This document shows, one piece after another, positions 1-64,000 of a DNA stretch of 64,000 bases. A program made the position numbers and the translations under genes. The notes under the pieces are model-generated. The model saw only the letters and a program-made list of their open reading frames with translations, was not told the origin of the DNA and made no database searches. This DNA is from a candidate division Kazan bacterium RIFCSPHIGHO2_01_FULL_44_14 (lineage in GTDB: Bacteria > Patescibacteriota > Kazan-3B-28). The stretch covers positions 631,200 to 695,199 of the forward strand of contig METB01000001.1 of assembly GCA_001771185.1 (NCBI GenBank), in the 5' to 3' direction. Numbering within the stretch: position 1 is the first letter of the stretch; each line of letters opens with the position of its first letter.

Positions 1-1
1 G

Positions 2-673
2 AAGGGGAAGCCCAAGCAAACAAAGGAAGATGTAGACAATAGAATCTTTGACGCCAATACAGAAGTAGATAGTGAGTACAAACCATATCTCAGTGGAAAG
101 GATTTTAACAGGTATGTCATTTTTGGCGTTAATAAGTGGATTAAATACGGGGAGTGGTTGGCTGAACCGAGAAGCTCTCTGAATTTTGGACATAAGAAAA
201 TAGTTGTGCGTCAGACTGCTGACAAGATAATTGCGGCAGTTGATGCAAAGGGTTTATTGGATCTCAACAATGTTCACAACATAGTAATTACATATCAAAG
301 TTACTCAGAAGAGTTTGTTACCGCTTTACTAAATTCCAAATTAATGGACTTTGTCTACAATTTTTTTGTTCCCGAAACTGGTCGTGTGTTTGCAGAGGTG
401 AAGGCAGTGAACTTGGCTAAGATGCCTATCAAAAATCTAAATTCAAAAGACACGAAAATCAAGGCAACCAGCAATTTAATAGAAGAGAGCGTAAAACAAA
501 TGATAAATTTGCAGGTTGAGCTACAGGGTATAACCAAGGATACGGAACAGTATGACAGAATGTGGAGTAGGGTTGTCCAGTTGGATAATGAAATCAATCA
601 ACTCGTTTATACGCTCTACGGTCTCACGCCAGAAGAAATAAAAATTATTGAGGGGATGGGCAGGATTGGATAG
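2..673 (+). CDS. C-terminal fragment of a type II/IIG restriction-modification enzyme (TaqI-like target-recognition domain); 5' end lies outside the window
   Basis: The frame is open from the window edge. The C-terminus ends in the family-typical ...QLVYTLYGLTPEEIKIIEGM motif, preceded by ...GKDFNRYVIFGVNKWIKYGEWL. Confidence 0.5.
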   Translation, partial: KGKPKQTKEDVDNRIFDANTEVDSEYKPYLSGKDFNRYVIFGVNKWIKYGEWLAEPRSSLNFGHKKIVVRQTADKIIAAVDAKGLLDLNNVHNIVITYQSYSEEFVTALLNSKLMDFVYNFFVPETGRVFAEVKAVNLAKMPIKNLNSKDTKIKATSNLIEESVKQMINLQVELQGITKDTEQYDRMWSRVVQLDNEINQLVYTLYGLTPEEIKIIEGMGRIG

Positions 674-809
674 TGCCCGGGCGTGTCTGTGGGGACGGAT
701 TTTTTGCTGTGATTCAGGGTTTGAGTCGAGTTGTGGGCAATCGGGGAATTTTGGCTCCCAGACAGAAAACGGCTATAATGAGGGGGATATTTTTTAGATA
801 TTAGATAAG

Positions 810-1325
810 ATGCCAAGTCAATATACGGAACAGAGGGTGGGGGTCTTCATCGATGTGTCGAACATGTATTATTCGGCCAAGGCGATGTATCAGCAGAAGG
901 TGAATTTTAAGGCGATTTTGGAAGAGGCGGTCGGAGATAGAAGTTTGATTCGGGCGATTGCTTATGTGGTGCAAGCCGATATTCCCGAAGAGGCCGGTTT
1001 TTTTGATGCATTAACTCGAATTGGATTCGAGGTTAAGGCCAAGGAATTGCAGGTCTTTTATGGTGGCCATAAAAAAGGCGATTGGGATGTAGGAATTGCC
1101 ATGGACACGATTAAATTGTCATCCAAGATTGATGTGGTGGTGCTAGTGTCTGGGGATGGCGATTTTGTCCCTCTAGTTGAATTTTTGCAAAGTAACGGTC
1201 AAAAAGTGGAAGTGATGGCATTTGGTCGGAGTGCTTCGGGTAAATTGCGTGAAGCAGTAGACCAGTTTATTGACTTAGATGCTAGTCCGAAAAAGTTTTT
1301 GATTACTGAGAGGAAGCGACGATGA
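810..1325 (+). CDS. NYN/LabA-like (PIN-like) nuclease domain protein
   Basis: VFIDVSNMYY ... VVLVSGDGDFVPLVEFLQSNGQKVEVMAF is the pattern of the NYN domain. Confidence 0.65.
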   Translation: MPSQYTEQRVGVFIDVSNMYYSAKAMYQQKVNFKAILEEAVGDRSLIRAIAYVVQADIPEEAGFFDALTRIGFEVKAKELQVFYGGHKKGDWDVGIAMDTIKLSSKIDVVVLVSGDGDFVPLVEFLQSNGQKVEVMAFGRSASGKLREAVDQFIDLDASPKKFLITERKRR

Positions 1326-1327
1326 AT

Positions 1328-1463
1328 CCCGTTAGAAACTGCCCTTGCCGGAGGTACGGGGGATAACCAGTCAACCAATGTTTACTATGATAGTTACCTA
1401 TACCAGTTTTGCGAAAAAAGAATTCTTACCAGAATTATTTTTTCGCGTAAAGTTTCTAACGGG
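1328..1463 (+). promoter_or_regulatory. Structured leader immediately upstream of the ileS start codon (nested inverted repeats)
   Basis: A 13-bp inverted repeat, cccgttagaaact (1328-1340) and agtttctaacggg (1451-1463), abuts the ATG. It encloses the hairpin gcgaaaaaa-gaattcttaccagaatt-ttttttcgc. No T-box consensus was seen. Confidence 0.35.
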
Positions 1464-4400
1464 ATGAAGTTTAAGCCGATTGATTCACGAGTGGACTTCG
1501 CCAAACAAGAGGAAGAAGTTCTTGAATTTTGGGATAAGGAAAAAATCTTTACCAAAAGTTTAGAGCAACGGCATGGCGGAAAGCGCTATGTCTTTTTTGA
1601 AGGCCCGCCCACAGCCAACGCTAAGCCGGGTTTGCATCACGCATTAGCACGTTATTTTAAGGATTTGTTTCCGCGGTACAAAACCATGCGAGGGTATTTA
1701 GTGGAGCGTAAGGCCGGTTGGGATACGCATGGGTTGCCAGTTGAAATTGCAGTGGAAAAAGAATTGAAGCTAACTTCTAAACCCGATATTGAAAAGTATG
1801 GGGTGGCTAAATTTAATGCCAAGGCCAAGGAAAGTGTGTGGCAACATAAAGAGGATTGGGAAAAATTCACCAAGCGGAGTGGTTTTTGGTTGGATATGGA
1901 GCACCCGTATATTACCTATGAACCAGATTATATTGAGTCGGTTTGGTGGATTTTGAAGCAGGCCTGGGATAAAGGACTGATTTATCAAGGTCATCGAGTG
2001 GTGCCACGGTGTCCGAGATGCGGAACGGCGTTATCAAGTCATGAAGTGGCACAGGGATACAGGGAGGTGAGCGAAACTTCACTTTATGTGAAGTTTCGAG
2101 TTAAAGAAGCAGGTAGCCCCTCCCAACTACGCCAAGGCTTCGATGGACAGGCGGTACCTCGGGGTACCAGTAAAAATACATTTTTACTAGCATGGACGAC
2201 GACACCGTGGACACTACCTGGCAATGTGGCATTGGCAATAGGAAATGAAATTTCCTATTGCAAGTTAAAAGTGACTCAACGGAGTCATCCTGAGCGAAGC
2301 GATAGCGTAGTCGAAGGATCTAGCAACCAGATTCCTCGACATGCTCGGAATGACAATACAGAGTACCTGATTTTGGCGGAGGAGTTGATTGAGAAAGTTT
2401 TTGGTAAAGAGAAAGTTGAAATTGTTGATAGATTTCAAGGGAAGGATTTGGTTGGATTCGAGTATGAACCACTATTCCCAGGAGCGGTACCAGACAATAC
2501 ACCAAATTATCAAAATGCGTTTAAGGTTTATCCAGCCGGTTTTGTAACTACGGATGAAGGGACTGGCGTGGTGCATACGGCGGTGATGTATGGTGAGGAC
2601 GACTATCAACTAGGCGAAAAAGTTGGGTTACCCAAGTTCCATACTGTGCTTCCAGACGGCACTTTTGGCCCAACTGTAGGAGAATGGGCAGGGAAGTTTG
2701 TGAAGGACTCTGAAGTTGAGAAAGGAATTATTGAGTATCTCCGGGAAAATCAGTCATTATTTAAAGAAGAAAAGTTTACGCATGATTATCCGTTCTGTTG
2801 GCGGTGCGAAACACCATTGTTGTATTACGCGGCCGAGAGTTGGTTTATTGCGATGTCTAAATTACGCGACCAATTAATTAAAAACAACGATGCGGTTGAA
2901 TGGACTCCATCTCATATTAAAGATGGTCGGTTTGGTGAATGGCTCCGAGAAGTGAAGGACTGGGGGATTTCTCGCGAGCGATACTGGGGAACCCCTTTGC
3001 CATTTTGGATGCCTGTCCGTACCACTGACGGCGAAGCCGCTGTGGGCGGAAGTGATGATAAACCGATGTGTGTAGGTTCGTTTTCGGAACTTAATAAACT
3101 AGCCAAAGACCCAAGTTTGGTTGGAACCAATTTTGATCCGCATAAACCATTTGTGGACGAAATCGTATTAGTGAAAGATGGTAAGGAATTCAAAAGGGTT
3201 CCGGAAGTTTTGGATGTCTGGTTTGATTCTGGTGCGATGCCCTTTGCCCAATGGCATTATCCAATCGAGAACGCTGAAAAAATTGATCGGGGCGAGGCCT
3301 TCCCAGCTGATTTTATTTCTGAAGCAATCGATCAAACCCGGGGCTGGTTTTATACCATGTTGGCGATTTCGACTATGTTGGGTAAGCCAGCGCCATATAA
3401 GCAGGTGATTTGTTTGGGACATATTCTGGATAAACATGGCAAGAAGATGAGTAAGTCCAAAGGGAACACAGTCGACCCGTGGACGATTTTTGATAAATAC
3501 GGTTCAGATGCATTGAGATGGTATCTGTACACCATTAATCAACCAGGGTTGTCCAAGAACTTTGACGAAGAAGGAGTGAAAACAGTGGTTAGAAGGTTAA
3601 TGCTAACCATCTGGAACACTTATTCATTTTTTGTAACTTATGCCAACATTGACGGATTTATTCCTGACTTGAATGTGAAAGTTAAACCAACGGAAGTGTT
3701 GGATAAATGGATTTGGACTCGTCACGACCAATTGATTGAACATGTAACATATCATTTGGACCGATACGAGCCAATGGCGGCCTGCCAAGCGATAGAAAGT
3801 TTTGTTGATGATTTGTCGAATTGGTATATTCGCAGAAACCGTCGTCGGTTTTGGCGGACAGGTGATGCTAGTCAGACCAAAGACAAACAACAGGCCTATG
3901 TCGTGCTTCATGCCGTGCTGAAGGATTTAACTAAACTAATGGCCCCGTTTATGCCGTTTTTGAGTGAAGCAATTTATGCCAATCTAAAAACAGACGAGGA
4001 ACCAATCTCGGTCCACCTGACGACTTGGCCAAGGGCGGGCAAGGTGGATGAGTTAATCTTGGAAGAAATGAGTCAAGTCCGGCACTGGGTGGAATTGGGA
4101 CTAAATCAAAGAGAAGTGGCCGGAATTAAGGTGCGTCAACCATTGGCGAGGTTTTCAATTAAAGCCAAACAGTTAGATGGTGATTTGATTGCTATTTTGT
4201 GCGAGGAATTAAATGTAAAAGAAATTGTGTTAGGGGATAACATTGAACAGTTGGATACGAAGTTGACTGATAAACTACTGGAAGAGGGATTGGTGCGGGA
4301 ATTAGTTCGGGCAATTCAGGTCTTACGCAAAGAGTCCGGATTTGAAATTCAGGACCACATTTCGATTACTTGGCAAACCGAAAGTAAAGCACTTCGTCAA

Positions 4401-4529
4401 GCGATTAAGGTCTGGGGCGAATATATTCAGTCCGAAACCCTAGCCGATATTTTAATCCAGAGCGAAAACGATGGTTATGAGGTCAAAATAGAAGACAATG
4501 TGGTAAAGTTGGTGGTAGAGAAGAAATAA
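1464..4529 (+). CDS. ileS: Isoleucyl-tRNA synthetase
   Basis: A 1021-aa class I aaRS with the HIGH-like motif PPTANAKPGLHHA and the KMSKS motif (KMSKSKGN). It carries two in-frame repeat-element insertions at 2111-2164 and 2284-2354. Confidence 0.95.
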   Translation: MKFKPIDSRVDFAKQEEEVLEFWDKEKIFTKSLEQRHGGKRYVFFEGPPTANAKPGLHHALARYFKDLFPRYKTMRGYLVERKAGWDTHGLPVEIAVEKELKLTSKPDIEKYGVAKFNAKAKESVWQHKEDWEKFTKRSGFWLDMEHPYITYEPDYIESVWWILKQAWDKGLIYQGHRVVPRCPRCGTALSSHEVAQGYREVSETSLYVKFRVKEAGSPSQLRQGFDGQAVPRGTSKNTFLLAWTTTPWTLPGNVALAIGNEISYCKLKVTQRSHPERSDSVVEGSSNQIPRHARNDNTEYLILAEELIEKVFGKEKVEIVDRFQGKDLVGFEYEPLFPGAVPDNTPNYQNAFKVYPAGFVTTDEGTGVVHTAVMYGEDDYQLGEKVGLPKFHTVLPDGTFGPTVGEWAGKFVKDSEVEKGIIEYLRENQSLFKEEKFTHDYPFCWRCETPLLYYAAESWFIAMSKLRDQLIKNNDAVEWTPSHIKDGRFGEWLREVKDWGISRERYWGTPLPFWMPVRTTDGEAAVGGSDDKPMCVGSFSELNKLAKDPSLVGTNFDPHKPFVDEIVLVKDGKEFKRVPEVLDVWFDSGAMPFAQWHYPIENAEKIDRGEAFPADFISEAIDQTRGWFYTMLAISTMLGKPAPYKQVICLGHILDKHGKKMSKSKGNTVDPWTIFDKYGSDALRWYLYTINQPGLSKNFDEEGVKTVVRRLMLTIWNTYSFFVTYANIDGFIPDLNVKVKPTEVLDKWIWTRHDQLIEHVTYHLDRYEPMAACQAIESFVDDLSNWYIRRNRRRFWRTGDASQTKDKQQAYVVLHAVLKDLTKLMAPFMPFLSEAIYANLKTDEEPISVHLTTWPRAGKVDELILEEMSQVRHWVELGLNQREVAGIKVRQPLARFSIKAKQLDGDLIAILCEELNVKEIVLGDNIEQLDTKLTDKLLEEGLVRELVRAIQVLRKESGFEIQDHISITWQTESKALRQAIKVWGEYIQSETLADILIQSENDGYEVKIEDNVVKLVVEKK
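2111..2164. repeat. B-family repeat copy inserted in-frame in ileS (encodes [18 protein letters not shown])
   Basis: About 49/52 nt are identical to 19352-19403 inside serS. Confidence 0.8.
2284..2354. repeat. A-family inverted-repeat mini-element (gtcatcctgagcgaag...ggaatgac) inserted in-frame in ileS
   Basis: It has the GTCATYC/GGAATGAC termini and the ggatct/agattcc core shared with at least 10 other copies. Confidence 0.75.
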
Positions 4530-5038
4530 TGAATCGTTTTGTTTCAAATCTCATCTTAGGTTTGTTTGTGGTGGCGTTGGTAATTGTTTATGGTGTTAGT
4601 AAACAGCCGGCAGTTTTTTCGTTGGGTCATTTACTAACGAATCAAATAGTACAGCCACCAGTTGACCAGCAAATGGCAATTCGGTTGCCGGGGGGGCAGG
4701 TGATTCAAGCACGGGTAGTAGACACCCCCGAAGCCAGGGCCCAGGGATTGTCGGGAGTGGAATCCGTTCCAGCCGATACCGGAATGTTGTTTGTGTTTCA
4801 AGATGATGGGACACAGGGAATTTGGATGAAGGGGATGAAAATCCCGTTGGATATATTGTGGCTTGATGGTCAGGGACAGGTGGTACATATTGTTCAAAAT
4901 GCTCCAATTCCAGATGATGAACAGACCGTACTTCCTATATATGAAAGCAACCAACCAGCCAGATATGTGCTGGAATTGGCGGCGGGAACAGTAGAAGCGA
5001 CTGGTTTAGAGGCAGGGCAGGTGGTCGGATTATCTTGA
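4529..5038 (+). CDS. DUF192 family protein
   Basis: GMLFVFQDDG...IWMKGMKIPLDILWLD matches the DUF192 pattern. Its start overlaps the ileS stop. Confidence 0.6.
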   Translation: MNRFVSNLILGLFVVALVIVYGVSKQPAVFSLGHLLTNQIVQPPVDQQMAIRLPGGQVIQARVVDTPEARAQGLSGVESVPADTGMLFVFQDDGTQGIWMKGMKIPLDILWLDGQGQVVHIVQNAPIPDDEQTVLPIYESNQPARYVLELAAGTVEATGLEAGQVVGLS

Positions 5039-5067
5039 GGTGTGGTGTCTGAATAAATAAGCAGTAC

Positions 5068-5096
5068 TTGACCCCAGACGCGTCAGGTGATAACTT
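5068..5096 (+). promoter_or_regulatory. Putative sigma70-type promoter for rplU (TTGACC-17-TAACTT)
   Basis: The spacing is exactly 17 nt. It would leave a near-leaderless ATG at 5106. Confidence 0.3.
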
Positions 5097-5105
5097 TTGG
5101 AAGTT

Positions 5106-5423
5106 ATGAAATTGGCAGTCATTAAAACTGGTGGCAAGCAATACCTGGTACAAGAAGGTACGGTTTTGGATATCGAGAAACTTCCAGGCGAAGCCGGAGC
5201 CGAGATTAAATTTACTGAAGTGCTAATGGTGGCGAATGATGATTCGGTTACTTTAGGTACTCCGTTAGTGGCAGATATGGTAGTGACTGGTCAGGTGGTA
5301 GAGCAGTTTAGAGAAGATAAGATTTTGGTTTCTAAAATCAAGCGTCGCAAACGCTATCGCAGAAAAGCCGGTCATCGGCAAGAAAAGACCAGAGTGAAGA
5401 TTGTGGGGATGGTTAAAAGTTAA
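5106..5423 (+). CDS. rplU: 50S ribosomal protein L21
   Basis: MKLAVIKTGGKQYLVQEG... An alternative upstream ATG lies at 5097. Confidence 0.9.
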   Translation: MKLAVIKTGGKQYLVQEGTVLDIEKLPGEAGAEIKFTEVLMVANDDSVTLGTPLVADMVVTGQVVEQFREDKILVSKIKRRKRYRRKAGHRQEKTRVKIVGMVKS

Positions 5424-5446
5424 AAGTGATAAGTGAAAAGTTGTGG

Positions 5447-5474
5447 TGTCCCCTCGGTCCCTCGGGGTATCAAT
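5447..5474. repeat. G-family CTCGG-box 28-mer (gtcccctcggtccctcggggtatcaatc)
   Basis: Its reverse complement recurs at 13583-13610. Related boxes lie at 23608, 23890, 30781 and 31140. Confidence 0.6.
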
Positions 5475-5515
5475 CTTAGTAGGACTTATAGAATGAATTA
5501 AGAATTCTCTCTTTT

Positions 5516-5716
5516 TCCTACCGGCCCTTCAGTGAAGGGTTGTTCTGAATTGAGCTAAATCATTGCCGCGAAGCCACTGTTTAAGGAGCGAAGCGACGAG
5601 TTTGGCTGTAAGCGGAAAAATGATTTAGCCAATGAATAAGCCCGGAACTGTCCGGGCCACGGCTTTGGTTACTTTCACCAAGAGGAAAGTAACGGCGGGT
5701 TGAGCGTCGCCTAAAC
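5516..5716 (-). repeat. D-family structured 3'-end element, copy 1 (minus strand, downstream of lepB)
   Basis: Its reverse complement carries the H1 hairpin gttactttcctcttggtgaaagtaac, then ...ccgggcttattcattgg, the 10-bp helix ctaaatcatt/aatgatttag, and ctcaattcagaacaacccttcactgaagggccgg. Confidence 0.75.
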
Positions 5717-5724
5717 GCTCAAAA

Positions 5725-6375
5725 TTATAACCCTTTACCGTAAGACGGTGAGGCGATACTATGGAAGTCGCTAAATGGATAAATCACCACCCAAACCTTT
5801 CCGACAATTAAATGACGGGCGACTGGTCCCCAGATTCTAGAGTCAGAACTATTGTGGCGATTATCGCCCATAACGAAGTATTCGTCTTTGCCAAGAGTCC
5901 GACGGGCTTCATTAGGCGTGTCTACGCCTTGAAGGTAGGCCTCGCTTAACACAGTACCATTGGGGGTTTGTTTGTTATAAACAGTAACTCGTCCGTCACG
6001 GACTTCTACGGTTTCACCGGGTAACCCAATCACCCGTTTGATAAATGAGATGGCAGTGTTTTGTGGCCACTTAAAGACAACTACATCACCACGATGTGGA
6101 GTTCGGAAGCGATAGGTAACTTGATCAACAATGATATATTCATTGTTGTGGAAGTTGGGCTCCATTGAAGGGCCAGAGACATAGAATGGCTGGATTAAGA
6201 AGAACCGAATTAAGAAGGCAACACCCAGAACGGTGCTGACTGTCTTGAAGACATCGTAGATGAAAATCACCGTGCCAACAAAAACCGTTAGCCAGATATT
6301 TCGGCGCAGGGGTGCCTTTTTCCGCGATGAATGTTTATCGCTCTCGTCTTCGTGAGCGAAAATATCTTCAACCAT
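5725..6375 (-). CDS. lepB: Signal peptidase I
   Basis: It has the SGPSMEPNF catalytic Ser box, GDNRHNSSDSRIWGPV, and an N-terminal TM segment. Confidence 0.9.
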   Translation of the reverse strand: MVEDIFAHEDESDKHSSRKKAPLRRNIWLTVFVGTVIFIYDVFKTVSTVLGVAFLIRFFLIQPFYVSGPSMEPNFHNNEYIIVDQVTYRFRTPHRGDVVVFKWPQNTAISFIKRVIGLPGETVEVRDGRVTVYNKQTPNGTVLSEAYLQGVDTPNEARRTLGKDEYFVMGDNRHNSSDSRIWGPVARHLIVGKVWVVIYPFSDFHSIASPSYGKGL

Positions 6376-6502
6376 AAGTGTTTACAAAAATCTTTTTCAT
6401 TATATATTACAAACATGCGAAAGGTTTAATGGATAGGAGAGATCGGGGCGATTAGCTTCCGTCTGCGCTCATAAGCTTCGCCGGACTACGCAGTTGGTTG
6501 AT

Positions 6503-6577
6503 GGGCGGTTAACTCAGTGGTAGAGTGCTTCGTTCACATCGAAGAAGTCAGAGGTTCAAATCCTCTACCGCCCACCA
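6503..6577 (+). tRNA. tRNA-Val (anticodon CAC), CCA encoded
   Basis: Manual cloverleaf: acceptor gggcggt/accgccc, D arm actc/gagt, anticodon stem cttcg/cgaag with loop ttCACat, T arm agagg-ttcaaat-cctct, discriminator A, then CCA. Confidence 0.85.
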
Positions 6578-6828
6578 CTATGGAACAAAAACCAATAAAC
6601 AAATAACAAATATCAAATAGCCACCAGGGGACAATAACCAAATGACAAATGACCCACCTTCGCCAGGGGCTACGGAATGGGCAGGCAAATGACCACCAGG
6701 GGACAGTAACCAAATAACAAACATCAAATAATATTCAAAGGATAATCTAGTAATATTCCGCTCCTATTGCGGAGTTTTGGTGTTGGTGCTAGGATGTGGG
6801 CATCTTTCAGATAAGGTGGTGATGTTCT

Positions 6829-7467
6829 TTGAAGAAGTGTGCTGTGGTGGTTTGTTTGTATGGAATATTTGACGATACTTTAAGGTCTCCAATCGAAATG
6901 AAAGGATATTGGCAGTATCTTCAGGGAGTAGTTGAGTTTATCAGCAGGTTGGCTGGTGTAGGTCCTGGTAGAAAGCTCGGAGGGGCTATCGTGTCTCCCA
7001 TTGTCCTGTGTGGAGGGCGAACCAATCCTGCCACATCCCTTTCGGAAGCTGAGTCAGTGTTACCAATTTTGACTCAAGCGATATCGACCAGATATCAGGA
7101 TTTTCGGAATGTTAGTGGCATGATTGGGGTCTGGCCGAGCAGTTCCCTCACGCACGATGTATTGTTGGAGAATAAATCTAGCAATACTGCGCAAAACATT
7201 CATAATGCTCTAGAACAACTGTTGAATTTTCTTGGTGAAGACAGGTGTCGAGAAGGAAGAATCCTTTTTGTTTGCGACGCAGTGCGTCGGTTTCCGGTTT
7301 GGGTATTGGCGCGCCACTTATGTGATGAGAAGGGGCTTCGCTTCGGAGGGGTGGTTGGTTTGCCCCGAAGAGATATCCACTCAAACAGCAAAACCTGGAA
7401 GCAAGTTTTGCGTGGTTGCCGTTACCTTCTTAGGTCAGACCTGATTCAAAAAGAGCTTAACGCTTAA
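6829..7467 (+). CDS. Hypothetical protein, possibly DUF218/YdcF-like
   Basis: ...LCGGRTNPATSLSEAESV... resembles the DUF218 GG....SEA motif. A rho-independent terminator follows. Confidence 0.4.
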   Translation: MKKCAVVVCLYGIFDDTLRSPIEMKGYWQYLQGVVEFISRLAGVGPGRKLGGAIVSPIVLCGGRTNPATSLSEAESVLPILTQAISTRYQDFRNVSGMIGVWPSSSLTHDVLLENKSSNTAQNIHNALEQLLNFLGEDRCREGRILFVCDAVRRFPVWVLARHLCDEKGLRFGGVVGLPRRDIHSNSKTWKQVLRGCRYLLRSDLIQKELNA

Positions 7468-7492
7468 GCCCCGATTCGTCGGGGCTTTTTAC
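7466..7492 (+). terminator. Rho-independent terminator (agccccga-ttcg-tcggggc + TTTTT)
   Basis: A GC-rich hairpin is followed by a T-tract. Confidence 0.7.
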
Positions 7493-7496
7493 TGCC

Positions 7497-7525
7497 TTGA
7501 CATAGAAAGGGACATCAGGTAGCAT
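7497..7525 (+). promoter_or_regulatory. Putative promoter for rpsB-tsf-frr-uppS (TTGACA-17-TAGCAT)
   Basis: The -35 is perfect, the spacer is 17 nt, and the -10 has the TAnnnT form. Confidence 0.5.
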
Positions 7526-7610
7526 AACCCCTGTACGCACATCCGGAACAAATAATCCTTGGGACTAGGAGACCCAAACCGGGTGGAGGCAATAATAAAG
7601 GATTTGAACT

Positions 7611-8417
7611 ATGGCACAGAGCAAAATCTCAGTTGAGACGATGATGGAGGCGGGTATGCATTTTGGGCATCAGACGCATCGGCGTAACCCAAAGATGGAC
7701 CCGTATATTTTTGATGTTCGGTCGGGGATTCATATTATTGACTTAACTAAAACCGAACCGTTGCTGAAATCGGCAATGGAATTTTTAAAGGAAACCGTTA
7801 AAGGTGGTCGGCAAGTGATTATTGTTGGAACCAAGCGTCAGGCCAGTGCATTGGTTAAGGCCCAAGCCGAGGCCTGTGGGATGCCGTATGTGAGTGAGCG
7901 CTGGTTAGGAGGGCTGTTGACTAATTTTGAGACCATTAAAAAACGATTGAAATATTTGAATGAATTGGAGATAAAGTTGGCTCAACCGGATCTTGGTGAA
8001 ATGACCAAGAAAGAAAAAGTAATGTTGGATCGTCAATTAAAGGCACTTCTAACATCACTAGGCGGAGTGAAACATCTCCAAGGATTACCCGGTGCGGTGT
8101 TTGTGATTGATTTGATCAAAGATAAAATTGCAGTGAAAGAGGCCAGTAAGTTAGGGATTCCAGTGGTAGCGCTAGTGGATACTAATGCTAACCCTGACAC
8201 GGTAGATTATCCAATTCCATCCAATGATGATGCCAAGAAAGCAATTGAATATGTGTTGGAGTTGGTAGCCGAGGCCTGTACGGTAAAGCCAGTCGCCAAA
8301 GCTATCGAGGCAAAGGCAGATAAATCCGCCAACGGATCAGACAAGGTCTCTGGGGATGAGCCAATCGTGACTGACAACGAGACGACAGGTGAAACATTAG
8401 TCATTAAAGAGGAGTAA
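7611..8417 (+). CDS. rpsB: 30S ribosomal protein S2
   Basis: MAQSKISVETMMEAGMHFGHQTHRRNPKM... Confidence 0.95.
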   Translation: MAQSKISVETMMEAGMHFGHQTHRRNPKMDPYIFDVRSGIHIIDLTKTEPLLKSAMEFLKETVKGGRQVIIVGTKRQASALVKAQAEACGMPYVSERWLGGLLTNFETIKKRLKYLNELEIKLAQPDLGEMTKKEKVMLDRQLKALLTSLGGVKHLQGLPGAVFVIDLIKDKIAVKEASKLGIPVVALVDTNANPDTVDYPIPSNDDAKKAIEYVLELVAEACTVKPVAKAIEAKADKSANGSDKVSGDEPIVTDNETTGETLVIKEE

Positions 8418-8419
8418 CT

Positions 8420-8956
8420 ATGGAAATTAAAGCAACTGATGTAAAAAATTTGCGGGATATGACTGGGGCAGGCATGATGGATGCCAAAAAGGCCTTGGCT
8501 GAAGCTGAAGGCAATTTGGATAAAGCCAAAGAAATATTAAAAGAACGCGGGGCAACAATCGCTGCCCAAAAGGCCGAACGGGTAGTGGCTCATGGAGTAG
8601 TGTCGTCTTATGTCCATATTGGAAACAAAATTGGGGTGTTGGTGGAAGTGAATGTGGAGACCGATTTTGTAGCGCGCGACGAACGGTTCATATCTTTTGC
8701 TAGAGACATTGCCGTGCATGTGGCGGGAATGAATCCAAAATATATTTCCGCCGATGAAGTACCAGCCAGCGAATTAGCCGAAGCTGATGACAAAGACGCC
8801 TACATTAAAGAGGTCTGTTTGGTGGAACAACCTTATGTGAAGAACTCCAGCATGACGGTGCAGCAGTTGGTACAGGAGCAAGTAGCGCATTTCAAAGAAA
8901 ACATCCAAATAAGACGGTTTGTAAGATTTGAATTAGGGGTAGTATCGACATGCTAA
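8420..8956 (+). CDS. tsf: Elongation factor Ts (short form)
   Basis: IKATDVKNLRDMTGAGMMDAKKALAEAEGNLDKA is the EF-Ts N-terminal UBA-like motif. Confidence 0.9.
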   Translation: MEIKATDVKNLRDMTGAGMMDAKKALAEAEGNLDKAKEILKERGATIAAQKAERVVAHGVVSSYVHIGNKIGVLVEVNVETDFVARDERFISFARDIAVHVAGMNPKYISADEVPASELAEADDKDAYIKEVCLVEQPYVKNSSMTVQQLVQEQVAHFKENIQIRRFVRFELGVVSTC

Positions 8957-9495
8957 ACGAACTGGCGGATAAAATTAGCAAGGCCATTGAAGTACTACAG
9001 GGTGAATTAGCCGGTATCCGAGCTGGACGAGCGAGTAGCAATCTGGTTGAAAATTTATTAGTGGAGTCCTACGGTAGTAAAATACCACTAAAACAAGTGG
9101 CTAGTATCACTGTGCCTGACGCTCGGTCTCTTGCCATCCAGCCATGGGACAGGGCTAACCTGGCTGGGATTGAACGGGCGATTAGTCAGTCGGAATTGGG
9201 TTTGAACCCGGTTAATGACGGTACAATGGTGCGGTTGAACATTCCGCCATTATCAACCGAACGGAGAGATGAACTAATTAAACTGATTAGGCAACGCGCT
9301 GAAGCGGCCAAGGTGACAATCCGAAATCTGCGTCATGAGGCGATGGAGGGGATTAACCATCAAGTGAAAGATAAGGCCATTTCAGAAGATGAAAGTAAGC
9401 GGTTGCAAAAAACAGTACAGGATAAAATCGATCAAGCTAATGCGCGAATTGAGCAGGTGTTAGCCGACAAAGAGACAGAAATTAAGACCGTTTGA
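8950..9495 (+). CDS. frr: Ribosome recycling factor
   Basis: ...LQGELAGIRAGRASSNLVENLLVESYG... Its start overlaps the tsf stop. Confidence 0.9.
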   Translation: MLNELADKISKAIEVLQGELAGIRAGRASSNLVENLLVESYGSKIPLKQVASITVPDARSLAIQPWDRANLAGIERAISQSELGLNPVNDGTMVRLNIPPLSTERRDELIKLIRQRAEAAKVTIRNLRHEAMEGINHQVKDKAISEDESKRLQKTVQDKIDQANARIEQVLADKETEIKTV

Positions 9496-10187
9496 TGAAT
9501 CGGGACATACCCCAACATATTGCGTTTATTGTGGATGGTAATCGGCGCTGGGCGAAAGAGCGCGGTTTGCCAGTGTGGGAAGGCCACATGCAAGGGATGG
9601 AGACAATGGAACGAGTTTTGGATTGGTGCGATAAAGCGGGCGTAAAATATGTCACGACTTATTTATTTTCAACCGAAAATTGGGGACGGGGTGAGCAAGA
9701 ATTAAATTATTTGTTTGGTGACATTTTTACCAAAGCATTCAAAGAAAAATTTCCGCGTTTGATTGAACAAAATATTCGGTTCAATATTTTTGGCGAAATC
9801 GATCGGTTTCCGGAAAGTATGCGCCGAGGACTAATCAATCTGGTGGAAAAGACCCGAGCTAACACGGGCTTGGTCTGGAATGCTTGTTTAAACTACGGCG
9901 GACGAGCCGAGTTGGTGCGAGCGGTTCAGCAAATTATAAAGAGCCAAATGCCATCAGAGCAAATTACCAAACAAACTATTGCCGACAATTTATATTCCGC
10001 TGGAATACCAGACCCAGATTTAATTATTCGAACTAGTGGCGAACAACGATTGAGTGGATTTCTGTTGTGGCAAGGTTCTTATGCGGAATTATATTTCCCT
10101 GAAGTTTATTTTCCGGCTTTTACCAAGGCCGATTTAGAACAGGCCTTGCAATGGTATGCTGACAGGGACCGGAGGTACGGAAAATAA
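9492..10187 (+). CDS. uppS: Undecaprenyl diphosphate synthase
   Basis: HIAFIVDGNRRWAKERGL ... RTSGEQRLSGFLLWQ. It has an ATGA overlap with frr. Confidence 0.9.
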   Translation: MMNRDIPQHIAFIVDGNRRWAKERGLPVWEGHMQGMETMERVLDWCDKAGVKYVTTYLFSTENWGRGEQELNYLFGDIFTKAFKEKFPRLIEQNIRFNIFGEIDRFPESMRRGLINLVEKTRANTGLVWNACLNYGGRAELVRAVQQIIKSQMPSEQITKQTIADNLYSAGIPDPDLIIRTSGEQRLSGFLLWQGSYAELYFPEVYFPAFTKADLEQALQWYADRDRRYGK

Positions 10188-10262
10188 CAATTAAATCACA
10201 AATCACAAATCACAAACAAAAAGTTAAATTACAAATTTCAAATAACAAATAACAAAAAAGTT

Positions 10263-10349
10263 GTCATCCTGAATTTATTTCAGGATCCAGACAGAAAGAT
10301 AGAAATTATTTGTTTTCTTTTCTGGATTCCGGACTAAATCCGGAATGAC
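10263..10349. repeat. A-family mini-element (gtcatcctgaa...ccggaatgac)
   Basis: It has the GTCATCC/GGAATGAC termini. Confidence 0.7.
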
Positions 10350-10561
10350 GGAAGGAGAATCTGGATTATTTGTTTATTGGTTATTGATGTTTGATTATTA
10401 TTTGATTATTGGTGCTTGATTATTAATTTTTAACGGGGTCCCCGAAATGGTCTAATTCCGATGAACAGAGGAATGAACATTTTGGGGAATAGGAGAAATC
10501 TTTGGGCCCCAAAAGGTTCTGCTTAAAGCCAGAACCGTTAAAGCGAAAGGATCGGGACGTT

Positions 10562-11635
10562 ATGACTTGGTTATCAATCTTAGTGTTTATTTTTATATTT
10601 GGTCTGTTTGTGTTCGTGCACGAATTGGGTCATTTTTGGGCAGCAATTAAATCGGGGGTGAAAGTAGAGGAATTCGGGTTTGGTCTTCCGCCTCGGATTT
10701 GGGGAACAAAAAAGCACGGAGTAATTTATTCAATTAACTGGATTCCCTTTGGTGGATTTGTTCGAATTAAAGGTGAGGGAGTTGACGGTGGGCATGATCC
10801 TGATTCTCTAAAGAATAAATCATATGGAGTTCGGATTTTGGTGACAGTTGGTGGGGTATTGATGAATTTTCTCACGGCTTTTGGGCTGTTGATGTTTGGT
10901 TTTTGGTTGGGGATGCCACCAATTGTGTCTGATGCTAGTCGATATGCGATAGATAATTCTCAATTAGAGTCCCAGATTTTAATTGTGCATGTTGATCGGG
11001 GCACTCCGGCTGAATTGGCGGGGATAAAGGCCGGGGATATTGTGGTAACGGCGGATGGGATAGCGCTTAAAACCGTGCCAGAATTACAGCAAGCCATTGC
11101 CGGTAAACGCCAAGTGAATATGGTAGTCCGGCGCGATCAAGAACGATTAACTTTACCCGTAACAACCATTCGGGAGGAGAATCGGGAAGTAATCGGGGTA
11201 TTGGCGGATGAGTTGGTTTCAAAAGTGCACTACACTTGGTGGAAGGTACCTTATTTTGCGATTCTAGAGACCGGCCAGTTGATTAAAAATATCGCAATCG
11301 GAATTGTAGATTTTTTGGCAAGTTTAGTAAGCACTGGCAGTTTGCCGGATTCAGTGGCTGGACCAGTCGGAATCGCTAAAATCACGGCCCAGGCCGTGGC
11401 ATTAGGATTTTTATCAGTGTTGCAGTTCGCTATCTTTTTAAATGTTAATTTAGGATTAATTAACATTGTTCCATTTCCAGCCCTTGATGGTGGTCGGTTG
11501 TTATTTTTGTTAATCGAGATATCACGCGGTGGCAGACGGATCAAACCAGAAATCGAGAACGCAATTCATAGTTTTGGGTTTTTACTCCTGTTGGCCCTTA
11601 TCTTTGTAGTGACGTACCGTGATATCTTCAAGTAA
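10562..11635 (+). CDS. rseP: RIP metalloprotease RseP (site-2 protease)
   Basis: It has the HELGHFWAA zinc motif, a PDZ domain, and multiple TM segments. Confidence 0.9.
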   Translation: MTWLSILVFIFIFGLFVFVHELGHFWAAIKSGVKVEEFGFGLPPRIWGTKKHGVIYSINWIPFGGFVRIKGEGVDGGHDPDSLKNKSYGVRILVTVGGVLMNFLTAFGLLMFGFWLGMPPIVSDASRYAIDNSQLESQILIVHVDRGTPAELAGIKAGDIVVTADGIALKTVPELQQAIAGKRQVNMVVRRDQERLTLPVTTIREENREVIGVLADELVSKVHYTWWKVPYFAILETGQLIKNIAIGIVDFLASLVSTGSLPDSVAGPVGIAKITAQAVALGFLSVLQFAIFLNVNLGLINIVPFPALDGGRLLFLLIEISRGGRRIKPEIENAIHSFGFLLLLALIFVVTYRDIFK

Positions 11636-11760
11636 CCATCTCGAGAGGGCACCAGTGGGTTCCCTCTCGACGCCCGTCAGCAAAAGCTGAGTTTCACTTC
11701 GTTCAACCAAGCGGTCTGCTCTCCCTCCCTGTTTAGAATTTTGAAATTAAAAACTTATTT

Positions 11761-12570
11761 ATGAAATTGATGGATGGTAAACGAGTGGCTAGTGCTTGGA
11801 CTAAACGGTTGCAGGGGAAGTTCAAGCGGGTAGGCAAGTTGGTGGCTATTTTAGTGGGCGATAATCCCGCCTCATTGGTGTACTTGGAAAAGAAGGCACT
11901 AATGGCAAAAGAATTGGGAGTTCGGTTTGAGTTGTGTCAATTTAAGGCCAGCGTAAATCAGTCCATAGTCGAAAAGAAAATTGCTTTGTTAAATAATGAT
12001 AGGCAAGTGGCGGGAATCATTGTTCAGTTGCCACTGCCGACGAATTGGAATACGGCCAGAGTTATTAATGCGATTATTCCCAGTAAAGATGTTGATGGTT
12101 TAACGGATACTAATATTAGTAATGGTCAAGTATTGCCAGCTACAGCAGTGGGGATTTTGAAATTGTTAGAGGAATACAAAATTAAATTGCAAGGGAAAAA
12201 TATTGTGCTAGTTGGATTTACCCGATTATTAAACATTCCGTTAAGTATTTATTTGGCTAGTTTGAAAAATAATGTGACCGTGTTGCAAGAGGGTACGCGC
12301 AATAAATCAGTTTTGTGTGAGGCCGACATGATTATTACTGCTACAGGCAAGCCGAAATTAATTACCGGCAAAAATGTAAAACAGGGAGTAGTAATTATAG
12401 ACGCAGGTGTCAGTCGAGTTAATAAAAAGTTGGTCGGGGATGCGGATTTTGCTTCGGTTAGCAAGAAAGCCCGGCTGATTACACCGGTTCCGGGCGGGGT
12501 TGGGCCGATGACGGTAGTGGCACTATTTGCCAACTTGTATCAGGCGGTGGGAAGTCGCTCTGGGAGGTAA
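11761..12570 (+). CDS. folD: Bifunctional methylenetetrahydrofolate dehydrogenase/cyclohydrolase
   Basis: ILVGDNPASLVY ... GIIVQLPLP ... PVPGGVGPMTV. Confidence 0.9.
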   Translation: MKLMDGKRVASAWTKRLQGKFKRVGKLVAILVGDNPASLVYLEKKALMAKELGVRFELCQFKASVNQSIVEKKIALLNNDRQVAGIIVQLPLPTNWNTARVINAIIPSKDVDGLTDTNISNGQVLPATAVGILKLLEEYKIKLQGKNIVLVGFTRLLNIPLSIYLASLKNNVTVLQEGTRNKSVLCEADMIITATGKPKLITGKNVKQGVVIIDAGVSRVNKKLVGDADFASVSKKARLITPVPGGVGPMTVVALFANLYQAVGSRSGR

Positions 12571-12584
12571 TTTTACACCGACTG

Positions 12585-12651
12585 CCCAGTAGAAGAAATT
12601 TGATTGCGCTTTGCGCCTTAATCTACGATATATCAAATTTTCTCTACTGGG
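12585..12651. repeat. F-family hairpin element, copy 1 (cccagtagaagaaatttga ... tcaaattttctctactggg)
   Basis: This is an imperfect ~19-bp stem. Copy 2 at 16210-16279 carries a compensatory G/C swap (tttga/tcaaa vs tttca/tgaaa). It lies just upstream of the greA promoter. Confidence 0.65.
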
Positions 12652-12766
12652 TTGACCCCGTTTAAAATTGCCCACCGAAGTGTCTGTCATGTAAGACAAG
12701 GCAATAGTGCCATGCGCTCGTTAGTGATTCGAAAAAAGTCGCCGTGGTGGTGGATTTCTAACGGGG

Positions 12767-12794
12767 TTGACAGGGGGAATACTTAACGTATAAT
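12767..12794 (+). promoter_or_regulatory. Promoter for greA (TTGACA-16-TATAAT)
   Basis: Both -35 and -10 hexamers are consensus. Confidence 0.6.
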
Positions 12795-12840
12795 CAAAAC
12801 TATTCTTGGGTTGAATGATGATACCCAGGCGGTTATAACT

Positions 12841-13308
12841 ATGGGAGTGCAAGAATTGTATATCTCAAAGCAAGGGCTAGAAAAACTTAAACTTGAGCTG
12901 GAAGAACTAAAACAGCAACGGGTTGAAGTTACGGAAAAAATTAAAGATGCCCGTGAGTTTGGTGACTTGTCAGAAAACGCCGAATACCAAGAAGCCAAAA
13001 CCAAGCAATCCTTTATTGAAGGACGGATTGAGGAAATCGAATCCACATTAAAAATGGCGAAAGTAATTGATGCCAGAAATAACGCTAGCGGTGAAGTTGG
13101 GGTTGGTTCGACTGTGATAGTCGACGGCACTGGTCGGGAAGTGACTTATCAAATTGTTGGTTCCAATGAAGCCAGCCCGGAGGAAGGTAGAATTTCTAAT
13201 GAGTCCCCGCTAGGAGTTGCTCTTATGGGATGCCGGGCGGGAGATCGGGTAGTAGTGCCAATGGCGGATGGAGAGAAGAGAGAGTATTTGATTGTGAAGG
13301 TAAGTTAA
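12841..13308 (+). CDS. greA: Transcription elongation factor GreA
   Basis: MGVQELYISKQGLEKLKLELEELK...DLSENAEYQEAK. The ORF also extends to an upstream ATG at 12811. Confidence 0.85.
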   Translation: MGVQELYISKQGLEKLKLELEELKQQRVEVTEKIKDAREFGDLSENAEYQEAKTKQSFIEGRIEEIESTLKMAKVIDARNNASGEVGVGSTVIVDGTGREVTYQIVGSNEASPEEGRISNESPLGVALMGCRAGDRVVVPMADGEKREYLIVKVS

Positions 13309-13328
13309 TCAAGCAACGCGGTCTTTTT

Positions 13329-13395
13329 TGTCATTCTGAACGAAGTGAAGAATCTAGTCCCGGCAGGCCGGGACGTTTTCTTTCTGCCACCATCC
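13329..13395. repeat. A-family half-element (gtcattctgaacgaagtgaagaatctag...)
   Basis: It shares a 5' terminus with the copy inside the RT gene (52019). Confidence 0.6.
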
Positions 13396-13582
13396 CGGCT
13401 TGCCAGGACGGTGGCGCTAAAATGGTGCCCCACTCACAAATGGCTAGCCAATAGAGCAAAATCCTCCTTTCTGGATTTAACCACAAACTCCTCGGGCTAA
13501 AGCCCTCGTCAAACATGTTCATCCAGACCAGAGGATTTTGCTATTGGCGAACGCAATTTGCTCGATGGGTCCTAACAGAATT

Positions 13583-13610
13583 GATACCCCGAGGGACCGA
13601 GGGGATACCT
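13583..13610. repeat. G-family CTCGG-box 28-mer (reverse complement of 5447-5474)
   Basis: The sequence is gataccccgagggaccgaggggatacc. Confidence 0.6.
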
Positions 13611-13654
13611 TAATTTCTAATCCGCCGGCTGGCGGATTAATTTCGAATCAGATC

Positions 13655-13769
13655 TTTCTGCTCCGTCATCCCGAACTTGTTTCGGGATCCAGCAAAGAAA
13701 ACAAACAATCTGTTCTTGTCTAGATTCCGGGTCCCGCCTTCGTCCAGGGCTACGGAACGGGCAGGCAAG
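13655..13769. repeat. A-family mini-element (gtcatcccgaac ... cccggaatgac)
   Basis: It has the family termini and the internal agattccgg core. Confidence 0.7.
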
Positions 13770-13868
13770 CCCGGAATGACAAAAGAACTTTTCACCTATC
13801 ACTAGCCCTCTCTCGAGACCTGGTATAATCAAATAGTTGAGGATATATTTTCTAAATTCTTCTACGGG

Positions 13869-15341
13869 GTGGATTACAGTTTGGATCAAATTATTGCTGG
13901 GCGGTTAACAAAACTCAAAATCCTTCGTGAAAAAGGGATTGAGGCCTATCCGTCTGGGTCAAATCGGACAATGACTTTGGCTGAATTTTTGGATAAGTTT
14001 AATACTATAAAACGAGCCAAGAAGTCCGTCACATTGGCTGGTCGGTTGATGGCGTTCAGGGAATTTGGGGGATTAAGTTTTGGGGTATTGAAAGATGGCT
14101 CGAGCCAGTCGCAAATTTTATTTAAAAAAGATAATCTAGGAGAAAGGGCTTATGTTGACTTAAAACTTTTGGATATTGGCGATATCGTGCAAGTGAAAGG
14201 TCTGGCGATGTTGACTAAGAAAGGCGAGAAGACCCTACAAGTCAGCAAATTAACTTTATTGGCCAAATCACTTCGACCACTGCCGGAAAAATGGCACGGT
14301 TTGACCGACCAAGAGACCAGATTTCGTCAGAGATATTTGGATTTACTATTTAACCCGGAAGTTAAAGAGCGGTTTATTACTCGTCACAAGTTAGTGCAGG
14401 CGATTCGGCAATTTTTAGTTGAGCGGGAGTTTATCGAAGTCGATACTCCAGCGCTTCAACCAATGCCGGGTGGGGCTCTGGCTACGCCATTCAAGACCCA
14501 CTATAACGCGTTAAATTCAGATGTTTATCTTCGAATTGCCCCAGAGTTGTATTTGAAGCGGTTAATTGTCGGTGGGTTTGAGCGAGTATTTGAATTTGCT
14601 CGGGTGTTTCGGAATGAAGGGGTTTCAACTCAACATTTGCAGGATTTCACCATGCTGGAGTTTTACCAGGCATATGCGACTTATGAGGATTTAATGGAGA
14701 TGACAGAACAGATGTTTGGATTTGTGCTAAAGCAGGTCTTTGGGACTTTGAAAATAAAATATGGCGATAAAACGCTCGATTTTAAAGCGCCATGGCCAAG
14801 GAAGACCTTCCGCGATTTAATTAAACAATATGCTGGGATTGATGTGGATAAATTTGCGACCGTTGAAGAACTGCAAGCCGAAATTAAACGCAAGAAAATT
14901 AAATTAACTTATTCGGGCAAGGTTGGACGGGGAAAATTAATTGATGAACTTTATAAAGAAACGGCTCGGCCAAAATTAATCAATCCGATATTTTTAATTG
15001 ACCATCCACTGGATTTGTCGCCACTGGCTAAAATTAAACTAGGGGACTCGGACAAAGTAGAACGGTTCCAGTTGGTAGTGGCGGGGATGGAAATCGTGAA
15101 TGCATTTTCCGAGTTGAATGACCCGATTGATCAAAAGGAACGGTTCAAGGCGCAATCCAAGTTAAAGAAGGAAGGCGACGCTGAAGCCCATTCAATGGAC
15201 GAGGACTTCGTGAAGACCTTGGAATATGGTATGCCACCAACTGCCGGGTGGGGGATGGGAATTGATCGTCTGACGGCCGTTCTGACTGATACTGATTCGA
15301 TTCGGGAGGCCGTGTTATTCCCGTTTATCAAGAACAAGTAG
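13869..15341 (+). CDS. lysS: Lysyl-tRNA synthetase (class II)
   Basis: A GTG start. It has an OB anticodon-binding domain and class II motifs (FRNEG..., GGGIGIDRL). Confidence 0.9.
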   Translation: MDYSLDQIIAGRLTKLKILREKGIEAYPSGSNRTMTLAEFLDKFNTIKRAKKSVTLAGRLMAFREFGGLSFGVLKDGSSQSQILFKKDNLGERAYVDLKLLDIGDIVQVKGLAMLTKKGEKTLQVSKLTLLAKSLRPLPEKWHGLTDQETRFRQRYLDLLFNPEVKERFITRHKLVQAIRQFLVEREFIEVDTPALQPMPGGALATPFKTHYNALNSDVYLRIAPELYLKRLIVGGFERVFEFARVFRNEGVSTQHLQDFTMLEFYQAYATYEDLMEMTEQMFGFVLKQVFGTLKIKYGDKTLDFKAPWPRKTFRDLIKQYAGIDVDKFATVEELQAEIKRKKIKLTYSGKVGRGKLIDELYKETARPKLINPIFLIDHPLDLSPLAKIKLGDSDKVERFQLVVAGMEIVNAFSELNDPIDQKERFKAQSKLKKEGDAEAHSMDEDFVKTLEYGMPPTAGWGMGIDRLTAVLTDTDSIREAVLFPFIKNK

Positions 15342-15372
15342 GGTTTATTGATTTCACAGTACAAAAACTCTG

Positions 15373-15406
15373 GATAATATAATGAACGGCCGTTCATTAT
15401 ATTATC
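15373..15406. promoter_or_regulatory. 34-bp perfect AT-rich palindrome (gataatataatgaacgg|ccgttcattatattatc)
   Basis: Two 17-bp arms are perfect inverted repeats. It sits between convergent lysS and the 15570 (-) gene, and could be an operator or a bidirectional terminator. Confidence 0.4.
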
Positions 15407-15436
15407 TGGATTGGTTGGTGATTTTATACAAAAAAA

Positions 15437-15463
15437 GAGGCCCGAAGGAAGGGGCCTCTTTAA
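15437..15463. terminator. Bidirectional rho-independent terminator (gaggccc-gaaggaa-gggcctc flanked by A- and T-runs)
   Basis: A GC hairpin has an A-tract upstream and a T-tract downstream, between convergent genes. Confidence 0.7.
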
Positions 15464-15569
15464 TTTCATAATGTTCACGTGTTTTACCACTCGTCAGTGA
15501 CCCCTATCATTCCCTGGGGGAGGGAGTTTTGGTAGAGAAGATGACGGGTGCGTGGGACGGATTGCATCG

Positions 15570-15878
15570 CTAGTCGATTAGATCTCCGATTCTTAAATCG
15601 GGGTCGTGGCTGATTGCCACGACATATTTTCCGATTTTTGGGTCCCATACGGCTACGACTCCGTATTTGTGTCCGACTTCGTGTGAGATGGCTACGGCTA
15701 CCGGCAACGATGCTGGTCCGTTGATACGGATTAATCTCCCACCTTTTAAGTCTAACGCGTGAATGGCGGTTACCGCATCGACGACGATTTCGCCGTTCGA
15801 GGCGGGTTCTCCAAAAGCCAGCTTAAGTAGTGAACTACCATCTTCTTCTTGCCCCAATGTCACTTTATAAGAATTCAT
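15570..15878 (-). CDS. Hypothetical protein (102 aa)
   Basis: It is a clean ORF with the SD aaggagg 7 nt upstream. Its family was not recognised. Confidence 0.5.
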   Translation of the reverse strand: MNSYKVTLGQEEDGSSLLKLAFGEPASNGEIVVDAVTAIHALDLKGGRLIRINGPASLPVAVAISHEVGHKYGVVAVWDPKIGKYVVAISHDPDLRIGDLID

Positions 15879-15940
15879 CCTGTAAAACCTCCTTACCTAA
15901 AAAGGTAAACCCCTAGACGAGGAAGACAAGGAGGTATACT

Positions 15941-16033
15941 ATGTCAAACTGCAATGCTCCTAATGTACTCCTAAAAACTATTCTCGTCAATGGTTTTATC
16001 GCTCTGGGAGCGGATTATCAGATATGGGGATAG
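15941..16033 (+). CDS. Small ORF (30 aa, MSNCNAPNVLLKTILVNGFIALGADYQIWG) with a strong SD
   Basis: The SD caaggaggtatact precedes the ATG. It is divergent from the 15570 gene and too short for the ORF track. Confidence 0.3.
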   Translation: MSNCNAPNVLLKTILVNGFIALGADYQIWG

Positions 16034-16209
16034 TTAAAAGTTAAAGGTGAAAAGTGAAAAGTTTAGGTACCTCTTCGATTCGCTTCACTCACTCAGAGAA
16101 TATTTAAAGATAACCTCTTCCCTGTCACAGACCCTACGAAGCTTTAGTGAAGTAGGGCTAACCCGCTAACCTGCTTCCCTGCTTACCCGCTTTTTCTTAC
16201 GGGGTTGAC

Positions 16210-16279
16210 CCAGCTAGAAGAAATTTCATTGCGCTCTGCGCTGATATCCTACGGATATATGAAATTTTCTCTACTGGGT
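16210..16279. repeat. F-family hairpin element, copy 2
   Basis: cccagctagaagaaatttcattgcgctctgcgc...atatatgaaattttctctactggg, followed by gggttgact, which overlaps a -35-like hexamer. Confidence 0.65.
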
Positions 16280-16365
16280 TGACTTTGGCGAGTACTAGGT
16301 ATAACCTACCTGGGCTGGATTGTACTTTAAGAAGATTAGGTTTTTATCTATAGGAGGAGGGAACC

Positions 16366-16752
16366 ATGGGAAAAAGGAAAATAGTTGTCGTTGATGATGA
16401 AGAGTTTGTCAGGATGTCGGTATTCAGAAATTTGGAAGCCGAGTTTGATTCGGATATTGTCTTGGCGTTAGAGCCAAAAGGAAGTGCCAGACATACAGCA
16501 CTTTTGATTATCGATGAGGGCCCAGACGTAATCGTCATGGACCTTGGATTCAATCACCTATCATTTGATGGGGGGGATGTGATTCGAGCTCTTCGTGAAA
16601 ATGGATTTGCTGGTGAGATTATTCTGTTCTCGGGATTTATTCCGGAGGACAAGAAAACGTCCCTTGAGGCGTGCGAAGTTCTGGCTTATATCCAAAAGCC
16701 AAACCTCAATGTTCTCAAGGAGACGCTAAAAACAGCCCTTCGACTCGGCTAA
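16366..16752 (+). CDS. Stand-alone response-regulator receiver (CheY-like) domain protein
   Basis: It has the acidic pocket VVVDDEE, the phospho-acceptor Asp in IVMDLGF, and the conserved Lys in YIQKP. Confidence 0.7.
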   Translation: MGKRKIVVVDDEEFVRMSVFRNLEAEFDSDIVLALEPKGSARHTALLIIDEGPDVIVMDLGFNHLSFDGGDVIRALRENGFAGEIILFSGFIPEDKKTSLEACEVLAYIQKPNLNVLKETLKTALRLG

Positions 16753-16971
16753 CGCCTCGCTCAGGGGATAAAAGAGAGAGGTAACGGCACTTGTTCTTTG
16801 TCCAATAGATAAATTAGGAGGTGGTGTCGCGATGCGGATGCGACTGATTAGGGCTGGGCCCAGATTTCCTTGGTGGCGGAGATGGTCGTGGACTTTTCTC
16901 CGCTATAAACTTGTAACTTTGTTTCGGCGTCGCCGTCGTATGATGATTCGTCGGATCGAACTTTAGGCCAG

Positions 16972-17979
16972 TTAGAAAGTGGTAACAGGCCGAATGACAT
17001 TGTAGGGAGTAGCAGATTGCTGCTCCCTTTTTTTTGGTTCAGACAATATAGACGAGGCAACTAAGTCGCGGATAAGAAATAGTCGGTCGTAGGCCTTTTT
17101 GGAATTTTCAATCATTTCTGGCGTCCATTCTTGACCGTTATTGTAGCGTTTATGGTTGCTTTCAGCTTGGTTGGACAGATAACTTATTTGTCGATCAAGT
17201 TGGTCGACAATTTCACTGGCCAACTCGGTCTCGAAGTTAAATTGACTAAAGGTGGATTTGATTGCGGGACGTAAGTTAACGTATTTTCTATCAACGTCAA
17301 ACCGTTTTTCGCATTGTTCGGCCATTAATTTTAATTGTTCCGGGTTTATACTGATGACTACTAATGGCATTTCTTTTGCTCCTATTGGACGTCCAGTACT
17401 GGGGTCGCGGTAAAAACGGATTTTATTCAGATGTCCATCATTAAGATTATGTTTGATTCTGTTGGTTTTTTTCCTCAATACATCATTGTCTTGACTGACG
17501 GTTGCATCAATGCCAAAAGGGATTTTTTGTCCGGTTTCAGTATCTTCAATGGTGACTACGATATCCGTCCCAGCGAAGATATCATCTGCTTGATCGGCTA
17601 GACCAACATGAATGTTATATCTTTCGTTGCTTGGTTTTAAGTATTTGAAATCTGAAATGCCCTCGACAATTAGTCGGGCAGCTAATTCAGGAGAATGACC
17701 GATGGCTGGTTCATAACTGATTTCGTCCAGTCGGTCCCAATATTCATCACGGAAAGATGCCAAGCACTTCTCGTCATATGGTCCACCTTGCTTTTTACCC
17801 CATCCACTATCAATAACGCGTCGGCTTTCGGTATTTTTAGTTACATCTAAAATGGCCATGTGAAACCGATATTCTGGTGTGTCAGGTCGATAGACCTCTC
17901 CCGAGCGTTGGTTGTAATTATGTTCAGGTGTGCCAAACATTTTGGTTTTTGTTTTAACTTTCCTTTTATTATACCACAA
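16972..17979 (-). CDS. Hypothetical protein (335 aa)
   Basis: It is a long ORF with no recognisable family. The real start is probably an internal Met (MFGTPEH...). Confidence 0.45.
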   Translation of the reverse strand: MWYNKRKVKTKTKMFGTPEHNYNQRSGEVYRPDTPEYRFHMAILDVTKNTESRRVIDSGWGKKQGGPYDEKCLASFRDEYWDRLDEISYEPAIGHSPELAARLIVEGISDFKYLKPSNERYNIHVGLADQADDIFAGTDIVVTIEDTETGQKIPFGIDATVSQDNDVLRKKTNRIKHNLNDGHLNKIRFYRDPSTGRPIGAKEMPLVVISINPEQLKLMAEQCEKRFDVDRKYVNLRPAIKSTFSQFNFETELASEIVDQLDRQISYLSNQAESNHKRYNNGQEWTPEMIENSKKAYDRLFLIRDLVASSILSEPKKREQQSATPYNVIRPVTTF

Positions 17980-18268
17980 AACTTCTGTTGTGTCAAATGG
18001 TAAGGAGTTACCCTTCGCCGGACGCTACGGGTGATCTGCGAGTGACGGTAAGGAGAATGTTATAATTAATAAATAACAAACAAAAAGTTAAATCACAAAT
18101 CTCAAACAACAAACAACAAACAAATTACAAATAATAATGACCGAAACAAGAACAGTTTAGAGCATTGGAATTTAGAATTTGTTTGAGATTTGGAGTTTGA
18201 TTATTGATTATTACACGCGATGAATAAGCATAAATTACAAAATTGAGGAGTAAGAATCTTTATATCTG

Positions 18269-19606
18269 ATGGATTTAAAGCAATTAGAGGACAATCTGTA
18301 CACTTGGCAGTCAGCCCTGGAGAGACGAGGGGCGGAAGTGGATTTGAACAAAGTATTAGAGGCGCATAAGTGTTATCTTGAGTTATTGCAAAAGTCCGAG
18401 GAATTGAGAGCTAGACGCAACACGGCGGCTCGGGCCCAAGATATTGAAGCAGGTAAGCCCTACTCCGCTGAAGCTACGAAGGGTCTGCGACAGGCAAAGG
18501 GTTTATTGAAAGAAATGGAAGACGAGTTGGCTACAGCTAAAGCAGAGTTGGACGAATTAGTGGCCGGAATTCCCAATCTACCTAGTGGTGATATTCCTGA
18601 CGGAGGGGAAGAAAATAATAAGGTCTTGGGAGTGGTGGGGAAACCGCGAACCATCGATAATCCCAAAGACCACATTGAATTAGGTGAAGGCCTGGGGATT
18701 TTGGATATTGAGCGAGGGACCAAGGTCTCGGGCGCTCGGTTTTATTATTTGAAAAATCAGGCAGTCGAATTGGAATTTGCGATTGTTAGATGGTTGATGG
18801 ACTTATTGAAAGAGAAAGGATTTGAACTGCTGATAGGTCCAGAACTTTTAAATGAAAAGGCGATGTTGGCAGGCGGATATTTGGGTAAAGCTGTGGACGA
18901 AGTTTACAAAACTCAAGATGAATTATATTTGATTGGTACGGCCGAACAAAGTATTTTGGCTTATCATTTGGATGAAATTGTTCCCGTTCCCAAACGATAT
19001 GCTAGTTTTTCAACTTGCTTTCGGAGAGAAGCTGGTAGTTACGGAAAAGATGTGAAAGGAATTATTCGAACGCATCAGTTCGATAAAATCGAAATGTTTT
19101 CGTTTGTGGCGCCGAGTATGTCGGCTCGGGAACATGAATTTTTAGTATCAATTCAAGAAGAAATTTTGCAAGGACTGGAAATTCCATATCAGAAAGTGCT
19201 ACTGGCGGCGGGGGACTTGAGTATGGCTTCGGCCAAGACGATTGATTTGGAAAGTTGGTTGCCGTCACAGAATCGGCATCGGGAAACCCATAGTTGTAGT
19301 AATTGCACTGATTGGCAGGCGAGACGGGCGAAGATTCGTTACAGGGAGCAAGGTAGTCCCTCCCAACTACGCCAAGGCTTCGATGGGCAGGCGGTTCCTC
19401 GGGATAACATAAAAAATGACTTCCTGACGAATGGAGGGGGTACTACCGGTAACAAGCCAGAGTTGGTTCATACGCTAAACGGTACAGCGGTAGCGATTGG
19501 GCGTATACTTGTGGCTATACTGGAAAACCATCAACAGATAGATGGGAGCGTGATTGTCCCTAAAGTTCTGCATCCGTATTTGAGTTTTAAGGAAATTAGA
19601 CCATGA
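18269..19606 (+). CDS. serS: Seryl-tRNA synthetase
   Basis: It has the N-terminal coiled-coil arm and class II motifs (FRREAGS..., [22 protein letters not shown]). An in-frame repeat insertion lies at 19352-19403. Confidence 0.9.
19352..19403. repeat. B-family repeat copy inserted in-frame in serS (encodes [18 protein letters not shown])
   Basis: It is near-identical to 2111-2164 in ileS. Confidence 0.8.
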
Positions 19607-22332
19607 GTTTTTTAACTAAACTTCTGGGGAATCCGAACAAACAGGCAATAAATAAACTGAAACCGATTGTAATGCGGGTGAATTCGTTTGAACCGGAAAT
19701 TCAAAAACTTTCGGATGAACAGTTACGAGCCAAGACAGACGAGTTTAAAAGTCGGTTGGAAAAAGGCGAAACCCTAGATGATATTTTATCAGAGGCCTAT
19801 GCGGTGGTTCGTGAAACGGCCAAGCGAGTGCTAGGTGAGCGGCATTTTGATGTGCAGATTATGGGAGGCGTTGCGTTGCACCAAGGTAAAATTGCCGAAA
19901 TGAAAACAGGTGAAGGAAAAACTTTGGTCTCAACTTTGCCAGTCTATTTGAATGCCTTAACTGGCAAAGGTGTGCATGTTGTAACGGTGAATGATTATCT
20001 GGCTAAACGTGACTCGGAGTGGATGGGCCAGATTTATGAATTTTTGGGACTCACGGTTGGAGTAGTGATTCATGATAAGTCCACCGAAGACAGGAAACTA
20101 GCGTACGCATCCGATATTACTTACGGCACTAATAATGAATTCGGATTTGATTATTTGCGGGACAATATGGCTCCAACCCATGAAGCCCAAGTCCAACGGT
20201 CACTTAATTTTGTGATTGTGGACGAGGTGGACTCGATTTTGATTGATGAGGCCAGAACACCTCTGATTATTTCAGCGCCGGACGAGGAGTCAACGACACA
20301 CTATCAGCGGTTTGCGATGATTGCACCGCAATTAACCGAAAATGTCGATTTTACTAAAGACGAGAAATCCAAAACAACATCACTGACTGAAGCGGGGATT
20401 GAAAAGGTTCAAAAACTTTTAAACATTCCAGACATTTATGAATCGGGTAATATTTTATTGGCGCATCATATTGAGCAGGCGTTACGGGCCCAATTTTTGT
20501 ATAAGAAAGATGTCGATTATGTAGTGACAAATGGCGAGATTTTGATTGTGGACGAATTTACTGGTCGGTTGATGCAGGGCAGAAGATATTCAGAAGGTTT
20601 ACATCAGGCGATTGAAGCCAAAGAAGGGGTGGAAGTCCAACGGGAGAGCAAGACCTTGGCGACAATTACTTTCCAAAATTATTTTCGATTGTATGAAAAA
20701 TTATCCGGGATGACTGGTACGGCCAAGACCGAAGAAGAAGAATTTTGGAAAATATATGGGTTGGAGGTGGTAATGATACCGACCAATCAGCCGTTGGCCA
20801 GGACCGATTTGAATGATTTAATTTATGTTAATGAAAAGGCCAAGTTTGAGGCGGTAGTCAAAGAAATTAAACGGCGGTATGAAACCGGTCAGCCGATTTT
20901 GGTTGGTACGATTGCGATTGAAAAGTCCGAACTTTTATCTGACATGTTGAAATTGGAAGGGGTGCCCCATAATGTTTTGAATGCTAAACAACATGAGCGG
21001 GAAGCGGAGATTGTTAAAGATGCTGGACAAAAGGGAGCGGTAACGATTGCCACCAACATGGCTGGGCGAGGAACTGACATTAAATTAGGTGAAGGAGTGA
21101 GGGAACTTGGCGGATTGCATATTTTGGGGACTGAACGACATGAGTCCCGTCGAATTGATAATCAGCTTCGGGGACGGGCCGGTCGGCAAGGGGACCCAGG
21201 TAGTACTCAATTTTTTGTGTGCTTGGAAGATGACTTGATGCGGTTGTTTGGAAGTGAACGGCTGAAAAGCATGATGACCACGCTGAAAGTGCCAGAAGAT
21301 CAACCATTGGAACATAAATGGATAACTTCCAGTATTGAATCGGCCCAGAAGCGAGTGGAGGGGCATAACTTTGATATTCGTAAACGAGTAGTGGAATACG
21401 ATGATGTGATGAATCGTCATCGGTCCACGATTTATCGTCAACGGCAAAAGTTGCTTTCAGCTGGTGATGTGAAAGATACGGTCTGGGGTTATGTAGAACA
21501 AGAACTGCGAGGAATGTTGGCAATGTATGCGGTGAGCGAAAAACCAGACGCCAAGTTGTTAGTGGAAAGTGTGTTGGCGATTGTGCCATTGTCAGGCGGT
21601 TTCCAAAAAGAATTATCCGAAAATCCTGATGCTGATGTATTAGTAACAGAGGCCAAAAAAATATATGAGAATAAAGAAAAAGAAGTTGGCGAAGAGACCT
21701 TCCGCCAAGTGGAACGAATGGTGTTGCTTCGAGTAATGGACATGATGTGGATGGAGCATATTGATGCAATGATGAAGTTGCGCGAAGCGATTGGTTTGCA
21801 TGGTTATGCGCAAAAAGACCCACTGGTGGAATACAAACAGGAAAGTTACATGATGTTTCAACGGTTACAAATGGTAATTGCGGGAGATGTGGCGCGGATG
21901 ATTTTTAGAGTCAGAGTTGCGAGCAATGAGTCACGAGTTGTGAGTGAAGACAAAGAACTCCAAGAAAAGAAAAATATGGCGATGAAGGGGGCGGAATCCG
22001 ACTCCGCTGAAGCTTCCGCCTTCGCCGAGGCTTCGGCGGACCAACGGACGCCGGACGCAAATTTAAATTTACAAGGTGGTGCGGAGCCGAGCGGGGATTT
22101 TGAAGATGAAGAGAAAGAAATTGCCGAAATTAAAAATGACAAATTACAAATGAAAAATTCGGATGCCCATCCGGAAACCGAGATTCAAAATTCTAATGTC
22201 TCAAGTGGTGCGGTCAGGGATCCGGAAGACAAGAAAGATAAAGTCGGGCGGAATGACCCATGTCCATGCGGAGCGATAAAACCGGATGGTGGGCCGATTA
22301 AATATAAGCACTGTCATGGAAGAGGGAAATAA
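19603..22332 (+). CDS. secA: Preprotein translocase ATPase SecA
   Basis: It has the DEAD-like motor ([26 protein letters not shown]) and the C-terminal zinc finger [23 protein letters not shown]. An acidic, low-complexity insert precedes that tail. It has an ATGA overlap with serS. Confidence 0.95.
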
Positions 22333-22352
22333 CCCCTCTTAAGATAAGAGGG

Positions 22353-22469
22353 TCACCTAAATTTCTAATTTCTAATTTCGAATCAAATTCCAATGACTGA
22401 ATGTTTCAAAATTAAGACATTAGGTCATTCACTCAAAATTCAAAATTCATCATTCAAAATTATATTTAT
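22353..22469. repeat. C-family hairpin element, copy 1, flanked by an 18-bp direct repeat of a palindrome (cctcttaagataagaggg at 22335-22352 and 22470-22487)
   Basis: Core caatgactgaatgtttcaaaattaagacattaggtcattc, with atttctaatttcgaatcaa on the 5' side and aaaattcaaaattcatcattcaaaatt on the 3' side. Confidence 0.75.
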
Positions 22470-22544
22470 CCTCTTAAGATAAGAGGGGAAGGTATGAAGT
22501 AGAGATTAAAAAATAACTGACTGGTTGGGGGAGAAAGAGGAAGT

Positions 22545-23216
22545 GTGAGCGACGAACGGAATGATGGGGGCGAAAAAGTTGTTCGAGTAACTTTGTGCAT
22601 AGCCCAAAACAAAGAGGGCCAGGTTTTATTGGGATACAAACACGATTCAGAGAAGTTTGGTGGGAATTTATGGAATGGGTTTGGAGGGAAAGTCGATGAA
22701 GGAGAGACCTATTTGCAGGCGGCAGTGCGTGAATTTAAAGAAGAATGTAAGATTCACGATGGCGATATTGAATTGTCTGGGGTGCTAGAATTCAGACATC
22801 GTAATCAACCAGGAAAAGTAATAGAGATGCCGGTGTATCGAGTAACCAATTCTTTAAGTGAAGCGCAGTCAACAAAAGAAATGAAACCGGTGGCATGGTT
22901 TGACAAAGACCAGTTGCCTCTAGAGCAAATGTGGGCATCTGATAAATATTGGTTGCCTCTGTTCTTGGAGGGAAAGGGCTTCTTTGGCCAGTTTGTATAT
23001 GATAATAAAGACAATCGGAATTTAATTGAAGAACCTAAAATTCAAGAATGGGACATATCCGCTGAAATTACAGCAGAAACTCTAGTTGCGGAAATAAAAG
23101 CCGAACTTAGAGTCAAGGAGGAGAGTGGAGCGGAAGTGAAGGCCGAAGTGATGGTGGAAGCCGGTGGTGGAGAGGTTTTCCAGGAGGTTAGAGGAGGGGG
23201 GATGAGATTGAGGTGA
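22545..23216 (+). CDS. NUDIX hydrolase
   Basis: It has the Nudix box GGKVDEGETYLQAAVREFKEECKI. The C-terminal tail runs into repeat sequence. Confidence 0.8.
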   Translation: MSDERNDGGEKVVRVTLCIAQNKEGQVLLGYKHDSEKFGGNLWNGFGGKVDEGETYLQAAVREFKEECKIHDGDIELSGVLEFRHRNQPGKVIEMPVYRVTNSLSEAQSTKEMKPVAWFDKDQLPLEQMWASDKYWLPLFLEGKGFFGQFVYDNKDNRNLIEEPKIQEWDISAEITAETLVAEIKAELRVKEESGAEVKAEVMVEAGGGEVFQEVRGGGMRLR

Positions 23217-23296
23217 AATGATAAATTAAAAATTAAAAATGGGGGAGGAGAGTGATGAGTCGGGGAGTGGGTTGGGGAGTGGGGCTTGTTTCTTTC

Positions 23297-23453
23297 GTCA
23301 TCCTGAGCGAGGTGTAAGCCGAGTCGAAGGATCTAGGCGTAGCCGTCTATAAGAAATTCGCTATCGCCCCAACGGGGGCCCTTTGGGGCTAGATTCTTCA
23401 TCCCGGCAAGCCGGGATTCAGAATGACAGAAGGTAGGCGGGGGCCGGAATGAC
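23297..23453. repeat. A-family mini-element(s) (gtcatcctgagcgag ... gaatgac ... ggaatgac)
   Basis: It carries the family termini and core. Confidence 0.7.
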
Positions 23454-23924
23454 AAAAAGAGAGACAGTTGGGATGGTAGGTGGCGCCTCTCGGTTCCTCA
23501 GGATGATGATTCGCAGGCGTTAGGAGGAGAGATGATGGGTGATTTTGTGGTGATTACACCACATTTTTGGGTAAAGTCAAGTTTTATCAGATTAGAAGGT
23601 GGCCCCTCGGTACTTCGGGGCAATAAAGGGGATGGATGTACAATAAATCCACTCTGGGAGCCAGTTTTTGCTTGACAAAACTATTTAATTATAATAGAGT
23701 AGCGGTAGGTGAGCCGAATGGCTCCATTGCACTCTACAATTAGTTGACTAAAAATGAGTATCGAGTTGCGAGTATCGAGTTGCGAGTCGGAACTGATGAT
23801 AAGACAGACGGTCAACGAAGAGATGCGAAAATTTACAATTCATTAAAATAAAATATCAGCACGGGGGGAACGGGCTGATTTTTGTTTTGATGGGTGTCCC
23901 TCGGTTCTTTTTGTTGTCATTCCC

Positions 23925-24068
23925 GCGCCCGTCCGCAACGATTCGCCAGCCCGTAGTATATACAACATTTCTGGCGGGCGTAGCATTTCGGGCAGGTAGG
24001 CGGGAATCTAGAAAAGAAAACAGATTTTTATGTTTTGTTCTGGATTCCGGCTCGTGGGCCGGAATGAC
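23925..24068. repeat. A-family mini-element (gtcattcccgcg ... ggccggaatgac)
   Basis: It carries the family termini and the ctggattccgg core. Confidence 0.7.
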
Positions 24069-24353
24069 GATAAGAGAAACTTGGGTTGTAATTGAGCCGC
24101 AGAATTCTGGTGCTGTAGAGGTTTAGGGTCTGGATATTTTTGGATTAACCTTTAAGAATATCAATTTAAGGACACGATACCTTCTTAGCACTGGAATCCT
24201 GCGGCTCATACGAATTTCTCTTCGAGCCAAAGGATTATTTTGTTTTCAAAAACCAACTGTAAAATACGCGAAAGCGGATTACGGTTGGTCTTCTACTCAT
24301 CGGCTGGCGCGGTTGATGGGTTGGGCCTACGAGGGTCCGAAGGAGGTAGAGAA

Positions 24354-25772
24354 ATGCGCAAGAATTCCTTTATGGCCCTCGTGGCCTTTGTTGTTGTTTC
24401 GTTGTTCGTGTTGGTTGGTTGTGGTGGAGGAGGTTCTAAATCTCCGACGACACCGCCAGCGAATAACAATGGCAACAACTTGCCGGCACCATCTGTGCCA
24501 AGCGGGATTGACCAGACAAGTTATCGGGCGGAGGTCGAGGTTCCAACTTCTCCTGACTCGGGCGAAGGTGCACTCGTGCTTCGGCACGGGGTGTACTTCT
24601 TCAGTCCGGATGCTTCGGATAATAACTGGACGTTTGGGGTCAGGACTTGGGTCAAAAGCAAGGATGGCAATCCGTTTCAGCTCGACACTTACAGGTGGTC
24701 GGGTAAAGATGGAATGTTGAACTTGGCTAATCCGAGCCAAGACAAATCTTCAGTAGTTGTCCGTGTTGTGACTATCGGCGATAAAGACATTAGTCCGGCA
24801 GTCGGAGTTTATACAGTTGGGATCAAGACCGCAGATGTCAGTAAAGGCAAATTGGTACCGTTGGCTTACTCGGTCAATACGCCTCCATATGCGTTATGGG
24901 TGGCATGGCTGAAGTTTGGTGGACTATACCATACGAATGACGGTGGCACGGGCGGCGGTTCCAGCGACGGCGATCCGGCTGATAGTTGGTTGGAGGAACT
25001 GTGGGGCAATATCAATGAATGGATATGCCCCAGCTCAACGGTCACGGTCACTCTTGCAATCGATGACGAGTTGTGGGTGTGGGACGAAACCGGTGATTCG
25101 CCAAGATGGGCGTATAATCCACAAACTCCCGAACCTCCCAACGTTCCACCAACAGTCATTCTTGAAGCTAACCCGACGTCTGGGGTTGCACCACTTACCG
25201 TTAATTTCGATGCGAGCGGTTCGAGTGATTCGGACGGCACTATCATCGAATATGCCTGGGACTTTACCAGTGACCAAGCGACGGACCAAGAGGGCATTGC
25301 GGTAAGTTATACCTATACTAATCCAGGTACTTACCTCTCAACCCTCTATGTCACGGATAATGACGGCGTTAGTCGATCAAAGTCAGTGGCAATTACTGTT
25401 GCCGAATCGCAGAATCCGCCGACAACTTGGGGAGGAGAGGAGTTCAATCCTAATCTGGCAAACTTCTTTACCGACCAGGGGAGTTATGTCGGCTTGTCTA
25501 TTGAGAAAGAAGAGTTCCAGATATTCATACCGTACTTAATGTATAGCGGTATGAACATCCCTATCTCTTCCGCACCGAAGTCGTGGACGGTCGATTGGGT
25601 GATTCTTCTGGAAGGGGAATCGGTGAAATCGTTTGTTGATCCCTCTCCTAGGATTAACGCCGTGGAATTGGAACAGAAGAGTTACACTCTTAGGGCACAA
25701 GTTCACTTTGCAACTCTTCCCAATCCAACGGTAAAACAGTACGACGTTTGCGTCGTCACTGTCGGACCGTAG
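24354..25772 (+). CDS. Lipoprotein with a PKD domain
   Basis: It has the SD aggaggtag, a lipobox LVGC-GGGG signal, and a PKD-like segment PTSGVAPLTVNFDASGSSDSDGTIIEYAWDF...YTYTNPGTYLSTLYVTDNDG. Confidence 0.7.
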   Translation: MRKNSFMALVAFVVVSLFVLVGCGGGGSKSPTTPPANNNGNNLPAPSVPSGIDQTSYRAEVEVPTSPDSGEGALVLRHGVYFFSPDASDNNWTFGVRTWVKSKDGNPFQLDTYRWSGKDGMLNLANPSQDKSSVVVRVVTIGDKDISPAVGVYTVGIKTADVSKGKLVPLAYSVNTPPYALWVAWLKFGGLYHTNDGGTGGGSSDGDPADSWLEELWGNINEWICPSSTVTVTLAIDDELWVWDETGDSPRWAYNPQTPEPPNVPPTVILEANPTSGVAPLTVNFDASGSSDSDGTIIEYAWDFTSDQATDQEGIAVSYTYTNPGTYLSTLYVTDNDGVSRSKSVAITVAESQNPPTTWGGEEFNPNLANFFTDQGSYVGLSIEKEEFQIFIPYLMYSGMNIPISSAPKSWTVDWVILLEGESVKSFVDPSPRINAVELEQKSYTLRAQVHFATLPNPTVKQYDVCVVTVGP

Positions 25773-25922
25773 TCAATTAATTTTTGCACAAAAGGTTTGG
25801 GTCTCGCTGTTTACAGCGGGACCCACCTCCACTCTTGGTCATCACTACTTCCCCCAGGTAATGATGGCCAAAAGTGGGGGTTACGAGATAATTACAAATT
25901 AAAAATTACAAATGTTTTTGCT

Positions 25923-26039
25923 GTCATCCCGAGCTTGCCTGCCCGCCTTTGGAGGGTCGAGGGATCTATCCTCATTATTTGAAAAAGCCAGATTCCTCCA
26001 CTACGGTCGGAATGACAGAAATGGAACGGTCGGAATGAC
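25923..26039. repeat. A-family mini-element (gtcatcccgagc ... cggaatgac x2)
   Basis: It carries the family termini. Confidence 0.7.
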
Positions 26040-26103
26040 AGAAAACGGTCGTGGTAAATAAATTAGATTAGATTAGATTATAAAAAAGTTAATTAGATTA
26101 AAG

Positions 26104-28896
26104 GTGAAGATTATGGATTTTTTCAAAACGGTCGGTAGACGGGTATACTTTCAAGTGCGGAGAATAAAGAAAGCCATGAAGAACTGGAAAAAGTTTGGAG
26201 TGATTATGTTTGGCGGGCTATTGCTCGCAATGAATATTTTGCCAATCGCTTTGGCGGCTGGTTTATTAACCGTGGGCGTGAGTCCAAGCGGTTCAACTAT
26301 AACAATGGGTACTCCAGCCACTTTTACGGCAACGGTTAAATTGAACGGTGGGTTGACCTCGTTCGATACTTTAAAGTGGAGTGTGAATGATACCCCAGCC
26401 GATCAAACCACCTCTGGCAAGACCAGTTTTACTTTTAATCCGACTACGGCCGGAACTTATACAATCATGGCTCGGGCGACCAAGTTGGGCAGTGACCCAG
26501 CCACTGGGCAGGCCACTTTAATCGTGAAAGATGGCGGCAATGGTGGTGGGACTACTCAACTTTTGACGGTTGGAATTACTCCGAGCGGTGCAACGGTGAA
26601 CCCAGGTGTACCGCAGAATTATGATGCCACAGTTAAGTTGAATGGTAATTTAACCTCGTTTGACACTTTAAAGTGGTATTTTGACGGCAACTCGGAAAGT
26701 ACTAGTTATCGGAATAAGACCAAGTTTGCGGTTAGTTCGATGACAGCTGGTAATCACAATGTCAAAGTAGTTGCAAATAAAGGCACTTACAATGAAGCAA
26801 CGGCTAATGCTACGCTGACGGTTCAAACAGTTACTCCGCCAGCCGAAACCATGGCAATTCATATTACTCCAGAAGAGCCGGGTTCAACTGAAGTTGGAAC
26901 TCCAAAAGTAACTAATTTTGCGGCTAATGTAACTCTAGATGGTCGGCCATTTAGTCCCGATGTGATTCAGTGGTATGCGAACGATGTATTCCAGAGTGCG
27001 TCTGGGGTTAACTTTACTTATAGCGCACCGATGATTGTGGGGACTTACAGAATTCAAGCCAAGGCAGTAGATGGTGGGAAGAATGACGCTTGGAGTAACA
27101 GTGCTTATGTGTATGTCAATCCAACGCCTGACCAACCATATTTTTACTTGTTTGAAGTTAACCCATCGCCAGTGACTTTGTATCTGACGCCGGGAGCCGA
27201 TATCCAGGATTTGATTTACACAGCACGTGATTCAAAGACAAACTCGATTATTCCAGATTCAATGAGTTGGATTTCTAATAATCCAGCCATTGGGCATATG
27301 GATGTAATCGACCAAGGGCGACGATTTGTGGCTGATCAAGTAGGTGCGACTATTATTACCGTGACAGCCAAATGGCAGAACAAGACACTATACGATTTTG
27401 TTTATGTCACGGTCTTAGATGTACCAGTAACTGAACGGGTCTTAGGAAGTGTTGAAATTACTCCGCCGAGTACTGCGCTGACAGCTGGTGGGAATCAGCC
27501 ATTTTCGGCCCAGGCATATGATTTGTTCCACAACCCGATTAATTCAGGTGTGACTTACCAGTGGCAGATTAATTCGAATGTTAGTTACATCGGTTACTTG
27601 AATCAGGCCTACGGTCAGAATATAACCTTCACGGCTAATCCTGGCATTAACAACACTTTTGTTGGTGCACTAACAGTGAATGCTTACTTTAATAACCAAT
27701 CACCACAATCAGATAGCGCGACTATCGCGATTAGTGATGTGATTATTGCGCAAGAGGTTTTGGCTAGAGTGGATGTGACCGCGACTCGGTATTCGATTTT
27801 GACCAACGATACCACAGTGTTGACGGCACAGGCCTTTAGTAACTTGAGCAATCCATGGCCAGCCACTTATAGTTGGCAGATTGAAAGTGGTAATGCCACT
27901 TTGAGTTCTCTGACTGGACAAAGTGTTGTTCTATATTCCAATATTTGGACCGGACCGGTAACGGTACGGGTCTGGGCGACTAACGGGAATGTGGTTACCA
28001 ACACATCAACGATTATGGTGCAAGGGACCATTCCTCCCGTCAATTCAATTAATCTGGTAGTAACACCACAGACGCCGACTATCGTAACCAACAATACACA
28101 ACAGTTTATCGCACGAGTGTACGACGGCTATGGCAGTAATATTACCAGCCAAGTCGATTACATTAATTGGACTAATCTGAATCCAACCGCAGGCAGTATT
28201 ATTAGCCAGAGTCGCGATACGATGATTTGGCGGGCAGATAGCATATTAGGAACTTTCTCCAACGCTTTGCGAGTAGAGACGCGGTGGGGGAATCTGACTG
28301 ACACAGAGTATATCTCTCCTACGGTAATTCTAAGCGGACCGATACCTAATTACTACATTACTTCGATTTTCACGGCGGTAATCAAAGATGGTTCAACTCC
28401 AAGCGAAGGCGATATTATTCTCTACACGGTTACTTTGCGGAATAATCAGCCAAACTTGGTGTCAGGGATTCAGCTAACAATGAATGTACCGACTTATACG
28501 ACATTTATTTCGGCCTCTTCGGTGGTTGATCATCCACGAATTTCTGGCCGAACAATTACTTGGGATACGGGTACGCTGTACAACGGTGAAGGTAAGACCA
28601 TGATAGTTGAGGTTCAAATCAATGATGGTTTGCCAAAGGTCGGAGTTAGCATCACTGGTCAGGCCCATGTTCGGGCAGATCAAATCCCACAGGGATTTAA
28701 CATCACTTCAAATACGATTGTGGTTACCTCTGGCAGTGGTCCAATTACGCCAGTGACCCCAACTGATGAACCATTAACTCCAACTGGAATGGATTGGCAA
28801 ACATTGGTTTTGATTGCCATGGCTTCGCTACTGCTGGCTAGTATTACTTGGGTAGGGTTAGAGGCCAAAGCCCAACGGCGTCTACAACTGAACTAA
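26104..28896 (+). CDS. Large cell-surface protein with tandem Ig-like (Big/DUF11-type) repeats and a sortase-type C-terminal sorting signal
   Basis: It has a signal/TM at the N-terminus and repeated ~90-aa modules (LTVGVSPSG.../LTVGITPSG...). The C-terminal tail is PLTPTG + hydrophobic stretch + KAQRRLQLN. A likely start is the ATG at 26176. Confidence 0.7.
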   Translation: MKIMDFFKTVGRRVYFQVRRIKKAMKNWKKFGVIMFGGLLLAMNILPIALAAGLLTVGVSPSGSTITMGTPATFTATVKLNGGLTSFDTLKWSVNDTPADQTTSGKTSFTFNPTTAGTYTIMARATKLGSDPATGQATLIVKDGGNGGGTTQLLTVGITPSGATVNPGVPQNYDATVKLNGNLTSFDTLKWYFDGNSESTSYRNKTKFAVSSMTAGNHNVKVVANKGTYNEATANATLTVQTVTPPAETMAIHITPEEPGSTEVGTPKVTNFAANVTLDGRPFSPDVIQWYANDVFQSASGVNFTYSAPMIVGTYRIQAKAVDGGKNDAWSNSAYVYVNPTPDQPYFYLFEVNPSPVTLYLTPGADIQDLIYTARDSKTNSIIPDSMSWISNNPAIGHMDVIDQGRRFVADQVGATIITVTAKWQNKTLYDFVYVTVLDVPVTERVLGSVEITPPSTALTAGGNQPFSAQAYDLFHNPINSGVTYQWQINSNVSYIGYLNQAYGQNITFTANPGINNTFVGALTVNAYFNNQSPQSDSATIAISDVIIAQEVLARVDVTATRYSILTNDTTVLTAQAFSNLSNPWPATYSWQIESGNATLSSLTGQSVVLYSNIWTGPVTVRVWATNGNVVTNTSTIMVQGTIPPVNSINLVVTPQTPTIVTNNTQQFIARVYDGYGSNITSQVDYINWTNLNPTAGSIISQSRDTMIWRADSILGTFSNALRVETRWGNLTDTEYISPTVILSGPIPNYYITSIFTAVIKDGSTPSEGDIILYTVTLRNNQPNLVSGIQLTMNVPTYTTFISASSVVDHPRISGRTITWDTGTLYNGEGKTMIVEVQINDGLPKVGVSITGQAHVRADQIPQGFNITSNTIVVTSGSGPITPVTPTDEPLTPTGMDWQTLVLIAMASLLLASITWVGLEAKAQRRLQLN

Positions 28897-28922
28897 GAAT
28901 AAGCAGGTTAATAACCTACAAA

Positions 28923-28963
28923 AGCCCCCGTCTCCGCCAGTTGGCGGATGACGGGGGCTTTTG
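28923..28963 (+). terminator. Rho-independent terminator (agcccccgtc...gacgggggct + TTTT)
   Basis: A 10-bp GC stem is followed by a T-tract after the large surface protein gene. Confidence 0.75.
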
Positions 28964-29557
28964 GTTGACTGGCCGATGGGGATTGTTATACACTTAGGCG
29001 TTCTTTGTTGTAGTTTACCAATAAGTTTTAGGGGGTGTGTGATGGGAGTAATCGCGATTATTTTTCGGCATGGCGTCGTTTCAAACGACCCGGCCATAGA
29101 ATTTGAGTGGACCAACTCTCTCGTTTCGAATCGGTCGTTTCATAGTGACACGATAGATGGTTTGCCGACCATTGCTCGAAAGGAGCTACGGAAAATGTTG
29201 CAATCCCCAGAGTTTGTGCGATATCGAACCGAGTTAAGGGGTGGTGGCGATGAGCTAATTATTCAATTTGAAAATCTCCCAGCTGGTTCAACTTTTCTGT
29301 TGGGATTTTTCCGTCAATTTTTTGGTAAGGGATTCAACGAGTTCTTTTCCGCAAGAGGGATTTGTGGGAAGCGGACCAATTCACCAATCAGTAGAATTAT
29401 AGTAACAGCAATAAATCGGACGGATAAGTCCTGTCAACTCACGGTCAAGTCCTCCAGAGAGAATTCTAACCTGACCTTTCATCAGATATCGGAGGAATTA
29501 TTAAAACTTCTGGATGAATCTGAAAATTTTCGCTGGGAGCATGAACATCAAACTTGA
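28961..29557 (+). CDS. Hypothetical protein
   Basis: It is an open frame with no recognised family. The start is uncertain. Confidence 0.35.
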   Translation: MVDWPMGIVIHLGVLCCSLPISFRGCVMGVIAIIFRHGVVSNDPAIEFEWTNSLVSNRSFHSDTIDGLPTIARKELRKMLQSPEFVRYRTELRGGGDELIIQFENLPAGSTFLLGFFRQFFGKGFNEFFSARGICGKRTNSPISRIIVTAINRTDKSCQLTVKSSRENSNLTFHQISEELLKLLDESENFRWEHEHQT

Positions 29558-29599
29558 GGCGTCAAACCTGACGCCTCTTTTTATTGGTATAATGCGATT

Positions 29600-30713
29600 A
29601 TGGCAGAACAGACAGTCAAAGAACGGTTCGAATCTATCCGCCTGCAATTTTCCAAATTGCAGGACTATCTTTGACCCAGATAAAGTTAAATCCAAAGTAG
29701 AAGAATTGACGGCGGAAATGAGTGCGCCGGATTTTTGGAAACAAGATCACCAAGTATCGGCCAAGAAAGCCGAAGAATTGGATTTGCAGACCAAGATTTT
29801 AACCGCCGAGAAGGATACTGAAGATGCTTTGGCCAGGGTGGGTTTGAAATTAAACGAAGACAATTACAGTCCGAACGACAAGGAAATGGAAGCGGACTTA
29901 GACAGTGCGATGCAAAAGATATCTTGGCTAGAGTCGCAGACGCTTTTTTCTGGGCCCTATGACGAGAAAGATGCTTATTTATTTTTTCATGTGGGAGCGG
30001 GCGGGGTGGATGCGGCCGATTGGAATGAAATGCTTTTAAATATGTATTTACAATATGCTAAGCGAAAAGGTTGGAAGACGGAGATATTACATCGGACGGA
30101 CAATGAAGAAGCCGGAATCAAAAATGCGACGGTGAAAATTTCTGGGGTGAGAGCGTATGGTTATTTGAAAGCCGAGGCTGGAGTGCATCGATTAGTTCGG
30201 CAATCGCCATTCAATGCCCAAAATCTGCGTCAGACATCGTTTGCGTTGGTGGAGGTATTGCCAGATATGGGAGATGTGGATGTGGGAATTAAAGAAGATG
30301 ATCTAAAAATAGAGACCTTTAAGTCGTCTGGTCACGGGGGGCAAAGTGTGAACACGACTGATTCGGCTGTGCGAATTATTCATATTCCGACTGGTCTGAC
30401 AGCGGTATCGCAAAATGAACGGTCACAGATGCAAAACCGAGCGACAGCAATGCAGGTGTTAAAGAATAAGGTTTACATTCAAGAACAAGCCGAGCGGGAT
30501 ACGGCAGAGCGGAAGATGAAAGCGGCGACTGCATCGGGTGATTTCGGACATCAAGTTAGAAGTTATGTGATTCATCCGTATCAGCAAGTGAAAGATCATC
30601 GGAGTGATTTTACTGAACCGAGAACTGACAAGATTATGAAAGATGGGGATTTGGATGAAATTATTTTAAGTGTTTTGGTAAATCAGAGAGACAACGATAT
30701 CGATAATAAATAA
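29600..30713 (+). CDS. prfB: Peptide chain release factor 2, requiring a programmed +1 frameshift (frame 0 29600-29671, then +1 frame 29673-30713)
   Basis: Frame 0 reads MAEQTVKERFESIRLQFSKLQDYL and stops at the classical CTT TGA C site, with SD-like AGGA upstream. The +1 frame continues DPDKV... through the SPF motif (SGHGGQ) and GGQ. Confidence 0.9.
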
Positions 30714-30757
30714 AATCCCTCCCCTCGGCAAGCTCGGGACGATGCTTATCCTCGGGA
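30714..30757. repeat. E-family repeat (ccctcggcaagctcgggacgatgcttatcctcgggata)
   Basis: A near-identical copy is inserted in-frame in murD at 56808-56851. Confidence 0.7.
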
Positions 30758-30864
30758 TAACAGATTATCAATAAATAGTGTTTCCCCGAGGAACCGAGGG
30801 GGGCCGAATACTAGAAAATTTAATATGTTGCCCCGGCGAACGGAGGGGATACCTTGGATGGCTT

Positions 30865-31134
30865 ATGGGGGATTTTTCTTATGAATGGTGGGTATATTTA
30901 GTGAGATGTCACGATAAAAGTTATTACTGTGGCATTACTACCGATTTGTATAGACGAATAGATCAGCATAATACGGGCAAGGGTGCAAAATATACGGCTG
31001 GTCGTTACCCGGTGGAATTGTTATGGAGTCGTGAATTTCCCGGCGAAGGTGAAGCCAGAAGTTTTGAACATCGTATCAAAAACTGGGGTAGAATGAAGAA
31101 GGAGAAATTGATAAGAGGAGAGATATACACATAA
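30865..31134 (+). CDS. GIY-YIG nuclease superfamily protein (UPF0213-like)
   Basis: WWVYLVRCHDKSYYCGITTDLYRRIDQHN ... EHRIKNW matches the GIY-YIG fold. It is flanked by 21-bp inverted repeats at 30781-30801 and 31140-31160. Confidence 0.7.
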   Translation: MGDFSYEWWVYLVRCHDKSYYCGITTDLYRRIDQHNTGKGAKYTAGRYPVELLWSREFPGEGEARSFEHRIKNWGRMKKEKLIRGEIYT

Positions 31135-31170
31135 GGTAGCCCCTCGGTACCTCGGGGAAACAATTATTCC

Positions 31171-31851
31171 GTGATAATTTTCGATAAAATTACTAAGCAT
31201 TACGGTTCGCATAAGGCATTGGATAATGTGTCTTTTTCGATTCGGCCGCGCGAATTTGTAATCTTAGTCGGGCCATCCGGAGCTGGTAAGACCACACTAA
31301 TTAAATTATTGCTGTGCGAGGAAAAGCCAACTTTCGGCAGTATTACGATTGACGGTAAAGATATCCATTTGCTGCAAGAAAAATATATTCCATATTATCG
31401 TCGGCAAATCGGAGTGGTATTCCAAGATTTTAAACTCCTGCCCAGCCAAACGGTAGAAGAGAATGTGGCGTTTGCAATGCAGGTTTCGGGTAAGCCGGAT
31501 AGCGAAATCAACAAGGAGGTAGCAAAGATTTTGGAATTGGTGGGATTAAAGGACAAAGCCCACAATTTTCCGCGAGAGTTATCTGGCGGGGAGATTCAAC
31601 GGGTGGCAATTGCTCGGGCACTGGTGTTTCGGCCACAGTTTTTAATTGCCGATGAACCGACTGGCAACCTCGATCCAGCCAATGCTTGGGAAATCACTAA
31701 ATTGCTGTTGAAAATTAATTCTTTGGGGACCACGGTGCTGTTGGCGACCCATAATCGGGATATTGTAAACAGTATCAATAAGCGGGTCATTAACATGGAA
31801 GATGGGCGGATAGTAAAAGACAGGCGGAAAGGGAAGTATGATTACAAATAA
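31171..31851 (+). CDS. ftsE: Cell division ATP-binding protein FtsE
   Basis: It has the Walker A motif GPSGAGKTT, the ABC signature LSGGEIQRVAIARAL, and Walker B FLIADEPTGNLD. Confidence 0.9.
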   Translation: MIIFDKITKHYGSHKALDNVSFSIRPREFVILVGPSGAGKTTLIKLLLCEEKPTFGSITIDGKDIHLLQEKYIPYYRRQIGVVFQDFKLLPSQTVEENVAFAMQVSGKPDSEINKEVAKILELVGLKDKAHNFPRELSGGEIQRVAIARALVFRPQFLIADEPTGNLDPANAWEITKLLLKINSLGTTVLLATHNRDIVNSINKRVINMEDGRIVKDRRKGKYDYK

Positions 31852-31905
31852 TCAAATAAATCCGAAATACTAAACTCTAAATCCTAAACAAATTTCAAGC
31901 ACTAA

Positions 31906-32280
31906 ATGACAATTCTTCAAACTAATAAAGCTAGAGCGTATGATTTGGAGTCAAGAACCTTACAATTTGCTATGACTGTGAATAACTATGTCGGACGGTT
32001 ACCCCAGACGGTTGCGAATCAGGAGAATGGGCGGCAATTAATTCGTTCAGCTGGATCAGTAGGTGCTAATTATATTGAGGCCAATGAAGCGTTGAGCAAA
32101 AAAGATTTTGCCATGAGGGTAAAAATATCCAAAAAAGAAGCCAAGGAGAGTCGATTTTGGATATCTCTTACCCAGCCATCAAAAGAGGAGATAAATATAC
32201 GGGAGCACTTGATAAATGAGTCAACTGAGTTAATGAAAATTTTGGGTGCTATATTAGAGGCGTCGTTGATTCGTGTTTAA
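31906..32280 (+). CDS. Four-helix-bundle protein (23S rRNA intervening-sequence protein family)
   Basis: It has the hallmark GANYIEANEALSKKDF. Confidence 0.7.
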   Translation: MTILQTNKARAYDLESRTLQFAMTVNNYVGRLPQTVANQENGRQLIRSAGSVGANYIEANEALSKKDFAMRVKISKKEAKESRFWISLTQPSKEEINIREHLINESTELMKILGAILEASLIRV

Positions 32281-32343
32281 TATATTTTTTGTAATTTGTT
32301 ATTTAGGGCTTGTTTAGAAATTAGAAATTAGGATTTAGAATTT

Positions 32344-33264
32344 TTGTTGGATATGTTAATTTATTTAAATAGAATTTTGCGATCGGCGATGTCGGGTTTT
32401 AAACGCAACGGCTGGTTGTCGTTGGTGGCGGTATTTATTATGACTCAGGCCTTATTATTAATCAGTATTTTTGCGTCGTTAAATTTAGTCATTGGGGCTT
32501 CAATCCAGGCAGTAAATGAACGAATTGATGTGGCGATATTCTTTAAAGAAACAGTCAATCAGAGCGAAGCAATAACATTAAAAAGTCAGGTGGAACAAAT
32601 TGATGGGGTGAAACAAGTGATTTATGTTTCTTCTCAAGATGCATTGGCTAAGTTTTTGGCTGATCATCGCAATCGGGACTCGATTTTGGGAGTGGTGTCT
32701 AAAGATGAAAATTTCCTGCCAGCTAGTTTAGAGGTAAAAGTGACTGACCCGTATCTGATTGAGGGGATAGTTGGCCAAATTACTAAAGGTGAAGGAGGTG
32801 AGTTGATTTCACAGACCAGCTTGGAAGATAACCAAAAATTGATTGAACAGTTGCGCAATTTTGGCGGTTTTGTCCAACGATCTAGTTTACTGCTGGCATT
32901 AGCATTAATTATTATTGCGTTGTTGATTATTTTCAATACAATTCGGATTACCATTTTTACGCGAAGAGAAGAAATCGAAATCATGAAATTGGTAGGGGCA
33001 ACCGATTGGTATATCCGTTGGCCATTTATTATTGAAGGAATGCTATACGGCATAATTGCTACTGCCTTGTCGTTGGTTTTGCTGTATATCGGTTATTTGA
33101 CACTAGCCAAGCCGATGGTGGCGAATTATCTAATATCGACTACTGACAGTCCAGTGTTTACGGTTGGTTTTTTTGCTTTTTTGGCAATTTTGCAATTGGT
33201 AGTTGGGCTGGTGGTGGGCGGAGTTAGCAGTTATTGGGCTACGCGTAAACATCTTCATGTATAA
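32344..33264 (+). CDS. ftsX: Cell division permease FtsX
   Basis: Four TM segments, a periplasmic loop, and a position immediately after ftsE. Confidence 0.85.
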   Translation: MLDMLIYLNRILRSAMSGFKRNGWLSLVAVFIMTQALLLISIFASLNLVIGASIQAVNERIDVAIFFKETVNQSEAITLKSQVEQIDGVKQVIYVSSQDALAKFLADHRNRDSILGVVSKDENFLPASLEVKVTDPYLIEGIVGQITKGEGGELISQTSLEDNQKLIEQLRNFGGFVQRSSLLLALALIIIALLIIFNTIRITIFTRREEIEIMKLVGATDWYIRWPFIIEGMLYGIIATALSLVLLYIGYLTLAKPMVANYLISTTDSPVFTVGFFAFLAILQLVVGLVVGGVSSYWATRKHLHV

Positions 33265-33387
33265 AATAATTACAAATTAAAAATTAAAAATGACAAATGA
33301 AAAATAATAATCAAAGCCCAAACTGCTTAGAAATTGGACATTAGAAATTATTTAGAAATTAGAACTTAGATATTAGAAATTTATTGT

Positions 33388-34554
33388 ATGTTGAGTTGGA
33401 AGAAGACACTTAATTGGTTGCTGGTTGTTACATGTGTGTTCAGCACTGTCGGTTTTGCGTTTGCTGATTTGTTGGGCGATAAAACGGAAGAGTTGGCAGC
33501 CCTGCAGAAACAAATTACTCAACAGCAACAGGCCCTAGATAAGGCCCGAAGTCGGAGTGCGACTTTGAAAAATCAACTGGATATTTTAGATCAGCAAATC
33601 AAAATGACCGAATTGCAGGTTCAGTCACTAACTGTGCAAATTGATAAAACAACTGCTGACATGAGCCGGATTAACCGCGATTTAGTTGATGCGGAAGTCC
33701 AAATTTATGATAGTAAAAAAATCTTGCGGGATGCGATTACCGAATCATATATGCGTCAGCAAACCGGACTGTTGGAAGTACTGTTGGGTTCATCGGACTT
33801 GTCAGATTTTATTTCGCAACTGGAATATGTCACGACCATTGAAGGACGAATTACTAATACTTTGAGCGTACTTCAGGACTTAAACGCTTCGCTAAAGGAG
33901 AGAAAAGGGGAATTGGAGACCGCTGATAAACAATTAAAGCAGTTAGCTGCCTCCAAAGCACTAGAGCAGAATAGTTTAACGGTCCAGGCCGGGGCTAAGG
34001 AAAATTTGTTGAACGATTCAAAGTTGACTGAAGCGGAATATCAAAAAAGATTATTGGATGCAGTGGCGGAAGAGGCCAGGATCCAAAATCAAATCGCCCA
34101 ACTGGCCAAAAATGTTCGCAAAGATACCCTGAACCAGGGTAAATATACTCTGCAATGGCCAATTCCATCCCGGATGATTACTGCCACTTTCCGAGACGGT
34201 GACTATTTGGCTCGGTTCAAAATCCCACATAACGCGATTGACATTGCGACACCGCAAGGGACGCCGATTAAGGCACCAGCTGATGCATTTGTACTGAAGG
34301 TAAAATTTGATGGGAGTAATGCTTATTCCTATATCATTTTGGATCATGGTAATGGGATGGTAACGGTTTATGGTCATGTTAGTGCTGTTTCGGTAGCGGT
34401 TAGTCAGTTTGTACCAGTTGGAGCAGTGATTGGTTATACCGGAGGTACCCCGGGGATGACCGGAGCCGGTTGGTTGACGACTGGACCGCATTTGCATTTT
34501 GAAGTGTGGATGAATGGAGAAGCAAAGAATGCGTTGAATTATTTAGTGGATTAG
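33388..34554 (+). CDS. M23/LytM peptidase with an N-terminal coiled-coil (EnvC-like)
   Basis: It has a signal peptide and a long coiled-coil. The C-terminal LytM domain carries HNAIDIA ... GPHLHFEV. Confidence 0.85.
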   Translation: MLSWKKTLNWLLVVTCVFSTVGFAFADLLGDKTEELAALQKQITQQQQALDKARSRSATLKNQLDILDQQIKMTELQVQSLTVQIDKTTADMSRINRDLVDAEVQIYDSKKILRDAITESYMRQQTGLLEVLLGSSDLSDFISQLEYVTTIEGRITNTLSVLQDLNASLKERKGELETADKQLKQLAASKALEQNSLTVQAGAKENLLNDSKLTEAEYQKRLLDAVAEEARIQNQIAQLAKNVRKDTLNQGKYTLQWPIPSRMITATFRDGDYLARFKIPHNAIDIATPQGTPIKAPADAFVLKVKFDGSNAYSYIILDHGNGMVTVYGHVSAVSVAVSQFVPVGAVIGYTGGTPGMTGAGWLTTGPHLHFEVWMNGEAKNALNYLVD

Positions 34555-34562
34555 AAGCAAAA

Positions 34563-34642
34563 GAATTTCTAATTTCTAATTTCGAATCAAATCCCAATGA
34601 CTGAATGCTCCAAAATTAAGACATTAGGTAATTCATTCGACC
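34563..34642. repeat. C-family hairpin element, copy 2
   Basis: atttctaatttcgaatcaaatcccaatgactgaatgctccaaaattaagacattaggtaattc. Confidence 0.7.
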
Positions 34643-34671
34643 CATTCCCGCTTTGTCTTATATTTTTTTGT

Positions 34672-34745
34672 CATCCTGAGCGAAGTCGAAGGATCTATCT
34701 TTCTTCTACGTCATCCTGAATTTATTTCAGGATCTATTTTTATTT
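34672..34745. repeat. A-family partial elements (two gtcatcctga heads)
   Basis: gtcatcctgagcgaagtcgaaggatct ... gtcatcctgaatttatttcaggatc. Confidence 0.6.
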
Positions 34746-34751
34746 TCTTTT

Positions 34752-34940
34752 TTCAAGCGTTCACGCCCCGCTTGACCGGGCGGTTACTTTTCTGGAAAAG
34801 TAACTCAAAAGCTTCCGCCAGTTCGTCGGGTCTATTCATTGGCAAAAGGACTGGGCGCTCCCGGCGGTATAACCGCCTCCGCCCACTAGCCCTTTTGCTC
34901 AATTCAGAACAACCCTCCTCCAATGGCCGGATAGGAGAAA
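34752..34940 (+). repeat. D-family structured 3'-end element, copy 2 (after the M23 peptidase gene)
   Basis: ttcaagcgttcacgccccgcttgaccgggcgg; H1 gttacttttc-tgg-gaaaagtaac; gtcgggtctattcattgg; helix gcaaaagg...ccttttgc enclosing ggcggt-ataa-accgcc; ctcaattcagaacaaccctcctccaatggccgg. Confidence 0.8.
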
Positions 34941-35217
34941 GGAGAGAAGATAAACCTCGTTACGAAGGGCCAAGTTGGGATTTAGGATTTAGGGTTTGGG
35001 ATTTGTTTAGAAATTAGATATTAGGATTTAGAATTTAACCAGGATTGACTGGTTTCTTGCTACAATGTATCTGTTATACAGGGGAGCGGGTGAGTTTTGG
35101 GTATGGCATAATTGTCCAATTTGTCATTGCGAGTCCTGCTGTCCAGCAGGACGTGGCAATCTAGATTGCTTCATCGCCGACTCTTCGCAATGACGACTAA
35201 GTAAAGTTTCTAATAAT

Positions 35218-36417
35218 ATGTCAAAACAAGTCGGGTTATATGTTGGAGGGGGAGTACTGTTGGTATTGATTTATGTATTGGGGGTGACCACCGGCTATTA
35301 TGGGCGAGTGAATTTGCAGAATTATAGTACGGTGTTTAAGCAGGAGTTGATGGGAAGGAAACTAGGGGAGACCGATTTGAATCTGCTTTGGACGGTGACT
35401 GACTTGGTGAACGAAAAATACCTTGGGCAAACTAACTACCAGGAAATGCTCTACGGCGCGATTCGAGGGGCAGTAGAGGGATTAAACGACCCGTATAGCG
35501 TATTTACTAGTCCGACTGAAAATAGTGCTTTTTTTCAGACCCTGGATGGGGTGTATGAGGGTGTGGGGGTGGAGATTAATGTAATCGAAGGTCATTTGAT
35601 AGTCATTACTCCGGTCAAGGGTTCACCGGCCGAGCGAGCGGGACTACTGCCCAAAGATGAAATTTTGGCAATTGATAATGAAAGCGTAGTTGGAATGACT
35701 TTTGGTGATGCGATTAACAAGATGAAGGGATTGGCGGGAACGACAGTTAAACTGACGGTTGGCCGCGAAGGATTGTCCAATTCTTTGGAGATTGAAATAA
35801 CTCGGGAAACGGTGCGGAGTAAGAGCGTGACGGTGGATATTGATGCGGATAAAATTGCGACCATTAACATTGCTCGATTTGCTTCGGATACCGAAGCCGG
35901 TTTCAAGTCGGCGGTGAATAGTGTAATTGCTGGTGGAGCGGTGGGATTGGTTTTGGACATGCGGAATAATCCGGGCGGATTTTTGGACGTTGGTGTAAAA
36001 GTGGCAAATGAATTTTTGGCTTCGGGGATGATAGTGGAAGAGCGGTTCAAGGATGGTAAGACCACCCCATTTTCGGCGGATGGTTCAGGGCGCCTGACAA
36101 AACTACCGGTAGTGGTATTGGTAAATGAAGGAAGTGCTAGCGCGGCCGAGATTGTAGCAGGGGCGTTGCAGGACAGTCAGCGGGCTAAAATTGTGGGGGA
36201 ACAGACCTATGGTAAGGGGAGTGTGCAAGAGGTGGACGCTTTCCCTGACGGTTCGGCTCTGCGGTTGACGGTTGCTAAATGGTACACCCCTAAAGGGCGT
36301 TCGATTAGCGATGAGGGGATTAAACCTGATAAGGTGTTAAAATGGGAGTCGAGTACTACATCAGATAATCAGCTGGAGGGGGCGAAAGAAGTATTAAAAA
36401 CCATGATAGGGAGATAG
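35218..36417 (+). CDS. ctpA: Carboxyl-terminal processing protease (S41)
   Basis: It has an N-terminal TM, a PDZ domain, and an S41 catalytic region with the GSASAAEI serine box. Confidence 0.85.
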   Translation: MSKQVGLYVGGGVLLVLIYVLGVTTGYYGRVNLQNYSTVFKQELMGRKLGETDLNLLWTVTDLVNEKYLGQTNYQEMLYGAIRGAVEGLNDPYSVFTSPTENSAFFQTLDGVYEGVGVEINVIEGHLIVITPVKGSPAERAGLLPKDEILAIDNESVVGMTFGDAINKMKGLAGTTVKLTVGREGLSNSLEIEITRETVRSKSVTVDIDADKIATINIARFASDTEAGFKSAVNSVIAGGAVGLVLDMRNNPGGFLDVGVKVANEFLASGMIVEERFKDGKTTPFSADGSGRLTKLPVVVLVNEGSASAAEIVAGALQDSQRAKIVGEQTYGKGSVQEVDAFPDGSALRLTVAKWYTPKGRSISDEGIKPDKVLKWESSTTSDNQLEGAKEVLKTMIGR

Positions 36418-36448
36418 AATATAGAATTTGGAATTTAGAATTTTGAGT

Positions 36449-36883
36449 ATGAGAGTGATATTTTTGCAGAATGTGGCGGGAGTGGCAAAGCGGGGTGATG
36501 TAAAAGAAGTGGCCAGTGGTTATGCTCAAAACTTTTTATTGCCTAATGGTTTGGCAGAAATGGCAACTTCAGGAAGGGTGTCGGCGATGAAAGAGCAGTC
36601 CGAACAAAAAACTGCCAAGCAAGAGGCCAAGAGTGGAGAATTGGCACAGCAGGTAAGCGAGTTAGCAGGTAAGCAGGTAAGTATTAGTGTTAAGGCCAAT
36701 CCGAAGGGTGGTTTGTTTGCCATGGTGACAGCCGAGGACATTATTAAACACCTGGGAGTGAAACTTTCTCCTGACCAGATTTTTATTTTGGAACCAATTA
36801 AAAGTGTGGGTGAGCATATAGTAGAGGTGCGGGGTGGCGATGCAACTGCTAAAATAACAGTGACAGTTCAGGCAAAGGCCTGA
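36449..36883 (+). CDS. rplI: 50S ribosomal protein L9
   Basis: MRVIFLQNVAGVAKRGDVKEVASGYAQNFLLP. Confidence 0.9.
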   Translation: MRVIFLQNVAGVAKRGDVKEVASGYAQNFLLPNGLAEMATSGRVSAMKEQSEQKTAKQEAKSGELAQQVSELAGKQVSISVKANPKGGLFAMVTAEDIIKHLGVKLSPDQIFILEPIKSVGEHIVEVRGGDATAKITVTVQAKA

Positions 36884-36947
36884 TGGAAATTACAAATTTC
36901 TAATTTTGAATTTCGAATCAATTTAAGAATGATTTAATGATGGGGGG

Positions 36948-37316
36948 ATGGTGACGCAAACACAAGTTCAATACGATTTAGAGGAGAGAACTGCTAAGTT
37001 TGGAGAAAGGGTGATTGAGTTTTGTCAAAGCATTAGGCAAGATGCAGTCGTGAAACCTCTAATTAGTCAGTTAGTGCGTTCTGGAACGAGTGTTGGGGCA
37101 AACTATATGGAAGCCAATTCGGCTAGTTCTAAAAAAGATTTTACCAACAAGATTTTTATATGTAAGAAAGAGTGTCAAGAGACCAAGCACTGGTTTCGTA
37201 TGGTTGCTAAATCCACACCGGATAGAATGGAGGATATTAGAAAGTTGTGGCAAGAAGCCCAAGAACTAACGCTTATCTTTGGTAAAATTGTTTCGTCTAT
37301 CCGTCGCCAGGATTGA
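36948..37316 (+). CDS. Four-helix-bundle protein (23S rRNA intervening-sequence protein family)
   Basis: It has the hallmark GANYMEANSASSKKDF. Confidence 0.7.
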   Translation: MVTQTQVQYDLEERTAKFGERVIEFCQSIRQDAVVKPLISQLVRSGTSVGANYMEANSASSKKDFTNKIFICKKECQETKHWFRMVAKSTPDRMEDIRKLWQEAQELTLIFGKIVSSIRRQD

Positions 37317-37381
37317 TTAAAAATTCTATCATTCAGATTTCACTCAAAATTCAAAATTCGTAATTAAAAATTAATAACCTC

Positions 37382-38746
37382 ATGGTTAAACAAGATGATA
37401 ATCTTATGAAAGAAATTGTAGCGCTGTGTAAACGGCGTGGTTTAATTTATCCAGGTAGTGAGATTTATGGTGGGCTGGCAAATACCTGGGATTATGGTCC
37501 GTATGGGGTTCTACTTAAAAACAATGTTAAGCAAGCGTGGTGGAAAGAAATGGTGATGAAGCGGTCTGATATTGTGGGACTGGATAGTGGAATCTTAATG
37601 AATCCAAAAGTGTGGGAGGCCAGCGGACATGTAACTAGTTTTACTGATCCGATGGTGGATTGTACTAAATGTCATAATCGTTTTAAGGAGGACTCAGTTG
37701 ATCAAGCGATTGTTATAAACGGAAAGCCGGGTTGTCCAGCTGGTGGGGAGCATGAGTTGACACCAGCGCGGCAATTCAATTTAATGTTTCAGACCCACAT
37801 TGGGCCGGTAACTGACGAAGAGAGCACGGCTTATCTCCGACCGGAAACGGCGCAGGGAATTTTTGTTAACTTTAAAAATGTATTAGACAGCACGCGAGTA
37901 AAGTTGCCGTTTGGAATTGCTCAAATAGGGAAGGCCTTCCGCAACGAGATCACGCCAGGCAATTTTACTTTTCGAACATTAGAATTCGAACAATTTGAAT
38001 TGGAATATTTTGTGTATCCCGAAACCGCGGATAAATTTTTTGCTGACTGGGCGGACGAGCGGTTGCGGTGGTATGTGGATTTAGGATTAGATAGTGCCAA
38101 AGTTCACTTGAAGGCACACGACAAAAAGGACTTGGCTCACTATGCCAGGGCGGTAACCGATATCGAGTATAAGTTTCCGTTTGGTTGGAGCGAGTTGGAG
38201 GGAATTGCTAATCGGGGCGATTACGATTTGGCTCAACATGCCGAAAGTAGTGGCGAGAATTTGGATTATACGGATGATGAGGGCAAGAAAGTAAAGCCGT
38301 ATGTAATTGAGCCGTCCGGTGGGGTAGATCGGGCCGTGCTGGCGTTCCTGGTGGATGCGTATAGGGAAGAGGAGGTGAAACCCTCCTTCGCTAAAGCTAC
38401 GGAAGGGCCGGACGAGAAGCGTATTGTACTTCGTCTTGACCCTCGCCTTGCTCCTATTAAGGCGGCTGTCTTCCCCCTCGTCCGGAAAGAACCGGTGATG
38501 GGAAAAGCTAAAGAGATTTACGAAAATTTGAAGGGAAAATGGTTTGTGGAATACGATGAATCGGGGACGGTGGGGAAGCGGTATCGTCGGCAAGATGAAA
38601 TTGGAACACCATATTGTATCACAGTGGATTTTGAGGGGCTAGAAAGTGAGCCCCAAACCGTGACAATTCGTGACCGAGATACGATGGAACAGAAGCGGAT
38701 TGTGATAGACCAAGTTGGGGAATGGTTGGCGGGAAAAATAAACTAG
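37382..38746 (+). CDS. glyQS: Glycyl-tRNA synthetase (dimeric class II type)
   Basis: It has the anticodon-binding C-terminus and class II motifs (FRNEITPG, GGVDRAVLAFL). Confidence 0.9.
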   Translation: MVKQDDNLMKEIVALCKRRGLIYPGSEIYGGLANTWDYGPYGVLLKNNVKQAWWKEMVMKRSDIVGLDSGILMNPKVWEASGHVTSFTDPMVDCTKCHNRFKEDSVDQAIVINGKPGCPAGGEHELTPARQFNLMFQTHIGPVTDEESTAYLRPETAQGIFVNFKNVLDSTRVKLPFGIAQIGKAFRNEITPGNFTFRTLEFEQFELEYFVYPETADKFFADWADERLRWYVDLGLDSAKVHLKAHDKKDLAHYARAVTDIEYKFPFGWSELEGIANRGDYDLAQHAESSGENLDYTDDEGKKVKPYVIEPSGGVDRAVLAFLVDAYREEEVKPSFAKATEGPDEKRIVLRLDPRLAPIKAAVFPLVRKEPVMGKAKEIYENLKGKWFVEYDESGTVGKRYRRQDEIGTPYCITVDFEGLESEPQTVTIRDRDTMEQKRIVIDQVGEWLAGKIN

Positions 38747-38747
38747 A

Positions 38748-39395
38748 ATGATGAAATCATCTATCTTGCGGGTGGAGACAGTCAAAGGCGACAAGTATGA
38801 AAAGTACTTGCTAAAGTGCAAGAAAGAATTAGATAAATGGTTTGGGGTTAGTGTAAATATTCCACGAGTGTTGTTTGTCCAGTCGCGTAAAGAATACAAC
38901 AAGATAATGGGGTTTAAAACCGAGGCCTGGCAGGTGGGAAATAGTGAAAATGGAGTGATTTACATTTTGGACCCCAAGATTTACACCAAAGAATCCGACC
39001 ATAAAGACATTAAGCGATTTTGGCTAGTGTTAAAGCACGAATATGTTCATCTGTATTGGCACCAGATAACAAAGGCGTGGAACCCTCGGTGGCTAAACGA
39101 GGGGTTGGCCTGTTATTTGGCGGGGCAGGAGAAAAAGACACCGAGCCAGGAAGTGGTTATTGATGTGCAAGAATATTTTAGTCATGGTGGGATGTTCGTT
39201 TATGGGCTGGGATACTTTTGGGTGAATTATTTAGTAAAGAAGTTTGGTAAGACGAAATTGTTGAATTTAATTAAGAGTGTAGATGCGGATATTACTGCAA
39301 AGAAGTTTGAGGTCAAATTTAAGCGGATTTATGGGTTTGGGTTGGACAAGAAGTCACTGAAAGGTAGAATTGGCTCTAAGCAGGGTTTTTCTTGA
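38748..39395 (+). CDS. Putative zinc metallopeptidase (HExxH)
   Basis: It has the HEYVH motif with a Glu 24 residues downstream (NEGLA), a gluzincin-like arrangement. Otherwise the family is unassigned. Confidence 0.45.
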   Translation: MMKSSILRVETVKGDKYEKYLLKCKKELDKWFGVSVNIPRVLFVQSRKEYNKIMGFKTEAWQVGNSENGVIYILDPKIYTKESDHKDIKRFWLVLKHEYVHLYWHQITKAWNPRWLNEGLACYLAGQEKKTPSQEVVIDVQEYFSHGGMFVYGLGYFWVNYLVKKFGKTKLLNLIKSVDADITAKKFEVKFKRIYGFGLDKKSLKGRIGSKQGFS

Positions 39396-39450
39396 CCCAG
39401 AGCGGTATTTGGTGATAGTTTATGGTCATCTAGCACTTGCTGGATGAACT

Positions 39451-39780
39451 TTGACTTGGAGGTGGTGGGAGATGAGTTGGTCGCCAATTTGTGAATGTGG
39501 CAGACCTATCAGGGATGGTGGGGAAAAATGTTTGCTTTGTCGGAAGGCGGAGGTATTGCCACCACCGTCGGAAGTAAGTCAAAACATCAGGAAACGTGCT
39601 CGTTCGTTGGATGAAGTTCAGCGTGACGCCGAGAGTGCGGGAATCCCGATACCGGTATATAAAGGAGTTCTAATCTGCTCGGAACCAACTTGGGTGAGTT
39701 GGCTGAAGGGATTCTTTTACTTGGCAATTGCGGTATTCATCGGCTGGGTCATTTGGCAGGCCTGGCCGAAATCAGGATAA
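39451..39780 (+). CDS. Small zinc-ribbon membrane protein
   Basis: It has CECGRPIRDGGEKCLLC and a C-terminal TM segment. Confidence 0.4.
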   Translation: MTWRWWEMSWSPICECGRPIRDGGEKCLLCRKAEVLPPPSEVSQNIRKRARSLDEVQRDAESAGIPIPVYKGVLICSEPTWVSWLKGFFYLAIAVFIGWVIWQAWPKSG

Positions 39781-39796
39781 GGGGGAGGTGTTTGAC

Positions 39797-39937
39797 ATGT
39801 TTTGGCATATTCTTCTTGCTCTTGTGGGTATTGTGCTCGGATTGTATATACTTGGTTGGATTTTTTATGGTCTCGGTCTGGGTCTTAGTACTTTTGTCGA
39901 TTTTTTGTGGCGATTGTTCAATTGGGACTGGGACTAG
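39797..39937 (+). CDS. Small hydrophobic protein (46 aa)
   Basis: It has two predicted TM segments. This is a weak call. Confidence 0.25.
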   Translation: MFWHILLALVGIVLGLYILGWIFYGLGLGLSTFVDFLWRLFNWDWD

Positions 39938-40010
39938 GAAAACCAATTTTTGTACCTAACCGCTTTGACCTTGGAGGAGTCAAAGCGGTTTTTTATTTGA
40001 GAGGTGATAT

Positions 40011-40526
40011 TTGTGTGATATTCTAGAGCTAATGGGGAGCCGAACAAAAAAAGTAGCTAAAAAGAACCAATCACAGCATCTGGTACCATTAGTTATTGCT
40101 ACCGCGCTTTTGCTAGTAATACTAATTCAGACCGCATCATCGGGTCGTGTTGTGGCGTGGTTTGGCAGTCCAAGCGCTTCTAGTATTGAATCACAATATG
40201 TTGGGGTGTTATTCAGCGAAAGTGGTGTTGTAGTGGAGTCAACTCAACCAAGTGTGCCGGTGGGATTGGATTTGGGTGGGAATCAAGCGGTTTTGGACGA
40301 TGTGGATTTGGTGAGCAACTCAACTGATTTGCAAATAGAGATGGCCGAACTGGATGCTAGATTGGCTAAGTTGGGTGTGGTGGCACAGACAGAAGAGTCA
40401 ACTGATTCCGAGTTGGATGATACAAGCGACGATACCGCTAACCAAGTGGACTCGGACATATCTTCATCATCCAAGCATTCACCAATTTCAAATTGGTGGG
40501 GAGATTGGTTTAGTCGAATTTTTTAA
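40011..40526 (+). CDS. Membrane-anchored acidic protein
   Basis: It has an N-terminal TM and a Ser/Asp/Glu-rich C-terminus. Confidence 0.4.
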   Translation: MCDILELMGSRTKKVAKKNQSQHLVPLVIATALLLVILIQTASSGRVVAWFGSPSASSIESQYVGVLFSESGVVVESTQPSVPVGLDLGGNQAVLDDVDLVSNSTDLQIEMAELDARLAKLGVVAQTEESTDSELDDTSDDTANQVDSDISSSSKHSPISNWWGDWFSRIF

Positions 40527-41404
40527 TGAAACGAAAAGACATTTTTAGAATTGTAATTGTGAGCGTTGCCATACTAGTAATAAGCGCTGATTGGGTTTTT
40601 CCAGTTTTGCCAGCTTCGGCTGAAATTATTACTGGGGGAGGACCGAGTGTTTGTAATAGTGAAGATTGGCAAAATTGGCAAAAGAAGATAGAACAAAATG
40701 CCAAGGCGATTGTGGCAAAGCTAGAGGAGTTGAGGGAAAAGACAATTGCAGAATTGGAACCGGTACTAAAATCAACTCAAGAACAATATAACGACTTGAA
40801 TGAGCAGGCCGTAATATGGTTGACTAATTTAAAAGCTAAACCAAGGGGATCAATTGTGAATGGAAGAATTTCGTTGATTGGTCGGCAGTATCTTCCTTCG
40901 GAAATGAGAAATCGATTGGCTATTATAGGTACTAAACTCACAGAACTTTCGATTGCACTTCGTCAAAAGAAAGATGCCGATTATTTTTCGGGTCCATATG
41001 CCGAGTCGGAGCTTGATCCTTATGCCAAGCAAAAAAGCGCTTTAATTCAGGAAGCTGGTGGGTTGGTGCCTCGTTATTTGCAGTCCAAGGTTATTTTGGA
41101 AACGGCATATGCGGTAACGGAAAAAGCCGGAGCATACAATAGTGGATGTTGGTTTTTTAGTGGTCCAATAACAAAAAGTAGGGATAGTAAAGTGGATGCT
41201 GGAAAAACTTTTTATAAATTGATGTATATGTATCAACCGATTGGAAGCTCGAAGAGTGGTACGGAGCGCTATTCGTATAGTGAATGGCAAAAAGCTCGAA
41301 ATAAATTTAATGTGTTATCTCGTCTAAACAATACAACTTTTGGAGCCCACTGGGATGTAAGCAACTTTCGGGGAAGTTTTAAGAGGGTCTTTGGGATTGA
41401 TTAG
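40526..41404 (+). CDS. Secreted hypothetical protein
   Basis: It has a signal peptide. The family was not recognised. Confidence 0.4.
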   Translation: MKRKDIFRIVIVSVAILVISADWVFPVLPASAEIITGGGPSVCNSEDWQNWQKKIEQNAKAIVAKLEELREKTIAELEPVLKSTQEQYNDLNEQAVIWLTNLKAKPRGSIVNGRISLIGRQYLPSEMRNRLAIIGTKLTELSIALRQKKDADYFSGPYAESELDPYAKQKSALIQEAGGLVPRYLQSKVILETAYAVTEKAGAYNSGCWFFSGPITKSRDSKVDAGKTFYKLMYMYQPIGSSKSGTERYSYSEWQKARNKFNVLSRLNNTTFGAHWDVSNFRGSFKRVFGID

Positions 41405-41608
41405 TTGTTCTCCCGGGGTGGGGATAACTTTTTCAATAAAACTTGATTAATTCAGGATAGGGGACTGGGGATAACTCACCTGGTTTACTGATATAAAGAA
41501 TAAACTATTCGCTTCTATGGCGGATAATTTTTGGTTTATAGGTAAAGGGTTGCTAGATGTAATCTTAGTGGGGTACAATAAAATCGTTGTGGATAAATGT
41601 GGGGATAA

Positions 41609-42052
41609 GTGGAGGAATATGTGGATAATGTTTTTATCGGTGAATATACGCATGTACTAGACAGCAAGGGCCGACTTGCTATTCCTGTTAAGTTTAAAAA
41701 ATTGTTAACCAAAGGTGCGGTAGTGACCAAGGGGTTAGATGGTTGTCTTTTCCTTTATACCGAATCCGAATGGGCGAAGTTGGTGGCTAAGCTTAACCAG
41801 ATGCCCATTTCTCAAGGTAATGCGCGGGCATTCGCTCGGTTGATGTTAGCGGGAGCCATGCCGGTAACCTTGGACGCACAGAACCGCATCAATTTACCAA
41901 ATTATTTGATTGCCTTTGCTGGATTGAAAACTACTGCCGTGTTGGCTGGTCTAATGAATCGTCTGGAAATCTGGGACACCAAGAAGTGGGAGACCTACAA
42001 AAAGAAGACCGAGCCAGAGTCCGAGAAAATCGCCGAGCAGTTGTTTATTTAA
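41609..42052 (+). CDS. mraZ: Transcriptional regulator MraZ
   Basis: It has duplicated SpoVT/AbrB-like halves (DSKGRLAIP...). The SD ggagg lies 5 nt upstream. Confidence 0.9.
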   Translation: MEEYVDNVFIGEYTHVLDSKGRLAIPVKFKKLLTKGAVVTKGLDGCLFLYTESEWAKLVAKLNQMPISQGNARAFARLMLAGAMPVTLDAQNRINLPNYLIAFAGLKTTAVLAGLMNRLEIWDTKKWETYKKKTEPESEKIAEQLFI

Positions 42053-42053
42053 A

Positions 42054-42177
42054 AATCTTAATCCGTGAGTAATCCGAATTTATTTCGGATTACGAACCCC
42101 TCGAAAAGGGGAGGCAGTCCCGGCAAGCCGGGATGTCGGAAGGGGAAAAACCTGAATAATGGTTTTGCCCCTCCGAG
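42054..42177 (+). repeat. H-family structured element, copy 1 (between mraZ and rsmH)
   Basis: Stems gtaatccgaa/ttcggattac, tcccggc/gccggga and ggggaaaaacc/ggttttgcccc. Copy 2 keeps the same stems with different sequence (compensatory changes). Confidence 0.7.
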
Positions 42178-42336
42178 GATAGTTTAAAAATTAATTCCCG
42201 TTTATGTGGCCGATAACTTAACACAATTAGTTATCTAGCTATTATCCGCAACTTTTCACCTCCAACAACTTAGTTTACCCACCCCTGGGCAAACAAAAAA
42301 ACAATCTGAGTTGTCGGCCACATAAAAATATTAACA

Positions 42337-42459
42337 ATCTTAATAAGTGAGTAGCCCGAATTTATTTCGGACTACGAACTCCTCGAAAAGGGGAGGCAGG
42401 TCCGATTTATCGGACTGTCGGAAGGGGAAAAACCTGAATAATGGTTTTGCCCCTCCGAG
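42337..42459 (+). repeat. H-family structured element, copy 2 (ends 8 nt before the rsmH ATG)
   Basis: gtagcccgaa/ttcggactac, gtccga/tcggac, ggggaaaaacc/ggttttgcccc. A 16-bp inverted repeat (42203-42218 and 42309-42324) lies between the two copies. Confidence 0.7.
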
Positions 42460-42466
42460 TTGAATT

Positions 42467-43342
42467 ATGGAAAATTTCACCCATCAGCCCGTTCTGACTG
42501 ATGCCGTGATGGAATATTTGGCGCCTCGCCCGGGACAGACCCTTGTGGATGCCACATTGGGACTAGGCGGTCACGCCAAAGCGATTCTGGAACGGTTGGG
42601 GGGAATTGGAAAACTTGTCGGCATTGATCAAGATGAACAGGCCTTACAAATTGCAAGCAAAAACCTTAGTTCTTACCAAAATCAATTGGTTTTGGTTTAC
42701 GGCAATTTCCGTGATCTTGGCCAGCTTGTTGAGAGCCACGGATACGGAAGCGTTGACGGAATATTATTTGACCTCGGTGTCTCGTCTCTTCAGTTAGACG
42801 AGGGCACACGAGGTTTTTCTTTTAACAAATCAGCCATTCTAGATATGCGGATGGGAGTGGGCGAGTTGACTGCCGAGGAGGTAGTAAATACTTATTCGGA
42901 AGCGAAATTGGTTCGTATCTTACGGGAATATGGCGAGGAGCCACGAGCCGAGCAGATTGCCGAACGGATAGTAGAAGCCAGGAAATATCACCCGATACGG
43001 ACTACCGACGAATTGGCTGATATCATTGGCGGTTACCGAGGAGGAAAGATTAATCCGGCTACTCGGACATTCCAGGCCATACGCATTGAAGTGAATGACG
43101 AACTGACTGCTTTGGAACAGGCATTGCCACAGGCAGTTGACTTGTTGAAACCAGGCGGACGGTTGGCGGTAATTTCCTTCCATTCATTGGAGGATAGAAT
43201 CGTCAAACACTTCTTTAAAACTTTAGCCACTGGGGGGAGCATCCGGCTTCTCACCAAGAAGGCAATTATGCCTTCTTGGGAGGAGCGGAAGAGCAATCGG
43301 CGAGCGAGAAGTGCCAAACTCCGAGTAATCGAAAAAATTTAA
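42467..43342 (+). CDS. rsmH: 16S rRNA (cytosine1402-N4)-methyltransferase
   Basis: It has the SAM-binding motifs DATLGLGGH and DLGVSSLQLD. Confidence 0.9.
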   Translation: MENFTHQPVLTDAVMEYLAPRPGQTLVDATLGLGGHAKAILERLGGIGKLVGIDQDEQALQIASKNLSSYQNQLVLVYGNFRDLGQLVESHGYGSVDGILFDLGVSSLQLDEGTRGFSFNKSAILDMRMGVGELTAEEVVNTYSEAKLVRILREYGEEPRAEQIAERIVEARKYHPIRTTDELADIIGGYRGGKINPATRTFQAIRIEVNDELTALEQALPQAVDLLKPGGRLAVISFHSLEDRIVKHFFKTLATGGSIRLLTKKAIMPSWEERKSNRRARSAKLRVIEKI

Positions 43343-43343
43343 T

Positions 43344-43769
43344 ATGAAACCGCGGTTCAAAATCAATTTCAATTTAGGTAGACGGATAAGAATGCGGCCA
43401 ATGTCATTGACTTATTTGGCCGTGGGAACATTTTTTGTGGTCGGATTTATCTATGTAGTGGTGGTCAATGTGGTGTCTAACAAGGGAACTGAACTGCGGA
43501 TGTTGGAAATTGAAAATGGTAATTTGGCCAATGATAATGATCGGTTAGATGTAGAAGCGGCCAGGTTGAAATCGTTGAGTGTGATTGAAGATAACGCATC
43601 GGGCGAAGTCAATGTCGGGAACTTGGAGCCGACCAATCCAAACAGCACAACCCCAACCGCAACAACCGATAAACAGGTAGTGGCGGTGGTGCCAAAAGCG
43701 GTACCAAAATTAGTTAGGACTCAAAGCCAGCAGTATTTGCCGAGTTATACAGTATTGGCTCAAAGGTAA
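43344..43769 (+). CDS. FtsL-like cell division protein
   Basis: It has a single TM and a coiled-coil, and occupies the ftsL position after rsmH. Confidence 0.55.
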   Translation: MKPRFKINFNLGRRIRMRPMSLTYLAVGTFFVVGFIYVVVVNVVSNKGTELRMLEIENGNLANDNDRLDVEAARLKSLSVIEDNASGEVNVGNLEPTNPNSTTPTATTDKQVVAVVPKAVPKLVRTQSQQYLPSYTVLAQR

Positions 43770-43797
43770 CTTTTCTGACCGTATAACGACGGTCAAT

Positions 43798-43975
43798 CCG
43801 TTGCTACTTTTGTCTTGCCAAAAGTAGCCAAAAGCGTGGCCCGGACAGTTCCGGGTCTATTCATTAGTTAAACTGCTGGGCGCTTTCGCCGAACTCGCCT
43901 TCGGCTCAAACAACGGCTTCGCCCCAAGCAATTTAACTTAATTCAGAACGACCCTTCACTGACGGGCCGGATGAT
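43798..43975 (+). repeat. D-family structured 3'-end element, copy 3 (after the ftsL-like gene)
   Basis: H1 gctacttttg-tcttgcc-aaaagtagc; ccgggtctattcatt; helix agttaaa...tttaact; cttaattcagaacgacccttcactgacgggccgg. Confidence 0.75.
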
Positions 43976-43986
43976 ATACTCGTGGT

Positions 43987-44472
43987 ATGGAACGGCATAA
44001 GCGATTGAAAAACTTAGAGGCGACAGAACAGTATTTGTTCCATGGGTCACCTGATGAAATAGGGGAATTGGAACCTCGTCAGCCGTATATTTTTGATAAG
44101 AAGCAAAACAAGATGGTGCCAGACGGTGAGCCAGCAGTGGTGGCGTCCCCATATTCGGACGTAGCGATTTTTAGAGCAATTGTGAACAAGAAAAACATTC
44201 CTGAAAAGCATTGGAGTGGATTCGGGTATGATGGCGAAAATAAAAAACTGAAGTTTAGAATGTCTCGGAGTACTGCTGATACGGCTAAGGAAGCCAAAGG
44301 GTATGTTCATGTATTAAATAGGAACGAGTTTACGCCAAAGAGTCCAGAAAGACCCGAGGGGATGGAGTGGCGGTCTGATAAAAGTGTAAAACCAGTTGAG
44401 ATTGTCGAGGTAACAGCCGACTATTTGCCAGAAGATATTTCGATTGAGCCGGACCCATCTGAAAATCAATAA
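43987..44472 (+). CDS. Hypothetical protein inserted between the ftsL-like gene and ftsI
   Basis: It is a 161-aa ORF with an acidic C-terminus and no recognised family. Confidence 0.4.
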   Translation: MERHKRLKNLEATEQYLFHGSPDEIGELEPRQPYIFDKKQNKMVPDGEPAVVASPYSDVAIFRAIVNKKNIPEKHWSGFGYDGENKKLKFRMSRSTADTAKEAKGYVHVLNRNEFTPKSPERPEGMEWRSDKSVKPVEIVEVTADYLPEDISIEPDPSENQ

Positions 44473-44528
44473 TTTGTGATTTGTTATTTGAAGTTTGGAA
44501 TTTACTCATTAGTTTATAATGAGTAGGT

Positions 44529-46259
44529 ATGCTAGATAGGGCGACGACATTGCAGTTAGAACAAAGGTACCGGATTGGTTTTGTTAGTACCGCGTTTTTC
44601 ATATTGTTTGTAATGGCGACAGGTAGATTAATTGAACGCCAGGTATTTGAGCATGGCTATTTTGTGCGGTTAGCCAAAGAACAGCATTTGGCCAGCCAGG
44701 TGGTACCAGCGCAGAGGGGCAGGATTTTTACGGAGGAATCAGACGGTAGTGGCTTGTATCCGTTGGCGACCAATGTGTCGTTGTGGGCTTTAACCGCAGT
44801 TCCGGCGCAGATTCGTCAGCCGGAATTGGTGGCGAGTAAGTTGATGCCGTATTTAGCCGGTTCGGGAATCGAAGAAAGTGAGTTAATCGGTAAACTCTCC
44901 AGCAAGTCCCAATATATTCCACCATTAAAACGAAAGATCGGTGAAGAGGAAGCGACGGCAATTAACGCGCTGGATTTGACCGGAGTGTATTTGACGCAAG
45001 AGAAGTATCGTTATTCGCCAGAAGAAACTATGGCGGCGCAAGTGTTGGGATTTGTAAACCGAGATGGTGAGGGCCAATACGGCTTGGAGGGATATTTTGA
45101 TAAAGAACTGGGCGGTAAAGCCGGATTCCTAGAATCCGAGCAGGACACTTTTGGTCGGCAAATTGCATTAGGCAAACGCGAAGAAGTGAACCCAGAAAAT
45201 GGATTAGATCTTGTGGTGACGCTCGATCGAGCGGTGCAATATTATGTCGATAAAGCCGTCAAAGAATCGGTTGAAAAACATCAAGCTGAACGAGCCACAG
45301 CGATTGTGATGGAACCGCAGACCGGCAAAATAGTTGCCATGTCATCTTATCCAACTTTTAATCCGAATAATTACAACACAGAAGATATTGCTAACTTCAC
45401 CAATTCGAATATTTCCCAGGTGTATGAGCCGGGGTCAGTGTTTAAAGTGATTACGATGGCAGCCGGAATTGACGCAGGGCTAGTGGCGCCGAGTACAACT
45501 TATACTGACATTGGTGAAGTCCAGGTGGATGACAGAACAATTAAAAACTCTGACCTGAAAGCCCACGGTCAGCAGACCATGACTCAAGTATTGGAAGCAT
45601 CACTGAATACGGGTGCAGTGTTTGTGGTGCAGAAACTGGGGAAGTATTTATTTAATAAATATCTGGGTCAATTTGGTTTTACCCATCTGACTGGAATTGA
45701 TTTAAAAGGTGAAGTAGATGCGCAGATTAAAGATGTTCGCCAAGTCAGAGATGTCGATTTGGCGACGATGGCGTTTGGACAAGGAATTGCGGTGACGCCA
45801 ATCCAGATGTTAGCGGCGGTAGGGGCAATTGCTAACGATGGGCGATTAATGAAACCGCATATTGTCGATCGGATTTTGTATCCTTCAGGAGCGGTGTCGA
45901 TCGACCCAGTGGTGGAGGGGCAAGCAATTAGTTCGCAAACTGCCCAATTAGTTTCGGCCATGATGGTGAGTGTGGTGGAAAATGGACATGGTCAAAAGGC
46001 CGGTGTGCCGGGGTATTGGATCGCTGGCAAAACTGGTACGGCCCAAATACCCAGCCCGAACGGAGGATACTTGGATGGGTTTGGTAACACTATCGGGACT
46101 TTTGTTGGGTTTGGGCCAGTCGAGAATCCGAGGTTTGTGATGTTGACCCGGGTAGATAAACCAAAAGATGTGCAATTCGCGGAAAGTAGTGCCGCACCAC
46201 TGTTCGGACAGATTGCAAAGTTTTTGTTGGATTATTGGAGAATTCCTCCGACGAGGTGA
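44529..46259 (+). CDS. ftsI: Penicillin-binding protein (FtsI-type transpeptidase)
   Basis: It has an N-terminal TM and the motifs SVFK, SLN and KTGT. Confidence 0.9.
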   Translation: MLDRATTLQLEQRYRIGFVSTAFFILFVMATGRLIERQVFEHGYFVRLAKEQHLASQVVPAQRGRIFTEESDGSGLYPLATNVSLWALTAVPAQIRQPELVASKLMPYLAGSGIEESELIGKLSSKSQYIPPLKRKIGEEEATAINALDLTGVYLTQEKYRYSPEETMAAQVLGFVNRDGEGQYGLEGYFDKELGGKAGFLESEQDTFGRQIALGKREEVNPENGLDLVVTLDRAVQYYVDKAVKESVEKHQAERATAIVMEPQTGKIVAMSSYPTFNPNNYNTEDIANFTNSNISQVYEPGSVFKVITMAAGIDAGLVAPSTTYTDIGEVQVDDRTIKNSDLKAHGQQTMTQVLEASLNTGAVFVVQKLGKYLFNKYLGQFGFTHLTGIDLKGEVDAQIKDVRQVRDVDLATMAFGQGIAVTPIQMLAAVGAIANDGRLMKPHIVDRILYPSGAVSIDPVVEGQAISSQTAQLVSAMMVSVVENGHGQKAGVPGYWIAGKTGTAQIPSPNGGYLDGFGNTIGTFVGFGPVENPRFVMLTRVDKPKDVQFAESSAAPLFGQIAKFLLDYWRIPPTR

Positions 46260-46262
46260 ATA

Positions 46263-46516
46263 GTCCAAGCGCAAGCTGGCGCTTGACCCAGCACAGACGA
46301 GCGCCACATCGCGCTCGACCGATGGGCACTTTGGCTTGTCAAAGTGCCATAAATCGCTTTCGCAGTCGCTCTCGTTATTCATCACAACTAATTCCCTTAC
46401 TGCTCTCGCCAAACTCCCCCTCGACTACGCTCGGGGTCAAACAGTTGGCTTCGCAACGGGAATTAGTTGGATTCAGGACATTCGAGCTCCAATGCTCGGT
46501 TAAGAAGGAATTGTCT
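46263..46516 (+). repeat. D-family structured 3'-end element, copy 4 (after ftsI; diverged subtype)
   Basis: tccaagcgcaagc...gcttgacc; H1 ggcactttg-gcttgt-caaagtgcc; ttattcatcac; cagttggcttcgcaacggg; aattagttggattcaggacattcgagctccaatgctcgg. Confidence 0.75.
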
Positions 46517-46678
46517 AACCCATGATTCGTAATTCGTGATTCATGATTCTGGCTTGGTTCGATGCATCTTTACTTACCCGCTAACCTGCTGTTCTAATTT
46601 TTCCTTGTCTGGGGGCGTCACAGCACCAGTCGCTAGCCCTCCGGTGCATGACACCGATTTTTAGCGTATTATTGGAGG

Positions 46679-47935
46679 ATGAAGATCTTTGCTCTCAATC
46701 TGTTGGTGGGGTTGGCCAGACGGATATTGGTTAAATTCCAGCCCCGAATTATTGGGGTGACGGGAAGTGTGGGCAAGACCACGACCAAGGAAGCCATTTA
46801 CACCGCCTTGCGCGGAAGTTTTCGAGTGGCGCGGAGTTTGAAGAATGCTAATACTGAATGGGGAGCGACGGCGACAATCCTTGACCAGAATTTCCATCCC
46901 CAAGTAGATGGTCTGGGTCGAGCTAAAATTACACCTGGGCAGATGGTGCGGTTGGTTTGGCAGGGTTGCAGATGGTTAATGAGAAAGGGCGGTTATCCGG
47001 AAATTTTGATATTAGAGTTGGCGGCGGATCGGCCGGGCGATATTAAATTTTTCAATCGACTTTTGCAGTATAACATCGCGGTGATTACCAATATCGGTCA
47101 AGTACACTTGGAGTTTTATAAAGACCAGACCGAGTTGACCGCCGAAAAATTGGCTTTAGCGGATGGACTAAAAACAGGTGGTCTTTTGGTATTGAATGGT
47201 GACAATGATTTGATGCGGGATTTTGTGGAGACAACCTCATCCCGCAAAGTGACTTTTGGGTGGGAGGACACGAATAATTATTTTGCTTCCCTACAAGATA
47301 TTACGACCGAGGGCTTACGGTTTGAGGTGCATACGCCGAAGGGTGACGAAGTGATGGCATTTGGGTTTGGTCGTCAGGTGGTCCCAGCGGTTTTAGTTGG
47401 GTTGGCAGTTGGGCAAGAATTAGGGATTCCTCTTCAAGTAATGACTGGACGACTGGCTTCGTTTGGTTCGCTGACTGGCCGATTTGAGATTGAGTATTTA
47501 AATCGCGGGATTATGCTAGTTAATGATGCTTACAATGCAAATCCTGATTCAATGAAATCGGCATTAACTAGTTTGCAGGATATTGCCTCGATCAGAGACG
47601 AGCAAGGCCCTCCGAGTCCTCGGCGTAGGAGAGTGGCAATCCTCGGTGGAATGCGAGAACTGGGTTCGGCTCATGATAGCGCTCACCGGGAAGTCGGCCG
47701 GTTTTTGCGGGACAAAGTTGATTTGTTGATTGCTATTGGTGAGGATGGGATGTTAATGGCAGAAGCGGCGCAAACATCTGGTTTGACCGAAAATCAGATT
47801 ATTTTAGTGCCGGAAATTGGTCAGGTAGATTTTTCTAAATTTTTGCAGGATAATGATGCCGTGTTGGTAAAGGCCTCGCGCAGTTTCGGGTTGGATAAGG
47901 TGGCGCAATTAATTAAACAACGCATTGGGAAATAG
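46679..47935 (+). CDS. murF: Mur ligase, MurF-type (UDP-MurNAc-tripeptide--D-Ala-D-Ala ligase) lacking the N-terminal domain
   Basis: It has the P-loop GVTGSVGKTTTKE and the MurF hallmark DAYNANPDSM. Confidence 0.65.
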   Translation: MKIFALNLLVGLARRILVKFQPRIIGVTGSVGKTTTKEAIYTALRGSFRVARSLKNANTEWGATATILDQNFHPQVDGLGRAKITPGQMVRLVWQGCRWLMRKGGYPEILILELAADRPGDIKFFNRLLQYNIAVITNIGQVHLEFYKDQTELTAEKLALADGLKTGGLLVLNGDNDLMRDFVETTSSRKVTFGWEDTNNYFASLQDITTEGLRFEVHTPKGDEVMAFGFGRQVVPAVLVGLAVGQELGIPLQVMTGRLASFGSLTGRFEIEYLNRGIMLVNDAYNANPDSMKSALTSLQDIASIRDEQGPPSPRRRRVAILGGMRELGSAHDSAHREVGRFLRDKVDLLIAIGEDGMLMAEAAQTSGLTENQIILVPEIGQVDFSKFLQDNDAVLVKASRSFGLDKVAQLIKQRIGK

Positions 47936-48968
47936 TCCATCTGAATTAGTTTTGCAAATTACTCTGCTTCGGGTATTTATTTTGGCTGGGTTGGGATTTT
48001 TTGTGGCGATTTTGGCAACTCCGTTTTGGATTAATTTTTTGTATAAATATAAGTTTTGGAAACAGGCCAAGGAAGAAACGATTTATGGAACAAAAGCCAC
48101 GGTATTTCAGCAGTTGCATGCCGAAAAGCACAAACGGAATATCCCGACGATGGCGGGAGTGTTGTTTTGGGTAATTGTGTTGGCGCTGTCGTTGAAGTTT
48201 AATTTAACTCGGTCGCAAACTTATTTGCCGTTGTTTGCGCTGGTTTCGGTTGGAATTATTGGGGCGGTGGATGATTGGTTTAATATTCGGGGAATCGGCA
48301 GAATCAAAGGAATCCGAGCTCGACAAAAAATGGCTTGGTTATTGGTGATGGCGGGCCTGGGGGCTTGGTGGTTCTATGAAAAATTAGGTCAACACAGTAT
48401 TCATTTACCTGGAATCGGAGATTTCTTGGTGGGGTGGTGGTATATTCCGATTTTCATTATCATTATCCTAGCGACTGCCAATGCGTTTAATATTACTGAT
48501 GGGTTGGACGGATTGTCGGGTGGATTGTTCGTGATCGCTTATGGGGCGTATGGGATTTTGGCCCTGGCAAATAATCAAGTTAGTTTGGCCATTTTCTGTG
48601 CCACGGTGGTGGGGGTGCTATTGGCTTATCTTTGGTTTAATATTTATCCGGCCAGATTCTTTGGCGGTGATACTTATTCGTTAGCGTTCGGAGCAACCTT
48701 GGGGGTAGTGGCGATGTTGATTAACAGGGGAACTGGTGTAGCCGTTTTGCCGTTAATTGCTTTTGTGCCACTGCTTGAAACTTTGTCGGTAATCATCCAG
48801 CTGACTTATCGGAAGTTGTATAAAAAGAAATTGTTTTTAGTGGCCCCAATTCATCATCATTTCGAGGCGATTGGTTGGCCAGAAACCAAAGTAACAATGC
48901 GGTTCTGGGTAATTGGAGCCGTATTTGCAACGATGGGATTGGTAATCGGGTTGGTTGGTGCTGGTTAA
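47925..48968 (+). CDS. mraY: Phospho-N-acetylmuramoyl-pentapeptide transferase
   Basis: It is polytopic, with the motifs NAFNITDGLDGL and PIHHHFE. Confidence 0.9.
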   Translation: MGNSPSELVLQITLLRVFILAGLGFFVAILATPFWINFLYKYKFWKQAKEETIYGTKATVFQQLHAEKHKRNIPTMAGVLFWVIVLALSLKFNLTRSQTYLPLFALVSVGIIGAVDDWFNIRGIGRIKGIRARQKMAWLLVMAGLGAWWFYEKLGQHSIHLPGIGDFLVGWWYIPIFIIIILATANAFNITDGLDGLSGGLFVIAYGAYGILALANNQVSLAIFCATVVGVLLAYLWFNIYPARFFGGDTYSLAFGATLGVVAMLINRGTGVAVLPLIAFVPLLETLSVIIQLTYRKLYKKKLFLVAPIHHHFEAIGWPETKVTMRFWVIGAVFATMGLVIGLVGAG

Positions 48969-48971
48969 TTT

Positions 48972-49195
48972 AAATGAGCGCAGGGTGGCGCTCAACCCAC
49001 CGTTACTTTCCTCTTGGCGAAAGTAACCAAAGCCGTCTCCGCAGTCGCCCTCTTTATTCATCACAACTAATTCCCTTACTGCTCTCGCCAAACTTGCCCC
49101 GACCTAAAGGTCGGGTCTTCGAACAGTTGGCTTCGCAACGGAAATTAGTTGGATTCAGAACACTCGGGCTCCAATGCTCGATTAAGAGGGGATAG
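48972..49195 (+). repeat. D-family structured 3'-end element, copy 5 (after mraY; same subtype as copy 4)
   Basis: H1 gttactttcc-tcttggc-gaaagtaac. The remaining ~130 nt are about 85 % identical to copy 4. Confidence 0.75.
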
Positions 49196-49250
49196 TAACT
49201 ACTCGATGGGTCCCAATAAGATTGATACCCCGAATCCGCCAACTGGCGGA

Positions 49251-49340
49251 CTAATTTCGAATCAAACTCGAATGACTGAATGCTTCAAAATTAAGACATT
49301 AAGATATTTACTCAAAATTCAAAATTTGTCATTCAAAATT
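49251..49340. repeat. C-family hairpin element, copy 4
   Basis: ctaatttcgaatcaaactcgaatgactgaatgcttcaaaattaagacattaag...caaaatttgtcattcaaaatt. Confidence 0.7.
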
Positions 49341-49438
49341 ACTTATACTCCAATATTCAGTATCTTCTCCCCCCTAAGATAAGGGGAGGTAGGGTGGGGT
49401 CATATGGGTGCAAATTGGCTCTGGGGGAGGGTTTTGGC

Positions 49439-49467
49439 TTGACGGTAGGTGGGAATAGGAGTATAAT
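49439..49467 (+). promoter_or_regulatory. Promoter for the DGR target gene (TTGACG-17-TATAAT)
   Basis: -35, a 17-nt spacer, and a perfect -10. A homologous promoter is at 63862-63890. Confidence 0.6.
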
Positions 49468-49571
49468 CAAGGTGTAAGGTGGGCCTGTAATTTTCAGGGA
49501 TATCAACCATCAGCACCTTGAAGACTAGTTCTGCAAAACTGGCCAGCAAGGCGAACCAGAAGGAGACTAGG

Positions 49572-50624
49572 ATGAACATCCTGGCCGCTATTAGTGTCGT
49601 ATTGAAATTTCTCGAAGCTTTGATTGTTGCTAATCAAGACAAAGATGGTCATTTCTCCCGGGTGAGTGAGTTGCTTACACAGCTCAAGTCGCTCGGCGAA
49701 GAGCCCCTCTCTCGTCTGATGCAGCGGATTAATGTTGTTGGCTTGGTGCTGAGCCGGGTCAGCATCCCCAGTTACGAAGAGTTTCAGGGGTTCGTGGACA
49801 CACAGGTTCTTTCCTGGCTACCGAAGCCGTCCCGTACACCAACCCGACTCAAGGGCAATTGGCAGAACGAACGACTGAAGGTGCAGAAGAAAGCCTGGGC
49901 CGTAATCGGGGTCGAGCTTCCGCAGGATCTTTGTGATGAGTTCGTTGCAATCCTAAACAAGTGTGGCGCCGAATTGGTAGCGACCCTCGAGGCGTATGGC
50001 TTCATGTTTGTTATCACGCCGGATATCACTTGGACCGTCAACACTTGGCCTGCCAAGTGGGTTAAGCTCAACAACTGGTTCTGGCAGATTCTGGGTAGCG
50101 GACGTCTCCTCAAAGAGGATGACACCGTAATCCAGCACTGCAAGCTCCAACGCCAGGTCCTGCTAATCGATACACGCAAGAAGCCTGTCTATGCTGACGG
50201 TCGTCAGTGTTGGGACAAGGATGTGTTCATGGAGGCTCTAATCGGGTGGCTTCAAGACCAAAAGAAACTGCCTATCGACAGCACCTGCGGTCGTGGTAGT
50301 CGCTTCCGCTTAAGCCGCAACGACTATACAAAGGTTGTGGCTCCAGCTTTATTAGAGGCGCTTCAACAGCTCGGTTGTCCGGCTCAAGCCGTTCGGTTGG
50401 AATACTGTCCGGAGCATTCTGCTTTCTGCCAGCTGTTTGATGCCCCCCGCAAGGATAGTGGAAAGACAACCACTTGGCTGTGGTTCCAAGAGCGACTGGA
50501 CTCGTCCGGGCACTCGCTGCATAGCGGGGTCTCCGGCAGCGGTGGTCTGGCGTTCGTCAGTTTCAACAATTCCGACTACCGCTGGAACAACGTATCTGCT
50601 TCGCTCGTGGCAGTTATGGTCTAG
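49572..50624 (+). CDS. DGR variable (target) protein; the C-terminal ~41 codons are the variable repeat
   Basis: The SD aaggag lies 8 nt before the ATG. The 3' 123 nt (50493-50615) match the downstream TR except at TR adenines. The C-terminus is ...WLWFQERLDSSGHSLHSGVSGSGGLAFVSFNNSDYRWNNVSASLVAV. The TTG at 49518 is an alternative start. Confidence 0.7.
   Translation: MNILAAISVVLKFLEALIVANQDKDGHFSRVSELLTQLKSLGEEPLSRLMQRINVVGLVLSRVSIPSYEEFQGFVDTQVLSWLPKPSRTPTRLKGNWQNERLKVQKKAWAVIGVELPQDLCDEFVAILNKCGAELVATLEAYGFMFVITPDITWTVNTWPAKWVKLNNWFWQILGSGRLLKEDDTVIQHCKLQRQVLLIDTRKKPVYADGRQCWDKDVFMEALIGWLQDQKKLPIDSTCGRGSRFRLSRNDYTKVVAPALLEALQQLGCPAQAVRLEYCPEHSAFCQLFDAPRKDSGKTTTWLWFQERLDSSGHSLHSGVSGSGGLAFVSFNNSDYRWNNVSASLVAVMV
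50493..50615 (+). repeat. DGR variable repeat (VR)
   Basis: Of 123 nt, 112 are identical to TR. All 11 mismatches sit at positions where TR has A (VR has C, T or G). Confidence 0.85.
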
Positions 50625-50668
50625 GCCATTTTGGGCGTTTGGATTTTTTGGAATTTGGTATCATCCCC

Positions 50669-50698
50669 GAGCGGGGTTGCTTGCAACCCCGCTCTTTT
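50669..50698 (+). terminator. GC-rich hairpin directly downstream of VR (gagcggggtt-gcttgc-aaccccgctc + TTTT); a DGR target-recognition hairpin and/or terminator
   Basis: A 10-bp perfect stem lies 54 nt after the end of VR, with a T-tract. Confidence 0.7.
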
Positions 50699-50922
50699 CA
50701 TATACTGATGTAGATGCGGCAGTGAATAGATACTTTGGTATCTATCGTCGCTCTCCCTTTTGGGACCAGCCAGAGTTTATAAACTCAAGTAGTTTATAAA
50801 GAGTGCTAAACCTAAAAGAGAAACTGCGTATCTGCTACTCAGTCTCATGAAGTGAGGCGCATAAAATACAGGCAGAACATCTTGTTTGTTTGCCAGTGCT
50901 AAAGGATGGTGGCAGATACTAA

Positions 50923-51045
50923 CGACTGGACTCGTCCGGGCACTCGCTGAATAGCGGGGACTCCGACAACGGTGGTCTGGCGAACGTCAATTACAACAAT
51001 TCCGACAACCGCTGGAACAACGAATCTGCTTCGCTCGTGGAAGTT
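50923..51045 (+). repeat. DGR template repeat (TR)
   Basis: It is the non-coding cognate of VR, has the same length, and is adenine-rich at the mismatch positions. Confidence 0.85.
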
Positions 51046-51065
51046 TCTCGCATTAGGTAGGTAAA

Positions 51066-51089
51066 GGGGGCGGGGGTCACCTCGCCCCC
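51066..51089. terminator. Hairpin gggggcg-ggggtcacct-cgccccc overlapping the avd stop codon
   Basis: A 7-bp GC stem lies between TR and the convergent avd gene. Confidence 0.5.
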
Positions 51090-51382
51090 TTAGTCGTAGT
51101 TTTAATCCAACCTCCCAGCATTTTTCCTATTTCTTGTAGCTTAGTTTGGAGGGTTAGATAATACTTTTCGTTAAGTGCCTGCACCTCATAACCCAAGCGG
51201 ATTTGTAGCTTCACTAAATCCAGCAAGGCACTCGCTCTAAATAGTATCTCCACCCTGGAGCGTTCAGGAGTGGAGGAGGCCGTCAGGACACATTCCACTA
51301 ACTCCAATATCTTCGCTTGGGTCATCTGGCCCAGACTGTATCGCTCAATTTTGGGATATTTCAAAAGATGTCCATGAAACAA
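51077..51382 (-). CDS. avd: DGR accessory variability determinant (Avd-like four-helix-bundle protein)
   Basis: It is ~100 aa and basic, with a C-terminus ...EIGKMLGGWIKTTTKGAR that resembles Bordetella phage bAvd ...EVGRILGSWIARVNRKGQ. It lies between TR and the RT but on the opposite strand. Confidence 0.65.
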   Translation of the reverse strand: MFHGHLLKYPKIERYSLGQMTQAKILELVECVLTASSTPERSRVEILFRASALLDLVKLQIRLGYEVQALNEKYYLTLQTKLQEIGKMLGGWIKTTTKGAR

Positions 51383-51503
51383 TTTGTAAAACTCGAAGAG
51401 CTGATAAACGATTGGGATTTCACCAAATCCGTCCGGGGGGGGGCTTAATAGGAAGGTTATTTTCCATACTGGTGTTTTTGAAGAAATTATTTCGTTAGAG
51501 AAT

Positions 51504-52616
51504 TTGTTTTTGGCTTGGAGGGAGTTTCGGAAAGGTAAACGAGGTAAGTTAGATGTCCAAGCGTTCGAGCTTCATCTTGAAGATAACATATTTGCTCTTT
51601 ACGAGGAGTTAGCGGGTGGAGATTATTGCCACGGTGGCTATCATCAGTTTCGCATCTCCGACCCGAAATCTCGCTTGATTAGTAAGGCGTTGGTTCGGGA
51701 TAGGTTGCTCCACCACGCTATCTGCCGAATCTTGTATCCGGTTTTTGATCGAACCTTTATCTTTGATAGCTACTCTTGTCGAAAGAATAAAGGGACGCAT
51801 AAAGGATTCTTTCGGTTAGCCGAGATGGCTCGAAAAGTCAGTAGAAACTATACTGGTCCGTGCTGGGCGTTGAAGTTGGATATTCGGAAGTTTTTCGACA
51901 GTGTCGATCATAGTGTGTTGATGGGGCTGTTAAGAGGGCGCATTGCCGACGAGCGACTGCTGGGGTTATTGGGGAATATTATTGGTAGCTTCCCTATGCG
52001 TCATTCTGAACGCAGTGAAGAATCTAGCGGTAGCGTTCTGCTGTACAGCAGAACTAGATCCTTCGCTAACGCTCAGGATGACAGGAGGAGAGTTCAGGAT
52101 GACGAGAGGAGAGTTAAGGATGACAAAGGAGCGGGCGGGGATGACGAAGGTGGCAAGGGGATGCCATTGGGGAATCTGACCTCACAATTATTTGCCAATA
52201 TCTATCTGGATCCATTAGATAAGTTTGCGAAACATCACTTAAGAGCTAAATATTATCTTCGCTATGCCGATGACTTTATTTTCTTGGCCGATAACCCAGA
52301 CGAACTAATGGGCTATTTTGTGGAGGTAAATCAGTTTTTGAAAATCAAGCTAAAGCTTAATCTTCATCCAAATAAAATCTCTCTCCGAAAATTGGACTGG
52401 GGAATTGACTATGTTGGGTATGTGGCATTGCCACATTACGCTGTTCCCAGAAGCAAAACGGTTACCCGGATTGTTAAAAAGATTCGTCGACTTGTAGTGA
52501 TAGGTGACGAAGCAACTTTGACTAAAGCAATGCCGTCATATTTAGGGTATCTTGAGCATACTAGTAGCTACCGAGTGAGGCGACGGTTAGAGGGAGTAGT
52601 CGAGAGGATACCATAA
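51504..52616 (+). CDS. DGR reverse transcriptase
   Basis: It has RT motifs ...LKLDIRKFFDSVDH..., the DGR-specific PLGNLTSQLFANIYL (LGxxxSQ in place of the group II QGxxxSP), and YADDFIFLAD. The conserved N-terminal motif FEEIISLENLFLAWREFRKGKR begins upstream at ~51477, where no ATG/GTG/TTG is in frame. An in-frame A-family repeat insertion lies at 52016-52150. Confidence 0.85.
   Translation: MFLAWREFRKGKRGKLDVQAFELHLEDNIFALYEELAGGDYCHGGYHQFRISDPKSRLISKALVRDRLLHHAICRILYPVFDRTFIFDSYSCRKNKGTHKGFFRLAEMARKVSRNYTGPCWALKLDIRKFFDSVDHSVLMGLLRGRIADERLLGLLGNIIGSFPMRHSERSEESSGSVLLYSRTRSFANAQDDRRRVQDDERRVKDDKGAGGDDEGGKGMPLGNLTSQLFANIYLDPLDKFAKHHLRAKYYLRYADDFIFLADNPDELMGYFVEVNQFLKIKLKLNLHPNKISLRKLDWGIDYVGYVALPHYAVPRSKTVTRIVKKIRRLVVIGDEATLTKAMPSYLGYLEHTSSYRVRRRLEGVVERIP
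52016..52150. repeat. A-family mini-element inserted in-frame in the DGR RT (encodes RHSERSEESSGSVLLYSRTRSFANAQDDRRRVQDDERRVKDDKGAGGDDEGG)
   Basis: gtcattctgaacgcagtgaagaatctag ... tcaggatgacagg, then a 4x tandem aggatgac tail. Its 5' part is near-identical to 13329-13360. Confidence 0.75.
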
Positions 52617-52620
52617 TACC

Positions 52621-52723
52621 AAATTTCTAATTTCGAATTTCTAATCAAATCTAAATGACTGAATGTCTCAAAATTAAGATATTAGGTCATTCATTTAAAA
52701 TTCAAAATTTGTCATTCAAAATT
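52621..52723. repeat. C-family hairpin element, copy 5 (after the RT)
   Basis: aaatttctaatttcgaatttctaatcaaatctaaatgactgaatgtctcaaaattaagatattaggtcattc... Confidence 0.7.
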
Positions 52724-52848
52724 ACTTGCCAGGATACCATCACTTTTAACTTTTAACTGACTCCACGATTTCCCTTGCCTGGGAGCGGGTTTTATGGTAT
52801 GACAGGGGTATCTTGCAGTATGTTCTTTAACAGGGAGGTTTTAAAACG

Positions 52849-53037
52849 ATGGACAAGCAATGCATTGCTACTGGGTGTCAAAATCCGGCTAACAACCGGT
52901 GTATCGTCTGTTGTCAGCCGATATGCGACAGTCACATTGTTTTGATTGATGATATTCCGGTTTGTGGGAAGTGTCGTGCCGATCTTTCTGCACCGAGACC
53001 GGCAAGACCAGTGCAAACAGAAACGGCGGCCGTTTAG
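52849..53037 (+). CDS. Small Cys-rich (zinc-ribbon-like) protein
   Basis: The SD gggagg is upstream. It has the pattern CxxC...CxxCC...CxxxC...CxxC. Confidence 0.4.
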   Translation: MDKQCIATGCQNPANNRCIVCCQPICDSHIVLIDDIPVCGKCRADLSAPRPARPVQTETAAV

Positions 53038-53080
53038 TCGTCATTGTAAATATTTCAGGCCACATTGGGAGGTGGTGGAG

Positions 53081-53671
53081 ATGAAGCGGGTTGGGTTTGT
53101 AATAGTAGTGGGGCTGGTCCTGCTGCTAGGGCTATCTTTGCGGAGCGAGACCGAAACGGGTAGTAAAGACCTTGAGGGGATTTTCCGATATCGCTTCGGG
53201 ATGTCAGTTTCGGAATGTCAATTGATTGCCAAAGGAGCGCTGGAGCGTCAGGATAATTCGGATATTCCCGGATTGGTGGAGTATTCGACTGACCATGGGC
53301 TCTTGAGCAATCGAGACGGCAGTATTAGTAATCTGCCAGCCGGATTATGCCTTTCATTTTACAACGGCAGATTAGCAGGAATCATCGTCGAGTTGCCGCA
53401 ACAGGAAGATGCCCAGGTTGCGACAATGCTAGTAACCGCGCTTCGGGACGATGTGCTAAAATATTACGACAAATTAATCGTGATGCGAAACAAGTTCCGT
53501 CCTGATGAAAGTTTATTAGTGCTCACTCTCAAAGATGCAGAAGGTGATGGTCTGCTTCTGATGTGGGACGGAATGGACATTCTGCTCTGTTTAATGACGG
53601 GTGAGTTATTGCAACTTAATCCCGAGTGGACTAGGACCTTTTTGACTGAAAATGATTGCCCTGCTTTTTAG
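53081..53671 (+). CDS. Secreted hypothetical protein
   Basis: The SD gggaggtgg is strong. It has an N-terminal signal/TM. Confidence 0.45.
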   Translation: MKRVGFVIVVGLVLLLGLSLRSETETGSKDLEGIFRYRFGMSVSECQLIAKGALERQDNSDIPGLVEYSTDHGLLSNRDGSISNLPAGLCLSFYNGRLAGIIVELPQQEDAQVATMLVTALRDDVLKYYDKLIVMRNKFRPDESLLVLTLKDAEGDGLLLMWDGMDILLCLMTGELLQLNPEWTRTFLTENDCPAF

Positions 53672-53683
53672 CGGGGCAATTTT

Positions 53684-55036
53684 TTAATTTAGTTTAACTA
53701 TCTGACCAGCTTTCGGAACGATGACTTGGCGTTTTAATTGACGGGTAACTTTGCCTTGTAGGGTTTGTCTGGCCAAGTCCTCACCATGGGTCAAAATCAC
53801 AGTCGGATTGGTGTTAAAACCAGACAACCAAGCCAGCAGTCCTTTTTGATCAGCGTGAGCGGAAAAGGCATTCAGCGAGCTGATTTTGGCTCGAACCGAA
53901 ACGCTTTTATCTCGAATTCGAACTCGGGTGGCACCGCTGATCAATTTTCGGCCCAATGTTCCAGGAGTACAGAAACCAACGAATAGGACTTGATTTTCCG
54001 GTCGGCCCAATTGATGAAGCAGATGATGTTGGACTCGGCCACCATCAGCCATGCCGGAACCGGCGATAATTACGGCTTCGCCTGACAAGTCATTAATGGT
54101 TTTTGATTCTTCGACGGTGTTGGTTTGGCTAAAACCGGGAAAATCAAATAAATCCTGGTCGGTCTTTAAATACTGCTGAAAGGTTTCGTCAAATAATTTA
54201 GTGTATTTTTTGTAAATCTTTGTGACTTTAATTGCCAAAGGGCTGTCTAAAATAATTGGAATTTTAGGAATTTGATTGGTATTGCGGAATAAATTGAGTG
54301 TGTAAAGCAAATCCTGACTTCGCTCTAGGGCAAAGGCCGGAATGATTAATTTGGCATGGTGCTGTTTGGCATAACGAATCGCAGCCAGAAGTTTTTTTTC
54401 ACGGTTGGTTGGCGGTTCATGCAAGCGGTCGCCGTAAGTCGATTCACAGATGACATAGTCGGCTTCGGCAATAGGCGTTGGATCTCTCATAATTGGAACT
54501 GGACTGTTGCCTAGATCGCCCGAAAAAACCAATTTTTTGTCTTCTACCCAAATTTCAGTAATCGCCGAACCCAAAATATGCCCAGCATCTTGAAAGCAGA
54601 TTTTGATATTGCCAGAGATGAAGGTTTGGTTATAAGCGTGGGTCTCGAATTGGGATAAGGCCTGATCAACATCAGCTTTGATGAACAGGGTCTCGATTTG
54701 TTTTTCGGTAGCGCCGTGTTCTTGAATATGAGCGGCATCGGTCAGCAGGGCCTCGGCCAATTCGCGAGTGGAGGGAGTGGAATAAATTTTTCCTCGAAAA
54801 CCATTCCGAACCAATTTGGGAATTAGTCCGCAATGGTCGAGATGTGAGTGAGTGGAAATGACAAAATCCAATTCTTTGGGATGGTAGGGAAACGGCTGAT
54901 AATTTTTGCGGTCAGCCGCATCGCCTCCTTGGTATAGTCCGCAATCAACTAAGAATTTTGATTGAGCGGTAGTGACCAAATAACTTGAACCAGTCACCAT
55001 CCCAGTTGCTCCGATAAATTTGATTGAGAGAGCCAT
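53684..55036 (-). CDS. MBL-fold beta-CASP ribonuclease (RNase J / CPSF-like)
   Basis: It has the metallo-beta-lactamase motif HSHLDHCG and a beta-CASP region. Confidence 0.75.
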   Translation of the reverse strand: MALSIKFIGATGMVTGSSYLVTTAQSKFLVDCGLYQGGDAADRKNYQPFPYHPKELDFVISTHSHLDHCGLIPKLVRNGFRGKIYSTPSTRELAEALLTDAAHIQEHGATEKQIETLFIKADVDQALSQFETHAYNQTFISGNIKICFQDAGHILGSAITEIWVEDKKLVFSGDLGNSPVPIMRDPTPIAEADYVICESTYGDRLHEPPTNREKKLLAAIRYAKQHHAKLIIPAFALERSQDLLYTLNLFRNTNQIPKIPIILDSPLAIKVTKIYKKYTKLFDETFQQYLKTDQDLFDFPGFSQTNTVEESKTINDLSGEAVIIAGSGMADGGRVQHHLLHQLGRPENQVLFVGFCTPGTLGRKLISGATRVRIRDKSVSVRAKISSLNAFSAHADQKGLLAWLSGFNTNPTVILTHGEDLARQTLQGKVTRQLKRQVIVPKAGQIVKLN

Positions 55037-55146
55037 AAGTCCAGTATAGCGAAGTTAGGGCAATATTTTCACGGGAAACTCCGAACTCCGTCTAATCAGA
55101 GGTGAGTGTTAGAATGTAAGGTAGATATTAAATAAGGACAAACATT

Positions 55147-55635
55147 ATGAAATATGTTTATGGCATTCTGGGGGTGGCGATTTTAGTGTTAGCGGCGAAT
55201 TGGGCGTATCAGTTCGCTCCTAAACCGGTGGAGGAGCCAATGACCCAGACAGTGTTTGTGTATTACACTATCCCGACTGAGACCGATATGGATTTTGTGG
55301 CAGTCGAGCGCGAGGTGCTGGTTAGCGACGATAGAGATGTTTTGGCGCTGGCGACCCTGCAGGAGTTGGTAAAAGGACCGACTGACTCGGAAAAGGCCCA
55401 GGGCATTGCTTCATCTTTCAATGACGAGACGGTTGTGAACAGCGTAAAATTTGAGGACGGCGTAGTCACGATTGATTTCAACGAAACCTTTGATATGCAG
55501 ATGGGTGGTTCAATGCGGGTGAGGGCGATTTCTCAATCAATCCGTAAAACCGTTCAACAGTTTGATCAAACTACGGAATATACCTTTAAACTGACCGTGA
55601 ATAACGGTGCACGGGAAGCGGTGTTGGAACCCTAG
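55147..55635 (+). CDS. GerMN-domain protein
   Basis: It has an N-terminal TM and a GerMN-like segment (VFVYYT...LQELVKGPTDSEKAQG). Confidence 0.5.
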   Translation: MKYVYGILGVAILVLAANWAYQFAPKPVEEPMTQTVFVYYTIPTETDMDFVAVEREVLVSDDRDVLALATLQELVKGPTDSEKAQGIASSFNDETVVNSVKFEDGVVTIDFNETFDMQMGGSMRVRAISQSIRKTVQQFDQTTEYTFKLTVNNGAREAVLEP

Positions 55636-55669
55636 GATAGTTAAAAGTGGTGACAGATAGCTCTTTGTC

Positions 55670-55743
55670 GTCATTCTGGCGTCACCCCGGCCAGCCGGGA
55701 TTCCCCAGCATGACAGAAATAAAAAACGTTCTCCAGAATGACG
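55670..55743. repeat. A-family mini-element (gtcattctggc ... ccagaatgacg)
   Basis: It carries the family termini. Confidence 0.65.
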
Positions 55744-55749
55744 AATCAT

Positions 55750-56328
55750 TTAAGTCGTCAATAGCGGCAAACGCGAAGCAACTATCGGCCAATCAACAGC
55801 AGCCATAAATGCGGTGATGTAGTCGGCACGATTGGTGTTGTAGTCGAGCATGAAGGCGTGCTCGAAAATATCGAGATTGAGCAAGACCACACAACCGGCT
55901 AGATGTCCTAAGTCATGTTCATTGACGAAAACATTAAATAACCGTTTGGCGATTGGGTCATAATACGAAGTTGCCCAGCCAATACCGCGCATTGCTGCGG
56001 TGACTTTAAAATCGGTTTCCCAATTTTCATACAAACCAAAGTCCTCGACGATTTTTTGATACAAGGGCGAACTGGTGTCTAGCGGACTAAAAGATTTAGT
56101 CATAGCGCCAAAATAATATTCGTGCAAGCGCATGCCATTAAATTCCCAGCCGAATCGACGCTTGAGTTCGCCATATTCTGGTGTGTCCTTAGGTAGGCCG
56201 GACAATTTCCCCATCAGTTTGTTCGTGTTCGCAACATAGCCCTGATACAACTTGAAGTGAGTATTCAGAGCGTTATCGGAAAATCCCGATAGTCCCAGAA
56301 GATGCGAAAAATCTTTTGCTTCGTACAT
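55750..56328 (-). CDS. sodA: Fe/Mn superoxide dismutase
   Basis: The C-terminal domain has the metal-ligand box DIFEHAFMLDY, and the N-terminal helical domain is present. Confidence 0.85.
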   Translation of the reverse strand: MYEAKDFSHLLGLSGFSDNALNTHFKLYQGYVANTNKLMGKLSGLPKDTPEYGELKRRFGWEFNGMRLHEYYFGAMTKSFSPLDTSSPLYQKIVEDFGLYENWETDFKVTAAMRGIGWATSYYDPIAKRLFNVFVNEHDLGHLAGCVVLLNLDIFEHAFMLDYNTNRADYITAFMAAVDWPIVASRLPLLTT

Positions 56329-56400
56329 ATTGATATTCTTATGTTAGTTATTTCATTTTACAAGAGATGGGCTAGTCGTTAAAGGCAGTATAATGAGATT

Positions 56401-57825
56401 ATGGTCAAAAATCGGTTAACCGGCAAACGAGTGGCGGTGATTGGTCTGGGACGCGAGGGGATTGAACTGGTGCGGTTCTTGTATAAACAAGGGGCTCTAA
56501 TTACGGTCTTGGATTGGTCATCGGCTGGTAAATTGGGAGCGCAGTATCGAGAGGCGAAGGCCTTGGGAGCGGAATTTAGATTGGGCAAAAAATATCTGGT
56601 CGGGCTAAACGATTTTGAGATAGTGTTTCGGAGTCCAGGTGTAGCGTTGCAAATCCCGGAAATTAAACGGGCGATTAGAGCCGGAGTGGAAATTTCTAGC
56701 ACAATTAAGTTGTTCCTTGAATTGTCGCCAGCCAAAACGATTGGGGTGACCGGGACTAAGGGCAAGTCAACCACGGCCAGTTTGATTTATCATTTGTTGA
56801 AGGGTGGCCCCTTCCCTCGGCAAACTCGGGACCCTGCTCATCCTCGGAATAGCAAGAAAAAATCGAAAGTGTTTTTGGCGGGTAATATTGGCCATTCGCC
56901 AATTCCATTGCTTAGTAAACTTAAATCGAGCGATACAGTAGTACTGGAACTATCGAGTTTTCAATTAGAGGACTTAACCAAGGGTCCTGATATTGCCGTG
57001 TTGTTAAATGTGGTGCCAGAACACTTGGATCGGCACAAAACCCTGGCTAAATATTTGGCCGCCAAACAGAACCTTTATCTTCATCAAGGTAAACAGGATT
57101 GGTTGGTTACTAGTCGGGATTTCTTGCCGACTCGAGAAGCAATTAAGCAGACACGAGGGAAGGTATTGCCAATCTCGACTCGCCAGATTCTGCGGAAGGG
57201 AGTTTATATCAGTAAAGGTGAACTGGTTTATCGACACTGGCGAACGGGTCGAAGGCAGAATATTTCATCAGTTGCCGATTTGAAATTGGTTGGCAGTCAC
57301 AATTTGCAAAATATCCTGCCAGCCGTCGCTGTGGCACTGATTCTTAATGTTCCGATTTCGACTATCGTAAAAAAACTGCGGAGTTTTAAGCCGTTGAAGC
57401 ATCGGATTGAATTGGTGCGTCAAATTGGCGGGACATTATATATAAATGATTCGTTAGGGACTACGCCAGAAGCGGCCACAGCAGCGATTGGAGCATTTTT
57501 GGAAATGTCCAAGGCCTTGATTATTGGCGGAGTATACAAAGGCGGTAATTTGATCGGTCTGGCTAGGGCGATAGCCACTGGGAATGTCCGAGAGGTAATT
57601 TTGATTGGAAGTTCCGCTAAAAAAATTCAGACCGTATTAAAACAATATGCTCCCAAGGTACTGGTAACATTGGCCAAAACTTTACCGCAGGCAGTGCGTC
57701 AGGGAAGGATAGCGGTGCGGGGTCGGGGAGCGGTGATGTTAACACCGGCTTGCGCCAGTTTTGATATGTTTAAGGATGCTTACGATCGGGGCGAACAATT
57801 CAGGAAAATAGTGAATGCACTCTAG
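56401..57825 (+). CDS. murD: UDP-N-acetylmuramoylalanine--D-glutamate ligase
   Basis: It has the Rossmann N-terminus VIGLGREG and the Mur ligase P-loop GVTGTKGKSTT. An in-frame E-family repeat insertion at 56808-56851 encodes GGPFPRQTRDPAHPRN. Confidence 0.85.
   Translation: MVKNRLTGKRVAVIGLGREGIELVRFLYKQGALITVLDWSSAGKLGAQYREAKALGAEFRLGKKYLVGLNDFEIVFRSPGVALQIPEIKRAIRAGVEISSTIKLFLELSPAKTIGVTGTKGKSTTASLIYHLLKGGPFPRQTRDPAHPRNSKKKSKVFLAGNIGHSPIPLLSKLKSSDTVVLELSSFQLEDLTKGPDIAVLLNVVPEHLDRHKTLAKYLAAKQNLYLHQGKQDWLVTSRDFLPTREAIKQTRGKVLPISTRQILRKGVYISKGELVYRHWRTGRRQNISSVADLKLVGSHNLQNILPAVAVALILNVPISTIVKKLRSFKPLKHRIELVRQIGGTLYINDSLGTTPEAATAAIGAFLEMSKALIIGGVYKGGNLIGLARAIATGNVREVILIGSSAKKIQTVLKQYAPKVLVTLAKTLPQAVRQGRIAVRGRGAVMLTPACASFDMFKDAYDRGEQFRKIVNAL
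56808..56851. repeat. E-family repeat inserted in-frame in murD
   Basis: ccccttccctcggcaaactcgggaccctgctcatcctcggaata, versus the intergenic copy at 30714-30757. Confidence 0.75.
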
Positions 57826-57960
57826 TGCAAAATAACAAATAACAAATAACAAATAACAAACAAGCACCAAATAACAATAATAAAAACAAAAAAGGTTTGA
57901 AACATTGGGATTTGGGATTTGTTTGAAATTTGGAGATTGTAATTTGGGATTTAATTTTTT

Positions 57961-59148
57961 ATGAGGCCTTATCACCGACAAGATTATTATTTAGCAGTTA
58001 CCACTTTTGTATTGGTGATATTTGGTTTGATTATGGTGGCTTCGGCTTCGGTGGTGGAATCGTATACGGCGACCGGCTCTAATAATTATTATTTTCTGCG
58101 CCAGGCCGGGTTTGCGGGAGTGGGACTAATTTTGTGGTGGTTTTTACAAAAGTTGGATTATCGGTTTTGGAAACGCTGGGCGGGAACACTGTTAATTATC
58201 GCTGGGGTTTTGTTGGTATTAGTGTTAATTCCAGGCGTTGGAGTTGAGGCCGGTGGAGCCAGGCGGTGGATTGGATTTGGTAATTTTACTTTACAGGCCA
58301 GTGAGTTTGCCAAATTTGCTCTAATCGTTTATTTGGCATATTGGTTTGAGCGGAAAGGGCGGGAAATTACGGATTTATATAAAACCTTTCTACCGTTCGT
58401 GGGGCTACTATTGGCAATGTTTTTCTTGGTGATTCAAGAACCTGATTTGGGCACGGCTTTGGTGATGGCTGCGATTGCTGGGACGATGTATTTAGTCGCC
58501 GGAGCAAGTTGGGGTCAAGTTGGCACTTTGTTGGGGGGTGGTGTGGTGGCAGTACTGCTTCTGATTAAAGTAGCACCTTATCGGTTACGGCGGTTGCTGA
58601 CTTTCTTGAATCCGGGGGCCGATCCGCTGGGGGCGGGATATCACATCAACCAAGCTCTGCTGGCAATCGGCTCGGGCGGTATTTTCGGGCTGGGGTATGG
58701 TCATAGTCGGCAAAAGTACAATTTTTTGCCGGAACCGTCATCTGACTCAATTTTTGCTATCATAGGAGAGGAGTTGGGTCTGATTGGGGCAGTGTTTCTG
58801 GTGATTATCCCTTTTGCAATCATCGTTTGGCGGGGTCTATTGGTGGCTCGGAAAGCCCCTGATATGTTCGGTCGGATGATGGCGTTGGGACTAACTTGCT
58901 GGATTGGATATCAGGCAGTAATTAATATCGGGGCAATCGTTGGGTTGTTTCCGCTCACGGGAGTGCCGTTGCCGTTCATTAGCTTGGGAGGCAGTTCGTT
59001 GGTAGTAATGCTGGCAGCTTCGGGAGTATTACTTAATATTTCTAAGCAGACAGTAAAAAGCAGTGAAGATGAAAATCCTTTTAGTTGGTGGTGGAACTGG
59101 TGGGCACGTTATGCCAACTCTAGCGGTCGCCGCGCAGTTAAAAGATAA
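57961..59148 (+). CDS. ftsW: Peptidoglycan glycosyltransferase FtsW (SEDS family)
   Basis: It is polytopic with SEDS motifs. The 3' end overlaps murG by 86 nt in another frame. Confidence 0.85.
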   Translation: MRPYHRQDYYLAVTTFVLVIFGLIMVASASVVESYTATGSNNYYFLRQAGFAGVGLILWWFLQKLDYRFWKRWAGTLLIIAGVLLVLVLIPGVGVEAGGARRWIGFGNFTLQASEFAKFALIVYLAYWFERKGREITDLYKTFLPFVGLLLAMFFLVIQEPDLGTALVMAAIAGTMYLVAGASWGQVGTLLGGGVVAVLLLIKVAPYRLRRLLTFLNPGADPLGAGYHINQALLAIGSGGIFGLGYGHSRQKYNFLPEPSSDSIFAIIGEELGLIGAVFLVIIPFAIIVWRGLLVARKAPDMFGRMMALGLTCWIGYQAVINIGAIVGLFPLTGVPLPFISLGGSSLVVMLAASGVLLNISKQTVKSSEDENPFSWWWNWWARYANSSGRRAVKR

Positions 59149-60184
59149 ACTGCCGGACAGCGACTTGTTGTATGTTGGTTCTCGGATGCCAGCAGACCGT
59201 CAATTAGTGGAAACGGCCGGTTTAGTGTTTCAGCCGATTACGACTGGTAAGTTGCGCCGGTATTGGTCGTGGAAAAATTTTATTGATGGATTCAAATTTT
59301 TGACCGGACTAACTCAAGCCAAACGAATAGTGAGAGATTTTCAGCCGGACGTAGTGTTTGCCAAGGGTGGTTATGTGGCATTACCAGTGGTTTTGGCGGC
59401 ACATCAACAAAAGATTCCAGTAGTAATCCATGAATCCGACAGCCGGTTAGGACTGGCTAACCGGTTGGCCATTCCCTCGGCGACTAAAGTAGCAGTTGCG
59501 TTTCCGATTGAGGAATATTTTAAGTGTCAGCCCGGTTTGGGAAAATATCGGGCCAAGTTTATTTATACCGGGTTGCCATTGCCTGATTCTTTGATGATTG
59601 GAGAGGACAAGTCGTTGTTTGCTAATTCTAAACCCACTATTCTAGTAACCGGTGGATCGCAAGGAGCTCGGGCAATTAATCAGGCCGTCTGGAACGGCTT
59701 ACCCGAACTGTTGGCTAAGTATAATGTGGTTCATCAGGTTGGAACGGGGGGGGTGGCCGAAGCCGATCAGAGGCGGCAGGCGCTCCCGGCCGGGCTAGAT
59801 GCGAGTTATTTGCCATTCGATTTTGATGCCGAATTTTATCAACGAGCATTGCGGTCGGCGGACTTGGTGGTAGCCCGGGCCGGTTCGATGGTGTTTGAAT
59901 TGCAGGCATTAGGGAAACCAGCGATTTTAATCCCATTGCCGCATTCGGCGAACGATCACCAGCATCGCAATGCTAAATTTTTAGTAGAGCATCAGGCAGC
60001 GGTTGCCATTAATCAGCGTGATTTAACGGCTGATGGACTGTTGGCCGTGATTGAACAAGTCATGAGTGATGTTAAGTTAAGGCAGGAGTTATCGGATAAT
60101 TTAGCAGAACTGGGCAAGATTAATTTGGCAGCCAGCCGAGTATTGGCGGATCTAGTTATTAAGATTGGACGGCATGAAATATAA
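59063..60184 (+). CDS. murG: UDP-GlcNAc:lipid I N-acetylglucosaminyltransferase
   Basis: It has the GGGTGGHVMP G-loop and a GT28 C-terminal domain. Confidence 0.85.
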   Translation: MKMKILLVGGGTGGHVMPTLAVAAQLKDKLPDSDLLYVGSRMPADRQLVETAGLVFQPITTGKLRRYWSWKNFIDGFKFLTGLTQAKRIVRDFQPDVVFAKGGYVALPVVLAAHQQKIPVVIHESDSRLGLANRLAIPSATKVAVAFPIEEYFKCQPGLGKYRAKFIYTGLPLPDSLMIGEDKSLFANSKPTILVTGGSQGARAINQAVWNGLPELLAKYNVVHQVGTGGVAEADQRRQALPAGLDASYLPFDFDAEFYQRALRSADLVVARAGSMVFELQALGKPAILIPLPHSANDHQHRNAKFLVEHQAAVAINQRDLTADGLLAVIEQVMSDVKLRQELSDNLAELGKINLAASRVLADLVIKIGRHEI

Positions 60185-60770
60185 TTTACCACGCTTAGGA
60201 CGGCAAATCGTCGGGGGACTGTTAGTTTTGGTTAGCTTATTTGTGCTAATAAATTGGCAATTTTTTGTTACACAAGTGGGTTTTTGGTGGCAACGCGATG
60301 TTTTACACCGAGTAGTTACTTTGGCGCCAATCATAACTGGGACGCCAGATACGGTGCAGATTCCGGGATTAGGAATTACGGCTCCGCTGGTTTATGTTGA
60401 CGATACGGATGTGCGAACATTTCAGACCGGTTTGGCCAATGGGGTAGTGCATTATCCTGATACGGCCAATCCGGGTGGACCGGGAAACGCGTTTTATTTT
60501 GGACATTCATCCGACTATATCAGCAAACCAGGGCATTATAAAACCGTGTTTGCATTACTGCCCCAGATTAATTTGAATGATGAGATATTGATTACCAACC
60601 AGCAGGGCCGATTATTTTCATATCGAGTCATCAGCAAACAAATCGTGTCGGCAACAGCAACGGAATGGCTTGACCAAGGTGATAACCACAGACGATTGCT
60701 GACTTTGCAGACATCTTATCCGATTGGAACAGCATTAAAGCGTTATATTGTTCAAGCAGAGATGAATTAA
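60165..60770 (+). CDS. Sortase-family protein with Ser in place of the catalytic Cys (the protein has no Cys)
   Basis: It has an N-terminal TM, a His box FYFGHSSDY, LLTLQTSYP in place of TLxTC, and a conserved Arg in KRYIVQAE. Confidence 0.55.
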   Translation: MDGMKYNLPRLGRQIVGGLLVLVSLFVLINWQFFVTQVGFWWQRDVLHRVVTLAPIITGTPDTVQIPGLGITAPLVYVDDTDVRTFQTGLANGVVHYPDTANPGGPGNAFYFGHSSDYISKPGHYKTVFALLPQINLNDEILITNQQGRLFSYRVISKQIVSATATEWLDQGDNHRRLLTLQTSYPIGTALKRYIVQAEMN

Positions 60771-60892
60771 TGACAAATGATAAATGGGAGATAAGTGATA
60801 AGTGAGGGAGAAAGAGTTAAGAGTTAAAATGATAAACTCTAAGTACGAAATAACAGATAAATTAAGATTCAACGTTCTAGAACCTCTTCTCG

Positions 60893-61026
60893 TCATTCCA
60901 GATCCGCCATCCGCCAACTGGCGGAGGCGGAAGTCCGGGATCCAGTAAAGAAAATAAAAAATCTATTTCTGTTTTGGTCTGGATTCCCGCGGGCGCGGGA
61001 ATGACAGTAGAGGGGTGGGAATGACA
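60893..61026. repeat. A-family mini-element (gtcattccagatc ... gcgggaatgac)
   Basis: It has the family termini and the internal ccgccaactggcgg hairpin. Confidence 0.7.
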
Positions 61027-61067
61027 AAGAGGATTTGCGATTTGATTAGAAATTAGAAATTATTTTT

Positions 61068-62453
61068 ATGAATATAAAAAACAGGCATTATTTTTTGATT
61101 GGGATTGGCGGGATCGGGATGCAAACAGTGGCTCGGTTGTTGACTGATTCGGGTCACAAGGTGTCGGGATCGGACATAAAGGACTTTGACGCCAGTCGCG
61201 ATTTGAAATGTTTGGGAATGGAAATATTTATCGGTCATGACAAAAACCGTATTACCAAAGAAATTGATGAAGTGATTTATTCAGCAGCTATTCCCGAAAC
61301 CAATCCGGAATTGCAAATGGCTCGGAAGTTAGGGATTACAATCAGGCGGAGGTTGGAGCCAGTGGGGGACTTAATGAAAAGTAAGACCGGGATTGCGATT
61401 GCTGGGACTCATGGTAAGACCACCACTACCACCATGACTGCGCTGATTCTGCAAGCGGCTGGTCGTGATCCGTTGGCATTAATTGGTGCTGAAGTAAAAG
61501 ACGCTCATTCAAATGTGATGTTGGGGCACGGCCCGTTTATGGTGGTAGAGGCCTGTGAATATAGCCGATCATTTTTGGATTTAAGTCCCAAAATCGCTGT
61601 AATCACTAATATCGAAGCAGACCACTTGGATTATTATCGAGACCTAGATGAGATTAAAGATGCTTTTACTGATTTTCTAAAACTACTGCCTAAGGACGGA
61701 ATAATTATTGCTAATGGGGATGATTCAAATGTCCGAGAAGTGGTGGGACGAGTAAACCGGTCGGTGGTGTGGGCTGGTTTGGAGTCAGGCAATGATGTGC
61801 GGGCAACTGATATCGAATTTCGAGAAGGCAGATTATATTTTTCAGTGAATGGGACCAGATTGCATTTGCAAGTGCCTGGCCGACACAATGTCGCTGATGC
61901 GGTGTTGGCGTGGGCGGTGGCGCAATCGGTAGGGATTGATGACCAGACCATCAAACATGTATTGCAGGATGGGTTCAGAGGAGTTCAGCGGCGGTTTGAG
62001 ATATTGGGGACTACTTCGGGGGTTACTTTTGTAGATGACTACGCGCATCATCCGACCGAAATTACGGCAATGCTGGAAGGGGCCAGGGAGTATTTCGGGA
62101 AACGACGATTGTGGGTGGTGTTCCATCCGCACCAGTTTAGTCGGACTCGGATTTTGCTTAATGATTTCGCCCGAAGTTTTCGCAATGCCGATACAGTTTT
62201 GGTGGCGCCAATTTATGCAGTGCGGGATAGTGATGCAGACAAGAAATCGATTGACAGCGAACAATTAGTCGAGGCGATTAACCAAGTTAGCGGCAATGCG
62301 AAATATTTGGGTAACTTTTCAGCAATTGAAGATTTCTTAATTCGGGAATTAAAACCCGGAGATGTGTTGTTAACTCTAGGGGCGGGCGAAGCTAATTTGT
62401 TCGGTCGAGAGCTGTTGGACAAATTAAGACAGCAGTCGCAGGCGGTACTTTGA
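61068..62453 (+). CDS. murC: UDP-N-acetylmuramate--L-alanine ligase
   Basis: It has the N-terminal Rossmann motif IGIGGIGM, the P-loop GTHGKTTTT, and Mur ligase middle and C-terminal domains. Confidence 0.9.
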   Translation: MNIKNRHYFLIGIGGIGMQTVARLLTDSGHKVSGSDIKDFDASRDLKCLGMEIFIGHDKNRITKEIDEVIYSAAIPETNPELQMARKLGITIRRRLEPVGDLMKSKTGIAIAGTHGKTTTTTMTALILQAAGRDPLALIGAEVKDAHSNVMLGHGPFMVVEACEYSRSFLDLSPKIAVITNIEADHLDYYRDLDEIKDAFTDFLKLLPKDGIIIANGDDSNVREVVGRVNRSVVWAGLESGNDVRATDIEFREGRLYFSVNGTRLHLQVPGRHNVADAVLAWAVAQSVGIDDQTIKHVLQDGFRGVQRRFEILGTTSGVTFVDDYAHHPTEITAMLEGAREYFGKRRLWVVFHPHQFSRTRILLNDFARSFRNADTVLVAPIYAVRDSDADKKSIDSEQLVEAINQVSGNAKYLGNFSAIEDFLIRELKPGDVLLTLGAGEANLFGRELLDKLRQQSQAVL

Positions 62454-62458
62454 AGATA

Positions 62459-62537
62459 ATTTCTAATTTTTAATTTCGAATTTCGAATCAAATCCCAATG
62501 ACTGAATGTTTCAAAATTAAGATATTAGGTCATTGAT
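62459..62537. repeat. C-family hairpin element, copy 6 (after murC)
   Basis: atttctaatttttaatttcgaatttcgaatcaaatcccaatgactgaatgtttcaaaattaagatattaggtcattg. Confidence 0.7.
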
Positions 62538-62545
62538 TCAAAGTA

Positions 62546-63421
62546 ATGTTAAAGAGGGGGTTTTCTACTAATTGGTTTACTAAAAAAAAGCGGTCAGCAC
62601 CGTCTCGGGTGGTGTTGTTTAACCAGCAACAAAAATATAATCAGCGAATGCGCGGTAATCTTTTGCGCAAAACCAGCGTCCAATTAACGGCGGCGAAACT
62701 AAGTCGACTGCGAACTCCTGCTAGGTGGTGGTCAAAGGTTCTGGTGGTGTTGGGACTGGGCTTGGTGGGATACCTGCTGTTTGGGACTAATTTATTTGTG
62801 TTGGATACTTTGCGGATTACTGGTACACACTTAACCGAACCCGATGCGATTCAGGCCGTATTGTTCCCGCGGGGGTTTACCAAAATGAATGCATTAACTT
62901 GGTGGGAAAGCCGAGCCAAACACAAAGTCGAATCATTGCCTCAAGTTCAGTTGGTTCACTTTGTGAAAAATTTTATTTCTGACACGTTGACAGTCGAAGT
63001 AACTGAACAGCAAATGGCGGTGGTGTGGCAGACGGCCGGGGAAAAGTTCTTGATTAATCGTCACGGAGTGGCATATGACCGAGCGGAAGAGGGGAACCCA
63101 CTGCTGACAATCGAAGATCTGAAAAATATTCCGATTAGTTTGAATCAGCGGATTGTAACATCGGACTTTATTGATTTTGTGACTAGTTTTGCGGCTAATC
63201 TTCCGCGCAAAACCAATTTGGTGATTCGGCGAATTACCGTGCCAGAGACCACTTTTGAAGTAGAAATGGAAACTAGCGAGGGTTGGAGAATTATTTTAGA
63301 TACGACTGGTAGTTATGACGAACAGCTCAATAATTTGGTCAGAGTATTACAGGAGATGGGGGATAGAAAGCCCAGAGAATATGTGGATTTGAGGGTGGGG
63401 AAGAAAGTGTTTTATAAATGA
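62546..63421 (+). CDS. ftsQ: Cell division protein FtsQ-like (POTRA domain)
   Basis: It has a basic N-terminus, a single TM, and a POTRA-like region, and it sits at the dcw position after murC. The start is uncertain. Confidence 0.65.
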   Translation: MLKRGFSTNWFTKKKRSAPSRVVLFNQQQKYNQRMRGNLLRKTSVQLTAAKLSRLRTPARWWSKVLVVLGLGLVGYLLFGTNLFVLDTLRITGTHLTEPDAIQAVLFPRGFTKMNALTWWESRAKHKVESLPQVQLVHFVKNFISDTLTVEVTEQQMAVVWQTAGEKFLINRHGVAYDRAEEGNPLLTIEDLKNIPISLNQRIVTSDFIDFVTSFAANLPRKTNLVIRRITVPETTFEVEMETSEGWRIILDTTGSYDEQLNNLVRVLQEMGDRKPREYVDLRVGKKVFYK

Positions 63422-63430
63422 CCCGTTAGG

Positions 63431-63570
63431 GTCATCCTCGCGAAGGCGGGGGTCCAGACAGAAACAAAAAATTATTTCTTTTCCCGTCATTCTGAACTTG
63501 CGATGCCCCTCCATCTTGTCCGCCGAAGCCTCGGCGTAGGTTGGAAGCTCGGAGAGCGAAGGATGGGGTT
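63431..63570. repeat. A-family mini-elements (gtcatcctcgcg ... gtcattctgaac ... gttcagaatc)
   Basis: It has the family termini. It contains ccgccgaagcctcggcg, the reverse complement of a segment inside secA (22031-22047). Confidence 0.65.
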
Positions 63571-63588
63571 CAGAATCTTTTTTATTTT

Positions 63589-63815
63589 TTCAAGCGTTCA
63601 CGCCCCGCTTGACCGGGCGGGCACTTTGTCTTGGCAAAGTGCCTCAAACCGCCCCGCCAGTTCGTCGGGTCTATTCATTGGCTAAATCCTTAGGGCGCTC
63701 TCGGCGGTATAGACCGCCTCCGCCCTTCCGTCGGCTGACGGACAGGATTTAGCTCAATTCAGGACGACCCTCCTCCAATGGCGGACGGGAGAGGGGGAAA
63801 AAGACGAATCCACGC
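63589..63815 (+). repeat. D-family structured 3'-end element, copy 6 (after ftsQ)
   Basis: The first 32 nt (ttcaagcgttcacgccccgcttgaccgggcgg) are identical to copy 2. H1 is ggcactttg-tcttg-gcaaagtgcc. The helix gctaaatcct...aggatttagc encloses ggcggt-atag-accgcc, followed by ctcaattcaggacgaccctcctccaatggcgg. Confidence 0.8.
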
Positions 63816-63861
63816 CAAAGGGCCGGTAAAGAGGAAAGGCGCTTCTAGAGCCACTTTTGGC

Positions 63862-63890
63862 TTGACAGTGAATCAGATTAGAAGTATAGT
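63862..63890 (+). promoter_or_regulatory. Promoter (TTGACA-17-TATAGT) homologous to the DGR target promoter
   Basis: ttttggcttgacagtg...gtatagt...gtgtaaggtg aligns with 49431-49490. Confidence 0.5.
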
Positions 63891-64000
63891 TAGAGTGTAA
63901 GGTGTGTAGCTTGAAAACACCTGATAGAGCAGTCCCCGCCGTCTGGCTGGGAGCTGGTTTTGCCTACTAGCCACCGATTCTGTTGTCAACAGGACGGATT

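Follow-up and report, generated by a model that had tools for sequence, protein, structure and literature searches.

A G tract in the antisense overlap of avd and RT as a candidate slippage-prone phase switch of a CPR-type DGR

The avd and RT genes of a DGR from a candidate division Kazan bacterium were found to share a run of nine guanines (G9) within their overlapping 5' coding ends, and because both frames cross this run a change of one nucleotide in its length shifts RT and avd together. We propose that the tract belongs to a class of slippage-prone phase switches acting on avd, and often on RT as well, and that the window (the whole stretch of 64,000 nucleotides that was analysed) holds an OFF/OFF allele; we put the probability of this reading at roughly 0.7. 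It is built on direct observations of reading frames and ATGs, of a repeat conserved and enriched at this position, of how frame states are distributed and, in two relatives, of tract lengths that vary within a strain. A broader statement, to which we lean with less assurance, is that a hypermutable repeat (poly-G, (GA)n or (GT)n) at the 5' coding end of avd is found in about 40% of CPR-type DGRs and may serve as a contingency switch of the diversity generator. Often the stretch that holds this repeat also encodes the start of RT on the other strand (a dual-coding antisense overlap), and there one tract, read on both strands, would co-switch two divergent genes, with the window as an OFF/OFF case. 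The features of the locus are collected in Table 1.

Table 1. Positions of the DGR components, the G tract and the inserted element in the window.
Feature	Positions	Strand	Description
DGR target gene	49572..50624	+	350 aa from ATG 49572; VR at C-terminus
VR	50493..50615	+	123-nt direct repeat of TR at 91% identity
GC-rich hairpin 3' of VR	50669..50694	+	11-bp stem followed by T-run; terminator-like site
TR	50923..51045	+	123-nt repeat paired with VR
avd, main part	51077..51434	-	bAvd four-helix-bundle domain from ~51418; stop codon 51079-51077
RT 5' segment	51368..51434	+	ATG 51368 (or 51374), then MSMKQFVKLEELINDWDFTKSVRGG; frame 2; joins RT frame at G8/G11
G9 homopolymer (C9 on avd strand), candidate slippage switch	51435..51443	.	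RT: Gly-Gly(-Gly); Avd: Pro-Pro-Pro
avd 5' segment	51444..51467	-	ATG 51467-51465, then MENNLPIK; off-frame at G9, in-frame at G8
RT main frame	51444..52616	+	FEEIISLENLFLAW N-terminal motif from 51477; LGNLTSQ, YADD; stop 52614-52616
MITE-like hairpin element, GTCAT…ATGAC family	52000..52145	+	146 nt, in frame, RT motif 3-4 loop

The G9 tract and the start codons of avd and RT

Codons of the RT frame start at positions divisible by 3; this frame contains a TAA stop at 51405 and no ATG, GTG or TTG from 51405 to 51503, and the first such codon, TTG 51504, is already within the conserved FEEIISLENLFLAW motif. The first-pass annotation had reported that this frame lacks a canonical start between the stop and the N-terminal motif, which is correct for the sequence as assembled, and had named ATT codons as the only candidates; in-frame ATT codons ahead of TTG 51504 occur at 51411, 51417, 51459, 51486 and 51489. 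It overlooked the G9 run as well as the lack of a start in avd itself. As assembled, avd has no in-frame ATG or GTG upstream of the bAvd domain, and the sole canonical start in its ORF is TTG 51382, with the bAvd profile match beginning upstream of this codon at 51397. The apparent lack of an RT start arises because the G9 run puts RT and avd out of frame. Conserved ATGs for both genes sit one frame off, across the tract, and a length of G8 or G11 restores both, so that the ATT codons are not the only candidates.

This run is the longest homopolymer of the 64-kb window and is located within conserved N-terminal coding segments of both proteins. The two genes are divergent, and about 100 nt at the 5' coding end of one are antisense to that of the other, the two frames being in a codon-opposite register. 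In 'IFHTG' of RT, the His codon CAT is read on the other strand as the avd ATG, and the RT ATGs at 51368 and 51374 are the antisense of two His codons in the FHGH of Avd. When the tract length was varied in silico, both genes were ATG-initiated at G8 and G11 and neither at G7, G9 or G10. The G8 and G11 products are a 415-aa RT (MSMKQFVK…) and a 129-aa Avd (MENNLPIK…), both starting from the conserved ATGs. With neither gene having a start at the assembled G9, the DGR would be OFF.

Homologous ATGs are used in frame in L006, a close relative without the tract, whose Avd has the N-terminus MENNFPT(K/R), and homologous N-termini are also in frame with their own RTs in P0013/P0017 (MKNLVEIEQFLNNADFRFVRGG…) and P0003. 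A G8 run in murG of the same window (at 59746), which serves as a control repeat, is in frame. Two findings weigh against the switch, in that no Shine-Dalgarno-like sequence was found upstream of the RT or avd ATG and a promoter scan of 50550-51750 gave nothing above chance. An Rfam scan of 49000-53200 returned only an L20-leader match below threshold (21.8 bits, gathering score 58.7), which was taken as noise.

It also counts against the switch that no tract-length variation was observed among the retrieved assemblies of the window's strain: G9 is identical in three independent ENA assemblies (L081-L083), which are consensus sequences and therefore blind to within-population heterogeneity. 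The VR of this strain was also found to be identical, with no variants in all 10 contigs and 3 cluster members (consensus sequences only), and a monomorphic VR is compatible with a quiescent DGR.

Repeats at the homologous position of related DGRs

The survey set comprised 121 unique related loci, in which the zone of interest was the stretch of about 57 nt between the start of the Avd domain and the RT N-terminal motif. A simple repeat was observed in this zone in 51 of the 121 loci, as a G run of at least 7 (41 loci), as C7 (1 locus) or as at least four units of GA, CT, GT or AG (9 loci). The homologous G tracts in the 41 loci range from G7 to G12, with one G21. Repeat density in the zone is 7.4 per kb, whereas the remaining 559 kb of these loci have 0.143 per kb, which makes a 52-fold enrichment that is uncorrected for shared ancestry. 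An in-frame Avd ATG was found in 68 of the 70 loci without a repeat as against 17 of the 51 with one (Fisher p = 5e-15, shared ancestry again uncorrected), leaving avd ON in 17 repeat loci and OFF in 34. Among the poly-G loci, 14 are ON, 13 need -1 nt, 12 need +1 nt and 3 fit no class. An even spread over the three phases is also expected if expression is independent of the DNA phase, as under heavy transcriptional slippage. The tract length class in which RT is ON was the same as that of Avd in 25 of 26 informative loci.

In two of the relatives, independent assemblies of one strain vary in tract length and thereby go from OFF to ON. In the first, L093 and L097 carry G11 and are OFF/OFF and L095 carries G12 and is ON/ON, the one extra G being the sole difference between L093 and L095 over 3471 nt. 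In the second, the Kazan GW2011_GWA1_50_15 strain, (CT)10 is OFF in six assemblies and in the complete genome CP011216; (CT)9 in L167 gives a full 135-aa Avd, and that repeat unit is the sole difference over 3444 nt. The P0068 pair (L175 with G10T, L176 with G11) was set aside as a length polymorphism since it is a T/G substitution which leaves the frame unchanged. On the RT tree, ON and OFF states are intermingled among sister loci and subclades differ in the type of repeat found at one shared position. As a control, (GA)n or G8-G9 runs in the RT loops of other loci were observed to be in frame. We also considered the tract as a non-coding intergenic or promoter spacer and rejected this, as in none of the 51 repeat loci is the tract separated from the Avd domain by an ATG, the tract-free L006 uses the homologous upstream ATG, and the ON classes of RT and Avd agree in 25 of 26 informative loci.

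For a receptor that already works, uninterrupted A-mutagenesis carries a cost. In the phase switch that we propose, G9 would be a slippage-prone simple-sequence repeat, and slipped-strand mispairing at replication, possibly together with stuttering of the RNA polymerase, would toggle avd and RT stochastically. Mutagenic retrohoming might then be confined to a subpopulation or to a low level. For the window's strain, we infer from the sequence that the tract may switch in this manner and that DGR activity may follow it.

An alternative which we consider unlikely places the slippage or recoding at the RNA level alone, with a stable DNA tract, little in-frame product from every allele and the repeat acting as a constitutive attenuator. 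The RNA polymerase would stutter on G9-G12 or on the dinucleotide repeats, or ribosomes would change frame. Bacterial RNA polymerases slip on tracts of such lengths, for example in dnaX of Thermus and at endosymbiont poly(A) tracts, and the tracts of 9-12 nt are within this range. The even split of the phases (14/13/12) would be expected if the DNA phase were selectively neutral, and the window's strain has G9 in all assemblies. However, RNA-level slippage alone does not explain the DNA length polymorphisms between otherwise identical contigs in the two relatives. Programmed ribosomal frameshifting would have a fixed shift direction, but the poly-G OFF alleles are divided between 13 that need -1 and 12 that need +1, and frameshifting in one direction is unable to rescue both kinds. 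RNA-level slippage and DNA-level switching may coexist.

Integrity of the DGR, the hairpin element in RT and the remaining alternatives

The locus is a CPR (Candidate Phyla Radiation)-type DGR in which the target gene with its VR is followed by TR, avd on the minus strand and RT. The TR-(avd)-RT order was published by Wu et al. 2018 (NAR 46:11, PMC5758913) as architecture "B3", to which 90% of CPR DGRs belong, and the locus fits the B3 definition of TR, then a reverse-strand avd, then RT. In every related locus with enough flank, among about 120 loci fetched, avd is on the opposite strand and directly upstream of RT. The position of avd between TR and RT on the opposite strand, as given by the first-pass annotation, is thus borne out by the bAvd match on the minus strand, but the arrangement is standard in the CPR set and in all related loci with flank rather than atypical as had been claimed.

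The longest ORF of the target gene begins at TTG 49518 in the ORF list; the gene was called at 350 aa in the identical contig L081 too, and a Pfam search gave no family match for its product. TR and VR differ at 11 positions and the TR base is A at all 11, which agrees with the earlier count of A-specific differences, and the view that the DGR was active in the past is supported. The hairpin 3' of VR is a target-gene terminator, a stem-loop of the kind that DGRs have 3' of VR, or both. In DGR cassettes the IMH sequence is followed by a GC-rich inverted repeat (PMC5758913). The avd product matches Pfam family PF22296 (bAvd) with an E-value of 3.1e-15 over profile positions 8-106 of 107, and RT matches RVT_1 with an E-value of 7.8e-20. 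RT keeps every invariant column of an alignment with 27-28 homologues and has the signatures of the DGR clade, where LGNLTSQ corresponds to motif 4 ([I/L]GxxxSQ) and YADD to the YxDD catalytic motif. The closest solved structure is that of Bordetella bRT (PDB 8ub7, E 7e-47).

The hairpin element in RT has inverted termini (GTCATTCTGAACG and CGCTCAGGATGAC), a central perfect palindrome GTTCTGCTGTACAGCAGAAC at 52035-52054 and a tail in which Tandem Repeats Finder detected a 21-nt unit repeated 2.9 times at 52073-52131; GATGAC occurs four times in the element. The window contains 21 occurrences of the GTCATYCTGARCG motif where 3.7 are expected, and 0 of 100 shuffles reach the observed count. Other copies with the layout GTCAT…GGATCTAG…ATGAC are located at 2284, 13330, 23297, 25923, 34670 and elsewhere. 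Folding of the insert gave a hairpin (dG -46 kcal/mol, z -2.2), and no obvious target-site duplication was seen by eye around 52000-52145. The element had earlier been described as a 135-nt in-frame insertion before the LGxxxSQ motif; its presence, family and frame hold, and its length is to be corrected to the 146 nt of Table 1.

The loop from IIGSF to GKGMPLGN is 55 aa long in this RT versus 6 aa in most relatives. Inserts of 15-57 aa from the same hairpin family, all in frame, were observed in the same RT loop of most close relatives. In the AF2 model of RT with its insert, pLDDT is below 50 across the insert and the rest of RT is well folded, and the alignment of bRT to RT breaks exactly at the insert. 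The insert is predicted to be a disordered excursion in the motif 3-4 loop, which is probably tolerated without inactivating the enzyme, and the doubt that had been raised about RT activity on its account is not supported in light of the like inserts of close relatives and the modelled loop. Separate from the G run, the element is a genome-wide hairpin repeat lodged in a repeat-prone surface loop (motifs 3-4) that is permissive to inserts across the RT clade.

These observations bear on the idea that avd and RT are decaying pseudogenes of a DGR copy killed by a frameshift, which we regard as quite improbable. Both genes are indeed off-frame, the VR is monomorphic in all contigs and RT contains a repeat element. 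However, both ORFs are intact save for the tract with all catalytic and invariant residues kept, TR and VR make a clean pair whose differences are all at A, and the RT inserts are invariably in frame. Furthermore, the same single-site 'defect' occurs at one position in dozens of lineages, and only 2 of the 51 repeat loci have a defect besides the tract, which argues against decay.

An error of homopolymer sequencing or assembly, such that the true tract is G8 and both genes are intact, is very improbable and was rejected. Homopolymers are error-prone and G8 would give two clean ORFs, but the three independent assemblies that agree on G9 come from different ENA samples, so that G9 is no artefact of any single one of them. 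The pattern is also clade-wide: two thirds of the 51 independent repeat loci, from many studies, are off-frame with both offsets, and where other genes in these data contain repeats, the frame is kept.

Non-canonical initiation, in which the assembled RT frame is correct and starts at ATT 51411, 51417 or 51459, is scarcely credible: although such in-frame codons exist and MAFFT pairs the Met of P0072 (MFHEGTF…) with ATT 51459 and the 'Met' of P0015 with ATT 51411, ATT 51411 and 51417 are by-products of the conserved I-P-I codons of Avd on the opposite strand, and this reading leaves the missing start of avd unexplained and gives no account of the conserved ATGs that both genes regain on removal of one G or of the one third of tract-bearing relatives that are cleanly in frame. 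It was dropped after the DNA of L008, an out-of-frame allele with G11, exposed the 'Met' of P0015 as a gene-caller TTG, with the frameshift model covering both avd and RT.

Implications and comparison with known systems

If the proposed phase switch is real, a repeat that gates avd and often RT would be a simple form of heritable and reversible control where DGRs are most abundant, and a stochastic switch gating a targeted hypermutator would amount to second-order bet-hedging. The coding arrangement is itself unusual, as the 5' overlap is divergent, each start is antisense to a His of the partner, and the homopolymer is read as Gly(n) and Pro(n) on opposite strands. Gene callers truncate or mis-extend such RTs and Avds, for example P0001/AQS30233.1 which starts with 'MAWREFRK' and the 95-aa Avd calls, and surveys requiring intact RT and Avd ORFs will therefore miscount CPR DGRs. 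In addition, an RT motif 3-4 loop that accepts inserts of 15-57 aa may be of use in the engineering of DGR RTs. The idea of a switch is open to test in existing metagenomic reads, where heterogeneity in tract length can be set against VR diversity in the same samples.

No link between DGRs and such repeats or phase variation was found in the literature searched, although Paul et al. 2017 (Nat Microbiol 2:17045), the principal CPR DGR paper, may still mention tracts. The literature searched also gave no description of 5' coding ends of avd and RT that overlap in antisense, nor of a repeat inside such an overlap, and the terms 'homopolymer' and 'start codon' are absent from PMC5758913. The locus shares with the B3 DGRs of CPR bacteria its gene order and orientation, its host group, an RT with LGxxxSQ and YADD, a bAvd-family protein and TR/VR differences confined to A.

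Phase variation by poly-G/C tracts is a feature of the simple-sequence contingency loci of Campylobacter, Neisseria, Haemophilus and Bordetella (PMC4965091, PMC5084427, PMC1891110, PMC11868660). As in those loci, a G/C tract of 7-12 nt is located in a 5' coding region where a change of +/-1 nt toggles the frame, close relatives present a mixture of ON and OFF alleles, and otherwise identical sequences vary in tract length, here in two relatives. The candidate switch differs in that it acts on a mutagenesis machine (avd and RT) and not on a surface antigen or a restriction-modification enzyme, and in that one tract is read on both strands so as to switch two divergent genes at once. Furthermore, the hosts are uncultured CPR bacteria, in which switching is a proposal drawn from sequence comparison.

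Joint control of divergent genes by a repeat is found in hifA/hifB of Haemophilus influenzae, where (TA)n between the fimbrial genes alters the -35/-10 spacing of the promoters and thereby acts on transcription. A single repeat governs two divergently transcribed genes in both systems; in the present case, in contrast, it is inside both coding sequences and would act via the reading frame.

The insert in RT resembles the Rickettsia palindromic elements (RPE), which Ogata et al. 2000 (Science) reportedly found inserted in frame in protein-coding genes. Both are short dispersed palindromic repeats without a transposase, situated in frame and at a surface position in a conserved enzyme whose ORF is kept. 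The family observed here differs in consisting of the GTCAT…ATGAC hairpins of CPR genomes, and in that many lineages show repeated hits or remodelling at this one RT loop, which elsewhere carries (GA)n or poly-G.

With the bRT-Avd of Bordetella phage BPP-1 (8ub7), the RT aligns in its N-terminal helix (H-x-x-L/F-x-x-I…ENL), motif 4 and YxDD. However, 4 residues precede the conserved His in bRT, whereas the RT of this locus has about 32 extra N-terminal residues, which correspond to the antisense of avd, and it is also about 49 residues longer in the loop between bRT residues ~159 and 175. The avd of the phage is collinear with the RT gene and does not overlap it, unlike the divergent pair that shares the G9 tract.

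The DGR cassette and its architecture

The region of the finding is part of a complete DGR cassette, in which a variable region (VR) at the end of the target gene shares a repeat with a template repeat (TR). TR and VR differ at eleven positions and the base in TR is an A at all eleven. The closest solved structure to the window RT is the Bordetella DGR enzyme bRT (8ub7, E 7e-47). The target protein is identical to the one that is tagged A3K24_03420. At least one further DGR-type RT was found in the same Kazan genome (P0050, A3K24_02535), with 56% identity to the window RT and an N-terminus that reads MFDQIISLENL directly. P0050, whose tag is of the same series, is assigned by name to candidate division Kazan bacterium RIFCSPHIGHO2_01_FULL_44_14, and the host is accordingly a CPR bacterium.

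Features of the DGR cassette and associated repeats (window positions)
Feature	Position	Strand	Remarks
DGR target gene	49572-50624	+	VR at its end
VR	50493-50615	+	repeat shared with TR
GC-rich hairpin	50669-50694		downstream of VR
TR	50923-51045	+	430 nt downstream of VR
avd, bAvd family	51077 to about 51420	-	PF22296, E 3e-15
RT	about 51450 to 52616	+	RVT_1, E 8e-20
Repeat element in RT	52000-52145		in frame, 146 nt; termini GTCATTCTGAACG … CGCTCAGGATGAC
D1 copies	49238-49341, 52621-52724, 22359-22462, 34563-34666, 62464-62567		AT-rich repeat

The first-pass annotation had placed avd on the opposite strand between TR and the RT, which we confirm, but the arrangement is not atypical as it had claimed. 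Architecture B3 has been defined as TR-(avd)-RT (Wu et al. 2018, PMC5758913), and among the related loci that were retrieved (80 from species-representative genomes and 80 from metagenomes) avd was observed directly upstream of the RT on the opposite strand in every locus with enough flank. The distance from the start of the Avd domain to the RT N-terminal motif is only 12-135 nt in these loci and mostly 35-65 nt. In L171-L174, the RT of L003 has as its neighbour a phage-type integrase (2147-3252, about 730 aa), whose Intein_splicing and LAGLIDADG matches are located between two Phage_integrase matches; this suggests a tyrosine recombinase that contains an intein.

Several repeats surround these genes. 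A G/C-rich inverted repeat at 51055-51095 (AAGGGGGCGGGGGTCACCTCGCCCCCTT) directly follows TR and extends over the avd stop codon; it may be a terminator for both directions or belong to the DGR RNA structure 3' of TR. The 104-nt repeat D1 is found in five copies with 72-100% identity, two of which flank the whole cassette in direct orientation, one just 5' of the target gene, the other immediately past the stop codon of the RT. This pair could be the mark of a mobile or recombining unit; the D1 copies may also be merely intergenic terminator-like elements. D18 and D19, adjacent segments of about 80 nt with 84-88% identity, precede both murF (46341-46514) and the DGR target gene (49020-49196), with inverted copies at 5624-5711 and 43787-43872.

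The G-run and the start codons of avd and RT

The RT frame is indeed startless, since TAA at 51405 is followed by no ATG, GTG or TTG before TTG 51504, which is already within the conserved RT motif FEEIISLENLFLAW. Two features had been overlooked. A run of nine G (G9, 51435-51443), longer than any other homopolymer in the window, is located between this stop and the RT motif, and avd is startless too. The bAvd profile match begins at 51397, upstream of TTG 51382, which is the sole canonical start of the avd ORF, and no start codon was found further upstream in the open avd frame.

Changing the tract in silico to G8 or G11 restores ATG starts for the RT and avd together. On the plus strand, an ORF from ATG 51368 (MSMKQFVKLEELINDWDFTKSVRGG) joins the RT frame to give 415 aa, and on the minus strand an ORF from ATG 51467 (MENNLPIKPPP) joins the Avd domain to give 129 aa. 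Both restored N-termini are homologous to in-frame N-termini of relatives, the counterparts being the RT proteins P0013 and P0017 (MKNLVEIEQFLNNADFRFVRGG…) and P0003 (…MNEFVKI…) and, for Avd, the tract-free locus L006, which starts MENNFPTRPLSDSS. The 5' ends of avd and the RT therefore overlap in antisense over about 100 nt with codons exactly opposite codons. The avd ATG pairs in antisense with the CAT (His) codon of RT 'IFHTG', both His codons of Avd 'FHGH' likewise face an RT ATG each, and the G-run is translated as Gly-Gly(-Gly) in the RT and as Pro-Pro-Pro in Avd. Because both frames cross the G-run, any change in its length shifts both genes. No obvious ribosome-binding site was found before either ATG and nothing stood out in a promoter scan of the locus.

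The same G9 was observed in three independent ENA assemblies of the window strain, and no tract-length variation was found among the retrieved assemblies of this strain. The window's only other G/C run of at least eight, a G8 at 59746-59753, is in frame in murG (ORF 59063-60184, coding …VGTGGVAEA…) and serves as an internal control for the in-frame assembly of G8 runs, murG being an essential gene. The (GA)n or G8-G9 runs within the RT loops of other loci are in-frame controls as well. As a result of the frameshift, the annotated RT and Avd of the window locus are too short. Within 51504-52616, the public annotation starts the RT at TTG 51510 ('MAWREFRK…', 368 aa; P0001, AQS30233.1), so that one half of the conserved N-terminal helix is missing, and the Avd gene calls in L081-L083 have 95 aa. 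Several homologues (P0003, P0004, P0021 and P0044) instead have long spurious N-terminal extensions translated in an out-of-frame (OFF) phase.

Simple repeats and frame states in related loci

A total of 121 unique related loci were surveyed for simple repeats in the zone from the Avd domain start to the RT motif. Fifty-one of them contain one. In 41 of these loci it is a G-run of G7-G12 (with a single G21), in one it is C7, and in nine it is (GA), (CT), (GT) or (AG) of at least four units. Per kb, this zone holds 7.4 repeats as opposed to 0.143 in the other 559 kb of the same loci. Repeat-bearing and repeat-free loci are interspersed in a neighbour-joining tree of the RT, where the same position is held by different repeat types in different subclades. 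As judged from these sequences, the repeat is a clade-wide feature and no accident of the window contig. In the repeat-free half of the family, a palindromic CATATG provides the starts of both avd and the RT, and the two ATGs abut with zero intergenic bases (L053, L059, L062, L063, L070, L072, L080 and other distant loci); the ATGs also abut in L167 (1192-1203). Abutting ATGs imply that promoter and ribosome-binding signals are inside the partner gene or that the mRNAs are leaderless.

An in-frame Avd ATG was observed in 68 of 70 repeat-free loci and in 17 of 51 repeat loci, exactly one third (Fisher p = 5e-15, with loci counted regardless of phylogeny). Further lesions besides repeat phase were found in only two of the 51, and sister loci include ON as well as OFF alleles. 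The RT upstream ATG and the Avd ATG are restored by the same length class in 25 of 26 informative loci. About a dozen loci have an RT ATG of their own downstream of the repeat, so that only avd depends on it.

Within two strains among the relatives, the length of the repeat itself varies. L093 (G11, OFF/OFF for avd and the RT) and L095 (G12, ON/ON) differ solely by the extra G in 3471 nt. L097 also has G11 and, outside the tract, its sole difference from both is a 52-nt indel some 1 kb past the start of the RT. These 52 nt (CGGGTTAAAATGGGTGGGGCTGG…), present at 2485-2537 in L093/L095 and missing at about 2485 in L097, resemble a further short element, mobile or repetitive, whose presence varies within the strain. 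At the RT locus of Kazan bacterium GW2011_GWA1_50_15, the complete genome and six assemblies have (CT)10, which leaves avd out of frame, whereas L167 has (CT)9 and a full 135-aa Avd; this one repeat unit is the sole difference in 3444 nt.

From this comparison of consensus assemblies we propose that the G-run is a slippage-prone simple repeat which would switch the reading frame of avd and, in the window locus, that of the RT too, with the window representing an OFF/OFF allele. VR of the window strain is identical in 10 of 10 contigs on record (consensus sequences), which is weak evidence in keeping with a quiescent DGR. Among poly-G loci, 14 are in frame, 13 would be brought into frame by the loss of a single G, 12 by the gain of a single G, and three are in no class. 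Switching mainly at the DNA level, as in classical phase variation, fits this uniform distribution of phases; RNA-polymerase stuttering, which would give low-level expression from OFF alleles as well, is equally compatible with it. A single-direction ribosomal frameshift is ruled out because OFF alleles of both kinds exist.

The insert in the RT loop and known systems

The in-frame repeat element reported earlier within the RT is present, although it is longer than the 135 nt first given. It has a perfect 20-nt palindrome at its centre and a tandem tail with a 21-nt unit repeated 2.9 times, and 21 copies of its terminal motif were counted in the window, where 3.7 would be expected. In most relatives, a loop of 6 aa separates '…IIxSF' from 'GxPxGN' (motifs 3 and 4). 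In the Kazan-like subclade this loop measures 15-57 aa and consists of GTCAT…ATGAC-type hairpins. The nearest insert-bearing relative (L001/L086, Kazan RBG_13_50_9) has a core of about 66 nt near-identical to that of the window, palindrome included, with one mismatch by eye. Other subclades hold (GA)n ('RERERE', L045, L048, L034 and L040) or G7-G9 runs (L047, L078 and L028) in the same loop, and these may be further slippage-prone sites inside the RT.

All of these loop inserts and repeats are in frame in the assemblies and the RT ORF reaches full length. In the AlphaFold2 model of the window RT (pTM 0.60) the core is well folded, with many blocks above 85 pLDDT, while insert residues 198-255 have a pLDDT of 25-35 and no secondary structure. 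The alignment to bRT is interrupted exactly at the insert (bRT residues 159-175). Given the in-frame inserts, the model and this break, the insert is best interpreted as a selfish or repeat element that lies in frame and is tolerated in a predicted permissive surface loop, and not as a sign of RT death.

The layout of the insert is similar to that of the Rickettsia RPE elements. Taken separately, DGRs, their B3 architecture and phase variation by simple repeats are all well established. Our literature search found no paper that connects DGRs with simple-repeat phase variation, with a prior mention in Paul et al. 2017 being possible; the words 'homopolymer' and 'start codon' are absent from the text of PMC5758913. 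What we rate as new here is a putative contingency-type repeat, read on both strands, that would gate a targeted hypermutator.

What the first reader, a model, noticed from the sequence alone, without database searches (positions are those of the whole stretch)
56808..56851. Intergenic repeat (E family) also present in-frame inside murD
ccctcggcaaRctcgggacNNtgctYatcctcggRata occurs intergenically after prfB (30714-30757) and inside murD (56808-56851). In murD it adds GGPFPRQTRDPAHPRN between the P-loop region and the rest of the central domain. This is a third essential gene hosting a mobile mini-element in frame.
Basis: seen in the sequence. Interest (0 to 1): 0.6.

Follow-up and report, generated by a model that had tools for sequence, protein, structure and literature searches.

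The report
In-frame repeat insert in murD
A 51-base copy of a short GC-rich genomic repeat sits in frame inside the essential cell-wall gene murD of a tiny-genome CPR (Kazan) bacterium. It adds a floppy 17-residue surface loop, the same repeat family brackets the only small GIY-YIG nuclease gene found in this window, and related bacteria carry other versions of it at exactly the same spot.

Summary
The 38-nt pattern occurs twice in the window: 30722-30759 (intergenic, after prfB) and 56814-56851 (inside murD). None is expected by chance.

In murD it is a 51-nt in-frame insert (56809-56859) coding 17 residues, PFPRQTRDPAHPRNSKK. The closest insert-free relatives (73% identical), solved MurD structures and 100 of 113 scored homologues lack it. 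AlphaFold places it in a low-confidence coil between helix 122-133 and strand 157-161. Its substitutions ignore codon position, so the peptide is unconstrained.

"E family" is one composite form of a wider family. The basic unit is about 28 nt: GGTAGC-CCCTCGG-N2-4-CTCGGGG-WAWCA. I verified 11 copies in 64 kb, three of them in frame (ileS, serS, murD). Four cluster around a single small GIY-YIG gene (30865-31134), which they flank as inverted repeats.

That layout matches the published Ssn nuclease/SRM repeat system. However, the units fail the SRM pattern and do not fold as hairpins.

Five Kazan lineages carry different forms at the identical murD site, each with an insert-free nearest relative.

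Verdict: a real repeat-derived insert of the Rickettsia-palindromic-element kind, probably tied to an Ssn-like nuclease. It is a new variant of a known kind.

The parts
56401..57825 (+). murD (UDP-N-acetylmuramoylalanine--D-glutamate ligase), 474 aa, the host gene
   Evidence: Pfam MurD-like_N, Mur_ligase_M and Mur_ligase_C. PDB MurD 3lk7 at E = 4.7e-53. AlphaFold pLDDT 93.2 and Foldseek top hits all MurD. 100% identical to P0001, from candidate division Kazan bacterium RIFCSPHIGHO..., on a 699,981-nt contig.
56809..56859 (+). 51-nt in-frame insert (PFPRQTRDPAHPRNSKK, residues 137-153), the E-type long form of the repeat. Similarity to the repeat runs 56803-56856, including the GGTGGC tag-like codons.
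   Evidence: Pattern match at 56814-56851. Alignment gap in insert-free orthologues and PDB MurDs. Empty-site DNA in L001 and L007. GC 0.57 against 0.46 for the rest of the gene. Coil with pLDDT about 50-74.
30715..30763 (+). Intergenic E-type long form, 2 nt after the prfB stop. It is the left arm of a strong hairpin (about 30719-30803) formed with the inverted stub that follows.
   Evidence: RNA fold of 30705-30815 gives -41.1 kcal/mol, z = -3.67. The orthologous site in L155 carries only the 25-nt stub form ATCCCTCGGTTCTTCGGGATAACAG.
30779..30805 (-). Short unit ('stub', GGCCCCCCTCGGTTCCTCGGGGAAACA), inverted, upstream of the GIY-YIG gene
30826..30853 (-). Second, degenerate inverted unit (GGTATCCCCTCCGTTCGCCGGGGCAACA) upstream of the GIY-YIG gene
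   Evidence: Conserved in L155.
30865..31134 (+). Single-domain GIY-YIG nuclease gene (89 aa), the only one in the window and the candidate partner of the repeats
   Evidence: Pfam PF01541 at E = 1.6e-20. PDB UPF0213 proteins 1zg2 (4e-19) and 1ywl (1e-11). Only one hit in the six-frame search of the window. The prfB-GIY-ftsE gene order is conserved in L155, L156 and L157.
31135..31162 (+). Short unit (GGTAGCCCCTCGGTACCTCGGGGAAACA) directly after the GIY-YIG stop. It forms an inverted pair with 30779-30805.
   Evidence: Largely deleted in L155. L156 has four tandem units here.
2112..2169 (+). Long form with a different interior, in frame in ileS ([19 protein letters not shown])
   Evidence: (repeat family D17).
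19352..19409 (+). The same long form, in frame in serS ([19 protein letters not shown])
   Evidence: PDB SerRS 6x94 has a gap of about 30 residues opposite query residues 365-394.
5445..5472 (+). Intergenic short unit after rplU
13582..13609 (-). Intergenic short unit between greA and the class II aaRS gene
23598..23625 (+). Intergenic short unit (GGTGGCCCCTCGGTACTTCGGGGCAATA)
46415..46442 (+). Intergenic unit of the pan-bacterial form (CCCCCTCGACTACGCTCGGGGTCAAACA)

Best explanation
Shown:
- Bases 56809-56859 are a lineage-specific, in-frame insertion of a short GC-rich interspersed repeat into murD.
- The repeat is built from a unit of about 28 nt: GGTAGC-CCCTCGG-N2-4-CTCGGGG-WAWCA.
- Long forms (E in murD and after prfB; another type in ileS and serS) keep both termini and differ only in the interior.
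- Short and long forms replace each other at orthologous sites in close relatives.
- The units bracket, as inverted repeats, the only small single-domain GIY-YIG nuclease gene in the window (30865-31134). Four of the 11 verified copies in the window cluster there.

Inferred:
- This nuclease is the trans-acting partner that binds and cuts the units, as Ssn nucleases do with their SRM/NTS repeats and RAYTs do with REPs.
- Nuclease-triggered repair, recombination or gene conversion spreads, resizes and removes copies.
- In essential genes, only copies that keep the reading frame, contain no stop codon and land in a tolerant surface loop can survive. The MurD loop between the P-loop helix (122-133) and strand 157-161 is such a place.
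- The insert is translated into a disordered 17-residue loop that does nothing for MurD.
For: The repeat is real: 2 exact pattern matches against 0 expected. The shared 3' terminus CCTCGGGRTAMCA gives 7 matches against 0.27 expected. Short units give 5 matches against 0.12 in shuffles.

The insert is lineage-specific:
- P0001, P0002 and P0003 have it. P0004 and P0005 (73% identical) do not, and their DNA shows a clean empty site: GGTGGC|CAGCGGTGG|GTA.
- PDB MurDs lack it.
- 100 of 113 homologues keep the baseline spacing.

The insert sits in a tolerant loop: coil 134-156 with pLDDT about 50-74 (below 50 at 141-144), inside a model with mean pLDDT 93.

The peptide is unconstrained. Between the window and L004, all 8 substitutions in the insert are nonsynonymous. 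Changes at codon positions 1+2 are 8/34 in the insert against 85/914 in the rest of the gene (p = 0.013). Third-position changes are 0/17 against 192/457 (p = 1.7e-4).

Short and long forms interconvert. After prfB, the window has the 49-nt E form where L155 has the 25-nt stub. The unit after the GIY gene is present in the window, mostly deleted in L155 and fourfold in L156.

The same murD site carries a pure stub (P0033, GSPSVPRG), a stub with a CGAG centre (P0017), a collapsed form (P0014), the E form (P0001-3) and an ileS/serS-like form (P0009). Each of these has an insert-free nearest relative.

Link to the GIY-YIG gene:
- Inverted units flank the gene in the window and in L156.
- The same motif class (CCCT(T)CGNC-N4-GCTCRGGR) flanks or overlaps the 3' end of small GIY-YIG genes in unrelated bacteria retrieved by protein homology alone (L158, Sphingomonas L162). 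The background rate is 1 hit per 78 kb.
- It does the same in 3-5 of the loci retrieved through the motif (L031, L108, L123, L116, L135).

Published precedent: Ssn single-domain GIY-YIG nucleases are flanked by, and cut next to, their own dispersed repeats (PMC11893778).
Against: - No biochemical or genetic link between this GIY-YIG protein and the units exists. The association rests on position only, in a handful of lineages.
- Ten of 13 independent, homology-selected GIY-YIG loci have no such motif. These are the yazA/yhbQ-type operon genes plus the Cupriavidus locus L163 and one prophage gene.
- The units do not match the published SRM search pattern.
- Single units fold no better than shuffled sequence, with z about 0. 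This is unlike NTS, SRM or REP hairpins.
- The closest solved relatives of the protein are UPF0213 proteins, not demonstrably the Ssn clade cd10448.
- No target-site duplication or other transposition footprint is visible at the murD site.
- A genome-wide copy count could not be made. The source genome was not returned by either collection scan.
- Translation of the insert is assumed, not shown.
Confidence: 0.7

Rival explanations
1. One ancient insertion with turnover. A unit entered this murD site once, in the ancestor of the Kazan clade. The present variety (stub, E form, ileS/serS-like form, collapsed form) arose by gene conversion from other genomic copies that share the same termini. Insert-free alleles arose by precise loss or by homologous replacement with empty alleles from relatives.
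For: - All five murD variants share the same flanking termini and the identical position.
- Between the window and L004, a low-divergence tract (nt 361-450 of the gene) covers the insert plus about 48 nt of upstream flank. The rest of the gene has pS of 0.6. This suggests recent recombination across this spot.
- L005 is a mosaic, with divergence from the window rising through nt ~300-540, a zone that spans the insert.
- Stub-to-long conversion is seen at an orthologous intergenic site.
Against: - On the MurD tree, every insert-bearing sequence has an insert-free nearest relative (84%, 84%, 74% and 73% identity).
- All insert-free sequences, including outgroups, have exactly the baseline spacing. 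A single origin therefore needs at least six perfectly precise losses.
- Unrelated repeat types also occupy this loop in P0090 and P0115. That points to a permissive sink hit repeatedly.
Confidence: 0.3
2. The copy has a nucleic-acid-level function where it sits. It may be kept in murD (and in ileS and serS) because the DNA motif is a target of the nuclease. In that role it would modulate recombination or transformation around essential genes, as proposed for NTS repeats in Neisseria. Alternatively it may act on the mRNA.
For: - The insert's DNA is far more conserved than neutral sites: 8/51 differences against 42% third-position (pS 0.60 synonymous-site) divergence elsewhere, with 0/17 third-position changes. 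The left half shows only 1 change in 24 nt.
- Ten of the 11 copies in the window have either the orientation of the neighbouring genes or form an inverted pair.
- The Ssn paper shows that NTS repeats flanking genes change transformation rates.
Against: - The low divergence extends into the flanking murD codons, which is better explained by a recent recombination tract.
- Close relatives manage without the insert.
- The insert does not fold as DNA or RNA, with z between +0.7 and +1.2.
- In Neisseria only 2% of NTS copies lie inside genes.
Confidence: 0.15
3. The 17 residues are an adaptive, protein-level addition to MurD, such as a lineage-specific interaction or regulatory loop. Under this reading, the similarity to the intergenic sequence is secondary.
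For: - The insert is kept in frame in three sequences, one of them (L004) separated from the window by dS of about 1.2.
- It is rich in Pro, Arg and Lys, as many interaction loops are.
Against: - All substitutions are nonsynonymous, and the nonsynonymous rate is three times that of the rest of the gene.
- The peptide differs completely among lineages that carry inserts at this site.
- It is absent from sister species.
- The model gives low pLDDT here.
- The same DNA occurs in non-coding spacers.
Confidence: 0.04
4. The insert never reaches the protein. It would be removed from the mRNA or bypassed by the ribosome, like the mobile bypass elements of some mitochondria or the gap in phage T4 gene 60.
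For: - It is a GC-rich insert in an AT-richer gene.
- In ileS a GGT codon occurs both before the element and near its end.
Against: - The frame is open and maintained in every carrier.
- Matching take-off and landing codons are absent in serS and murD.
- There is no stop codon or hairpin at the 5' edge.
- No intron-like RNA family was detected by Rfam.
Confidence: 0.03

Closest known systems
Rickettsia palindromic elements (RPE) and similar in-frame MITE insertions. RPEs are known to me from Ogata et al. 2000; the library holds papers that mention them (PMC1779305). For Coxiella MITEs, the title and abstract of PMC5896051 mention implications for protein evolution.
   Same: - A short interspersed repeat is found both in spacers and in frame, without stop codons, inside essential housekeeping genes of a reduced genome.
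- The insert sits on a surface loop.
- Presence and absence vary between close relatives.
- The encoded peptide is not conserved as a protein.
   Different: - RPEs are about 100-150 bp and palindromic. These elements are 15-72 nt, and single copies show no hairpin.
- The host is a CPR (Kazan) bacterium.
- Different forms of one family recur at the identical codon position in separate lineages, in murD and in serS.
Ssn nucleases with their SRM/NTS (dRS3) repeats (Chenal et al. 2025, PMC11893778)
   Same: - A single-domain GIY-YIG protein of about 90 aa is flanked on both sides by inverted copies of a 20-50-nt repeat.
- That repeat is also dispersed through the genome.
- The loop sequence CAAG and the CCC...GGG arms resemble the NTS core (TTCCCGCG-MAVG-CGGGAA).
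- The repeat-gene-repeat layout resembles an insertion sequence.
   Different: - The units fail the published SRM pattern and do not form hairpins on their own.
- The protein's nearest solved relatives are UPF0213 proteins. Membership of cd10448 is untested.
- NTS copies are rarely inside genes (2%). Here 3 of 11 window copies are in frame in essential genes.
REP/BIME sequences with RAYT (IS200/IS605-like Y1) transposases. Cited in PMC11893778; GTAG-tagged REPs are described in PMC3733652.
   Same: - A single-copy, vertically inherited nuclease gene is flanked by inverted copies of the genome's main short repeat.
- Copies cluster in arrays with alternating orientation.
- A GTAG tag sits at the 5' end of the unit (GGTAGC).
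   Different: - No Y1 transposase was seen. The flanked gene is a GIY-YIG nuclease.
- Units are not hairpins.
- REPs are extragenic by definition.

Membership tests
MurD (host gene) | Three-domain Mur ligase with P-loop GxxGKS/T and a MurD-type N-terminal domain | tested here: met
   Pfam PF21799, PF08245 and PF02875. GTKGKST is conserved. Foldseek top 33 hits are all MurD.
RPE-like in-frame repeat insertions | The same repeat occurs in spacers and in frame within ORFs, without stop codons | tested here: met
   murD, ileS and serS copies are open in frame. Intergenic copies lie at 30715, 5445, 13582, 23598 and 31135.
RPE-like in-frame repeat insertions | The insert is absent from close orthologues and lies in a surface loop | tested here: met
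   (coil 134-156, low pLDDT).
RPE-like in-frame repeat insertions | The element is itself a palindrome, a hairpin of about 100-150 bp | tested here: not met
   The elements are 15-72 nt. Single copies fold no better than shuffles as DNA or RNA, with z from -1.1 to +1.2. Only the inverted pair at about 30719-30803 folds.
Ssn / SRM system (PMC11893778) | Single-domain GIY-YIG protein of about 90-100 aa | tested here: met
   89 aa, with PF01541 as the only domain.
Ssn / SRM system (PMC11893778) | Gene flanked 5' and 3' by inverted copies of a 20-50-nt repeat that is also dispersed in the genome | tested here: met
   Units at 30779-30805(-) and 30826-30853(-) upstream, and 31135-31162(+) downstream. 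Seven more copies lie elsewhere in the window. L156 has one inverted unit upstream and four tandem units downstream.
Ssn / SRM system (PMC11893778) | The repeat fits the published SRM search pattern HGTCWYN(0-2)YYVSBRHN(0-5)WNVSBRGN(0-2)RNCYNB | tested here: not met
   No unit or GIY flank matches. The only window hits are an unrelated hairpin at 55669-55715.
Ssn / SRM system (PMC11893778) | The repeat forms a hairpin with an oriented upstream tag | tested here: inconclusive
   An oriented 5' tag (GGTAGC) is present, but there is no stable hairpin in single units.
Ssn / SRM system (PMC11893778) | The protein belongs to CDD family cd10448 | not testable with these tools
   No CDD search is available. 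The best solved relatives are UPF0213 proteins BH0048 and EF2693. The best annotated relatives include yazA/yhbQ-type genes. NCBIfam gave no hit.
Ssn / SRM system (PMC11893778) | Site-specific cleavage of single-stranded DNA next to the repeat | not testable with these tools
   Needs purified protein and oligonucleotide assays.
MITE (non-autonomous IS derivative) | Terminal inverted repeats plus a target-site duplication | tested here: not met
   Comparing filled and empty murD sites shows no duplication. The termini of single elements share only CCCC/GGGG.
REP / RAYT | Associated Y1 (IS200-like) transposase | not tested
   No systematic domain scan of all window ORFs was run. The gene flanked by the repeats is a GIY-YIG nuclease, not a Y1 transposase.

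The most novel reading that the evidence does not exclude
The roughly 28-nt unit may be the terminal or recognition repeat of a previously undescribed class of GIY-YIG mini-elements. These would be a motif-GIY-YIG-motif cassette of about 0.4 kb. In other phyla this cassette sits immediately 3' of tRNA or tmRNA genes, with a 17-20-nt duplicate of the RNA's 3' end on the far side.

In Kazan bacteria, the resident nuclease would actively and site-specifically insert, resize and precisely excise unit copies. This would include copies inside essential genes, and would explain why five lineages carry different forms at the same murD codon (and likewise in serS).

If so, a GIY-YIG (Ssn/UPF0213-like) nuclease would act as the engine of an RPE-like in-frame repeat system.
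Probability: 0.2. Interest if true: 0.85.

Novelty: new variant of a known kind. Interest (0 to 1): 0.6.

Why it matters
In-frame selfish repeats in essential genes are a textbook oddity of Rickettsia. Finding the same phenomenon in a 0.7-Mb CPR genome shows that it is a wider feature of reduced genomes: three essential genes are hit within 64 kb, and the same loops are hit repeatedly in separate lineages.

The repeats bracket a small GIY-YIG nuclease, and their core motif flanks such genes in unrelated phyla. This gives a concrete, testable candidate for the enzyme behind this kind of repeat. It also extends the newly described Ssn nuclease/repeat pairing to a motif class that the published search pattern misses.

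There is a practical consequence too. Such inserts inflate CPR protein lengths and can mislead alignments, annotation and structure prediction.

Tried and rejected
- **Genome-wide copy count.** The one metagenome scan, with an E-specific 23-mer, gave 25 loci. Only one was a murD copy (L128). Most of the rest were high-GC coding sequences sharing an LGKLGTML peptide, and the window's own copies were not returned. No census was therefore possible.
- **Rfam.** Only a tRNA was found in the window and in eight motif loci.
- **Hairpin or riboswitch-like structure in the murD copy or in single units.** None was found.
- **Literature searches.** Searches for the encoded peptide words (FDKLR), for GIY-YIG with REP, with YhbQ or with Rickettsia palindromic elements, and for CPR in-frame MITEs found nothing relevant. 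The Ssn paper surfaced only through a citation search.
- **A universal reading frame for coding copies.** This is true for the three window copies. It is rejected by L153, where murD and dnaX use other frames.
- **[quoted passage not shown]** This is rejected by the copy at 13582-13609, because the minus-strand ORF next to it is not a recognisable gene.
- **GIY-YIG as a recently mobile gene in Kazan.** This is rejected because prfB-GIY-ftsE synteny is conserved at 77-93% protein identity.
- **Universal association of the motif with GIY-YIG genes.** This is rejected. The yazA/yhbQ-type genes, the Cupriavidus locus L163 and a prophage copy lack it.
- **NCBIfam naming of the nuclease.** No hit.
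Full report
**1. The observation**

Both are on the + strand, and no match occurred in 100 dinucleotide shuffles.

The first copy starts 2 nt after the stop codon of prfB (ORF 29514-30713; PCRF and RF-1 domains). Its full extent is 30715-30763.

The second copy lies inside a bona fide murD (56401-57825). The evidence for murD is:
- Three Mur-ligase Pfam domains.
- PDB MurD hits down to E = 4.7e-53.
- An AlphaFold model with mean pLDDT 93.2, whose best structural matches are all MurD.

The window is 100% identical in MurD to a protein of "candidate division Kazan bacterium RIFCSPHIGHO..." that lies on a 699,981-nt contig. The host is therefore a CPR bacterium with a very small genome.

**2. The murD segment is an insertion**

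- HMMER alignments to solved MurDs leave a 17-residue gap opposite PFPRQTRDPAHPRNSKK.
- Among close homologues, P0002 (85% identical) and P0003 (81%) carry the segment. The next relatives, P0004 and P0005 (73%), do not, and neither does almost everything further out.
- Across 113 scored homologues, the distance from GKSTT to GNIG is 17-20 residues in 100 of them.
- DNA from the encoding contigs shows a clean empty site in L001 (AAG GGT GGC | CAG CGG TGG | GTA) and in L007. The window, L004 and L005 have 51 extra bases at that point.
- The insert is GC-richer than the gene, 0.57 against 0.46.
- In the AlphaFold model it is a coil (residues 134-156) between the helix that follows the P-loop (122-133) and strand 157-161. 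Its pLDDT is about 50-74, and below 50 at residues 141-144, while the rest of the protein is modelled with high confidence.

**3. How the insert evolves**

Between the window and L004, the rest of murD shows pS = 0.60 and pN = 0.073, which is strong purifying selection.

The insert behaves differently. It has 8 substitutions, all nonsynonymous:
- Codon positions 1+2: 8/34 in the insert against 85/914 elsewhere (p = 0.013).
- Third positions: 0/17 in the insert against 192/457 elsewhere (p = 1.7e-4).

The peptide is therefore not under protein-level constraint. Yet the DNA is less diverged than neutral sites.

The low-divergence tract (gene nt 361-450) also covers about 48 nt of upstream murD codons. 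L005 is identical to the window for nt 1-300 and P0004-like after about nt 540. I read this as recent recombination or gene conversion across the spot. DNA-level constraint on the repeat remains possible. These are low-coverage metagenome contigs, so an assembly chimera cannot be excluded for L005.

**4. What the repeat is**

The two E copies share their termini with other elements in the window. These are a 58-nt element in frame in ileS (2112-2169) and serS (19352-19409), and short "stubs" of about 28 nt with the consensus GGTAGC-CCCTCGG-N2-4-CTCGGGG-WAWCA. Stubs lie at 5445, 13582(-), 23598, 30779(-), 30826(-, degenerate), 31135 and 46415.

That makes 11 verified copies in 64 kb, against about 0.1-0.3 expected.

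Long forms keep both termini and differ in the interior. The E form looks like one and a half units.

Short and long forms replace each other at orthologous sites. After prfB, the close relative L155 has the 25-nt stub where the window has the 49-nt E form. The unit after the next gene is intact in the window, mostly deleted in L155 and fourfold in L156.

Single units do not fold better than shuffled sequence as DNA or RNA. Only the inverted pair at about 30719-30803 forms a strong hairpin, at -41 kcal/mol with z = -3.7.

**5. The same murD site in other lineages**

Five Kazan lineages carry different forms at exactly this position:
- A pure stub in P0033: GGAAGC CCCTCGG TGC CTCGGGG, translated GSPSVPRG.
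- A stub with a CGAG centre in P0017, read in another frame (SASSG).
- A collapsed form in P0014.
- The E form in P0001-3.
- A 69-nt ileS/serS-like form in P0009.

Each has an insert-free nearest relative:
- P0017 and P0007, 84% identical.
- P0033 and P0006, 84%.
- P0014 and P0018, 74%.
- P0001 and P0004/P0005, 73%.

Every insert-free sequence has the ancestral spacing.

SerRS behaves the same way. The window protein has about 30 extra residues relative to PDB SerRS. Other lineages carry GSPSANARGGK or GSPSVPRDDK at the same loop, against a baseline spacing of 9-10 residues.

Unrelated repeat-like inserts also occupy the MurD loop in P0090 and P0115.

Two explanations are possible: repeated capture by permissive loops, or a single old insertion followed by gene conversion and precise loss. 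Parsimony on the tree favours repeated gain. The recombination signal keeps the alternative alive.

**6. The candidate partner**

Four of the 11 copies lie within 450 nt of one gene, 30865-31134. It encodes an 89-aa single-domain GIY-YIG protein (Pfam PF01541). Its nearest solved relatives are UPF0213 proteins 1zg2 and 1ywl. It is the only GIY-YIG gene in the window.

Units flank it as inverted repeats, minus-strand upstream and plus-strand downstream.

The prfB-GIY-ftsE gene order is conserved in relatives whose GIY-YIG protein is 93% and 77% identical. The gene is therefore resident, while the repeats around it turn over.

The 19-nt E core CCCTCGGCAAGCTCGGGAC turned out to be widespread. These included a large Acidobacteriaceae repeat family.

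Among those loci, small GIY-YIG ORFs lie within 100 nt of the motif, or end inside it, in L031, L108 and L123. L116 and L135 look similar.

In L031, L108, L123 and the homology-selected L158, the cassette sits directly 3' of a tRNA or tmRNA gene. In L031, L123 and L158 a 17-20-nt duplicate of that RNA's 3' end lies on the far side.

Among 13 independent GIY-YIG loci chosen by protein similarity alone, three have the motif class within 250 nt: Kazan, L158 and Sphingomonas L162. The background rate is 1 hit per 78 kb. The other ten have none. They are yazA/yhbQ-type operon genes, the Cupriavidus locus L163 and one prophage gene.

**7. Comparison with what is known**

Chenal et al. 2025 (PMC11893778) describe Ssn. 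These are single-domain GIY-YIG proteins of about 94 aa (CDD cd10448). They cut single-stranded DNA next to hairpin repeats (NTS/SRM). The repeats flank the ssn gene on both sides and are dispersed in hundreds of copies. The authors liken the layout to an insertion sequence and to REP/RAYT.

The Kazan locus has the same layout and the same protein size. The unit's CCC..GG-CAAG-C..GGG core echoes the NTS core.

Three things do not fit:
- The published SRM pattern matches none of the units or GIY flanks.
- Single units are not hairpins.
- cd10448 membership could not be tested.

In Neisseria only 2% of NTS copies are inside genes.

The in-frame aspect is closest to Rickettsia palindromic elements (my own knowledge; the library holds papers that mention them). 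Those elements are longer and palindromic.

I therefore file this as working like an RPE-type in-frame repeat coupled to an Ssn-like nuclease/repeat pair. It is not a demonstrated member of either family.

**8. Mechanism and confidence**

Shown:
- The insertion is repeat-derived, lineage-specific and in frame, and lies in a disordered loop.
- The peptide is unconstrained.
- Short and long forms are polymorphic at orthologous sites.
- Units cluster around the GIY-YIG gene in inverted arrangement.
- The motif is associated with a subset of small GIY-YIG genes in other phyla.

Inferred:
- The nuclease acts on the units and drives their spread, resizing and loss through repair or recombination.
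- Selection filters coding insertions down to open-frame copies in tolerant loops.
- The insert is translated.

Confidence is about 0.9 that this is a repeat-derived neutral loop insertion. It is about 0.45 that the GIY-YIG nuclease is the engine. The combined statement gets 0.7.

**9. Verdict**

It is a new variant of a known kind, not a new category.

Its interest comes from four things: the CPR host; the density of hits in essential genes; the recurrence of different forms at the same codon in separate lineages; and a concrete nuclease candidate whose repeat class escapes the published search pattern.

Noticed in passing
window 2112-2169 (ileS) and 19352-19409 (serS): Both genes carry the same 58-nt long form of the repeat in frame ([19 protein letters not shown]...). 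SerRS has about 30 extra residues relative to PDB 6x94. Other lineages carry other unit-derived inserts (GSPSANARGGK, GSPSVPRDDK) in the same SerRS loop.
   Followed up: partly
L031 3564-4003; L108 3782-4245; L123 1103-1803; L158 4859-5279: Cassettes of about 0.4 kb, with the layout motif(-) - small GIY-YIG ORF - motif(+), sit immediately 3' of tRNA-Thr, tRNA-Gln, tmRNA and tRNA-Ser. In L031, L123 and L158 a 17-20-nt duplicate of the RNA's 3' end lies on the far side. This looks like a tRNA-targeting mini-element. The Ssn paper does not mention it.
   Followed up: partly
L008-L127 (genome-contig hits): The 19-mer CCCTCGGCAAGCTCGGGAC occurs in more than 120 loci from many phyla, usually followed by AGGC. 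About 45 hits belong to one Acidobacteriaceae repeat of about 100 nt (gattCCCTCGGCAAGCTCGGGACaggctcttc...caggatgacaa). No Rfam family matches.
   Followed up: partly
L162 (Sphingomonas parapaucimobilis plasmid) 850-1306: The GIY-YIG gene ends inside CCCTTCGACTTCGCTCAGGG, and a long palindrome of the same words lies upstream. The published SRM pattern finds nothing here.
   Followed up: partly
L153 8200-8260 (dnaX) and L030 about 4949-4967 (P-type ATPase): Units also lie in frame in the DnaX linker of a related Kazan genome. There are two adjacent copies, read in other frames (GSPSNRDDK, VAPRSLGG). A Woesebacteria heavy-metal ATPase carries one too (PSASSG).
   Followed up: no
window 55669-55715: A GC-rich hairpin between the Germane-domain gene and sodA, just upstream of murD. 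It is the only place in the window that matches the published SRM pattern, and it does so on both strands.
   Followed up: no
L005 1202-2626 (P0003): This murD is a mosaic. It is identical to the window for nt 1-300, intermediate around the insert, and identical to the insert-free P0004 type after about nt 540. It is either a natural recombinant or an assembly chimera.
   Followed up: partly
MurD homologues P0090 and P0115: Unrelated repeat-like peptides of 27-29 residues (…SPLRDDYKKARHCEGELGELAAI…, …ILNPKFQTRLAFGEPRRANSKLKILNSK…) occupy the same MurD loop in more distant CPR lineages.
   Followed up: no
window 57830-57954 and many other spacers (10193-10257, 22127-22158, 33260-33305, and others): AT-rich repeats with a 7-nt period (AAATAAC / AAATTAC / TTAGAAA) fill intergenic spacers, including the one right after murD.
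   Followed up: no
window 22359-22462, 34563-34666, 49238-49341, 52621-52724, 62464-62567; also 46341-46514 / 49020-49196 and 5624-5709 / 43787-43872: Several other families of longer intergenic repeats (80-130 nt, 72-92% identical), some in inverted orientation. The genome is unusually repeat-rich for its size.
   Followed up: no
window 23217-24239: A 1-kb spacer with no called gene. It is packed with GC-rich repeat words (for example GTCATCCTGAGCGAGGTGTAAGCCGAGTCGAAGGATC and CATCCCGGCAAGCCGGGATTCAGAATGACA, which resembles the Neisseria NTS core) plus one stub. Rfam finds no RNA there.
   Followed up: no
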